Numbered from the stretch's first letter, positions 1 through 64,000 are shown. The stretch: DNA of 64,000 nucleotides from Piromyces finnis finn (GCA_002104945.1 MCFH01000037.1:186001-250000); one strand, 5' to 3'. Notes: generated from the letters alone by a model not told the origin. Translations and numbers: made by a program.

Positions 1-400
1 CAATATATAAATTCAATTATAACGCATTTTTTTTACATTTAAATTTTAATTTCATAAATTCAAAGACTATATTTCTAATAAAGTAATATAGAAATTATAA
101 AAATATAATTATGATAAGTATAATTATAGCTTTACATTTATATTCAATATATTTTATCATTATTAAATCTTAAATAGTATTTATTTTATTATTATTACTA
201 TTATTATTTTATTATTATTATTTTTTAAAGATATTACATTGGATTATATTGATTTTATGTATTGGTTTTATAATAAAATATAATATAGTATTTATTGAGA
301 TGGGTATTTATTTGCATTTTTACTTATTGTATTTAATTTTGGCTTAAAAAATTGAAATAGATAAATTTTGAAATCTAATTTTTTTTTTGTTTTATAAAAC

Positions 401-433
<33 letters not shown>

Positions 434-479
434 TTATATTAGTTTTTATATTATAATAATTATAAATATATTATCTATA

Positions 480-3400
480 TTATCTTATTATTGGAGTAAA
501 CCTTACATTTGGTATTTTTATCCAAATTTGAATATTATCAATTGGTATATTAATTAAATAATCCTGTATTTCGTTATAGTAATGATTAATATATTTATGG
601 AGAATTTGAAGGGATTCTGGTAGTTGCTTTTTAATAATATCAAGTGTTATTTTGTTAATAACATATTCTGTATAATTTTTTAGAAGGGCTTCTTCAAATG
701 TTATTGATTTTATACTTTCTAGTTCTTTTTGTATATTATCTGTGAATAAATTATAGTTTTCAGAGAGCTTATTAAAATATTTATATTTTCCTTCCATAGG
801 TATATTTAATGTTAAGCACTAAAGAAATAAATGTGTAGAGAAATGTATAATTTTTAATATAGAAAAAAAAAAAAATTAAGTAAAATTAATATGTTACAAT
901 TATTATTTTTCAATGCTAGTGGTGAATTTAACTTTAGTATTATATAAATTAATTATATAAATTGAATATTTACATTAAATATATGACATAAATATTTAAA
1001 AGATTGTAGTATTTTTTCTTTATTATTAATTATATTGACTTCATAAGTTTTAATATAATCTTTTGGATTTTTCAATGCTTGACCGATGAAATATTTAATT
1101 ATGATTTTTGAAATAATCTTATCTCCACCCTTTTGAAATTTATAATTAATTTCTTTATATATTTTTTGCAATAAATAATTAATTCGTCTTCATTTTGATA
1201 ATAAATATAGTAAAGAAAAGTAATTAATAAAGTTAATGGTGTATTACATTTGATAATTGAATTTGATATTAAAATTATTTTATATTTAGAAAAAAATAAA
1301 TAAATAAAAAAAGTTTATAACATACAATGGAATTGATTTAAATATTAATTTAAATCTTTCAAAAAGTTCATTAATTAAGATAGTAAAGTTTTTATAGCCT
1401 TTTTTAATTTTTACTTTTGATATTTCTTTGTACATATCAATCTTTTATATATATTTATAAAAAAAAAGAAGATAATTAATTTTGTGTTTGAAAAAAAATA
1501 ATATTTATGAATTTTTTTATTATATAATTACTTCAAATAAAGAATTTTTCTTAGTTAAACATTTTGTAATGATTGATACAAAGCTTTCTAGATAGCATTT
1601 TCCTTCAAGTCTTAAAAATTCATTTAATAAATTTGATGCAACTGTTTCATTCATAAATACATTATTTATATTATCTTTTTTTATATATTTATTTAAATAA
1701 TATTGAATAGTTAAGACAATAACCTGAATAATAAAATAAATAATCAAACATTATATAAAAATAAGTATTTACCACAATTTTTTATTTCAAATTTTATAGC
1801 TTCTTCCATTAAATAAATAGGATCACTTTCAGCAACAAAAGCATACAATAATGCCTTAGAATTGATTTTAATTTCTTCAGAATTTTTACAAAGATTAAAT
1901 AGATTGAAAACCATTTCAATATTTCGACAGAATATTAGCTAGTGTATAAAAATTTTTATTATAATAAAATAATAAAATAATATGAAATTTATTAAAAGTA
2001 TGGTTTAATAAAATTCTAATAGTATTATTTCATTATATACTAACTTCTTTAAGTTCAAGAGTAATATCTTCTGTATATTTTGTTTTATTAATTTTATCTA
2101 AATCTTTACTAATTTGATTTCTTGATATTGGCTAAATATAATTAATAATGTTTTAATAATAATAAAAATAAAAGTTATTTATTTTATTTTTGATAAATTT
2201 TAATTTTACATCTCTTGGACTAATAAATGATCTTGGGGTTAGTATCCATCCTAATATATTACTAAGATCAAATGACCATGACTTTGCAAAATCTTGCTTT
2301 AATATTTTTGAGAAATGACTCATTAATTTATCCCAAATTTCTATTTATGTAGAAAACATTTTATTTATTAAATTATTATTGTAATTTATATAAATAATTA
2401 AATATAGTTAAATATAATTTTATCATCATCATCATTATTATTTAAGCTTTATATATATATATATATATATATTATATTTATAATATACCTTTTTCCTTAT
2501 CACTAAAATTATTAAATATAGAAACATTATCATAATTTCCATATGTATGGGTAAAATAAGTTTTAAATAATATTACTGGAATGAAATCTTAAAAATTATA
2601 ATTATTAATATATTAGAAGAATATTAAAAATATTTTGTTTTTAATTATTTATTAAAATATATATCAGGACAATGTATATTATAATATGCATACTCTGAGG
2701 ATAGAATCTAATTAAATTTAATAATGTCATTCCACTATAATATAATAAGTAAAAACGTAATATTTTGTTTATATTAATTATGAATACTACTTTTTGGTAT
2801 ATATATATAAATAAATAAAAATGAAAAACATACAATTCGCCAACAGAATATTTTTCCATTTTCTTATTTTTCAATATTCTTTTAACAATTTCTCTACATC
2901 TATTAAGATTACAATCAATATCAAAACAACTTTTAATGCTTCTTATCTCATTTATTCTTTTTTCTCTAAGTATTATTAATTTTTTAATTACTATTAATCG
3001 ATGATCAATTGTAAATTCTTTATGTTCAAAAATTCTCCAGTCTTCGTTTTGCCTATAATAGTTTAGATACGTAAATTACTTTCTTTAGAAGGTAATAATA
3101 TAATATTATAAAAAAAAAATAAAGAAAGTCATAATAATATATAATTATTATTTAAAATAAATAAATTATTTATTTACGCATTATGTAATGAAGATCTTAG
3201 AATATCAGTAATAATTTCAAGGGAATCTAAAAATAGCTCTTCTTTTTCTATTTTACAAGTAAAGTAATTAAAATAATGTTATTTATTCAATATTTTTTAA
3301 ATTTTTATATGACAAATATTATTTTTTATAATATATATATATTATTGTATATTATTGTATATATAATATACCCTTTTCTTCAGGTAATAATTCAAATTTA

Positions 3401-5852
3401 TTTAAATTTAGTGTATTAATTTTTAATGGTATATCATTTTTAATATTAATTTCATTTGAATTAATATTTTCTTTGTATCTTTGTTGATGTTTTACTTCAA
3501 AACGTATTGGTGATTCAATAATTTTGGATTGCTCTTTATTTATTAATATATCAGTTGATGTTAAAGGTTTTTCTTTTGTATTTAATGGTTTGATCATGTT
3601 TTCTTCTTCTACATTTAAAATTAACTTCTTTGCTATAATTTTGTTTTTGAATTCATTAACTTTAGTGAATGCATTTAATATATTTTGTTGATTATCTACA
3701 TTTAATAATTTTTCTTGTCGTTTTTCTTGAAGTAAATCAGATGAATCTTTATTTGAAATATTTGAATTAATTTCATTTTCATTATTATTTAAATCAATTG
3801 GATCATTTTCTTTTTTTAAATTGAGAGTATTATTTATCAATAAATTAGAACTGAATAAATTTTTTAGTATATTGAGATTGCTATTAATATTATCTTTGTC
3901 TGAATATATTAATTGTAATAATAATAAAAACATAATTATTAATAAAAATAAAAATTTAATTATATTATGCATATAAATAACAGGATTTAGAAGAGTTATA
4001 TTTACTTTTTATGGATGTAGAAAATCCCTATATTAATAATAATAATGGTATATTTGAATTTTTTATGTTAATAATTATATAGAATATAATATAATGTATA
4101 TTAATTATTACCTTTGAGTTTTTTTTATTATCAAGCTTATATAATAAACTATTATTTATATTAGGTTTACTATTAATATTTGTATTATGTAAATGATGCT
4201 TATTATGATTATCATGTAAACGTAATGGCTCAGTTGTTGTTATTTCTGAAATAGTTAAATCTTTTATGATTTTTGGTTTAAAGGTTTGTGGAACGAAATT
4301 AGTATCAGGTTGATTTTCTTTATCAATTTTTTCAGTTTCTAATTCATAATTACTATTATCAAGTAATAACGAAGTTTCTTCACCATTATGTGTATTATAA
4401 CTATCTTGCATAATTTCTGATTTTGATAACTTATTGCTTTGCTCTTTCTCATATAAATCATCATTTATTGTATACTTTGGATTATTATCTTCTATATCAT
4501 TTTTATTGTCTATTATTTCATTTATTCTATGAAATTCAATATTCTGGTTATTTTCATTTTTCTCATTAAAAAGGAAATCCTCATCTAGATTTTCATAAGA
4601 GATTTTATTATCATTTTGCAATTTATTTTCAAATTGATCCAGGGAAATGTTTTTGTTTAAATCTTGATTATTAATACTATCATCATTAATTGATATTTTA
4701 TTTTCATTTTCTTCACTTCTTATTTTATGATTATCTATATTTTTATCTTCTGGTATTTTTAATTCAATCATTATATCATCGCAATCCTCATTAAGTGAGA
4801 GTAATTCATTAGATCTTTTTATCATTAAATCGTTTTTTAAGTTATCATTATTGCTTTTTTCATTTTCATTATTATTTTCTTTTTCTGTTTTAACATTAGT
4901 TTTTATAGAAATTGAAAATATATTATCATTATTGTTATTATTGCTATTATTATATAATGGTAATTTTTCTGTATTAACATTTGGTGTATTAAAGATAGAG
5001 GCAGATATATCTGTATTATTGATGCCATTACTAATATTTATATCTGGGGTATCATTACATGAAATTGTATTATTATCAATAGTATATGACAAACCTTTGT
5101 ATGATGTGTTTTTATTTTTAGATAAATTTTTGTTAGTAGGCGTATTATATGAATATTTACTACTAATATTTATAGATGAATTTAATTTTGGTGTATGATA
5201 TAACTCATTATTGTCTGGAAAATTATTTAAGTATTTATATTGCGGTGATACGGAACAATCATAATTAATATTATCATCATCATTACTTTTTACTGATTTA
5301 TTTTTTTCATAACTACTTATATTTTCACTTTTATTTATTGATATATTCTAAATATAAATAAATAAATAAATATTAAATATAAATTAGTAATAAAAGATAT
5401 TATTATTATATATTATCATATTTACATATTTATATAATAATAATAATAATAATATATATATATAATCCAATATTTACAATTGAGGAATCTTTTTTTTGTT
5501 TTTGAATATAAGAACTTTCATCAGAAATTAATTCAGAAATAACTCTTTCATGAATTTTATAGGTATTTTCTTCATTATCATATTCTTGTTTATTATTAAT
5601 ATTATTTTTGTTGATTTCATTTGTACACTCTGTTGATGTTTTATTAGTGGGTGTGCTTTTAAATTCGTTATTTCTAAATTTATTCATTTCATTTAATGTA
5701 AATGAATCTATATTATGTATTGTACTATCAATATTATTTTTATTAATTTCATTAGTATATTCTGTTGCTATTTTAATTTCATTATTTTTATTGATTAATG
5801 GTGAATTCATGTTATTAACTTCACTAATATATTCTGTTGCCATTTTAATTTC

Positions 5853-5931
<79 letters not shown>

Positions 5932-7839
5932 GTAGTAGTAGTAGTTGAAAATAGATTTATATTATTAACATCATCATTATCATTATCATTATCAGCTGAA
6001 AATAATTTCATATTATTAATCTTATTAATATGTTCTGTTGCAATTTTAATTTCATTATTTTTGTTAATTATAGATGAGCTCATATCATAGCTATTATCAA
6101 CAACATTTTTGTCAATTCTATTAATAAGTTCCTCAGTTATTTTAATTTCATTATTTTTATCAACTAATAATGAATTTACTTCATATTTATCGTTACTTTG
6201 TTTTGATTCAACCTGATATTCGTTTTTTAAAATCATACTGTTTTTTTCATTTGTAAAATTAATATTTGTTTTATTACCAAACAAATTATTATTGGTAAAA
6301 TTATTATAAACATCATTATGCATGTTAGTATTATTCATATTATTTATATTTTCATTAAGCTGTTTTATTTCATCGCATTTATTTATATCATGCTTATTAT
6401 TTATATCATATAAATTATTTTCACTTATTATTTCATTGTTATTACTATTTATATGCTTATCTCTAGTTTCCAAAGAATTTGTTTTATTATCATTTCCATT
6501 TTCATGAAAATTTTTACTTTTATATATTTCATCATTAATTATTATATTATCTATTTTACTAGAATAATCCTTTTTCATACTCTTTTTTAGTTCATTCGTG
6601 TTAAATTCTTCAGAACTAACAAATACTTTTTCATTTGATTTATTATTATAAGAATTAGTTTTGAAATTACTATTATTATTTCTAATGTAATTATTTTCAA
6701 TATTTATTTTATTATAAATATTATCTTTCATTGTATTAATATTTCTTTTTCCATTTTCTATATTATTATAAATATCTTTATTTTCAATGACATTGTTTAT
6801 AGGATCGTAATTATTAAAATCTCCAGCTGTAATATCAATTCTAATATCATTAGTGTTACTGCTATTATATTGATTATATTTTTTTTCAGGGATATATTTA
6901 TTATTATTTTGATAATTGTATGAAGGTATTGGATTATTATTATTACAAGTATAATATGGTTCATGGCGATGATGATAATACTGATATGGATTGATATACA
7001 TATTTATTGAACCATTATAATTATTTGGATAATTATTCATTTCAGCACTATTTCTTTCAATATTTCTATAATCTTCACTATTACTTTTAGTATAGTAATC
7101 TTCATAATTTTGTGCATTTCTTTGTGTATAATTGACATTTTGATTAAAGTCTCTATTAGAATTGGTATTATAATTATTATATATATCAGATGATATTGTA
7201 TTTGGTTCTGATAAATGTATTGGATATAAATCTTGATCATATTCAGTATTAATGTTTTTTAAATTATAAAGTGGTGAATAACTTATATTATAGTTTGGTG
7301 AGCATTGATATCTGTTATCATAATCAAAATTTGTAGAATCATAATCAATATAATAACTATTATTTCTTTTTGAATCATAAGAGAATTTTCTATTAGTTTC
7401 ATTTCTGTTGTTACTTAAATTGCTTTTTATAATACGATGATTTCTGCAATTTTTAGTATCTCTTTGTTGCTCTTTATTTTTAAGAGCATATTCGTGAAAT
7501 TTTTGACGGTAAGAATTATAATCATTGCGATTTTCAAATTTATATGAATTATATATTTTTGGACTATGATTATTATAATCTTTATTTAAGAACATTGATG
7601 AATTGGTGTATTCTCTTGAATTTCGGATTCTTGTAGATTTTCTTCTCCTTTCATTCAATTTATCAATCATGTCATCAATATCCTTTTTATAATAATAAAA
7701 ATGTTATATTATGAAATTAAATTAATATATATAATGTGCTATTTAATATTAAACGATATTTTATAAATACTTTTATAAATGAGCTGTTTTTTGAGTACGT
7801 ATTTGAATAGTCAAAATTCTCAATATTATGCATATTCAT
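480..7839 (-). CDS. Very large multi-exon Asn-rich low-complexity protein with a C-terminal degenerate RasGAP-like domain
   Basis: Track ORFs 5430..7670, 4028..5092, 3352..3972, 1520..1747, 953..1171 and 480..797 join in frame through GT-AG introns. Examples: first exon 7771-7839 MNMHNIENF...SFIK|DIDDMIDKL, and a 22-nt micro-exon 4006-4027 GFSTSIK|NKDN. The C-terminal exons give NNVFMNETVASNLLNEFLRLEGKCYLESF...SLFEID...KSIPLRINYLLQKIYKEINYKFQ...KIISKIIIKYFIGQALKNP, which follows the p120GAP/neurofibromin pattern (FRATTLASTLMEQY...PPTLRYIYGCLQKSVQHKWP...VVSGFVFLRLICPAILNP). The exon joins are well supported; the domain call is moderately supported. Confidence 0.6.
5857..5931 (-). repeat. Coding (AAT)n trinucleotide repeat, about 25 Asn
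   Basis: Perfect (tta)n on the + strand inside the 5430..7670 exon, translated as the poly-N run after TTTTT. Confidence 0.95.
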
Positions 7840-8369
7840 TTTTTCAATTTTTTTTAGTAATTAAAAAACATATAAGAAATTAATAGAAAAATATTTAAAT
7901 TAATATAAAAATAATTTAAAGTATTATAAATCTTTAAGAATTATTCAAACTAATGTTATGCCTTTTTCTTGGAAAAGAACCAAAATATATATATATATAC
8001 AAAAAAAAAAAAAAAAAAAAGGAAAGAAAAAATGTATATATAAATAAAAAATAAAAAAGCAAAACAAACAAACAAACAATTTATATATTTAAATTAAAAT
8101 GGAATATTTATATTATTTTATATTATATTTTTAGTATTAAATGATTAAATGAAAATATCATCTTTTTATTTGTATTGAATGTATTGAATATTGAATTTAT
8201 ATTTTTTTTTGAAAAAATTTTATTTAATAAATTTTTATATATTTTTAAAAGTTTAAAAAAAAATATAAATTAAAATTTTAATTAATGTAAATTAAATTTA
8301 GAAAATTTTAAAAAATATTATGTTTATTGTAATTTGTGGAATAATAACTTTGGATTAAAATTCAAAATA

Positions 8370-8628
<259 letters not shown>

Positions 8629-8940
8629 AAATTCTTGTTTTAATATAATCTTAAATCTAAACTAAGGGCAACTAATATTTAAATTTATATGTCTTTTTAA
8701 AGATTAAAAAGAGAATGTAGTTCAGATATTAAAAAAAAAAAACAATTTATATTTTAAAAATAAAATTTTCAAAAATATATAAATAACTTTATTATTAAAA
8801 ATGTATTTTTATTATTTTATATATATATTTTTTTATTCTAAAATATATGTTTATAGATTTAAAATAAATTAAATAATTTGGAAAATGATAAGTATATATT
8901 TTGATTTAAGATTCTAAATTTCTATAAATTAATGATTGAT

Positions 8941-10838
8941 TTATTCAGTTTTTTCTTGCTTAGTTTCTGGTTCACCTTCTGGAGCATCTTCAGCCTTACG
9001 TTTGTTATTACGTTTGAATTTACCACCGCTTCTTCTTCTCATTTTTTGACGGAATTCAAGGTAAGCCTTTAATAAAGCTTCCTTTTCTTCATCTATAAAT
9101 TGTAAAATTATATAAATAATTATTATTATTTATATTAATATTTGTTATTTGATAAATATTTATTTTATATCCTATTTTATATTTACCAGTAGAAACTTGA
9201 GAAGTAACTTCGACTTCAGTATCAGTAATTTTTTGATTATTAATCTTTTCATTTATAGCAGCGGCATCAGTTTCGTCAAAGAAAGCACCACCAGTAGTGC
9301 TATTATTAACATAGTTAACCCAGGTAAGATTACCCTTGGAAGCAAGGAAAGTCTATTAAAAAATAAAATTTATTTTAGTAACAATAGTTAAATATTTATT
9401 ATAAAATTATATTAATATTTTATTTATATTAACCTTAAGAGCACTGAAAGCAGTAGCAGTACTAAGTTTGAATGAGATAACAGCACTTTCGTTGAATTTC
9501 TTAGTATCATTCTTAATAATTTCTTCTTCTTCTTCCTTATTCTTCTTTTCAATGGCCTTCCATTCTTCCTTTTCTTCTTCTGAAACAAGAGATGGTAAGT
9601 ATGAAAGTTGACGAGTTAATCTTTTCTTTTGCTTTAATCCTGGGAATTCACTCCTAATTATATTAAGTATTACAAATATTTTAGAGTGTTTATTTTATAA
9701 TTTTTGTAAAAACAAAATATTGGTTACATAATCGAATTGCTATATTTAATATATTCAGAATATTTACTTTTTCATAATGTTGATTTCAACTTCGTTGAAT
9801 GGAAGTTTCTTGGATAAAATAGTTTCAACATCTTCTTTAGTTTTTAATTCAACAAAGGCTTCACCCTTTAATAATTATTAATTATAAAATTTAAAATTTT
9901 TAAAATCAACAAAAAAAGGCTTATTTATAATTTATTAATTACTTTGAAAGTACGGTTCTTGTTTCTAAAAGCATTAATGTGAACAGCTTCAATTTCATAT
10001 TTAGTTAAGTATTCTTCAATAGCTTCAACAGGTTTGCTGACTGAAGTTGGAATACCTTGCTGTTATTATAATAAAAGTTAAAAATTAATTTCATTATTTT
10101 TTTATATAATAAATAAAATAAACATTTATTATCATTTTCTTCGCATAATGTTTGTTATTATTTAATGTTATTAATATAAAATATAACTTACAATATAGAT
10201 ACTTCTTTCAATAGTTTCATCAGATTTTGGCTTAATTTGAGTCTTTCTTCTGATTTGAGTACCGTTTTCATTTAATTCTAATAATTCGACGGATTTTTTG
10301 ACAGCATTTTTAATAACTTCTGGATCAGTGGTTAAAGACTTTAATCTGTTGAATCTAAGTAAAACTTCAATGTCAACCCCTATTGATTTTATAATGTGTT
10401 TTATTTATCCATTTTAATTAAAAATTTTAAATAAAGGGTTATAAATATTTTAGAATTTTATTTTAATTAAGATATTCATATTTAATTATCTATTTAATTG
10501 TTCTTTTTTTCTATATCTTTTCTACATATTATTGTCATTATCAATATCATTATTATACTTTTTTTTTTTTTTTTGTAAAAGGTGAAATAAATACTAACAT
10601 CCTTGTGGGTCACTGTTAACAGTTTCCCATAAGAACTTGTCTTTTGGGAGATTAGCATCAGAGAAGTAGTACTTTTTAATTATAAATATAATATAAATAT
10701 AAAATAATATAAAAAATATTAATAATCTTATATTAACATTTTAAAGAATTATTATCATTATTAAATATTTATAAAAATTCGAGAATTGATAAAACAAATA
10801 TATACTTCAATTTGTTTTAAAATTTTAGCTTCAGTCAT
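8941..10838 (-). CDS. SSB: La autoantigen homolog (La motif + RRM1 + RRM2 + basic/NLS tail), multi-exon
   Basis: Spliced translation MTEAKILKQI|EYYFSDANLPKDKFLWETVNSDPQG|WVDIEVLLRFNRLKSL is a La motif. RNP1-like FK|GEAFVELKT follows. The C-terminus KRKAEDAPEGEPETKQEKTE* resembles the human La NLS region. ATG at 10836-10838, TAA at 8941-8943. Confidence 0.9.
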
Positions 10839-11478
10839 TTTGTATATTATGATAAAAATAATGAGAAGAGCAAATTTTTTATAAAAAAAAAAAAATTAAT
10901 AGTATTTTTTTGATCTACCAATCTTTGGTTAGTATATTTATATTGAATAATATATTTTAAGTATATTATAATATATTAAATATTTGAAATAAAACTTTAT
11001 TTATATTACATTTTATATGGTTAAATTAAATAATATTAATAAAAGAATATTTTTATTAACATTTTATATATTAAATTTTTGTCGAAATGTGAATTAATTA
11101 TGATATTTATGTTATTTTATTTTCTGTTATTACTATTATTATTATTATTATTATTATTATTTTTAAATATGATATATATTTATATATATTTGAAAAAAAA
11201 TTATCATATATCATATATAATGTAATGAAAATTACAGTTAAAAAGAATTTATTAAAACTATTTAAGATGATATAACATATAATTGATAAAGCATTATTTA
11301 AATTTTAGATAAGATGAAGTATGTTATTTAAGTTCAAAAAATAAAAAAAAAAAAATAAAAAGAAAAAATAAATATAATTAAAAAAAATATTAATAAATAA
11401 AGGAAATAAATAATAATAATAAAAAAAAAATCTCAGATATAAGATTATTTTTCGTTGTTAAAAGAAAAAACACTTTGA

Positions 11479-11668
11479 TTAATTTGATGATGATGATACA
11501 TCACTGTTGCCATTTTTGTTATTAGAAATACTATTATCTTGATTATTACTTGAATTTTGTGTGGTATTTGATTCATTAATTATATTATTGCGATTTAATT
11601 CATTGTTATCAATTTCAATAACAAATGTTCTATTATTATTTTCGGGATTATATTGATTATTTAAATTT

Positions 11669-11700
<32 letters not shown>

Positions 11701-12646
11701 GCTATTATAAGCATCATCATTGAAATCATCTCTATCACTGTCACTATCTATTCCAGCAAATAATGCACTTAATAGAGAAATCTTGGATGTTTTCTTTTCA
11801 TTGTATCTAGCGCCTTCAAATAAATAAACTGAAGGTTTAGCAAGGGTATATTTAAGTTCTTCATTTTTATTAATTTTTACATCGCTGATTTCCCACTCAC
11901 ATCTTCTACACAATTCTTTGATAATATCATCACTATAACCCAATAATTGAACATCAAATGGAGGAACGTGCGTTAGAGATTCTAGATTAATTAATATTTG
12001 AGGAATATGATGAGGTATTTTTCCTTTTTTTTTTTTTAAGTCGCATATTATCAAATTGAAAGATTATTTTTTTATATATAATTATATTAAAACATAATAA
12101 TTAATACATTTATATATACTTTTAAAAATTATTACTATAAAAAATATTATATATGTAAATTACCTATTATATCAGCAACGGGACTAACTTTTAGAGATGA
12201 ACCCATAACAATTAATAAATCACATTTTTCTCTATCTTTTTGGAAATATTTTCCAAACTCATCAGGTAACTTTTCACCGAAGAATACAATATTTGGCTAT
12301 TTTAGATGAAATATTACAATTTATTATAATATTAAAATCAATTTAATAATTTAATATTTTATTTAATGCTATCTCAATTAACTACAAACCTTAAGTACAG
12401 CATCATCTAAATCTTTTGGGCAAACAGGACATATAGGTACTTCCTATTTTATTACATATTAAATATTATTAATAATAGTTTATATTTATTTTTAAGTAAT
12501 ATGCTATTTTTATTTCAATAATACAATATAAACCTTTTTAAAGATAGCTTCTTCGATACTGCTTCCTGGAACTTTATAACCGCATCTAATACATGATGCA
12601 TAAGCAAATGATCCTATTGTGAGTAAAATTGATAAGAAACTTAAAT

Positions 12647-12693
<47 letters not shown>

Positions 12694-14162
12694 AAAAGTA
12701 ATATTAACTTACCATGACATTGAACCATTTTTGTAATTCCTGCTTTTTGTTCTAAAGTGTCAATATTTTGTGTATAATTTCTTAATAATTTACCTTTATC
12801 TTCAAGTAACTTTATAAATTTATGGGAAGGTGATGGTTCATAATTACTTGGATATAATTCCTTTTAAAACATTATTTTAAAGAAAAAAATTATTAAGATA
12901 TTTCCTATCATTTAATATTTGGATAAATATATAATAAATATATACATGTGCAAAAGAGTAAAAAGTTTGGGGACAAATTCTAAAATACTCCATATCAAAC
13001 ATCTGCTGTGGTTCATCCAAATCAAATTCATCTAACCGTGAATATACACCATTTTCGGATCTAAAATCAGGAATACCACAAGAAACAGAAACCTATAAAA
13101 GAATTTTTTTTTTTAAATTATTTTTACAATAAGAAAACAATAGAATAATTAGTTAAACAATTATTATAAATATTCACTTATTTGTTTACTTACTCCTGCA
13201 CCAGTTAAAACTATTATATTATTAGATTTCTTTATTAATTCAACAACATCCTATTTTTAAATTTAAATCAAATTTATGTTTTTTTTTTTTTTAAGTAAGA
13301 GCATGAATAAAAACTAAAAATACTAATTAAAAATGCTGCTAAAAAAATAATTACTTCGATAGTATTAACAGTTTTAAGTTTTTGACGTCTTCTATTATAT
13401 CTAGCCATAATAATTCTTAATAATGGTATTAATTGAAAGTTTTTATAACCATCAAGTGATGGTGGTATTTCTACATCAAATAATGAAATTAGAGATCTTG
13501 CTGAATAATAACCATATTTCATCATAAAAGCATCAAATCCTAATATAATAATTTATTAAGGGTGGAACTTATAAGTCTTATTAAACTTTTTTTTTTTTTT
13601 TCTTTTTTTTTTTAAAATTACCTAATTCATGAGCTTCACTTCTCATTTTCTCTTTTGTTTCTTCATCAAATTCATGAACCTCTTCCTTTTCTATTTCCTC
13701 TTCACTTTCTGAATTATCATTTTCACTTTCTTCCTCCTCTTCTTCTTCTTCACTTTCATTTCCAATAATATCTATTTGATCATCTGAATTAGCATTATGA
13801 GTGGCGTTTATTATTTCAACTTCACTACTGTTATCATCCTCTATTATTTTTATTTCATGATTCTTTTTTTCTTCTTCATTTATATGTTTTCCTACATTAA
13901 CATTATCATCCATATCTTTTTTATCTCCCGGTTCGGTTTTGTTTGAATTATTTTTTGTAAAATTAAAATCAAATTCGAAATTACATTTATATTCGTTTTT
14001 TGGACCGTTAATATTTGGATTATTTATTTCTCTATTAAAAATTTCGTTTTCTGGCTTAGCAAATGAATTGTCTATATAATTACTACTATAATTCATAAAA
14101 TTGCGTTGTCTTTTACGTGGTGGCAAATTTTCATCAGTTAATTGAAGAGGTCTTGTGCTCAT
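11479..14162 (-). CDS. SIR2: NAD-dependent deacetylase, class I sirtuin (Sir2/Hst1/SIRT1-like), multi-exon
   Basis: Spliced motifs: IIVLTGAG|[32 protein letters not shown]|SFA, Zn ligands CIRC and [33 protein letters not shown]. The N-terminus is acidic and low-complexity. Confidence 0.92.
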
Positions 14163-14208
14163 TATTTATATTATATATTTCTTTGTTTCTTTATTAAATT
14201 ACAATGTT

Positions 14209-14246
<38 letters not shown>

Positions 14247-14389
14247 TTTTCTAAAAAAAAAATTTATATAAAATAGGAAAATAGGATTAAAATTAAATAT
14301 AAGTTTATGTTTATTTTTTGTTTGATTTCTTTTCTTTTCTTTTCTTTTCTTTTCTTTTCTTTTCTTTTCTTTTCTTTTCTTTCTTTCTT

Positions 14390-14426
<37 letters not shown>
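14209..14426. repeat. Poly-T tracts and (TTTTC)n array immediately upstream of the sirtuin ATG
   Basis: Visible runs at about 14209-14250 and 14330-14426. Poly(dA:dT) disfavours nucleosomes and is a common promoter element in fungi. Confidence 0.8.
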
Positions 14427-14431
<5 letters not shown>

Positions 14432-16034
14432 GTATAGATTTATAAATTAAATTTGAAAAATTGTACTTTTACTAATAAATTTACATATCTTTAAATGCTG
14501 ATTTTTATTTTTCATTATTATCTTTATTATTAAATTTACACTTTATTTTTTTTTTCATTTTTTTTTTTAAAAAAAAGAATAAATAAACATATAAATAAAT
14601 GAATAAACAAATGAATAAATAATAATAACAATAGTAATAATAATGAAAAAAACAACTTTATTTAAAGTTTTATCTTAGTAATGATATTACTGGATTATAA
14701 TTTATTATCCTTTGCATTTTTAAATTATCAGTAGTAATGAATAAACATTTTAAAATATTTATAATGGGGAAAATAAAAATTAATATTAATTACCAGTTAA
14801 ATTTTTAATTAGATTTTCATGAAAAATTAGTAATTCATACTGTTGTGATTATTATTAGTTATTAAATAATAATTGTATAATAAGAAAATAATAATATTAT
14901 TTATTTTAAATTCCCATTTTGTTGAATAAATATATTATGGAATGAAAAGTTTATTTATTTATAAATAAATGAATAAATAAAATAAAATAAAAAAAAATAT
15001 TAATATATATTTTACAAAACTTGAGCTAATAATATTAAGTTTTTATTACTTGTAAATAAAAGGATGAATATCACTTTATATGTATTTTAAATATAAAAAT
15101 GCTAATGAATAGTTATTAAAAATAAATAAAAAGAAAAAGCGGTTTCAACTTGTTATTATTATTATGTTTTATTGTGTTTTATTATTAAAATTCTTTTATT
15201 ATTATATTATTATAATAATTTCCTTTTAATTAATATTATTTTAATTAATTTTTTGATTATTAATTTTAATATTACTAAATATTATAATTAAATAGAACTA
15301 TAATTATCATGTCATTTCTAAATGAATTATAATATTATAGTTTTATCCATTTTTATATATATATTTTCCTATTCAATTTAATTTTTTAGTATTTCTACAT
15401 TACTATACAAGGTTTAATAATTTTAATTAATTATTGATGCAAAAACAATTACTCAATATCAAAGCCACAATTATTTTAAGCCATAATTTAATAACTCAAA
15501 TGTTATAAAATAGTCAATAAATAAATAATATATCTTTTTCACACTTTTTTTTTTTTAGAATATAGATGGAAATTGAGACTGTCGAAACCATTTGAGTAAT
15601 AAAGAAGACATAAGTAATATTTTTAAACTTTAATATAACTAATTAACTAATTAAATAATAATCGATGATCAATATTAAATATAATATTTTTTATTAAATT
15701 ATAATATATAATATTATAACAATTATAATTAATAAAGTTTTATCAAAAATTTAAAACTATCAAAAAAAGTAGTTTATGTGTGTAATTTTTTTTATTATAA
15801 TTATTTATTTTTATTTTATTCTTCTATTTTTTTCATTTTATTTCATTTTATCTTTATTTTTTGTTACATGTTATATAGTTGTTACTTTTATATATTTCAT
15901 TTAATGTTTGTTTATTTTTTTATAATAGGATAGATAGGTATTTTGATACTTTTTATTTTTATTTTATTTATTTATTTATTTTTTTTTTTGATATTATTTT
16001 TAATAATTATTCCTTAAACTATTTATTGGTGATT

Positions 16035-17636
16035 TTAATTAGCTTCTTGCTTGGTTAAAATGTAGATAAAGTAATGGAAATTATCACCAACAGTTTTGGT
16101 TTCTAATGTCCAATTCTTAGTTTCAAGATCAAAGTGACGCTTACGGAAGTGTGGTTGACCAAAGGTAATCTAATTAAAAAATATCAATACCAATATAAAA
16201 AAGCATTTAGTTTATTGATTAGTATTAATATTTTCATGAATTATTAGATTAATATCAACATTATATTAAAATTATAAAAATTAAGTGCATTTGAAATAAT
16301 TACATATATGAATTTTCCATTTGGCTTTAAAACTCTATAAACTTCATCAACATATTTTTTGATTTCAGCAATGAGTTCTGGTTCTGGATCCCTGATATAA
16401 ATATAAATTATTTAATTTTAATCCTTTTTTTTTTTTTTTTTGATAAATTTTTATTTTTCCTTTTTAATTTTCTTTATTATATATTTACCAGACATCTCCC
16501 TTTTCACAAAGAAGAGCATCCATAGTACCCTTATCAATAGCAACATCGAACATATTATTATCAAAAGCCATATCTAAAAAATATTTATGTTTAGAATATT
16601 AATAAATTTATATATTTATTTAAATATTAATAATTATAAAAATAACCTTTAATATCCATGGTTTCCCAAATCATATAATCTCTCTTAGTGTTACGCATTT
16701 TCATATTTTGAATAACAATTTGAGAAAAGTCGATATTGAAAATTTTTTGATAACTTTTTAAGAAAATATTAAAATATAATAATATTAATATTTTTATTTT
16801 TATAATTATTTTATATTATATTTTAATAGCTTACCCGTCATCATACATATCTTCAGATAATTTACTATTACTAAATATGAATTAGTTACAAAATTATATT
16901 TTAAAAATTAGTTATTTAAAGTAGATATTTAGAATAATTAAAATAAATATATAAATTTGAAATTAATTTCTTCTCATATCTATATTATGTATATTTAATT
17001 TAAGTTACATAAATTAACATTTTTAAATAAAAACTTACCCACATCCAAGCATTAACATAACATCTTCCTTGTTAAGATATCCAACTAAAGAATCTTTTAA
17101 TTCTGGCCATCCCTTAAACCATTCAAAAGTAGTAGTCATTGGTTCTTTTTCATAACGCCTTAATTATTTCAATAATTTATAATTAATTTTAATAAAAGTA
17201 AAAATAATTTTATCATAATAATGAATTAATATTAATAAATGAATTTTATATATTTATATATTAATAACAGATTTTATAATCAAAATTAACAAAAAATATT
17301 TTAATATAACATTTAATATATTAGTATGCTTATAAATAGGTATTAATTTAAAAAATATAAATGATTTTAATGATTAAATAAAAAATAATCATAAATCCCC
17401 GAGGAAATTTTATATAATTTACTTTCTAATAATCTGAAATTCTTTTTATAAAATTAATTCTAATACACTAATACATACTTTTCCCAGTATTCTCTAGTTT
17501 TATATTCTTCATTTTTAGCTGGAAGAATATCTAATGTTGACTTAGTTTCAGCTAATTGTTCTTGTGGTTGTTCTTGTGGTTGTTCTTGTAATTGTTGTTC
17601 CTGTGGAACTTGTTCAACCTTTTCTTCTTGAGACAT
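16035..17636 (-). CDS. EEF1AKMT4: Class I SAM-dependent protein-lysine methyltransferase, EEF1AKMT4 (ECE2-MT)-like, multi-exon
   Basis: Spliced translation ...LPAKNEEYKTREYWEK|RYEKE...FEWFKG...LMLGC|GNSKLSEDMYDDG...NIDFSQIVI...WETMDIK|DMAFDNNMFDVAIDKGTMDALL...W|DPEPE...VDEVYRVLKPNGKFIY|ITFGQPHFRKRH...VGDNFHYFIYILTK. This follows human EEF1AKMT4 motif by motif (YREVEYWDQRY, LGCGNS, WETMDV, EKGTLDALL, APHFRTRH). Not in the ORF track. Confidence 0.8.
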
Positions 17637-18021
17637 TTTGATTTTTTATAATTTAATAGTTAATATATAAAAAAAGTAGCAAAGATTTTTTTTTTTTTAC
17701 AAAAACCTTTTTTAATTGTTATGTATAATCTTCTAAAGATATTATTGGATAAAAAATTTCTTCTAATATAATGAATAAATTAGATAATATATATGAAATA
17801 TATGTATATACAATAATGGATTAAGTTTATTTTAATTTTAATTTTTTTTTTTTTTTTAAAAAAAAATGAAATGGATGATGAAAATTTAAAAAAATCTAGT
17901 ATATTTATCTATTGAATTTAAAAATCTTTTTTATAACATTTATAGATTAAATAATAAAATATAAAAACAAAAAATATATAGTAAAAACAATAAATTAAAA
18001 TAATAAAATAAAAATATAAAA

Positions 18022-19606
18022 ATGGGTGATTTCAAGGATGCAATTATAAAACGCCAAATGTTCTTTAGTGAATGGGACTTTTTACCAAGTTATTTAGCCA
18101 TTTATGTTTTATCCATATTTGAATTATTTTATAACCTTATAAATAATATTTTTGGACTTTCAAAAAAAGATAAAGTCGAAAAGTTAGTTAAATAAATTAT
18201 ATATTTTTAAAATAGATATTTCTCTTTAATTTTTAAAAAGCATTAATAAAATATAAAAATTTAATAAAATATATTTCATATTAAAAGTTTAATTCAAGAA
18301 ATTAAAAATGATATTTCTGATGAAAAACAAAATAGAAAAACTGTTGTAATTACAGGTAATAATTTTTTTTTTCCAATTTGTTTTTTATTGAAAAGAGAAA
18401 TAATTAGTACTAATATTTTTTGGTTTTTAGGGGGAACATCAGGAATTGGTAAAGAAACTGTAATTTCACTTGCTAAAGCCAACTATATAATATATATTGG
18501 TAAAAACAACGGAATGAATAATAATACTAATAATATAACATAATAAAGAAGACTAATAATATATATTTTTATTTTAATATTAAATTTAAAAGGTGACAAA
18601 ATTGAAGAAGAAAAAATTAATGAAATTCAATTTAATTTACGTAAAGAATCAAGAAATGAAGATATTTATTTAGAGTATATCGATCTTTCAAGAATTGATT
18701 CAATTAATAGTTTTGTAGAAAAAGTTAAAAAGAATAATGAAAAAATAGATATTTTAATTTGCAATGCAGGAATAATGAATATTCCTTATCAAATCGATGA
18801 AAAAGGATTTGAAATGCAAACTTCTGTGGTATTCAAGATTTTTTATTATTTTTAAACTTAATATTTTATATTTAATAAAATTAATAAATGTATTTTATGC
18901 TATATATATATATTTTATATTTTATATAATGTATCAAAGAATTATTTTGGTCATTATAAATTAATTCATTTATTTATAGAAAATTTAAAAACATCAAAAG
19001 GAAAAATTATAATAGTTTCTTCAGTAGTTCATTATCAAGGTAATCAGAAATTAAAAAAATTTTTTGTAAATATAAATTAATTTGTTGAATTATTAAATGT
19101 ACTGCTTGCAATAAAGTTAAGGAAATAGATGTTGAGGCATTTAAAAGTAGAGAAAAATATAGAAAATTAGGGAATTATGCATTAAGTAAAATTTGCTTAA
19201 TGATGTTAATGAAAGATCTTGATGAAAAATATTCTTCATCCGGTGTTCAAGGTAAATATATATGAAATATACATTTAAAATTTAAATGATAAATAAAACA
19301 TCAAAAACAATTTATTAATATAATGATTTTTATAATTTAGTTTATTCTGTTCATCCTGGTGTAGTTTGTACATCTTTATATCAATATGATTTTTTATCGA
19401 ACTTCTTTGTAACTAATTTTCCAATTGCTTTAAAGACGCCAAAAGATGGATCTTTGACATCAATATATTTAGCACTAGAAAAAAGTGAAAATTTAAAGAG
19501 TGGTAAATATTATTTTGAATGTGATGCTATTCCATATAATCCATTAATAGATAATAAAGATGTTAGAAATAAATTAATGGAATATACAAAAAGTTTAAAT
19601 TTATAA
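18022..19606 (+). CDS. Short-chain dehydrogenase/reductase, retinol dehydrogenase (RDH11-14/DHRSX)-like, 7 exons
   Basis: Spliced motifs: VVITG|GTSGIG (Rossmann fold), IDILICNAG, FEMQTSV|NYFGH, IIIVSS, catalytic YALSK, VHPGVVCT. There is a hydrophobic N-terminal anchor. ATG at 18022, TAA at 19604-19606. Confidence 0.85.
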
Positions 19607-20868
19607 TCTAATGTAATATAATAAAAATATTGAATAAAAATAAAAAATGAAATAAAGCAAAATAAAAAATAAGGTCTATAATCCATAATAATGATATAGG
19701 AAGGAAAAATAATTTATATTGAAAATATGTATAATCAAAAAATTACTTAACAAAAGATATATTAATTATTGTTATTGAAATAATATATAATATAATTACT
19801 TCAATCCTTATTTATATAATATATTATCTTTAATATTTAAAATATATTCTATTAATATAAATAGAATACTTTAATTGGTATTTGGAATTAATCTATCAAT
19901 ATATAATATAATATGTTTAGTATTATTTTCAAATGAATAAATTATTAAAAATTTTCAATTTTTAATTTATTTTTAAAAAACAGAAATATTGAAAATTCTT
20001 GTAAAATTTATTATAAAATAAACTTTTGAAAAATTAAATGTTTCACAAAAAAGGAGAAAAAAAAACAAATTATTATTTTCCATAAAAAATTCATTTATTA
20101 ATATACCAATAAAATATACTATAATATATTATTGAAATTGAATAAATATTAAATGTTACACAATAATTTAACATTTCATCTTATTTCTTTTTACATCAAT
20201 ATCATTTTATAAAAAAGTTTTTTTTTTCATGAGAATATATCCTTTTTTTTTTTATAAATATTTATAATATAATGTTATGTAAAGTTTTATGAATAAATAA
20301 AATTTAAGAATATAAATTTATATTATTTTTTTTATGTTTAATCTTATTCTCCTAAATAATAAAATATATTTATTTTGTTTAATACTCCCAAGAATTTTGA
20401 AATGCCTTTTTCTTAAATAATCCCTACTGAAATATATGATATTGTCCCTAGCTATTAAATTAAATTTTAAATGTTAATAATAATTTTACTATTATTTTAT
20501 ATAAAATAACTTTAAAATATAATAATATTAAAAATTTAATTAGATCTAATGTTTAACATAAATTATATTAATTATTTTTCTGTTAATTTTATTTGTCAGA
20601 AATTTAAAAAAAAGATATTATTAATTTATCAAATCAAAAAAAAAAAAAAAAAATAAAAAATAAAACAAAAGTGAAAAATTGATGAATGCTTTTTAATTAT
20701 GCGATTTAATAATTTTAATTATTATAATTTAATATATTCATTTTTGTGTTATGTAAGAAATGACATCTGATTTAAAAATCGACTTTTTATTAGTTGTTTA
20801 CCTCCTATTTTAATATTTTACTTGCTTATTAAAAATCATAATTACAAAATAATTTAATTCTTTTTTTA

Positions 20869-20899
<31 letters not shown>

Positions 20900-21151
20900 C
20901 TTATTATATTTAAATATAATATATTTTTAAAGAAAGTCCAGTACTTTTAAATATAAGATATAAAGGAAAGAAGAAAATATTAAATATATGAATCAAGAAA
21001 TATATTAAGAAAACAAAAGTTAGATTTTTTTTTGTGCTTATTATACTATTTATACTATTTAGTATAATTGATAATTATAAACCTTCCACTCTTAATAAGA
21101 GTATAATATATTTTTACTACCCTTAAAATATTAATTTATTAATATTCGAAA

Positions 21152-23266
21152 ATGAAGGATATGGAGGTAAATATTTTTTTATAATAATTATCTATATTTA
21201 TTTTAATTATTAATAAAAGTATAACAAAAAATATATAAATTTTATAAAAATATTTTTTTTTTAAAAAAAGATTGATATTGGAATTATTAAATATGTAGTT
21301 GAAAATTCAATTATTGGATTTAATAGTATTCCAATTCAATATAGAACCCCAGAAGTTGAAAATGCTATGGCTTCATGTAACTTATTAAAAAAGTATATTA
21401 ATGAATGCTATGAATTTAATTCAATTGTATCTGAAGAATTTGGAAACAATAAGCAAAGTGAAATGAAAACTTCTGTTTCCACTTCTTGCATTAATTCTAG
21501 AAGTAGTAATGAATGTAATAACAGCTTTTACGCCAATTATAGAAATCAATATGAAGTTAAAACCCATGATAGAACTTCTCGTCCATTATTGCCTCAAGAA
21601 ATTTTGTTAGGATTAAATTACCAAAGAAATAATAGTATTTCGGTTTATTCTAATGATAAGAAATTTAATAAAATATCTTCAACTCCTAGTTTACCAACTT
21701 TTACTTCTAAAACTAATCAAGGAGGTTACGGAGGATCTTACAATAAAAAAGGACGTTCTTCTGTTGAAGCTGTAAATATTGATACTTCTTCATTTAGTAT
21801 TGATTCTATTTTCGGTGGTAGTTCTTCTTCTTCCTCTATTACTTATGTTTCATCATCTTCATCATCCGCTTCTTCTTCATCTTCTGAATATAATGACGAG
21901 GAAAAAGCAGAAATATTTGAACCATTTGAAGTAGAAATTCCAAAAAGTCGTAAATTTGATCAACTACCAAAGGAAGTATTAAATAATGTCATGAGATTCT
22001 TACCAGCTAATTCTTTGTACAACATTTTATTTGTAAACCGTTACATGTATAATTGCGCTTTACCTTATTTATGGAGAAACCTTAATTTCCAAAATACTTT
22101 AAGTTGCTTTAAGTTCTGTACAAACTTTGAAAACAATTCCGTTTATCACAAAAATTTCTCTCTTTATACAGAAACTTTTAATATTTGTTTCCCAAATCAA
22201 GGAATGAACTTGTACAAATTTTTATTAGATAAAATTATAGCTAACTGTAAAAATATTAAAAATATAAAAGTTGATAAGAGTCTTTATTGGTATATGGATA
22301 AGACTATCTCACTCTTTACTAAAAATTGCAAAAATATCGAAAGAATTAGGTAATTTATTCTTTTTAATAAAAATAAACTCTACTATATATGAATTTAGTA
22401 ATACTTATTTTATTATTTATTTATTTATATATGTCTTCATATTTTATAAAAGTTTAAATGGACAATGGTATCAACCAGAACAAACTATTCTTTCTATTTC
22501 AAAAAGATGTCCTAAATTAAATACATTACAATTAAATCATGTTCAATTTACTGTCAATAATTATACATCTTCTTTTACAAACTTCTATCATATTAAACAC
22601 ATAGATCTTAGTGGTGTTAATATTACAAATGACGTTTTGAACTTAATTGTAAAGAATAATAAATATCAATTAGCATCCATTAAGTTAAGAAATTGCACAA
22701 GTTTAACTGACGAATCAATTAAACAATTAATAGAAAATTGTGAAGAATTACAATATCTTGATTTAAAGGGTTGTCAAGTGTCAACTGAAACTTTAATGGA
22801 AATTGGTGATAAATGTCCAAAACTAAAAACATTATGTCTTGATGGTATTGTAGGTGTTACATCAGAAGTCATAAATTCTATAGCCGTTGGATGTCCTAAC
22901 CTTTCCGTCATTTCTTTAGAAAAATGTCAACAAGTCACAAATGAAGCGATAATTAATTTATTTAAATCAGTACAACATAACTTAACACACTTATGCCTCT
23001 CTGGACTTTCTTTACTAAATGATGATGCATTAATTGGTTTATCATTTTATTGTTGTGCTAATTTAAAGAAATTAGACATAGATTCTGTTTCAATGTCTGA
23101 ATTTGCAATTAGTAATATTATGCAAAATTGTATTAAATTAAAGTCTTTAATTGTTCAAAGACCAAACACTTGCGTTACATGTACTTTATCAAAATGGATG
23201 CAAAATGAAATTAAAGATAGATATTCTACTAGTATTGAAGATTTTGATATTCCGTTTGTTTTTTAG
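21152..23266 (+). CDS. F-box / leucine-rich-repeat protein (FBXL-type SCF substrate adaptor), 3 exons
   Basis: F-box motif DQLPKEVLNNVMRFLPANSLYNILFVNRYMY plus cysteine-containing LRRs (LRNCTSLTDESI, LDLKGCQVS, LEKCQQVTNEAI). The two track ORFs join through an intron at about 22350-22451. A probable 15-nt first coding exon MKDME starts at 21152. Confidence 0.85.
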
Positions 23267-24357
23267 ACAACAATTAAAAATTAATAACTTAAATACTATC
23301 TGATTTTAATTAAAACAAGTTACCAAAAAATAACATACTATCTAATTTTAAAAATTAAATAATTATCATAAATATTAAAAAAAAATAACGAAAAACAAAA
23401 TACATCAAAAGCAACTTAATACTATCTAATTTTAAATAACTAGAAATAATAATAAGCAATTGTTTATGCTATGATTGATAAAGAAAATACAAATTTATTT
23501 TTTTTATTATAATTATCTTCTTTTTTTTTTTTTTGATAATTTTAATTATTAGTTTTTTTTTTATAAATAATATTATTATGACTTCGTTTTTTCAACGTTT
23601 TAATTTTAAAAACTTTCAATTATTACTTCAATTATTACAATATTATTGATTTTGATTTTAATATTATTTCAAAATAATTTTAAAAATAAAAGTATGTATA
23701 AATAAATATATATATATATATATAATCGTTTTTTTATTATATATAGTAATTTAGTTTAATTAAAGGTTATGACATATTCCTTTAAACATGTCTATAGACC
23801 TTTATACTACTAATTAAATAAATAATACATTATTGTTATATAATATTTACATTACTGTATACTATTTCATAATTATGTATTGAGATTTTTAAAATATTTA
23901 TTTTTTTGATGTAACATGAATAATCGGACTTTTAATAGGTAAAAAATTTTTTGGAATAGTAAAATAATAAAATTATTTTAAGAAAAATTAATATTTAGTA
24001 ATATTATAATTAATTTTTTATTAAAATTATCCACATTTATTAATAAATAATTTATAAAAATAAAAGATAAATATTTTTTTATTATATGAGAATCAACCTT
24101 TCATTTTAATATATATTTTTATAAAATAAAATTTATTTATAAAATTATTTATTAATAATTATAGTTTATATATAAAAATTTTCATTAATTAAATATGCTC
24201 AGTTTTTTAATTTTTTAATTTATAATTAAAAATAAATTTAAACCAATTTTTTTTTTCTTTTAAATACTAACAATTAAAAATTATAATACCATTTATTATT
24301 TTTGTTTTATTTAAATATTAGAATTGCTATTATATTAATATATAAATATCTAAAAAA

Positions 24358-27300
24358 ATGGAGGTGGATACAACACCCCCACAACCTGTAGTAGATACTA
24401 CATTAAATTTGAATGATACTACATTAGTATCAAATACTGATTCAGTGGTAGAAAATACTACAGAAAGTATTACAGAAAACGTAGATGAAAATAAAATAGA
24501 AAACGATAATAATGATTCAAATAAAACTAATGAGAATGTAAAACCAGAACATAAAATACCTAGTGACTATGATACTAGAATGCTCTGGATGAAAGAAATC
24601 CTTGAAAATGGATTTTCATATGAACATGATATATCAATAAAAGAAAAACAAGCTCAAAGAAATTTAATAAATGATAAGCAAAGATATTATACAGAAAATA
24701 ATCCAGAAGAAATATCTATATTTGAAGAGTGTTTAGAAAGAAATAATAGAGAAAATTATGATGTAAATATTTTATGTTATTAATTAACTACCCTAATTTA
24801 ATATTGCCAGAAATATTATATATGTTATATGTTAATATATACATATATTAAAGAATTATGTATTTATTTTTAATAACTTATAATTTACAGAAACTGAAAA
24901 AATTTTTGAATAATGAAATACAAGATGCATCCATTCTTATATTTTATACAGAAAAAGTAGTTGTTGAGAATGAAGGTATAAAATTTGTACATTATTATTT
25001 ATATAAATTATATATTAATAAAATTATAATCATAAAAATTATTGTATAATTGTATTTAAATTCTAATTTTAAAAATGCCATATATTTATACACAAATAAA
25101 ATAATAATATTGATTGAAAAATAATAATTTATTGGTATATAGTCGCAAAAAAGCATTATATTAAACATAAAAGATCAAGGTTTTTACCTCTTGAACCTGA
25201 GCCAGTAGTTGAAACAGAACCAATAGAGGAAGAAAAACCACCAGAAGTTGAAGAAGTTAAAAAGGCAGATACAAAGAAAAAAGGAAAACTTGATAAAGCA
25301 AAAAGTGTAAAAAAAATAGATAAAAAAACTACATCTGATAAAAAAGCAGTAGATAAGAAGGGCACGGATAAAAAATCAATTGATAATAAAACAGAAGAAA
25401 AAACTGGTGATAAAATTGAAGATCTAAAAAAAGAGGAAACTGAAGCTCCAAATGAAGAATCTAAGGGAGATCCAATAACGGAAGAAAATAAAAATGAAAC
25501 TGAAGGTGAAAATATTGAAAATAAGTTGCCACCAAATATTGAAGAAAAAATTATTGTTCAAAAGTTAACAAGAGAAACATATATAATGCATATGCTTGTT
25601 CAAGATATACCCGATGATTATACAGAAATTAATTCTATCTATTTTTTAAAAAATACCACTGAACCAATAAGTATTCCAGAAACATTAGAAGGTAATACTA
25701 AAGAAATTATTATTAATATTATTATTTTTTTTTTTTACAAATGAGTAATATTTATTTAATGATTATAATAGTATTTCATTTACATATAATTCAAATGTAT
25801 TAAAAAATGAATATTAATTAATAATTATTATTTTAAAATTTATATATTAAAAAAGAATCTAGAGAAATTTTAAATAAAAGTTTAGAAATTGGCTATTTTT
25901 CAGGTCAAACTTTACTTATGTTAGAACAAATATTATCAGAAGTATATGTACCGATAATTTCAATTGAAGAGGCAATAGCTCAAAATGAAAAGAAAAATAA
26001 AAAGGTTGAAGGAGAAGAAAATGAAAATAATGAAGAAAATGATAATTATAATGATGAAAAAACATCATATAATAGAGATGAAGAAATTATGAAAATGTCA
26101 GAAAGTGATGAATCATTATTTATTAGTAATCAAAATTTGTATAATGAAAATAATAATAATAGTGGATTTTTATTAAGTAAGCAGAAGTATATATAGCTTT
26201 ATAATAATATAATATTTTTTTAAAAGCAATAAGTGTTAATATGATGAAATAATTTAAATAATACTATTTAATATTTATATTAGATACACAAAAGTTTATT
26301 ACATATATTGAACATACTATACAACAAATAACAGGAGATATTGATTTAAGAATTTCAAACAAATATAAATATTTGGAAACAAAACCAGTAAGTTATTTTG
26401 TTAGTAATGCTAGTTTGGTTGAAGAACTTAATAATTTAGTAAAAGGATGGACAACAATTATATCTAATACAATTGAGAGGGAAAAGCAAAAAGTCCCACA
26501 AGGAAATGTAATATATAAATATTATAAGTATATTAGAAAATATATTTTTATTTTTTATATTATTAAAATAACATATTATATTGATATTTAATTTTTTTTA
26601 AAAAGGGTCCAATGGCTGAAATAGAGTTTTGGAGAAATAGAAATTCATCTGTTTCAGCTTTATTTGAACAATTAAATATAAGTCTTGTTCACAAAATTAT
26701 TGATATTCTTAATTCTACAGGATCACCAATTACATCAGATTTTGAATTTCAGTTTGGTGAATTGAATAAATTATATACAGAAGCTAAAGATAATGTTAAA
26801 TTTTTAAGTACGTTAGAACGTCATTTCAAAGGAATTATTGTTGGATCTTTAAGTTCAGTAACAGTAAGTTTTGGTTCAATATTAAAAGAATTAAAAATCA
26901 AATGATATATATTAAATGAGAAAATAAATGGTTTAATTTTTAATTTTATATATTCATAGGATTCATTACCTTCCTTAATGAATGCAATTCGTATGGTATG
27001 GATTATTTCACGTCACTATAATAGAGATGAAAGAATGGTACCACTAATGGCAAGAATTGCATGGGAATTATCAAATAAAGTTACGAATCTTGTTAATGTT
27101 AAAACAATTTTAAGAGAAAACCCAAATACTTCAAAAAATAGAATTCTTGATGCAAAAGAAATGCTAGAAGCCTGGAGTACAGTAAGAACGATTATATTTA
27201 TACTATAATTATGTAAAAATTTATATATATTGAAAAATCATTTTTGATAATTTATGAAATTTTTATTAAATTATTATAGACTTATTTCCAAGTTCGTGAA

Positions 27301-30300
27301 AAAATTGAACAGTCAGGTAGAGATCAAAGATGGGAATTTGATAGAAAAAAGTTATTTGAACAAACTAATTATATGGCTTTAAGATGTGCTGATTTATATG
27401 AAATTTGTGAAGTAATGGAACAATTTTATAATATATTTGGACCAGAATTAAAAGCTGTTACTGGTGATCCACAAAAAATTGATGAAGTTTTAAGAAGAGT
27501 TGAAGGTTTAATTGTTCCATTTGAAACAATTCAATTTGATATGTTTTCAAATAAGTAAGATATTTATCTATATTATATTGTTATTATGTAGAAAGAAAAT
27601 TTGGTAATTAATTAAATATCATTTTTTAGATATCAAACGATATGGAAGGGTTTAATGATAAAATTTAGAGAACAAATAATAAAAATTGAAGATATGGCAA
27701 AACAATTTATTGATGCATCTTTTAAGAAGTTACGTTCAGCAAAGGGTGCATTTGATCTTCTACAAAATATTAAAAATATTAAGAGTAGAGAAAGTATAAA
27801 TAAACAAATGATGGGTAAATTTGATGAAATTTTAGCTCAATATTCTAAAGAAGTTGATGAAATTGATAGAATATTTAGGGAAAATAAGTATGATTAATTA
27901 TTAGATTGATTTTTTATACTTGAATTTATTTTTCATAAAAATTAAATTATTATTATTAATCTTTGATAAGGGATGATCCACCGTGTGCTAAAAATCAACC
28001 AAAATTAGCAGGTGCTATTTCTTGGTCTAAAAGTCTATTTTTACATATTAAAAAACCAATCGTTAGATTCCAATCATTACAAGGTAATTAAAATAATAAA
28101 TTACATATATATTTTTATTTTAGAAAAAATATTCATTTTATTTTTTAAATCAATTTTATTAAAGAAATGTTACAAAGCGAATTGGGTCGTCAAGTCACTA
28201 AGAAATATTTAATGGTTGCTAAAACTATGAAAGAATATGAAGAACAGGTAAGTAATAAAAAATTAAATGAAATTTATTTTAAGCTAATTTTAATTCCAAT
28301 ATATATATAATTTCTATTATTATTAATTATTATAATTAAAAGCTTTATTCACAATGGTGTAAAATGGTAGAAGTAAATGCACTTCAATATTTAAAAGTTC
28401 ATATTTTAGCAAAAGAACCCGTTATTACTATTAATGGACAACCACCATCATTATCATTAGAAGATAAACAACAATCAACTAATATAATCGAGGAAGAAAA
28501 CATATATATTAATTTTAGACCAGAGTTAGCAGAATTAATAAAAGAAACTAAATATATTGATAAATTAGGTTTCTTTGTTCCAGAATCAGCATTAAATATA
28601 GCATTACAAGTAATTATGATAAATAAATAGATATATATAAAAATCAAAAAAATTTAAAAAATTAGATATATTATAGTAATTTAAAATAAATTTTTATGAT
28701 AAATAAATAGGAAGAAAAATATTATTTGTATATTGATCAATTAAATTCTATGATTGATTTATATAAAAATGTTTTAAATCAACTTGATTCAACAGAAAAG
28801 AAATTACTTAAGACTCAGATTGAAAGTTTAAATAAAGTTTTAAGTCCAGGATTTAAAAGATTAAATTGGAATAGTTTAGGTATTCCAGAATTCATAAACA
28901 AATGTAATCAAGTATGTAAATTATTAAATAATTAAATGATTTTAGGAAAATATACAATAATATATTAATATATATAATATTTTTTCTATTATATTTTCCA
29001 ATAGGAAATTACTAAATTTGGTTCATTAGTAAATCAAATTTCTAAGAATGCTGCTAATATATACCGTACTGTTGATCAAATCTCACAATCAAATATAATA
29101 TATGAATTCCAAGATGAAGATGAACTATTAGATGCTCATGTAATTATAATATTATATTAAAAAGTAACAATAAAGTAATAATATATAATATGTAATTAAT
29201 AATATTATATTTAAATTTGATATTTTAGGTCTTTTTTGATATGATAAAGAAGTATAGAAATGATACTGTTGAAGGTCTCGTTCAAAAATATACAAGTATT
29301 GGTCCATTATTAATTAAAATGGAAAGTTTAGTAGCTGGTACTAATAGTGGTAGAAGTGAAAAGTTAGAGGATTATTATTCATATTGGGAAAAGAAAATAT
29401 TCTTTGCATTAAATCAAGTAATTATTAAGCATTATAAAGATTATAAAATTCATATGTAATTTAAAATATTAAAATCAATGTTATTTTTATTATACAATAA
29501 ATTAAATACTTGCTCTAGATGGTTTTACATAATATTGTTAAACTTAATCAATTATTAACAGGGAAAGGAAATAATAATGTAAAAAACGTAAAAGGAAAGA
29601 ATCAACCTGCTATTACCCCATTATTTAAAGTTTCAGCTCTTCTATCTGCTCCAGAAATTATTATTTCTCCACAATCAAATGAAATATTTAAAATGATTAT
29701 GAAATTTGTAAAATCTATTGTAGATTCAACCAAAAGTTTCCTTAGATGGGAAAATAAATCATGTGTTCTGACTACACCTCAAAAAGTTAATGAGGATGAA
29801 GAACCAGTTATTTTCAGTTTTTATTCTGATGTTATATATAACGGCAATATCAGTCAAGCAATTAATCAATTAAATTTAAATTTACAAAAAACATTTGATA
29901 AAGTTTCTAGATATTTGGATACTTGGAGAAAATACAGACCATTATGGAAAGTGGATAAAGTCATTACTTTAGAAAAATTTGCTCAGAAAAAGCCACCATT
30001 ACCAGAATATGATCAAAAATTAATATTTTATTCAAGATTAGCATCAGATGTTCAGAATCAACAAGTCACTCAAGATATTGATTTTATTAGAATAAATTCT
30101 GTTCCTTTACGTGATTCAATTCATAAAGAAGCTATCGAATGGGTTAATTCAATAGGAAAACATTTAAATAATGTCGCGAGAGATGAACTAAGTAGTGTAA
30201 ATGATAAAATAAAAATATTTGATAAAAACATTCAAAGAACTCCAACTACATTAGAAGATTTAACATTTGTATTAAATGCAATATCAGAAATTAAAAATTC

Positions 30301-33300
30301 AACAGAAGAAGTAGAAATGCAATATTTAAATATAAAAGAAGCATATAGAGTATTAATGATGTATAATTGCAAATTTGATGAAGAAGAAAAGAAACAATCT
30401 GATGAATTATATGATAGATGGATTGAATTAGTGAATAAATCAAAAGGTGTTGATGATCTATTGATTCCAGTTAAGGTCACGTTTACCAATACTACTTGTA
30501 ATCAAGTAAGCGACTTCCAGCGTGAAATTAATGACTTTTATGATGAATTTGTAACAAATGGCCCTGGATCAGAAGGTATGAATATGGATGTTGGATTAGA
30601 TCTTTTAAAGAATGCAAAAATTAAAGTTAACAATTTTTTGAAAAAAAGAGAAAATTTAATTACTGCTGAAAAGCTATTTGATTTAACTATTACTTCATAT
30701 CCAAAATTATTTGAATTAGAAAGTCAAATAAAGCTATTAGACAAGATTTATAGTCTTTATTCTGAAGTTCAAGAAAGTATTAAAGATTGGTCAACAACAT
30801 TATGGATTAATCTTGATATTGTTGTATTAAATAAAGGTATAGATTCTTTCAACCATCGTCTTAAAACAATGCCAAAAGAATTAAAACAACAACCTCCATA
30901 TAATGTTGTTGCAGAAAAAATTATGGCATTTAAAAATTCAATCCCATTATATGTTGATTTAAAGAATGAAGCATTGAGAGAAAGACATTGGAAAAAATTA
31001 ATGGAAATAACAGGAAAAAATTTCGATATGAATCCGGAAACATTTACATTGGAAAAATTATTTAGTATGAATCTTCATGAACACACTGAAGTTATTGAAG
31101 AAATTGTTAGTGGTGCAACTAAAGAATTAAATATAGAAAATGGAATTAAAGAAATTGAAACCACTTGGAGAAACATGAAATTCACTGTTACAAAATATAT
31201 GAAGGGTACTGAAGATAGAGGATACATTTTGGGTGCAACTGATGAAATTATGGTCATTTTAGATGATAATTCTATGAATTTACAAAGTATGGGTACGTCA
31301 AGATTTGCATCAGCATTTTTATCTGTTGTTCAACAGTGGGAAAAAAATTTATCACATATTGGTGAAGTTATCGAAATTTGGATGATTGTTCAACGTAAAT
31401 GGATGTATTTAGAATCAATTTTCATTGGTAGTGATATTAGATTACAATTACCAGAAGAAGCCCAAAAATTTGATAGAATTGATAAATCGTTTAAAAAAAT
31501 AATGAATGAAACAGCAAAGCATAGCAATGTATTAGATGCTTGTAATATTGATGGTAGATTAGGTCTTTTACAAGGTCTTTCTGCCGACTTAGAAGCATGC
31601 CAAAAAAGTTTAAGTGATTATTTAGAAACTAAGAGAAATGCGTTTTCAAGATTCTTCTTTATTTCAGATGAAGAATTATTAAGTATTTTAGGTAGTAATG
31701 ATCCAGAGAGCGTTCAAGAACATATTATTAAAATGTTTGATAATATTTTAAAACTAATATTTGGTACTGGTAAATATGAGGGTTATGTTGTAGGTATGCA
31801 ATCAAGTGAAGGTGAAGTAATGAATTTTAGAAAACCTACACCTACTGAAGATAATGTTGAAAATTGGATGGTTTTAGTTCAAGAAGAAATGAAAAGAACT
31901 AATAGATTAATTCATAAAGAAGCTATTTTCTACTATACTGAAATGAATAGAAATGATTGGATTCATAGTTATCAAGGTATGGTTATTTTGGCTGGTAGTC
32001 AGGTTTGGTGGACATGGGAAGTAGAAGATGTATTTAAGAAGATTAAGCAAGGAAATAAGTTAGCAATGAAAAAATATAATAAAAAACTAGGAGACCAACT
32101 TGAAAAATTAGTTATTGAAGTTAGATCAAATTTGACTGCTAATGAACGTAAGAAAATTAATACTCAAATTATTATTGATGTCCATGCCAGAGATATTATT
32201 GATAGATTTGTAAGAGATAGTATTATGGATAAAAACGAATTTGAATGGGAAAGTCAACTTCGTTTCTATTGGGATAAAGAGTGTGATTCTCTTCTTATTA
32301 AACAATGCAATGGTATATTTGATTATGGTAATGAATATATGGGTCTTAATGGGCGTCTTGTAATCACACCATTAACTGATAGATGTTATTTAACTTTAAC
32401 TCAAGCTCTTTCTATGATGCTTGGTGGTGCTCCAGCTGGTCCAGCTGGTACAGGAAAAACTGAAACAGTTAAAGATTTAGCAAAGGCTATGGGTTTACTT
32501 TGTATTGTTACTAATTGTGGTGAAAGTATGGATTATCAAAGTATTGGTCAGATTTTTGCTGGTCTTACGCAAACTGGTGCTTGGGGTTGTTTTGATGAAT
32601 TTAATCGTATTGAACTATCAGTATTATCTGTTATTTCAGCTCAAATCAAGACTATTCAAAATGCTTTAGTAATGGGATTAAAGAGATTCCAATTTGAAGG
32701 AAATGAAATTACTTTAGATAAAAAATGTGGTATTTTTATTACAATGAATCCTGGTTATGCTGGTAGAACAGAACTTCCAGATAATCTAAAGGCATTATTT
32801 AGACCTGTTGTTATGGTTGTAAGTATTATAAATAATAAATAAAAGATAAATTAAATATTCTTAAAAGTAATTATTCATTATGTTATTTTAAATTTTAATT
32901 GTTAATTTAGGTTCCAGATTTAGAACTTATTTGTGAAATTATGCTTTTCTCTGAAGGTTTTACTATGGCCAAAACATTAGCAAAGAAAATGGTTGTGTTG
33001 TATAAACTTTCCAAGGGACAATTGTCAAAACAACATCACTATGATTTTGGTTTAAGAGCCTTAAAATCTGTATTAGTTATGGCAGGAAGTTTAAAGAGAG
33101 GTTCTCCCGATTTAGATGAAGATGTGGTATTGATGAGAGCATTAAGAGATATGAATTTACCAAAATTTGTATTTGAAGATGTTCCACTTTTCTTAGGTTT
33201 AATTTCAGATCTATTCCCTGGACTTGATTGTCCAAGAGTTAGATATCCAAGCTTTAATGACGCTGTAGAAGAGGTTTTGAAGGAAGATAATATGATTATT

Positions 33301-36300
33301 GTTCCTGAACAAGTCGATAAGGTTGTTCAATTATATGAAACAATGTTAACAAGACATACTACAATGGTTGTAGGTCCATCTGGTGGTGGTAAATCTGTAA
33401 TTATCAATACTATTGCCAAAGCACAAACAAAATTAGGTCTTCCAACTAAGCTTTATATAATGAATCCAAAGGCTATTACTGTTATTGAACTTTATGGTAT
33501 ATTAGATATTACAACAAGAGATTGGACTGATGGTTTACTTTCTAATATATTCAGAGAAATTAATAAACCTACAGATAAAAAAGAAAGAAAATATATGGTA
33601 TTTGATGGTGATGTCGATGCTGTCTGGGTAGAAAATATGAATTCAGTTATGGATGACAATCGTCTTTTAACCCTTCCAAACGGGGAACGTATAAGATTGC
33701 AAAAACATGTATCTCTTCTTTTCGAAGTTGGTGATTTACAATATGCATCACCTGCTACTGTTAGTAGATGTGGTATGGTATATATGGATCCAAAGAATTT
33801 AGGTTATAAGCCATATTTCTTCAAATGGGCTTATGGACATAAGAATAAGGAAGAATCCGATAATTTAATTAAATTATTTGAGAAGTATATCCCATCATGT
33901 ATTGATTATGTATTTGAAGGTATATTCCAAGGAGAAATAACTGAACCATTACAATTAGTAATTCCAATTACTTCCTTATGTATGATTTCTCAATTATGTT
34001 GCTTATTAGATACAATGATACCAGAAGGAAAAACTCAAGTTAGTGAAAATGTACTAGAGGGAATATTTATATTCTGTATTATATTTTCAATAGGCGCAGG
34101 AATTCTTGAAGAAGATAGAGAAAAATTCAGTGAAATGGTTAAAAAAATATCTGATTTATCTCAAATTCATACTAATGGAATGATTGGTATTGGTCAAATT
34201 CCAGGAAATGAAAAATCCTTATATGATTATCTATTTGATGTTAGTAAAGAACAATGGGTATCTTGGAGTGAATATATCCCAGAATATGTCCACGAACCAT
34301 TGAAATCATTTAATGATATATTAGTTCCAACTATGGATACTGTTCGTCACACTTGGTTATTAGATAAATTTGTTAGCATTAAGAAACCAGTATTATTTGT
34401 TGGTGAACCAGGTACTTCAAAAACTGTTACATTACAAAACTATTTACATCAATTAGATCCAGAAAAATATATTGTTTTGAATGCTAACTTCTCAAGTAGA
34501 ACTACATCTATGGATATTCAAAGAAATTTGGAAGCTAATGTTGAAAAAAGAACTAAAGATACATATGGTCCAGCTGCAGGAAAGAAATTAATTGTATGCA
34601 TTGACGATTTAAATATGCCTCAAAAGGATATTTACGGTACTCAACAACCTATTGCATTATTAAAATTATTATTCGAAAGAGGAGGTCTTTATAGTAGAGG
34701 AAAGGAATTAAATTGGAAGCATTTGAAGGATGTTCAATTTGTAAGTGCAATGGGAACTCCAGGTGGTGGTAGAAATGATATTGATCCTAGATTCTCATCC
34801 TTATTTGCAACCTTTAATATTACTTTCCCCAAGAAAGAATCATTAAGTAGAATTTATTCATCAATTATTGAGGGACATACTGTTGGTTTCTGTGATGAAG
34901 TAAAAGCTGTTGTTCCAAAAATTACAGCTATGACATTAAAACTATATGAAGATATTTTGCAACATTTACTTCCAACTCCATCAAAGTTCCATTATATTTT
35001 CAATCTTCGTGAGATTAGTAGAGTTTATGAAGGTATTTATCAGACAGTCCCTGACAATTTTACAACAGCAAGTTCATTTGGACGTTTATGGAGAAATGAA
35101 TGTTTAAGAGTATTTTATGATAGATTAGTAACAGAAGATGATAAAGAGTATGTTAATAATTTAATTAATTCCTTAATTGCTGAGAATTTTGAAGACACTG
35201 ATACTATTACCCGTAATCCAATTTTATTTGGTGATTTCCGACAAGCAATGCAAGAAGAAAATCCAATAAGAATTTATGAGGATTTACTCGATTATAATGC
35301 AATTAGACCTATTTTCCAAGAAATTTTGGAAGACTATAACGATGTTAAAAACAAGATGAATCTTGTTCTTTTTGATGATGCTCTGGAACACTTAACAAGA
35401 ATTCATAGAATTATTCGCTTAAAGAGAGGTCATGCTTTATTGGTTGGTGTTGGTGGTAGTGGTAAACAATCACTTACTAAGTTAGTAGCATATGCAGCAG
35501 GTTATGATGTCTTTGAAATTACTTTAACAAGAGGTTATGGTGAAAATGAATTTAGAGAAAACTTAAAGACCCTTTATACTCAATTAGCAGAAGGTAAAAA
35601 GACAATATTTATGTTTACTGATGCACATGTAGTACAAGAAGGTTTCCTAGAATTGATTAACAATATGTTGACAACTGGTATGGTACCTGCCCTATATGAA
35701 GATGATGAAAAAGATGCTTTAATCAATTCACTTAGAGAAGAAGTAAAAAAGATGGGAATTGTTGAAAATAAGGAAAATGTATGGCAATATTTTATTAATA
35801 AGTGTAATAATTACCTACACATTGTTCTTTGTATGTCACCTCAAGGTGATAAATTACGTGAAAGATGTAGAAGTTTCCCTGGTTTGGTTAATAATACTAT
35901 TATTGATTGGTTCCAGCCATGGCCAGAACAAGCCTTATTTGCAGTTGCTGACGCTTTCCTTGGAACTGGTAATGTTCCTCAAGAAAATAGAGCTGATATC
36001 GTTGCACATATGGTTAAAGTTCATCTTTTAGTTGGTGAGATTAGTAATCTTTTCTTACAGAGATATAGAAGAACAAATTTTGTTACACCCAAGAACTATC
36101 TTGATTATATTAATACATATAATATGCTATTAAAAGATAATTTAGAATTAAATGGAAAACTTTGTAATAGATTAGAAACTGGTTTAGGAAAATTAGAAGA
36201 AGCATCTTCACAATTAGATGTATTAAATGAACAATTAGCAGAACAGAATATCGCTGTCAAGAATAAAACTGAAGCATGTAATCAGCTTTTAGAAGTTATT

Positions 36301-39300
36301 ACTAAGAACACAGCTGAAGCAGAAGAAAAGAAAGCATTAGCTGTAAAAAAGGAGGCAGAATTAACTACACAAACATTACAAATAGCTAGTGATAAAGAAG
36401 AAGCTGAAAATGCATTAGCAGAAGCTCTTCCAGCCTTAGAAGAAGCTAAATTAGCCTTAAATAATTTATCTTCAGCTGAAATTACTGAAATTCGTTCTTT
36501 CGCTAAGCCACCAAAAGAAGTACAAAAAGTATGTGAATGTATTTGTGTTATTAAAGGTATTAAAGATATTTCATGGAAATCAGCAAAGACTATGATGTCT
36601 CAAGTTGATTTTAAATCATCTTTATCTAATTTAGATATTGATAACATTTCAGGTCAACAATTAAAATCAGTGAAGGCTATTATTCGTGAAATGGATATAC
36701 AACCTGCTAGAATGAAAGAAATTTCATCTGCTGGTGCTGGTTTACTACAATTTGTTAATGCAGTTGTTGGTTATTGTAATGTAGCAAAACAAATTCAACC
36801 AAAGAGAAATGCTGTAGCTGCATTGGAAAAGAATTTACAACAAAGTAGACGGGACTATGAAAAAATTACAAAAGAATTAGCTGATTTAAATGATCAATTA
36901 AAATCTCTTCAAGACAACTTCCAACAAAAGAAGACAGAACAAATTGAGCTTAAACAAATGGCTGAACTTATGGAACGTCGTTTAATCGCTGCTGATAAAC
37001 TTATATCTGGTTTGAGTTCTGAAAGAATTCGTTGGTCAAAAGATTTAGAAACATTAAAAGAACAAAGAGTCCAACTTCTTGGTGATTGTTTATTAGAATC
37101 TGGATTCTTAAGTTATACAGGTGCCTTTAATTGGGAATTAAGAAACGAATTAATTTACAATAGATGGGTAAATGATTTGAAAGATAAGAATATTCCAATA
37201 TCTCCTAACTTTAGAATTGAAACATTGTTAGTTACTGATGTTGAAATTAGTAAGTGGGCTTCTCAAGGTCTTCCAAGTGATGAACTTTCAATTCAAAATG
37301 GTATTTTAACTACTAAAGGTACACGTTTCCCATTATGTATTGATCCACAACAACAAGCTCTTAATTGGATAAAAAAGAAAGAAGGAAGTAATAATTTAAA
37401 AATATCGTCATTTATGGAACCAGATTTCTTAAAACAATTAGAAATGGCAATTACATATGGTTTTCCATTTTTATTTGAAGATGTAGATGAGTATATTGAT
37501 CCTGTCATTGATAATGTTATTGATAAGAATATTAAGACTGCAAGTGGTAGAAAGTTTATTGTTCTTGGAGATAAAGAAGTCGATTATGATCCAAATTTCC
37601 GCTTATATTTAGTTTCAAGACATGCTAATCCTGTATATTCACCAAAAATATTTGGAAGCGCCTTAATTATTAATTATAATTTAACATTTAAGGGTCTTTC
37701 AGATCAATTACTCAATGTTGTTGTTAATCATGAAAGAAGAGAACTGGAAGAACAAAGAGAAAGATTAACTATTGAAATGAGTGAAAATAAAAAGTTATTA
37801 AAAGACTTTGAAGATATGCTTTTAAGAGAATTAGCTTCATCTACTGGTATGATGTTAGATAATGTTGAATTAATTAGCACATTAGAAGATACTAAGTCTA
37901 AAGCAAGTGAAATTTCACAAAAGTTAATTTTAGCTAATCAAACTTCAGAAGAAGTTAATAATTCACGTAATGCTTATAGACCAGTTGCAAAATGTGGTGC
38001 GGTATTATTCTTTGTTATAACTGAATTATCTACTATTAATCCTATGTATGAATATTCATTAAGTGCTTTTCTGGAAGTATTTAATTCATCATTGAAGAAG
38101 AGCAAACCAGATCCAGTTCTTTCAAAGAGATTGGTAAAAATTATTGATACATTAAAGTATTCAGTATATAATTATACTTGTACAGGTTTGTTCGAAAAGC
38201 ACAAACTTATGTTCTCTTTCCAAATGACAATAAAATTAATGGATGCAGATGGTAAAATAGATCAAAATGAATTGAATTTCTTCCTTAAAGGAGATATATC
38301 TTTAGATGAACCTGCTATTCCAAATCCATTCCCATCATGGATGACAAATCAAGGATGGAAAAATTTAATAAAATTATCTACTATTAATCCTGTATTTGAA
38401 AATCTTGTAAATGATGTAATGAATAATGAAGAAATATGGAAAACATGGGCTAAAAAAGATAGACAAACAAAGAATATTGTTTTCCCTATGGATTATTCAA
38501 AATCAACAACACCATTCCAACAATTGTGCTTATTAAGATGCTTTAGAATCGATCAAGTGTATAATGCAATTACAAATTTTGTTATTAGTGAAATGGGTGA
38601 AAAATATGTTATGCCACCAGTTATTAATTATCAAAATATTTTTGATCAATCATCTCCTACTTCACCAGTAGTATTTGTTTTAAGTCCAGGTGCTGATCCA
38701 CAGAGTGATTTACAAAAATTAGCAGAAAATCTTGGCTTTGGTGGTAATAAGTTAAAGTTTTTGTCTTTAGGTCAAGGTCAAGCTCCTATCGCACTTCAAT
38801 TATTAGATATTGCTGTTTCCAGAGGTCAGTGGCTAATGCTTCAAAATTGTCACTTGTTAGTAAATTGGCTTAAAACATTGGAAAAAATACTAGATAAAAT
38901 TGAAAAGCCACATCGCGACTTTAGATTATGGCTTACAACTGAACCAATTTCTGGTTTCCCAATTGGTATATTACAAAAATCATTAAAGGTTGTTACAGAA
39001 CCACCTAATGGTTTGAAATTAAATTTGAGAAGTAGTTTCTATAAGATAGCAGAAAAAGACTTGGAAGATTGTGAGCATGAAGTATTTAAATCATTAGTAT
39101 ATATCTTAGCATTTTTCCATGCTGTTGTACAAGAAAGAGGTAAATATGGAAAGATTGGTTGGAATGTTACTTATGACTTCAATGAATCAGATTTTAGAGT
39201 ATCTTATACTATTATTAAGATGTATTTGAATAAGACTTTGGAACAAGATGATCAAAAGATTCCATGGACTACATTGAGATATTTAATTGGTGAAACAATC

Positions 39301-40544
39301 TATGGTGGTCGTGTTACTGATGATTATGATAGAAGAGTTGTTAATGTCTATCTAGAAGAATATTTAGGTGACTTTTTATTTGATTCCTTCCAACCATTCT
39401 TCTTCTATAAAGGTACAAATATCAGATATAAAGTTCCACCTGTAGGATCACGTGAAGATTATATTAATTACATTGAAGATTTACCATTAACCAATTCCCC
39501 AGATGTATTAGGTCTTCATCCTGATGCTGAAATTGGTTATTTGACAACTGCTGTTGATACTATGTGGTCTGAATTATTAAGTTTACAACCACGTAGTTCA
39601 GAAAGTTCTGATGGTATTAGTCGAGAAGACTTTATTGGAGGCATTGCTTCTGACATTCAAGAAAGTATCCCAGCAATATTTGATACTGTTAGAATTTATA
39701 AGAGCTTTGGTACACCAACACCAACTAAGATTGTATTAATTCAAGAATTAGAAAGATGGAATATATTGGTAGAAGCCATGGATAGCTCTTTACGCGATCT
39801 TAGAGGTGCATTGAAGGGTGAGATTGGTATGAGTCAAAAACTAGATGAAATTGCTAATAGTTTATTTGATGGTATACTTCCTGATATGTGGAGAAACTTA
39901 GCACCACAAACTGAAAAGAAATTAGGAAGTTGGATGCTTCACTTTAAGAAGAGATATAATCAATATGCAGAATGGGTTAAAGAAGGTGAACCTATTGTTA
40001 TTTGGTTAGCTGGTTTACATGTACCAGAAGCATATACAACTGCATTAGTTCAAACAGCTTGTAGAAAGAATGGTTGGTCTTTAGATCGTTCAACATTATA
40101 TACAGAAGTTACTGAATTCGTTAATCCAGAAGATATTACAGAAAAACCAGCATCTGGTTGTTATGCTCAAGGTTTATTCTTAGAAGGTAATATAACAATA
40201 TTATAAATTTCGTGTGAATAAACAATAAAACTAATTTTGTATTATTATTTTATAAAACTTATGTAAATATATTAGGTGCTGGTTGGGACCTAGAAGAGAA
40301 CTGCTTGAAAAGATTACCACCAGGAAGTTCACTTTATCAAACACTTCCAATTTTGCGAATTATTCCAATTGAATCTCATCGTTTACATTTAAAGAATACT
40401 TTTAAGACTCCTTTATATGTTACACAACAACGTAGAAATGCATCAGGTGTTGGATGGGTTATGGATGCAAATCTTGCTACAAAAGAACATTATAGTCACT
40501 GGGTATTACAGGGAGTAGCTCTTGTTTTGAATATTAGTGACTAG
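24358..40544 (+). CDS. DNAH10: Axonemal dynein heavy chain, inner arm I1/f alpha (DNAH10-like), 18 exons
   Basis: Four P-loops: [32 protein letters not shown]. The atypical third loop GxxGTSKT and the C-terminal [13 protein letters not shown] are DNAH10-type. Other conserved motifs include [16 protein letters not shown] and the coiled-coil stalk. All 17 introns are GT-AG and keep the frame; the large exons are 29519-32818 and 32911-40186. Confidence 0.93.
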
Positions 40545-41155
40545 AGAATTGTATTTATTATTATTAAAAAAGAAATTTTTGCAAATACATTTTTAGATAG
40601 ACATCAAAAATATTAATTTAAATTTATAAATATAATACTATGTGTTATTAGTTATTCAATTTTTTTACGCAAATAATCTATTTAATTAACTTTATATTTT
40701 AATAATATACTATAATAAGAGATACATTTAGTTTTTACTAATATTGTATACATATACCACAAATATAAGATACGATAGAATATAATAAAAATAACTTAAT
40801 TTTTTTTCTATAAAAAAATATACCTGTATATTTCATAAGCATTTTAATATTTTAAATAAAAAATATTTGAAATATATAAAATAAAAAACTCAACTGTTAA
40901 TTATAAGTATTTATTTTAATAAACATTTAATATTTGAGATTTAATAAAATTTTTATTAATAAACTATTCATTAAAATTAATAATATTTTAACTTTATAAA
41001 AAACTATAATTAATACATAAATGATGAAAGATATATAATTTATATTATTTTTTTTTATATAATCAAAAAAAAGTATAAAATTAAATATTATACTTTGTAT
41101 TAATAATAATAGAGAGAAAGAAGTACATTATAAAGTTTTAAAATTATTATATACA

Positions 41156-42755
41156 ATGGCAGTTAAAAACAAAGATAGTAGTAAAGGAAAATCAAAGAAG
41201 TCATCAGTATCTACGGCGGCTTCTACAACGTCAAAAGTTCAAAAAGATGTTGTTATTCCAAAACAAACATTGTCAAAAATCATTCCTTTAAAAAGTGATT
41301 TACGAATTGAAGATTTAGATGAAGATGTTTTAAAAGAAAGGTTGATATATAAATATCAAATATATATATATATTATATTATATTTTATAATTCTTAAACA
41401 ATAATTATTTTAATGCATTATATATAGATTAGAACTTTTGAATAAGGAACTTAATTATTATAAGGAAAAATGTAAATCTTTGTAAGTTTATATTAATAGT
41501 AAATGAAATATATGTATTGATAATAACGAATATTTATAATATATTTTCATTTTTAATATTAATTAAAAATTAAATATTAGAAAGTTTCGTAATGAAAAAT
41601 TAAAAAATGAAATTGAAGAAAATAAAAAAGATACTGTAATAATACATCATTTTTTATTTAAGTAAAATCAATATTAATAAGAATGAAAATGAAATAAGTA
41701 CATTAATTTTATTTATATATATAAATAATAAATAATATAGACTGATTATGTAAAATACTTAGAAGAGAGTAAAAATAAAAAACAGAAAGAAATTGATAAT
41801 ATTATTGAAAAAGCAAATGAAGAATTTCAATTATATTTAAGAAAAAAACAGGAAAGAAAACATGATTATGATAAAAAATATGAAGGTATAGATACAAATA
41901 ATTTATTATATATATTTAAGATAAACATTATAAATAGTAAATTGATATTAATAAAATATTTTAATTATACAAGAAATTGAAAGTTATATTGCAGATTTAG
42001 AAGTTAAAATTGAGGCAAAAAAGCAAGAAATAAAAACATATTCTGATATTCAAGTATATATATATAAATGATATATTAATTATAATTTGGAAGAATATAA
42101 ATTTATTTTTAATATTAATAATATTTAGTCAAATAGACTTAAACATGAATCTGAAATTGATCGATTAACCATCAATATAAATAAGATAAAACAAGAGCAT
42201 GAATTAGAAATATCAAACTTAGAAAGACAATTATTGCAAAATCGTGTAAAAATTCAAAAAGAAACTGAACAAACAATTAAAAATATGGAAGCTGTTGCAC
42301 AAGAAGTATATAATAAAATATTTTATTTTTTTTAATTATATAATTTATCATGTATTTATTATTTATATTTGAAAAAATATTAGAAAGCTTCGAAATATTT
42401 AAATGAATATATAAGCATGCTAGATAAAGATAACGAAAGATTAGAAGAGGGGTTAGCTATGGCAATAAAAACTACAGATCAATTAATGGAGGAAAAAAAC
42501 AGATTAGAACGAGAAAACCAAGCTTTAAGGCATGAAAATAAATATAGAGATAGTATAGCAAGTATTAGACTTAAACGTATTAATAATGCAATTGAAAACA
42601 AAAAGAAAACAGATATTCGACATAGTGCAGATGAAAATCTCCAGAAGAAAGAAAAGTTATTAAAACTTTTATCTAAAGATAATGAGATAACACCGGAATT
42701 AATAGAATTTGTTAATAATAAATTAAAATGGGATGATAATGAATATAGAGTATAA
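41156..42755 (+). CDS. Coiled-coil protein of the DUF4515 family (BBOF1/CCDC166/CCDC121-like, cilium/basal body associated), 7 exons
   Basis: Lys/Ser-rich N-terminus, then DT|TDYVKYLE...LERQLLQNRVKIQKETEQTIKNMEAVAQE|KASKYLNEYISMLDKDNERLEEGL. This parallels BBOF1 (DIMSVLSYLK...LESRFFEEKHRLEQEAEKKIIMLAERAHHEAIVQLNDAGRNVFKENDYLQKAL). Coiled-coil similarity can mislead. Confidence 0.6.
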
Positions 42756-42920
42756 AATTTTAACTTTCATAATTTTGATTTTAATATTTAAATATATAAT
42801 GATTACTAATCTAATAAATAATTAAATGCTTTTGATGGAATCAGTTAAATAAATATAATTATAATATATATTAATAAATATCTTATATAATAGCATAATT
42901 TTTAAATTACATAACAAAAA

Positions 42921-42955
<35 letters not shown>

Positions 42956-43114
42956 AATAAATTAAATATATAAAAAATTATATTTATTGATTATATATAC
43001 TTTATTTTTAAAAGTAGTTCTTTATATTAATTAAGATATAAATGAAATAATATATGAGTATTTATTTAAAAATTATGTATTTAAAAATATAAAAATAAGA
43101 TTTCTCTTTCATTA

Positions 43115-45110
<1,996 letters not shown>

Positions 45111-45848
45111 ATCTTATTATTTTATTTATAGAAATCAAAAGTATAAATATAATAGATATTGATTTAAATTATTCTTATTTTTTATTTATTTTACTTTCAA
45201 AATTTTTAATGATAATAAAAGCATTATTGTAAAACAATAATCCCTTATTTTATTATTTTTAAATATCAAAGTGTTGCGAAGTAAATTTTTAATAAATTGT
45301 TAATTTATTAATAATAATAATATTATTAAATTTTCAAAATTTATTAGGAATTTTTTTTTAATAATAATAAAAAAAAACGACTAAAATATATATTTTTAAA
45401 TCTATAATAAATAATTTATTCTAATATATAAAAAGTGGAAAAATAAATTATAAAGCTAAATATAAAAAACATAATGAACAAAAAAAAAAAAAAAAAAAAA
45501 AAAAAATCAGCCGCTTAAATGGCAAATTTCATATCATATATTTCATATATGTTATATTTTATTATCTATTGATGTTTATTTCGAGTTAATAATATTATGA
45601 ATCTAATGGTAGAAGATAATAACTTATATTATTTCCATTGTTTATCTAAAAGTCATTTTATTTAACAGTTTAAATAATAAATTATAATAAATATTATTGT
45701 TGAGGAAATAAATTTTTTTTTCATATTGAAATTTGTTTATAAGAGCAAATAATAATTAATATATTTTTTAAAATATTATTTCTGAAAAACGATAATAAAG
45801 AAATTATGGTATAATTTGTTTTATTTTTATTATTATTCTATTAAATAA

Positions 45849-48800
45849 TTAGAATGAAATATCCAAGGTTTCTAAAAATACTGCATTTTTTCCTTTTTTG
45901 AGTTTTCTTTTTCTTTTTGTTTTGGATGGCTTTTGCATTTCTATTGGTTCTTTTTCTTCGCTATTCATATCTACATCATAATCAATTATTTCAATATCAT
46001 TGTTATTTTTATTTTCTTTTTTAATATTTTTCTTTATAGTTACCTATATTATTATTAACATTATTAAATAGTTGATAGAAATTAATGTTAAAAAAAATAA
46101 TTACTATTATTTTAAGAAATTAATATACATATTCTAATATATATATCTTTACATTGGGATCTGCTTTTATTTTTTTTTCCATTTTTAATTCTTCAATTTG
46201 TTTTTTAAGAATGTCTATTGTTTCTTCATACTTTCTTTTCTTCTCATTAAATTTATTTGTTATTTCTTCTTCAAATTGCTTAAATGATTGTTCATGATCT
46301 TTTTGAAGATGTATTATCTATTAAAAATGTTTTATATATATATATATTTATACTTAATATTTAAAAGCATAATTAATATATTTAACTTGCATATTAAATT
46401 ACATTATTTTCTAAATCATCTATCTTCTTTTGTTTGGTTTTAACTGATAATTCCATCGTATTAAGATTTTCTTTTAACATTTTTATCTTTGTTATATATA
46501 AATAAAAGTTAAAAATATTTTAATTAATTTTCATTAATTTTAATTCATATATATACTATAATTTATTATTTACTTTTTTATTTTCTAATTTATCAATTTG
46601 GCTTGATTTTAATATTAATTCCTAATATTTTTTATTTGATTTAATTAATATTTTAGTAATAATCTTATTGAAAAAAAAAGTTACTACCATAAATGTACAT
46701 ACCATTTTTTTAAGCTATATATATTAAAAAATATATATTAGTAATAATAGAATAGACATTTATAATATATATATATAGTTTGAAATGATACCTTTTCATT
46801 AATTTTTCTTTTATCATGCTTTATAGTTTTTTTCTAAATAATGGAAAAAATATTAATTATATTATTATTTTATTAAATATAAAATGATAAATAATTATTT
46901 TTGTATCTTGTTTTAATTATAAACTTACCTGCTCTTCAAAACTATTGATTTGTTTTTCTAAATTCTCAATCTGGATATAGTAATTTATATATTAGTATAT
47001 TGTTAAAACTATATATTTATAAAATATTAATCAAGATAATAAATATAAAATTATAATTTTACTTCTTGTCCTAGTGATTTTATAATTACTTCTTTAACTT
47101 TAAGTTTACTTATTAGTCTGTCATTATCCTGTAATAATTATATTATATTAATTAATAAATAACCAAAAGTATATTGAATATAATAAAATAACAAACTATA
47201 CCCTTTGTAATTGACTTAAGTCTTGAATATTTACTAGATTTTCAACAATAGCTTTATTACTCTATATATTTAATAATCTTTTAATTATATAAATAATATA
47301 TATATATATTTATTATTTATTTACTTTAATACCTCTTTGATCGAATCAAGTGATTGATATTCTTGTATTTGACCTTCATATATATAACAAAGTTTTATTT
47401 AAACATAAAAATAAATAAATAAATTTTTATTTTCATTTTTCGATTATATAATAATATATATAATTACTCATTTGATTTTCAATGTTCTTCATCATTTCAT
47501 TTCTGATAATAAACTCTCTCTATAAATTTTTTATATGGTTAACGAATATAAATATGAAAAAAAAGTTTTATATAAAATATTTAACTTACTTGTTGTCTAT
47601 AAACTTCAGATTCAACTAATAATGATTTTAACTTATTAATATGTTCTTCAAATGAATCCACTAGTTGACAAACTTCACTCTCAGTTAATACACTTTCAAC
47701 AACTTCATCATTTTTTTTATTATCAAAGATATCCTTTTTATGAGTTTCTATTTTAATACTACCATCTCCTAATAATTTAGAAGTTCTACCAATAATTTTT
47801 TTCATACTGTTTGAGAGAGGTGTTGATATGATAATTTGTGATGTATTTGGATTAGGTGTTTGAGGTGGATTTTGATTTTGTTGACTATCTAAATTATTTT
47901 GAGATTGACTTTGATTATAACCATAGTTTTGGTTTTGAATAGAATTTTGACATATATTTAAATTTATTGATTTATCATTTTTGTTATTTACTATAGTTTT
48001 CTTTTTGGTTTGTGATTTTGGTAAAACAACTCTTGGTCGTTTAATTGTTTGTAATCCCGAGTCAACTCTAGCTGAAATAGGTGCAACTTCTTTTATTGTT
48101 GCTGAAAATCGTAATACTGTCAACGTTTCATCATAAAATTCAGGTAATGGGTTAATATTAATAATGGTTGAAACATGGCCATTTGTTAATGATGGTCTTA
48201 ATAAAGAGGTTAATTTACTGTCATTAAACGGTGGTAATTCATGTTGTGTACCCTTTTGTATATTTCTTAAGCTATCGAATACTCGAGATAATACCATAAT
48301 TGATTTATTTATAGAACCAGCTTCTTTTAATTGCTTTTGCTTACTTTGGGTATGATTAGCTCTTTCAGAACCAGCTAAATCAACAATTGTGAATCGGGAA
48401 ACAAATACATCATTTTCTTCTTCATTTTGGCATAATAAACGTACTGTAAATATCGAGTGAGAACGACTACTTGATTGATTTAGTCTAATTATTAAATTAT
48501 TATTATTATTGTTATTATTACTATTAAATTTATCACCTTTGATGCATTTTTTTTTAAGAAAAAAACTATATATTTTTAAAATGAAATCATATTAAACTAC
48601 CTTGTGGAAAATTTTCGTCTATTTAGTTTTCCTTGTTTTAATATATTGTCACAATCCTTTATTTTTTTAAAAAATCAAAAAGGTTTTATTTATATTACTA
48701 TATTTTGATATACATAATAATAATATATAAATAATAATATAATATTACTTCATAACTATTAATTGGGACATTTTTTAAATCCTTTACATAATTATTTTTA

Positions 48801-50893
48801 TTTTGATCAATTTTTAAACTAAGACTTCTTTTTTCTCCACTACTTATCAAATCATATATTTGTTCACTTATGTTATAGTTATAATATATTATTACATATT
48901 ATACATATTGTATTGTTAATATTCGCTAATGATTTCAATTATTTCATATTATACATACTTGTAAATCTCATAATATGATGCCCATAGTCCATAGCTATAT
49001 TTAGGATCAACTTTTATAATATCTTATATATAGTATATATATTTTAATAATATATAATATATATTATAAATAATTATTTTCAATAATAATATAGAATTTT
49101 ATACATATGGACATTTAAAATTTAGTAATGAGATTTATATTTTTTTGTATATTGTTACCATTGACTTTTATATAAGGATTTGAATTTTCATCTTTTGAAA
49201 TAAGATATGGAGAATCCTCATTTGGTATTGACTCATCTTCTTTAAATTCGTCATATCTTAGTGGTATTAGATTTAACTTTGTATTATAAATAAATGAAGA
49301 ACAAAATATTTTCTATTGTTATTCGATATTAACTAAATATTTGTATAAAGAAATATATTGCTTATACCTTTTTTACACCTGATTCCTAAAATAATGCATA
49401 TTAAGAATAAAATTTAATATAATAACAATATATATATTATATGTTTAATAAAAATTACTTTTAATGAGTTTATAATAGTAGCTAAAATATTTCTTAATAA
49501 ACCAGGTGATTCTTCTTTTCCTTCCACTACAATATGATATAACAATATAAAAATTAATATTAATTAATTTTTTTATAATTTATATAATAAGAACAATAAA
49601 AATTAAAATAAAATAAACGTTGTAAAATACCTGTATATGTTTTCCCACTACTTGTAACACCAGTTGCAAATATTAAACAATTGATTTTATTTATTAGAAA
49701 ATTTTTAATCTTTTTATAATTATATTGATAAGGAAGTGAAATTAATTTTTAAAGTAATATTCATTTTAAAATTAAACAACATATAAAAGGAAATAATAAT
49801 GAGTAAATAAATAAAAATTGTTTTAAATTATAGCAACTTTTTAATACAAATTATTAATAATTAAATAAAATAAGTAATAATTTTAAAATCATAATAAATT
49901 AAAATAATTATATGAATTTTAATTAAGAAGAAAAAAATTTTCAAAGAACAATTATAAAAAAATATGTAAATACCATAGGAAGAGCAATATTTTCATAAAT
50001 TTGCTCCTGAGTTGCATTTTGTGAGAATACTTTCTGAAATATATACTGTTCAGGTCCTTGTTTTCCATTTTTATATGCATTTGAATCCTAAATTTAAATT
50101 TAAATTTTATAATTTTTTATTAAAATTTATGTGTGAATATTTTGAAAAACACTATATAAATGTATGGATATATATTAACCTCTGGTGCAAGAATTTCTAT
50201 TTCTTTTTCATTTAATATTTTACAATATGATTTGTCTGAATCTTCTATGGGTCTAATTCTTAAATATGTCTATTATAATAAAATGTGATAGAGATAGAGT
50301 ATTTTTTATTAAAAAAATTAGAACATTTAATGATTAATTGAAACCAGCATTATTCAATACTTTAATAAGTTCTTCGGGATTTATATTTTGGGCTTGCTTT
50401 TTCTTTGGTGTTTTTATAGTATTATATATTGAATTCTTGAAATTAGAAAATGACAATCGTTTTTGCTGATTTTTAGCTTTTCTATATATATAATATTATT
50501 ATATTTTTGATAATTTGAGAAAAAGAAAAAGAAAAGAAAATGTTTTAAATATCATATATGAAATATTACTTTATTATATTATACTGATTATTGATATTTA
50601 TATAAATTTAATTATAAAATAAAGTTAAAAAAAAAAAAAAAATAAAGGATTATTACTTTTGAGGTGGTGTGTTTGACCTATTTTTATTATTAAGTGAAAT
50701 GAAATAATTCATTATTGAATATATCAAAGTAGCAGATATATAAGAATGTCATTTTAAATTATTTAAGATTGTTAAAACATAATATTTTAAAATTTGAAAT
50801 TATGAAATTTCTTTTATAATTGTTTTTAAAATTTAAAAAATGAAAAAGTAAATTATTTTCTATTGGTAAATGTTATAATTACCGAAGCATCAT
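45849..50893 (-). CDS. Kinesin-6 family motor (KIF20/KIF23/Klp9-like) with coiled-coil tail, more than 20 small exons
   Basis: Motifs: TYLRIRP, P-loop ATGVTSSGKTYT, a long loop-6 insert before YGLWASYYEIYN|EQIYDL, switch I LNQSSSRSHSIF, switch II DLAGSER, EAGSINKS, FNDSKLT. The GVTxSGKT loop and the L6 insert indicate kinesin-6. Both ends are uncertain: an alternative last exon lies near 45598-45648, and the first exon may extend further upstream. Confidence 0.82.
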
Positions 50894-51615
50894 CTTGAAT
50901 TAATAATTTTATTATGATAAATATTGTTTTTTAAAATGATTTTACTATTTTATTATAAATGTCTATTTATAATTAGCATTATAGAGTAGTTTTTGTTATT
51001 TCTTTTATAGTTAATTATTTAATATATAATATATATTAAATTATAATTTTTAATAATGGGATCATCTAGGGCCAAATTCTCAAAAAAGTTAAAAAAAAAA
51101 AAAATAAATAAAAATACAGAAAATAATTATGTATTAAATTGTGTACATTATGTTTTTAAAAATAAAAATTACTACTTAAAAAAAAACAATACATCTCTTT
51201 TTAGTTTTGATAATAAAAGTATACATATAATGTATCTTAATTTTATACTACTTGTTATAAAAAAAATCTATTAATAATTTTAAAAAATAATTTTAATATT
51301 ATTGTTTATACATATTTTTTTTTATTATATTATATAATAAAATAAACATTATTAAATTGCTATAAATAAACATGAATATTATTACTTTTTATTATAAAAA
51401 ATTAAATATATTATAAAAAGAATCTTTTAACTTAATTTTATTTAAAAACAAATTAATTTAAATTCTTTTCATTTAATAAATTAGTCGTAGCATTAGCAAT
51501 GTTATTAATATAAATTATCATTAGTATTAACTGGCATATAATTAGTGTTTAGTATATTAGATGTTGATGCTAAAAAATTAATAGAATTAAAAATGTTCGA
51601 TGCATCAGGAAATAT

Positions 51616-52159
51616 TTATTGTGAAATATTGACGTCATTGTAATTATTTTCTCTATTGAAATATTCACAAAAATTAAAATAATTATTATTATTAAGATTG
51701 CTAAAAGTATTTTCGTTATTACTTTTGTTTCTATTATTATATTTATTATTATTATTATTAATTGAGTTAAAATTATAATTGTCATTATTGTCATTATTGT
51801 CACTGTTACTGTTTCTAAAAAATAAATTTTGATTACTTAATTTCAAATTCTTTGAAATATTGTGTTTTATTAATACATTAAAATAAAAACACCATGAAAA
51901 GGTTGGCCAATACTTTATTATATCTTCTTGAGATTTAAATATATTAAAATTTTTTTTACTAAATTCATCAAATAGATTATTTATTTCTTCTTTTTGTTCA
52001 TTTGTAGCATTTTTTGGTATAAAATTATTAAGTGGATTAGTTGATGTATTTCCATTTAAATCTAAACTGGAGATTGATTTCATTTGATAAAAGTTATTTT
52101 TTTGATTAAATTTATTTGGAAACAATGGATTTTGTATATTATTAGAAAAATTATTATTA

Positions 52160-52196
<37 letters not shown>

Positions 52197-53529
52197 GGAA
52201 AGAAGTTGATGGATTATTCATAAGATTATATGAAGGAAAATAATAATTATTAATGCCGTTTGTATCGCAATAGTTATATATATTATTAACGTTATTATCA
52301 ATATAATTATTATTTCTATTAACATTAGTTACATCATTATTTAAATCTCTATTATTATAATTATTAGTATTATCTATTATACTAAGTGGTGTAAAACAAG
52401 AAGAGACTAAATTAGTAGTATTTAAATAGTTTAAATTATTCTGAATTATCTTATTTTGATTACAATGTGTATTTATAACTTCTTTCCTTTTCGGAATATC
52501 ATCTATATAACTATAGTGATATAAGTCTATTTTGAACTCAAACATATTTTTAAAATATATTTCATTGTTATTCACTCTTATTCTATGCTTATTTTTATCA
52601 CATAGAGATTTATAATAATAATATAAAGCTTTTTTATTTTTTAATTTTGCTATAAATGATTTATCTTTTATTTTTAAAAATTGTTTATATGAAATAGTTG
52701 AAAATGGCAAACTTATTTCAATTTTACAATTTTCAGGATCAATAACTATGATATTATATATAATGAATCCACTTTTTATCCCAGGTGTATTACATTCTAT
52801 TGAAATATCTATTTTATTATTAAGTTCATACTCTCCTAAGTATTTAATTTCCAGATCTTCTAAAATATTTGTGTTTTTTTTAATTTTACTAGCACATTTT
52901 TTTAATGTTATGTCATTTCTAGTAAAATTTTTTGATTTTGTTAAGTACACTTTCGATTTATTTTTTAACATTAATTTTAAACTAATATTAATATATCTTG
53001 GTTTCCTTTTTAATATTTTCGAGGTACTATCTTTATCGTCTTCCATATTAACCGTATTATCTGTACCTGTACTCGTATTTTCATCATCAGTATAAATTTC
53101 ATTACTTTCACTATTGCTATTATTAATAGTTTTATTATAGCTTTTCTTTTTTGTTGATTGGTAATATAATAATCTTTTGATATCGTATGGATTTTTATCT
53201 TCATTTATTGTTAATTCATCTTGTTTTAAGAGCTCCTGAAATATATTTTTTAGAAATGGTAAATGATTATATGTGGGCTTAAAAAAATTTTTACAGTTAT
53301 ATGTGCAGCTTACTTCAGAATCCTTGGTTTTTGAGTAGTTTAAATAATAATTAATGTATTTTTTTCGGATTAAATTAATATAAAATGTTTCTTCTTCTTC
53401 TTTATTATTGAATATATTAGTTTCATTATCTATTATTGTATGAGAATTAATAGAATCAGGGACAATCGGAAATTCATTATAAAAAGAATTTCTAGGATCA
53501 TATGAATAATTATTTTTACTTTCATTCAT
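51616..53529 (-). CDS. Hypothetical 637-aa Asn-rich protein, apparently intronless
   Basis: A 1.9-kb open frame is very unlikely by chance at this AT content. It has an ATG start and non-repetitive globular-looking central segments. I recognise no family. Confidence 0.7.
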
Positions 53530-54255
53530 TTTTCTTTATTCATAAAAGTTTTTATTTTTGTGTAATAGAAAAGATGGATATAATTTCTATATAAAAGTTT
53601 TTTTTTTATTTATCAATTTATTTTATATATATATATGTTTTGGAATTATAAGCTAAATGTGTTTCAATGTTTTTTTTTTTTAAATAAGAGAAAACAAATA
53701 TTTTTTTATTATTTTATTGCTTAAAACAATATAACTGGTTAATAATATTTTAAGGTCATAAATATAAAAAATTAAGACAAATATAAAAAAAAATAACTTT
53801 ATTTTATATTAAGATGTGGATAAATAATTAAAGTATTAATAATTAAATGGATTATTAAATTATAAATTTCAAAGATGTATATAAAAACATTTATATTAGA
53901 TATAATAATAGTTATTAATTACTAAATAAATATTAAATAATATAGTGTTAGTTATGAATTACAAAAAAAAAAAAAAAAAAAATAAATATTAAATGACCAA
54001 AATCTATATATTTATTTTATTACTTTTAAAACTTATAAAAATTAATAATAATTAAAATTATAATTTAAATTGTACCACCTATTATATGAATTAATAATTT
54101 CTGTAAAATTTAAAATTAATTATTAATTTATTTAATCTGTAAATTAAAAATAAATTAAAAATTATTACGGACAGATTCATTATTTATATATTATTAACAT
54201 TGATTTTTATTTTACCTTTTTTTTTTAATAAAAATAAAAATATATTATATAATTA

Positions 54256-54286
<31 letters not shown>

Positions 54287-54431
54287 TTTATTATTTTATA
54301 TTCAATAGATAGATAGATAGATAGATTTTTTATTATGAAAGTTACAATATAACCTTCATACTTTTATATTTAAAATTTTATTATTATAATTGAATGATTT
54401 GTACTATTTTATTTTATTATTATTTATTTTA

Positions 54432-57400
54432 TTAAAAATTAAAATCAAAAGTAAATTCAGGCATTTCAAATTTACTTCCATTATTATCTTCTTTCTTTGT
54501 GTTTTCAGTATTTGTTATTCCTGTATTGTTGTCTTCAATTTTTGATTCCTGATTTTGTTTATTTTCGTTATCGTTATTTTTATTTTCATGTTGATGTTCT
54601 ATATTAAAGTTAAGATCTTTCATAATATTATTGAAGTATTGTTCAGACTCGCTGATATGAGATTGTTTATTGGTTTCATTTTTAGTCTCATTAATATCAC
54701 TTATAAATGACTTAGAAGTTATTATTTCTATGTTTTCATCTCTTGGCATTTCATTAAGTGGCTTCTTCAAAGAATTTATTACTTTTTCAAAATATTGATT
54801 TGTTTCTTCTTCAAGACTTTTTCTATTATTAAATGATTCTTTTGATTTGCAATATCTATTATTACTTCTACTTCTACTTCTACTTCTATATTTTATGCTA
54901 TCACTATCTCTTTCTCTGTTTCTGTCTCTATCTCTGTTTCTGTCTCTGTCTCTATCTCTATCTCTATCTCTATCTCTATCTCTATCTCTATCTCTATCTC
55001 TATCTCTATCTCTATCTCTATCTCTATCTCTATCTCTATCTCTATCTCTATCTCTATCTCTATCTCTATCTCTATCTCTATCTCTATCTCTATCTCTATC
55101 TCTATCTCTATCTCTATCTCTATCTCTATCTCTATCTCTATCTCTGTCTCTGTCTCTGTCTCTGTCCCTTGGTCTATAACTATCATATTTACCTCTTTTT
55201 CTATATTTTTCTTCTTCATTATACTTCATTCTGTTTCTACTACTTCCTATATAATCACGTCTATCTCTATAATATCTATCCTTATATCTGTCACTTTCTT
55301 TATATTTGAATGATTTATTTATATAATTATCATTGTAGGCATATTTTGAATCAACTTTTATTTCAGTTTTCGGTTTACTTAATTCATAATCTTTATTTAT
55401 TGTACTTATATCTTTGTTTCTACCTGAGAATGGAAATTGCATTTTTATCTTTTTATTTTTATTGCCTATATTATCAATATTTTCACTAATTTCTCCTTTT
55501 TCAACTTTATAGGGTCTAGCGTTTTTTATTCTTAATTCTGAATTATTTTGACCATTATTAAATAAATTATTTTTATTATCTTTATTATTATCATTGCTGT
55601 CATTGTTATTGTTTATTATTTCATTAGAAACGTTGTTATTATCAATTATTTCAAATGACGATTTTGGTGAGAATTCAAAATCATGAATGGAAAATTGACC
55701 TGGAATTGGATTTGAAGAAGACGCTTGTGATAATTTCTCATCACTTAAAAATTCAGTGATTGTATATCTATTACTATTATCATTATTTATTCTATTGTTA
55801 TCATTATTATTATTTATTATTTCATTAGAAACGTTGTTATTATCAATTATTTCAAATGGCGATTTTGGTGAGAGTTCAAAATCATGAATGGAAAATTGAC
55901 CTGGAGTTGGATTTGAAGAAGATGCTTGTGATAATTTTTCATTACTTAAAAATTCAGTGATATGATATCTAATATGTGGAGAATATGAATATTTGGAATT
56001 ATCTTGTTTTAATAATTCATTAATTTTATCAATATTATCTGTCATTAGATTTTTACCTTTGTCTTTTTTGTTTATTAAATTTTCAAATTCTTCTAGATTA
56101 TCCATTGTTATGCCTTTACCTTTCTTTTTATCAAAAATACTTAATTCTGATGATTCATCTTCGTAGGCATTTTTACCTTTTCTCTTTTTTTTATTTTTTA
56201 TATTATCATTTTTAATTTCTTTTTTATAGCTTGATTTTGTATTTAAGTACGAACTTGATGAAGTCTCTTTTTTTAAGGATTTTGGTTCTTTTTTTGGTTC
56301 TTTTTTAATACCTTTTAGATCTGCCATAAGTTCTCCATCATCAGAACTACAATCACTAGCAAATTCCAAATTAGAAACTTTTATTTTTAATGCATGTTCA
56401 CTCTCAAGTTCTTTCATGTATTCATTTAATTTATCATAATCTTCATGAACTACTGGACTACTGGGAATATCATTTAATTCATCATCTGTTTCATTTGAAT
56501 TAGAATTATTATCCAATTCTGAATCTGATAAAATATCATCTTCTAAATCTTCATTTTCTTTTATAAATCTTCTTATATTATCATAGTATGGATAAATATT
56601 TTTTGGTACAACTTTATTATATGGAGGATAATTTGTGTCTTTGTAGTCAACATATAATTTTCTTTCTTTTGCATTTCTAATTAAGTAATACCAAAAGTCC
56701 ATTTCTTCAAGTGATCTTGAATTTCCAACAATAACCAATGAATTTATTGCTTTCATTAATATTTGACTAATAATAAAAACATTTTGAAGTCTATTTTTAA
56801 TTTCAAACTTTGTGAGTGTACATGTAAAAATAATAATTTCAATTTCATTACATTTAAATTCATTTAGAGTCGTAATTTCAATATAATTTAAAACTTCTAT
56901 ACCATAATTTTCACTAAATTTATTTTTTAACATTTTTACTTGTCCTATGTATGGTGATAAAATAGCTATTTTATTCATAAAGAAACGATCTGGGTTATTA
57001 TTCAATAGTTGATGAACAATATTAAAAACAGCATCAACTTCATAACTATTATATAAAGACTTTGAAATAAAATTATCATATCCATCAACATTATAAAAAT
57101 GATAGTTATGGAATAATTTATAAGGATAAAAAGATATTTCCTTTTTTTTCTTCTTTGAAATTAATTGCGCTCTTTTAGAAATATCATTTGAAATAGAACT
57201 AGAACTAGAATTATTATTATATAAATCTGAATTATTATCCTCTAAAGCATTTATTACTTTTTTGTTATAAAGAGATGAGTTAAAAAAGGAAACAATTTCT
57301 TTATTCGAACGATATTGTTTTACTAATTGGCATATAACACTTGTACTGCATCTTATTGCACGATTGAAAAACGTGCTTTCATTAATAATTTCTATTAATG

Positions 57401-60400
57401 GTTTGTTAATCCATTTTTTTTCACGATTAATATAATTTCCAATTAAAATAATTTTATCTAAGTCAGCAAAAAATGGAATAAAAATATTTAATTCCATGAA
57501 TTCATTAGCATCATCCATAATTACAACATCATATTTTTTATTATTATTATGAAGAATATCATATATTGGAAGACTACTATTTGTATTAGGACTAATAGCT
57601 ATATTATGATTTAAAATAACATTATTTGTAGCCGTTTCTTTCCAATAAGCAATGATTTCTTTATATTTATTAGAGAAACGATTTAAATTTTTAAACATCA
57701 AATTTCGTTCGTGAATAGTATCATACAATTCACCAATATATTTATAATATTCTGCTTCTTCCTTTGCTGATAAAGATATACCTTTTTCTCTACAAAATTT
57801 AATGCGTTTTAAAACATTATTTAGTTTATTTTTCTTTTTTGAAATATCATTTTTATAATTGATTAATGCTTCAAATGTTTGTTTTTCGTACGGTCCCAAT
57901 TTTTTAAATAATTTATTTTCATTGTATGCCTTTTCAATCATATCAATAACTTCATTTACAACTAATGTTTCAAAAGAATATTCAATTGATCTTGGATTTA
58001 TTTGCTCATCTGGATTACCAGAACTAAGACGAATTATATTAAAATTACTGTACATATTTTTTTGAAATATACAAATTAAATTATCACAACTACGTGAATT
58101 CGGGGTACATATTAAAATTTTAAAATTAGGCATTTTATCTTTATTTTTGAGAAATAATGCTTTAACAATGGATATAACTGTTTCAGATTTCCCTGTACCA
58201 GATGCACCATGAATTATTGTTAAAGACTTTTCATACAAAATGGAATTTTTAATTGCATCAACTTGATTTTCATTCATAATCCATCCTTTATCACCTTTTT
58301 TTAAATATTCAATAATTTTATCAGCATCTTCTCCATTCTTTTTGTATACTTCTTTGAATTTTTCTTTTTCAATATTATTAATTTCATTATTAATATTATA
58401 TAATGATGAAGGCTTTAAAATTGCTTTATTAAATGGCAAATTATCAAAATTTTTTAGAATTTCATATTCTTTTACAAATGAATCAATTGAAAATATCTTT
58501 TGACTTTTCCATCTTGAATTGTTTGAAAAGTAGGAATAAAGGAAGTTATTATCTTTTCTTAAATATGCTATGCAATTAATATTTGTTTCATTAAATTTCT
58601 TTTTTCTGATTTCTTTAATAACAACAAAACATGAAAGATCATAAATATATGATATTTTTTTTTTATTTTTTGCCTCTATTAATGATATCCATAATACATC
58701 ATTCTCTTTCCAATTTTGGTTTTCAATTAAATTTAAGTAAGATGAAATAAATTGAATACCTAAAAAAATTATATTATATCATAAAAAATTATTAATAAAA
58801 AAAATAATTATAATAATAATTATTATATATAATAAACTGCTTACTTTCAAAAGTTTTATATGATTTAACACTTCGGATTGTCAAATTAATATTTTGATTA
58901 TTTGGCATTATTTCTCTTGCATTTAGATATTCGATATGACAACGATTTAATATTAAATTTTTACTGTATTTTATATAATCATCTTTAGAATTAAATTCTA
59001 CTACAGGCTTTTCGATAGGAGTATATTCAATTTTATCATATTTATGATTATCTCCGTATCTCCATATTAATAATTGAAGTAAAAGAAATTCCATTTCATA
59101 TAAAATATTAGGTTTTATTATTTTTATTTCTTTCTTGGATTCATCCTCTTCATTTTTTATTAATTTTTTATTTTTTTCGAAAAGTTTTAGTTTATCTTTA
59201 TCCTTAGAACTTTGAATTTTATATAAATTAAGGAATTCAGAATAATTAACTTTTGATTTTAATTTTTCATGTTCAGAAAGAGAGGGAATAATTGTATTGC
59301 TTATTGTAACATTTTCAAGTGTATATAATAATAATATCTTTATAATAATATTTAAAGAATAGGATTCATTATCATTTTCTTTTATTGCAAATCTAAGGAG
59401 AATAAATAATTATAATATTATAAATATATTTTAAAATTCTGAATATTATTATAAACTTTTAAATAGTAATTATTAATTATTAAATATATAATAATAAAAA
59501 ATAAAAAATAATAAAGATAATTACTTGAATAATGGTATAATATAGCGATCTAATTCAGGAGCAATTTGATGAAAATAACTTTTTTTACCTTTACTATCTA
59601 TAGAGTTAATAATTATCGAAAAAGCGTCTAACATTTGATTATGGCAATTCAGTAAATGATCATTATCAATTTTATTATACCACTGATTAATCCTTCTTAA
59701 TCCAATATAAATAAAATTGAAAATACATATTAATAAATCCTTTGATTTAATATATTCAGATATTTTATTTTCTGTTTCAATAACACTAACAATATTATTA
59801 ATAAAGTTTGTAATAGAAGAAACTGTATAAAAAAGACATTGTTCATCATTTGTAACATTAACAGATAAACTGTAATATATAAAATTTTTTATATTTGTTA
59901 AACATTGATTTGGGAAAGTATCAAAAAGAGTACTTAATGCGTCATTTCTATTTTTTTTATTTGTAATAAGTTCCAATAATTTATAAGACATTTCTGATAA
60001 ATACATATGTGGTGAGAGTATTTGCTTTATTAAAAATTGTATACCTTCTTCATTAAAAAATATTTTTTTTAAAATTGATTTCCCAAAAAAATGTTTTATA
60101 AAATTCATGTATAGTTTTATAATAAAATTTGTTTGTGATTCTTCTTCCGAAATATGGTTTTCAGAATAAATTAAAAAAAGGTTTGATACTATTTCAACAA
60201 TTTCTTTAAATATGATAGGAAAATTTAAAATTAAATCAAATCTCTTAAAAAAACTATTCCATGTCGATGTATGGATTTTGTTCTCCGGATTTATTATATT
60301 TACAATAGAATTTGGTGTCTGTGATAATGGATCTATATCCATTTCATCTTTATTCCCTTCTTTCATAGGTTCTAAATTACCATCATCTTCTATTTCATTT

Positions 60401-61890
60401 ATTTTGGAAGTAGATTTTGGTTTATTATTTATGGTATATTGATGAACTAAAATTATTGTTTTAATATCTTCAATAAACAATTCCCTTATTAATTTATTAT
60501 AAAATATTAATAAACTTTCAGAAGAATATAAATTTTCTAGAATAATAGAAGTAAATTCATTTTTCTCTTCTAATATGTTTAATTGTTTTAAATATTCTAA
60601 CATACACATATCTATACATATTTTTGTATTATTTTTCCAGTCTCTGTAATAAAAGAACAATTTTTTCCATAATGTAAATATTTCATTTGCTGATAATATG
60701 CCTTTTGAAGATTGTATATAACATTCTATCCATTTATATAAAAAATTATCTTGACTTAATAAAGTAAAGTTTTTTTCTTTCATTAAATTTTGGTACTTTT
60801 CATAACTTATAAGCTTTTCATAATATATTGTAATCATTGATGGTGTAAACCCTTGGAAATTCCAAATGATGTTTTCCATTAATTTCGATAAAATATATAT
60901 TGCATTTAATGAAAAGATAGGATTATTGTCTGGTCTTCCAAATGTTTCAGTACAAACATAATTAAAAAAATATGGAATATCTTGAAATAAGGCTTCAACA
61001 AAAGCTTTATCCATTAAAGGTATTATATTAATTATATTTTTATATAAAACTTTTGGATCTTCTACAAAACAAAAATAAGGGTTACAGCCATAATTCTTTA
61101 AAGATTTAAATAATTTTTTGTTTTTCGAATTTATTACTTCTGGATTATTATCCATAAAATTTTTAAATTCGAAAAGGTTTAAAATATATAGTCTTAATTT
61201 TTTATAATCTTTTTCATCCAAATTTCTAAAAGTAATGCCAATAAAACTATTAATCCATTCTCGAAGTTCAGTGTTTTGATGAAATATACTTATAAAAACC
61301 CCAGGATAAAATTTTGTTATAAGTTCTAATTTATTTTTTGATTTTAAGAAATGAAAAAGTTTTATAAAATGATTATTAATACTATATGTTTTTAAAAATT
61401 CGGGATAACAAAGAATTTCATAAAGCATATTGTTACCACAACATTGATATGCATTAATTTCTGAATCTGATAATGAAGAATAATTAGTTAAAGTTCTTAT
61501 AACTGTTTTAATACATCTTTCTATTCTTTTGATATTTTCTCTACGAAGTAATTCTTCAAAATATTCAGCAGTTCCGGGATCATAATATGATTTTATATTT
61601 TCTAAAAAATTTTTTGATATATGATGAAATGTATCTATACAGGAAATACAATTGAACATTTGTCTTTCAAATGATGTTTTAAGTTTTTCAGCAGATTTAG
61701 AATGTTCTATTGTGAAACAAACGATTAACTCCTGCGCAACATCAGGATAACCACAAATAAAACAATCATTTGTTTTCTTTGCAAGTTCAACTGCTTCATG
61801 GAAAAATAACTTTTTAATTTTTTCATTACTTCTATCATTTTTGTACTCATTTAAAATTTCAAGAATACTTGTGTCTTTCTTGATAAACAT
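54432..61890 (-). CDS. SEN1: SEN1/senataxin-like Upf1-family (SF1B) helicase homolog with degenerate catalytic motifs and an RD/RS-rich tail, 3 exons, about 2400 aa
   Basis: Exon 1 (about 59524-61890) is SEN1_N-like (CISCIDTFH, LYEILCYP). Exon 2 (about 58858-59392) has LLQLLIWRY...FNSKDDYIKYSKNLIL, matching Sen1 LYKIILQWDY...FNSPADYQKVMKPLL. Exon 3 (54432-58759) has NENQVDAI, IHGASGTGKS, KILICTPN, LVKQYRSNKEI, IAILSPYIGQV. The splice junctions keep the frame. Confidence 0.82.
54907..55170 (-). repeat. Coding hexanucleotide repeat (AGAGAT)n encoding about 40 Arg-Asp dipeptides
   Basis: (TCTCTA)n on the + strand, with TCTCTG/TTTCTG variants at the edges, in frame within ORF 54432..58439. Confidence 0.95.
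55569..55970 (-). repeat. Tandem duplication, 2 x 201 bp (67 aa), in the SEN1-like tail
   Basis: RYHITEFLSNEKLSQASSSNPTPGQFSIHDFELSPKSPFEIIDNNNVSNEIINNNND and RYTITEFLSDEKLSQASSSNPIPGQFSIHDFEFSPKSSFEIIDNNNVSNEIINNNND. The anchor atatct occurs at 55764 and 55965. Confidence 0.93.
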
Positions 61891-62380
61891 TGTGAATTAT
61901 TTGATAATATTTTATAATATAAAAAAGATTAAATTTTCTTATTTATAAAAATTTTTAATTCCTTTTTTTTTTTTTGATTATTAGCAAATTTTATTGATGA
62001 AAATGCATTTATTAAAAGCGAACTTTTATTGTATATTGGGTATGTATTTAATATTTAATTTAAAGAATTTTTCTAGTAAATGATTAATTTATAATTAAAG
62101 TCTAATATTTTGTTGCTGTTGTTGTTATTGTTGTTGTTGATATACAAGTTTTACAAATTTACAGATATATATATATTTATAATTAATTTTAAAATTTATG
62201 TTAAAAACCTGTTTTTCATAAATAAATGAATAAAAAAATTAATAAATAAATAAATAAATAAATTAAATAACATAGAATTATATATTATAAGATTAAAATA
62301 CTATTATTTTACCAAACTCAAACGAACATTAATATTTTAATCTTGTAACTAATATTTAAATATTATATATTGCATGCTTA

Positions 62381-62438
62381 AGCTTACACAATAACATATA
62401 TATATATAATATATTATATATATGCCATTGTGTAAGCT
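62381..62438. repeat. Inverted repeat / hairpin: perfect 12-bp arms around a largely self-complementary AT spacer
   Basis: agcttacacaat (62381-62392) is the exact reverse complement of attgtgtaagct (62427-62438). The spacer catatatatatataatatattatatatatg can also pair. Confidence 0.8.
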
Positions 62439-63177
62439 ATAAATTAAAACATTTATTTATATATATATATTTATTTATAAAGTTTAATATTAATATAAAT
62501 AATTATACAGAAATGCTAGAGTTATTTTATTTTTCCAAAATATTTGATTAGAACTCAAACAGGTACTCTATGAAATAAGATTTTAGAAATAATATTATAT
62601 GAGATATTTTCAAAATCTTCCTTTTTTAATAATATTGGAAGATGATAAAGATAATACTAGAATTAATTTTTATTAATACATTTTTCAATTTTATTTCAAA
62701 AATCAATGAAAGTATGAATTTAGGTTTTCTTCATTTATTTTATTTATTAAAATTTCAATAATTCACTCATTCATTTAAAGAATAATGGTTATTTGAGAAA
62801 TCAAGAAACATTATGTAGCTTTAAATATTTAAGTTGAATTATTAACTTTATTTGATTTCTATAAGGTTGTTTATTCTATGTAGTTTATTGAGTGATAATT
62901 GGTGAAAATACAGCTAATAATATCAAGAAAAACCAATATATATTTAAAATAAGATTTACAAGTAAAAAGAATTTATTAAATATACCAATATCTAGTAAAT
63001 AATAGCAAGTCATCATTAATTTAATTTTTTATTTTATTATTAATATGTTATTATAACTAATTCATTTTCAAAATAAATTTTTAAATAAATATAAAAAAAT
63101 TATATTAAATTAATTTATTTAATCATTATATTTAATATTTAAAAAATTTTATTTTAAAAATTTTTATAAAGACAGAA

Positions 63178-64000
63178 ATGTCAGATTATGAAAGTAATGA
63201 TTATGATGAAGATTTTAATTGGATTGGTCCGGGAAAAGAGGAAATAGCGCCTCAATTATCAAGCCGAAAAACAAAAACATCACAAAGAACGGTTCAAATG
63301 GTATTAAAATATGAAAAAATAAAAATTAATAATAAAATTTACAGTATTGGAAATGTCATTACTTATGGTCAAATGTCAAATCAAAATGTTGGAAAAATTA
63401 AAGCCATGTGGGTCGATGAAAATCAAGTAAGGAAAGATATCATAGAAATAATAAAATATACCCGAAAGAAAATAAGAAGAAGAAAAGGTGTTTCTGATCC
63501 TTCATTTAAAGTAAATGAATTTTATTAATATTAATATATATGAAGTTTTCTGAAAATAATTTGAAATATATGAGAATTTAAAATAGAAATTATTTTTTCA
63601 TTTTAAATTCTCGTATTGGATTGATGATAATGAATTGTCAATTTAAATTTATATATAAATATTATTTACTAAAGTATAATTTGTAAATCATTTATTCAAT
63701 AAAAAAAAAATAGGAATTGCTTATTATGGATGATACAATTATAATTTCACCATATGATGTAATAAATCAATGTACCTTATATACAAAAGAAGAATTTGAT
63801 AAATTAACTTTGGATGAACAACTTGCCAATAATATTTATTTTTATGATAATAAAGAATTAGATGCTATTTCCTCAAAAAGGAAACGAAAAACAAAAAAGT
63901 TATTAAATTCTGTTAAAACAAAAATTGTGGTAATTTAATTATATAAATTTTATAAATAGTGTATATCTTAATATAAATATATTTTATTAAAAATTCATAT
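63178..64000 (+). CDS. BAH-domain protein, probably the ORC1 N-terminus; truncated by the window end
   Basis: FNWIG resembles human ORC1 YSWVG. It is followed by YEKIKINNKIYSIGNVI...VGKIKAMWVD...|ELLIMDDTIIISPYDVINQCTLYTKEEF, a BAH pattern. Exons are 63178-63510 and 63714-63929, followed by a GT donor. The AAA+ domain is not in the window, so ORC1 is not proven. Confidence 0.55.

What the first reader, a model, noticed from the sequence alone, without database searches (positions are those of the whole stretch)
56690..58260. SEN1-like protein with systematically decayed ATPase/helicase motifs but an intact ~2400-aa frame: candidate pseudo-helicase
Seen versus the Sen1/Upf1 consensus: motif I IHGASGTGKS (consensus IQGPPGTGKT, Lys kept); Ia TPNSRSCDNL (APSNAAVDE); Walker B VIMDDANE (IIDEAxQ, catalytic Glu to Asp); motif III LIGNYINR (VGDPxQLPP lost); motif V TTLNEFKCNEIE (TVDGFQGxEKD lost); motif VI ISQILMKAINS (RRxNVALTRAK, Arg residues lost). 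The N-terminal domain, motif IV (QYRSNKEI) and SPYIGQV remain, and there are no stops or frameshifts. Established: these residues are needed for ATP hydrolysis and coupling in SF1B helicases, and Sen1 is essential in budding yeast for Pol II termination and R-loop removal. Inference: this is either an enzymatically dead paralog repurposed as an RNA/Pol II-binding scaffold, or the only Sen1 in a lineage that terminates transcription differently. This is my best candidate for undescribed biology in the window.
Basis: partly seen in the sequence, partly recalled or inferred. Interest (0 to 1): 0.75.

Follow-up and report, generated by a model that had tools for sequence, protein, structure and literature searches.

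The report
Motor-dead Sen1 copy in gut fungi
Anaerobic gut fungi carry an expressed, conserved second copy of the transcription-termination helicase Sen1 whose ATP-burning residues are gone, so it most likely acts as a non-motor RNA- or polymerase-binding adaptor beside a normal Sen1.

Summary
A three-exon gene on the minus strand (61890..54432, 2413 codons, no stops) encodes SEN1_N plus a Upf1-like helicase core. In that core, motifs II (DE to DD), III, V and VI are degenerate. The Q motif, the P-loop GxxGxGKS and the first Walker-B Asp are intact.

It is not decay. Three relatives carry the same substitutions: Anaeromyces robustus BCR32DRAFT_263938 and two metagenome proteins. The helicase part has dN/dS of 0.12-0.15. 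A zero-mismatch transcript contig is spliced exactly at intron 2.

All 147 other listed hits of an exhaustive search are Sen1-like proteins, and the 57 whose motif scan was printed keep canonical motifs (two with single gaps). Among them is a canonical Sen1 clade in the same phylum (Piromyces finnis, Neocallimastix, Orpinomyces). That clade sits at a different, conserved locus and evolves 5-10 times more slowly. In the tree the dead clade is its sister.

So the "dead paralog" reading is favoured over "only Sen1 of the lineage". The gap: I could not show both copies in one genome. Other agents' notes call this genome P. finnis, which has the canonical gene, but I could not verify that.

No paper in the library pairs Sen1 with "pseudohelicase". 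The scan had not noted this on other DNA. The function (non-motor adaptor or RNA clamp) is inference.

The parts
59525..61890 (-). Exon 1 (ATG at 61890): N-terminal SEN1_N-type domain, 788 codons plus 2 bases of a split codon
   Evidence: ORF. Pfam SEN1_N at 4.6e-22. 43% identical and colinear with A. robustus P0002. 23% identical and colinear with canonical P. finnis Sen1 P0155, E 8e-29.
59393..59524 (-). Intron 1 (132 nt, GTAAT...TTAG), predicted
   Evidence: Read from the sequence. It restores the frame, and the junction region matches P0002 (IIPLF... / ...SYS.KIIIKILLLYT). No transcript contig was seen across it.
58845..59392 (-). Exon 2: linker plus the start of the helicase module (brace/stalk-like LLIWRY...VEFNSKDDYIKYSKNLILNRCHIEYLNARE)
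   Evidence: Translation. Aligns to P0002 residues about 780-960. Covered by transcript contig X1 record 1 from 59268.
58760..58844 (-). Intron 2 (85 nt, GTAAGC...TTTAG), confirmed by RNA
   Evidence: In one search, run X1 record 1 (3308 nt, depth 22.8, 0 mismatches) lies on 59268..58842 and then on 58756..56000. It skips 85 nt; the 3-nt offset is the 'gta' shared by both sides.
54432..58759 (-). Exon 3: 1B barrel, RecA1, prong, RecA2 (residues 1-706), then a 735-residue low-complexity tail and the stop codon
   Evidence: ORF. Pfam AAA_11 at 3e-20 and AAA_12 at 1.4e-21. The AlphaFold model's best PDB matches are SETX/Sen1 8ftm, 8ram and 5mzn, E 2e-28 to 8e-21.
58185..58276 (-). Q motif (NENQ) and Walker A (GASGTGKS): intact
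   Evidence: N162, Q165, G184, G187, G189 and K190 are invariant across all 28 and all 15 aligned Sen1 relatives, including the four degenerate ones.
57504..57527 (-). Motif II VVIMDDAN: catalytic Glu replaced by Asp, and Gln by Glu
   Evidence: IMDDA[NDE][ED]F in all four members of the clade. Yeast E1591Q is ATPase-dead (PMC5452015).
57417..57446 (-). Motif III LIGNYINREK in place of VGDPxQLPP
   Evidence: GNYI[NH]R[ED]K is conserved in the clade.
57294..57317 (-). Motif IV QYRSNKEI: QYR retained
   Evidence: Q481, Y482 and R483 are nearly invariant.
56838..56873 (-). Motif V TTLNEFKCNEIE in place of T[VI]DGFQGxE
   Evidence: Only T630, F634 and E638 are kept.
56742..56783 (-). Motif VI VFIISQILMKAI in place of VRRMNVxxTRAR: the RR pair is lost and the TRA Arg is replaced by an invariant Lys
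   Evidence: Yeast R1820Q has no ATPase activity and is lethal (PMC5452015).
55617..55967 (-). Two tandem copies of a tail motif, ITEFLSxEKLSQASSSNPxPGQFSIHDFE
   Evidence: One similar copy in P0001 (LTEFISEEQRERPSSSNEPGRFSLNDFDLS).
54930..55170 (-). (RD)n tract of about 45 dipeptides followed by RS repeats
   Evidence: RD/RS/RE-rich tracts are also present in P0001 and P0002.
54435..54470 (-). C-terminal motif FEMPEFTFDFNF
   Evidence: P0001 has EFEIPQFSFNFNF near its end.

Best explanation
This is a Sen1-derived pseudo-helicase. It arose by duplication of Sen1 in, or just before, the Neocallimastigomycota. It keeps the whole Sen1 architecture: a SEN1_N-type N-terminus, brace/stalk, 1B barrel, RecA1, prong and RecA2. 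It has lost the residues that hydrolyse ATP and couple hydrolysis to movement: the motif II Glu, motif III, the motif V D/Q/G, and the motif VI RR pair.

The nucleotide-binding half of the pocket (Q motif, P-loop Lys/Ser, first Walker-B Asp) and the QYR of motif IV stay invariant. The Thr/Arg pair that contacts the RNA 3' end is conservatively replaced by Ser/Lys.

Most likely mechanism (inferred): the protein still binds a nucleotide and single-stranded RNA but cannot translocate. It would then act as a static clamp or adaptor. Its SEN1_N domain, its conserved tail motifs and its RD/RS tract would connect it to RNA polymerase II, the replisome or RNA-processing factors. The canonical Sen1 of the same fungi would do the motor work.

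Shown: the architecture, the motif losses, their fixation in four taxa, purifying selection, expression and splicing, and the existence of a canonical clade in the phylum.

Inferred: loss of ATPase activity, retained nucleotide and RNA binding, the partners, and coexistence of both copies in this one genome.
For: Architecture: Pfam SEN1_N, AAA_11 and AAA_12. The best PDB sequence and fold matches are SETX/Sen1.

Motif losses. They are identical in window, P0001, P0003 and A. robustus P0002.

Constraint: dN/dS is 0.15 for window vs P0001 in the helicase part and 0.12 for P0001 vs P0003 with dS 0.9. The canonical helicase gives 0.07.

Expression: a spliced, zero-mismatch transcript contig.

Canonical clade in the phylum: P0155 (P. 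finnis), P0159 and P0158 (Neocallimastix), P0160 (Orpinomyces), P0004, P0156 and P0157. Canonical motifs were seen directly for P0004 and, in the parts present, for P0155, P0160 and P0159; the clade was found.

Different conserved loci: Phosphodiest-Sen1-Tcp11-PRP39-like for the canonical copy in P. finnis and N. californiae, with the Phosphodiest neighbour also on a metagenome contig. For the dead copy, A. robustus has GalK/GalT upstream, and the window shares a downstream neighbour with it.

Tree: the dead clade has 100/100 support and joins the branch between canonical gut-fungal Sen1 (98/95) and all other fungi (89/83). Its tips are 5-10 times longer.

Experimental basis for calling it dead: yeast E1591Q and R1820Q lack ATPase and termination activity, and T1289A/R1293A lose RNA binding (PMC5452015).

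Precedent for pseudo-helicase scaffolds: MUT-15 (bioRxiv 10.64898/2026.09.04.749402) and Utp25 (PMC9539457).
Against: No single genome was shown here to hold both copies. Annotated proteomes give a complementary pattern: the dead copy only in A. robustus, the canonical one only in Piromyces, Neocallimastix and Orpinomyces.

The identification of this genome as P. finnis comes from other agents' notes and I could not verify it.

The grouping of the dead clade with canonical gut-fungal Sen1 could be helped by their shared AT-rich amino-acid bias. The stem is very long (4.7 changes per site), and the tool flagged odd composition for all four dead-clade rows.

A Lys at the R1820 position and an Asp at the catalytic Glu position leave a slight chance of residual slow hydrolysis.

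The motif IIIa Tyr that stacks on adenine is not kept, so even nucleotide binding is uncertain.

The structure model is only moderate: pLDDT 69.6, and residues 443-548, which include motifs III-IV, are below 50.
Confidence: 0.62

Rival explanations
1. It is the only Sen1 of this genome. In the Anaeromyces-like lineages the single Sen1 ortholog lost its motor and evolved fast, while Piromyces, Neocallimastix and Orpinomyces kept the canonical one. Termination and R-loop control would then run without a Sen1 motor.
For: Annotated proteomes show a complementary distribution. The gene tree is also compatible with an accelerated ortholog if those species branch first. No canonical copy was found for A. 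robustus.
Against: The two clades sit at different loci, each conserved across genera. Many independent notes call this genome P. finnis, and that species has canonical P0155. The dead gene is itself missing from public protein sets for this genome, so missing annotations are a realistic cause of the complementary pattern. One ENA accession series holds two canonical proteins (P0152, P0156; dS about 1.1) and two dead ones (P0001, P0003; dS about 0.9). That fits two species each carrying both copies.
Confidence: 0.17
2. It is still an active, unorthodox ATPase or helicase. Asp would stand in for the catalytic Glu and Lys for the arginine finger.
For: The P-loop, the Q motif and the first Walker-B Asp are invariant in a fast-evolving clade. 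D416 and K669 are conserved in all four members.
Against: Four motifs are degenerate at once: II, III, V and VI. The single changes E1591Q or R1820Q already abolish ATPase in yeast Sen1. The motif VI RR pair, the motif V D/Q/G, motif III and the motif IIIa Tyr are all replaced by unrelated residues.
Confidence: 0.1
3. It is a decaying pseudogene, or an assembly or annotation artefact.
For: The weak Pfam scores and the absence from public protein sets could suggest a dying gene.
Against: It has 2413 codons with no stop. The same substitutions are found in four taxa. dN/dS is 0.12-0.15. A spliced zero-mismatch transcript exists. Tail motifs are conserved.
Confidence: 0.02

Closest known systems
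Sen1 / senataxin (SETX), SF1B Upf1-like 5'-3' RNA/DNA helicase (S. cerevisiae 5MZN and 8RAM; Chaetomium 8FTM)
   Same: It has a SEN1_N-type N-terminus and the barrel, prong, RecA1 and RecA2 order. It gives the best sequence and fold matches. It falls inside fungal Sen1 in the tree. It keeps the Q motif, the P-loop, motif IV QYR and the C-terminal xPxNIY segment.
   Different: The motif II Glu, motif III, motif V and the motif VI arginines are replaced. It evolves 5-10 times faster. It has an RD/RS tail. Pfam SEN1_barrel gives no hit.
Canonical Sen1 of Neocallimastigomycota (P. finnis BCR36DRAFT_50492, N. californiae LY90DRAFT_664546)
   Same: Same phylum and same overall architecture. The N-terminus is colinear at 23% identity and includes a shared C.IC..P....ELI.CF segment. 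It is the sister group in the tree.
   Different: All its motifs are canonical. Its helicase is 75-93% identical between genera, against 59-64% in the dead clade. It sits at a different locus (Phosphodiest/Tcp11/PRP39-like). Its tail is K/E-rich with SPSLKERY repeats.
S. pombe Sen1 / Dbl8 paralog pair
   Same: It is a fungal lineage that keeps two Sen1-family genes.
   Different: The Schizosaccharomyces Sen1 checked here (P0049) keeps canonical motifs. Its paralog was not scanned; that Dbl8 is also canonical is my own recollection. Here one copy is motor-dead.
Pseudo-helicase scaffolds: MUT-15 (C. elegans CPUG complex), Utp25
   Same: The RecA-fold helicase architecture is kept while the ATP motifs are degenerate, and the protein is reused as an RNA-binding scaffold.
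   Different: Those are DEAD-box-like (SF2) proteins. This one is SF1B and Sen1-derived, and it still has an intact P-loop.

Membership tests
Sen1/SETX family (evolutionary membership) | N-terminal SEN1_N domain | tested here: met
   Pfam PF12726 at 4.6e-22 on exon 1. P0002 gives 7.6e-21.
Sen1/SETX family (evolutionary membership) | Upf1-like SF1B core (AAA_11 + AAA_12) | tested here: met
   3e-20 and 1.4e-21, above the Pfam cut-offs but about 150 bits below canonical Sen1.
Sen1/SETX family (evolutionary membership) | Sen1-specific accessory parts (brace, barrel, prong) | tested here: inconclusive
   There is no Pfam SEN1_barrel hit. However, the model has a beta-rich N-terminal module and long prong helices, and its best fold matches are SETX/Sen1. 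TM is only 0.38-0.41 and pLDDT is 69.6.
Sen1/SETX family (evolutionary membership) | Groups with Sen1 orthologs in a tree | tested here: met
   All non-self hits of the exhaustive search are Sen1-like. The tree places it next to gut-fungal Sen1, with bipartition support 89/83.
Active SF1B helicase (functional membership) | Motif II DE with catalytic Glu | tested here: not met
   DD in all four members.
Active SF1B helicase (functional membership) | Motif III GDxxQLPP, motif V TxDxFQGxE, motif VI RRxNVxxTRA[KR] | tested here: not met
   The window has GNYINREK, TTLNEFKCNE and FIISQILMKAI.
Active SF1B helicase (functional membership) | Walker A GxxGxGK[ST] and Q motif | tested here: met
   GASGTGKS and NENQ; these columns are invariant.
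Active SF1B helicase (functional membership) | RNA-stimulated ATPase and 5'-3' unwinding | not testable with these tools
   This needs recombinant protein.
Pseudo-enzyme (pseudo-helicase) | Catalytic residues lost, yet the fold is kept and the gene is under purifying selection and expressed | tested here: met
Pseudo-enzyme (pseudo-helicase) | An active paralog in the same genome | tested here: inconclusive
   A canonical clade exists in the phylum. Presence in the same genome rests on unverified notes that this genome is P. finnis. My own checks failed to decide.

The most novel reading that the evidence does not exclude
The dead copy is a nucleotide-loaded, non-translocating RNA clamp. It would use Sen1's own polymerase- and replisome-docking N-terminus to compete with, or gate, the canonical Sen1 motor. 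That would make it a built-in, dominant-negative-like regulator of transcription termination or R-loop removal. Alternatively, in some gut-fungal genomes it is the only Sen1 left, and those fungi terminate without a Sen1 motor.
Probability: 0.2. Interest if true: 0.75.

Novelty: new variant of a known kind. Interest (0 to 1): 0.5.

Why it matters
Sen1/senataxin is studied as a motor: its ATPase is what dislodges RNA polymerase II and removes R-loops, and disease mutations in SETX hit these same motifs. A natural copy that is conserved and expressed, and that keeps every domain but the motor chemistry, would be a ready-made separation-of-function allele. It could show what the Sen1 scaffold does without translocation. 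It would also extend the short list of pseudo-helicases to the SF1B Upf1-like family. In addition, the gene appears to be missing from the public protein set of this genome, and several public gene models of the canonical copy look incomplete.

Tried and rejected
1. Word-based protein searches with exon 3 and with P0002 returned only P0001 and P0002.

2. I tried to prove the species, or the presence of both copies in one genome. Exact look-ups of 12 window ORFs found nothing; most are exons of spliced genes. There are no shared repeats with the P. finnis locus L007. Tetranucleotide signatures do not separate the three genera. treekit.origins gave no organism. A findings search by sequence with P0004 was blank, which means nothing.

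3. Two JGI metagenome scans with dead-clade peptide patterns found no relative. Both stopped at exactly 600 pattern matches, so I treat them as uninformative.

4. Reciprocal loss (dead copy keeps SEN1_N, canonical copy loses it): rejected. Pfam sees SEN1_N only in the dead copy. But both N-termini are equally far from chytrid Sen1, with E of 1e-16 to 1e-18 against Spizellomyces.

5. The ESM Atlas feature search only confirmed the AAA_11/AAA_12 family.

I kept only rows known to have passed (A4) and did not send the others elsewhere.

7. The joined three-exon protein was never built or searched. Exons were handled separately by reference.
Full report
**Gene model**

The window is about 18% GC. 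The gene lies on the minus strand. ORF listing and direct reading give three exons:
- Exon 1: 61890..59525.
- Intron 1: 132 nt, GTAAT..TTAG.
- Exon 2: 59392..58845.
- Intron 2: 85 nt, GTAAGC..TTTAG.
- Exon 3: 58759..54432.

Together these make 2413 codons without a stop.

Intron 2 is confirmed by RNA. A 3308-nt contig of run X1, with no mismatch, lies on 59268..58842 and continues at 58756..56000. Three other runs hold shorter zero-mismatch pieces, so four runs in three studies hold it.

Intron 1 rests on GT..AG, frame restoration and homology across the junction with the Anaeromyces protein.

Each exon was searched by reference.

**Domains and motifs**

Exon 1 matches Pfam SEN1_N at 4.6e-22. 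Exon 3 matches AAA_11 at 3e-20 and AAA_12 at 1.4e-21. The best solved relatives by sequence are Chaetomium SETX and yeast Sen1.

They also add four points:
- The Q motif (NENQ) and the first Walker-B Asp are kept.
- The P-loop is a proper GxxGxGKS.
- The Gln of motif II is Glu.
- The position of yeast R1820, the gamma-phosphate arginine, holds a Lys.

The Thr/Arg pair that contacts the RNA 3' end in Sen1 (T1289/R1293) is Ser/Lys here.

The Sen1 structure paper reports that E1591Q and R1820Q abolish ATPase and termination, and that T1289A/R1293A lose RNA binding (PMC5452015).

**It is not decay**

Three relatives carry the same replacements: IMDDA[NDE][ED]F, GNYI[NH]R[ED]K, TLxxF[KN][CY]NEIEI and S[QK]xL[LM]KAINSL. 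They are:
- Anaeromyces robustus BCR32DRAFT_263938 (P0002, 59% identical).
- Two metagenome proteins, P0001 (64%) and P0003 (62%).

Nei-Gojobori estimates for the helicase part:

| Pair | dN/dS | Note |
|---|---|---|
| Window vs P0001 | 0.15 | dS saturated |
| P0001 vs P0003 | 0.12 | dS 0.9 |
| Canonical gut-fungal helicase pair | 0.07 | for comparison |

The tail is less constrained (0.38). It still keeps several elements: short motifs (IPxSPVVHEDYDxLNxYMKELE, ITEFLS..GQFSIHDFE and a C-terminal FxFNF) and RD/RS tracts.

An AlphaFold model built on 15 aligned sequences is of moderate quality (pLDDT 69.6). Its best PDB matches are SETX and Sen1, with E from 2e-28 to 8e-21 and TM about 0.4.

**Is there a canonical Sen1?**

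An exhaustive phmmer search of 1.84 billion representatives found only P0003 and P0002 as close relatives. After a large gap came P0004 (1e-46), and then Sen1 of chytrids, blastoclads and mucoromycetes. The motif scan was printed for the first 60 proteins. Only P0001, P0002 and P0003 lack every catalytic motif, as does the window protein, which was not itself in the scan. Nearly all the rest carry the canonical motif I, III and VI strings; my motif V pattern was too strict to match many of them.

Searching with P0004 revealed a canonical Sen1 clade in Neocallimastigomycota:
- Piromyces finnis BCR36DRAFT_50492 (P0155).
- Neocallimastix californiae and N. lanati.
- Orpinomyces.
- Two more metagenome proteins.

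Helicase domains in that clade are 75-93% identical between genera.

The N-terminus of P0155 is colinear with the window's exon 1 (23% identity, E 8e-29). Both N-termini are about equally distant from chytrid Sen1.

**Paralog or fast ortholog?**

A maximum-likelihood tree of 32 helicase domains (LG+C20) gave the following:
- The dead clade has 100/100 support on a very long stem.
- It attaches between canonical gut-fungal Sen1 (98/95) and all other fungi (89/83), so it is their sister if the root lies among other fungi.
- Its tips are 5-10 times longer than canonical tips.

The canonical gene sits between a Phosphodiest gene and Tcp11/PRP39-like genes in both P. finnis and N. californiae. The Phosphodiest neighbour is also present on a metagenome contig. 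The dead gene has other neighbours in A. robustus (GalK/GalT upstream). It shares a downstream neighbour with the window. Two loci, each conserved across genera, favour paralogy.

One ENA accession series also holds two canonical proteins and two dead proteins with similar synonymous distances, about 1.1 and 0.9. That fits two species each carrying both copies.

**The gap**

I could not show both copies in one genome.
- Annotated proteomes show the dead copy only in A. robustus, and the canonical copy only in the other genera.
- Many notes by other agents call this genome Piromyces finnis. If that is right, P0155 is the canonical partner, and the dead gene is simply unannotated there. It is absent from the protein collections.
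- My own attempts to verify the species failed.

**Mechanism**

The pattern is selective. The phosphate-binding and adenine-reading residues of RecA1 stay invariant in a clade that otherwise changes fast. Lost are the catalytic base, the RecA1-RecA2 coupling motif III, and the RecA2 residues that sense the gamma-phosphate.

My best reading is a protein that binds nucleotide and RNA without translocating. It would use its Sen1 N-terminus and its tail motifs as docking sites. In yeast, the Sen1 N-terminus binds the replisome (PMC7034062, abstract); its binding to Pol II is from my own knowledge.

This reading is inference. The lost motif IIIa Tyr and the low model confidence around motifs III-IV weaken even the nucleotide-binding part.

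**Novelty**

No paper in the searched library combines Sen1 with 'pseudohelicase', and only one unrelated paper mentions both Sen1 and Neocallimastigomycota. Known pseudo-helicase scaffolds such as MUT-15 and Utp25 are DEAD-box-like.

I rate this a new variant of a known kind: a lineage-specific, motor-dead Sen1. It is of moderate interest until the biochemistry and the same-genome question are settled.

Noticed in passing
window 29519-40206 (+): Two long adjacent ORFs (1107 and 2421 aa, GC about 0.30) encode most of a dynein heavy chain. Pfam hits include DHC_N2, AAA_6/7/8/9, MT stalk, Dynein_C and an axonemal-type DYH2-5-8 coiled coil. This is presumably for the zoospore flagellum.
   Followed up: partly
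window 54930-55170 (-): About 45 uninterrupted Arg-Asp dipeptides, encoded by a hexanucleotide microsatellite inside the coding tail. Its length is likely to vary between strains. The antisense strand gives spurious LYLYLY/SLSLSL ORFs.
   Followed up: no
P0159 / P0158 (N. californiae, N. lanati canonical Sen1 models): In the alignment these public models lack the stretch from the prong to just before motif V, so motifs II-IV are missing (columns about 530-880). This is probably a skipped-exon gene-model error rather than a real deletion.
   Followed up: no
P0002 (A. robustus), residues about 1490-1660; L002 14733-15262: There is a roughly 170-residue Ser/Thr-rich insertion between motifs IV and V that is absent from the window, P0001 and P0003. 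It could be a real insertion or an unspliced intron in the public model. The model also ends before the C-terminal FxFNF motif.
   Followed up: partly
window 54432-61890: No protein identical to any part of this gene was found in the public protein collections, although the mRNA is present in public runs. The gene seems to be unannotated for this genome.
   Followed up: partly
window 47584-48297 (-), 21367-23263 (+): One ORF encodes the end of a kinesin motor domain. Two others encode F-box and LRR segments. They are exons of spliced genes.
   Followed up: no
L007, L008, L003: The canonical gut-fungal Sen1 keeps the neighbours Phosphodiest (upstream) and Tcp11 plus a PRP39-like HAT-repeat gene (downstream) across Piromyces and Neocallimastix.
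   Followed up: partly
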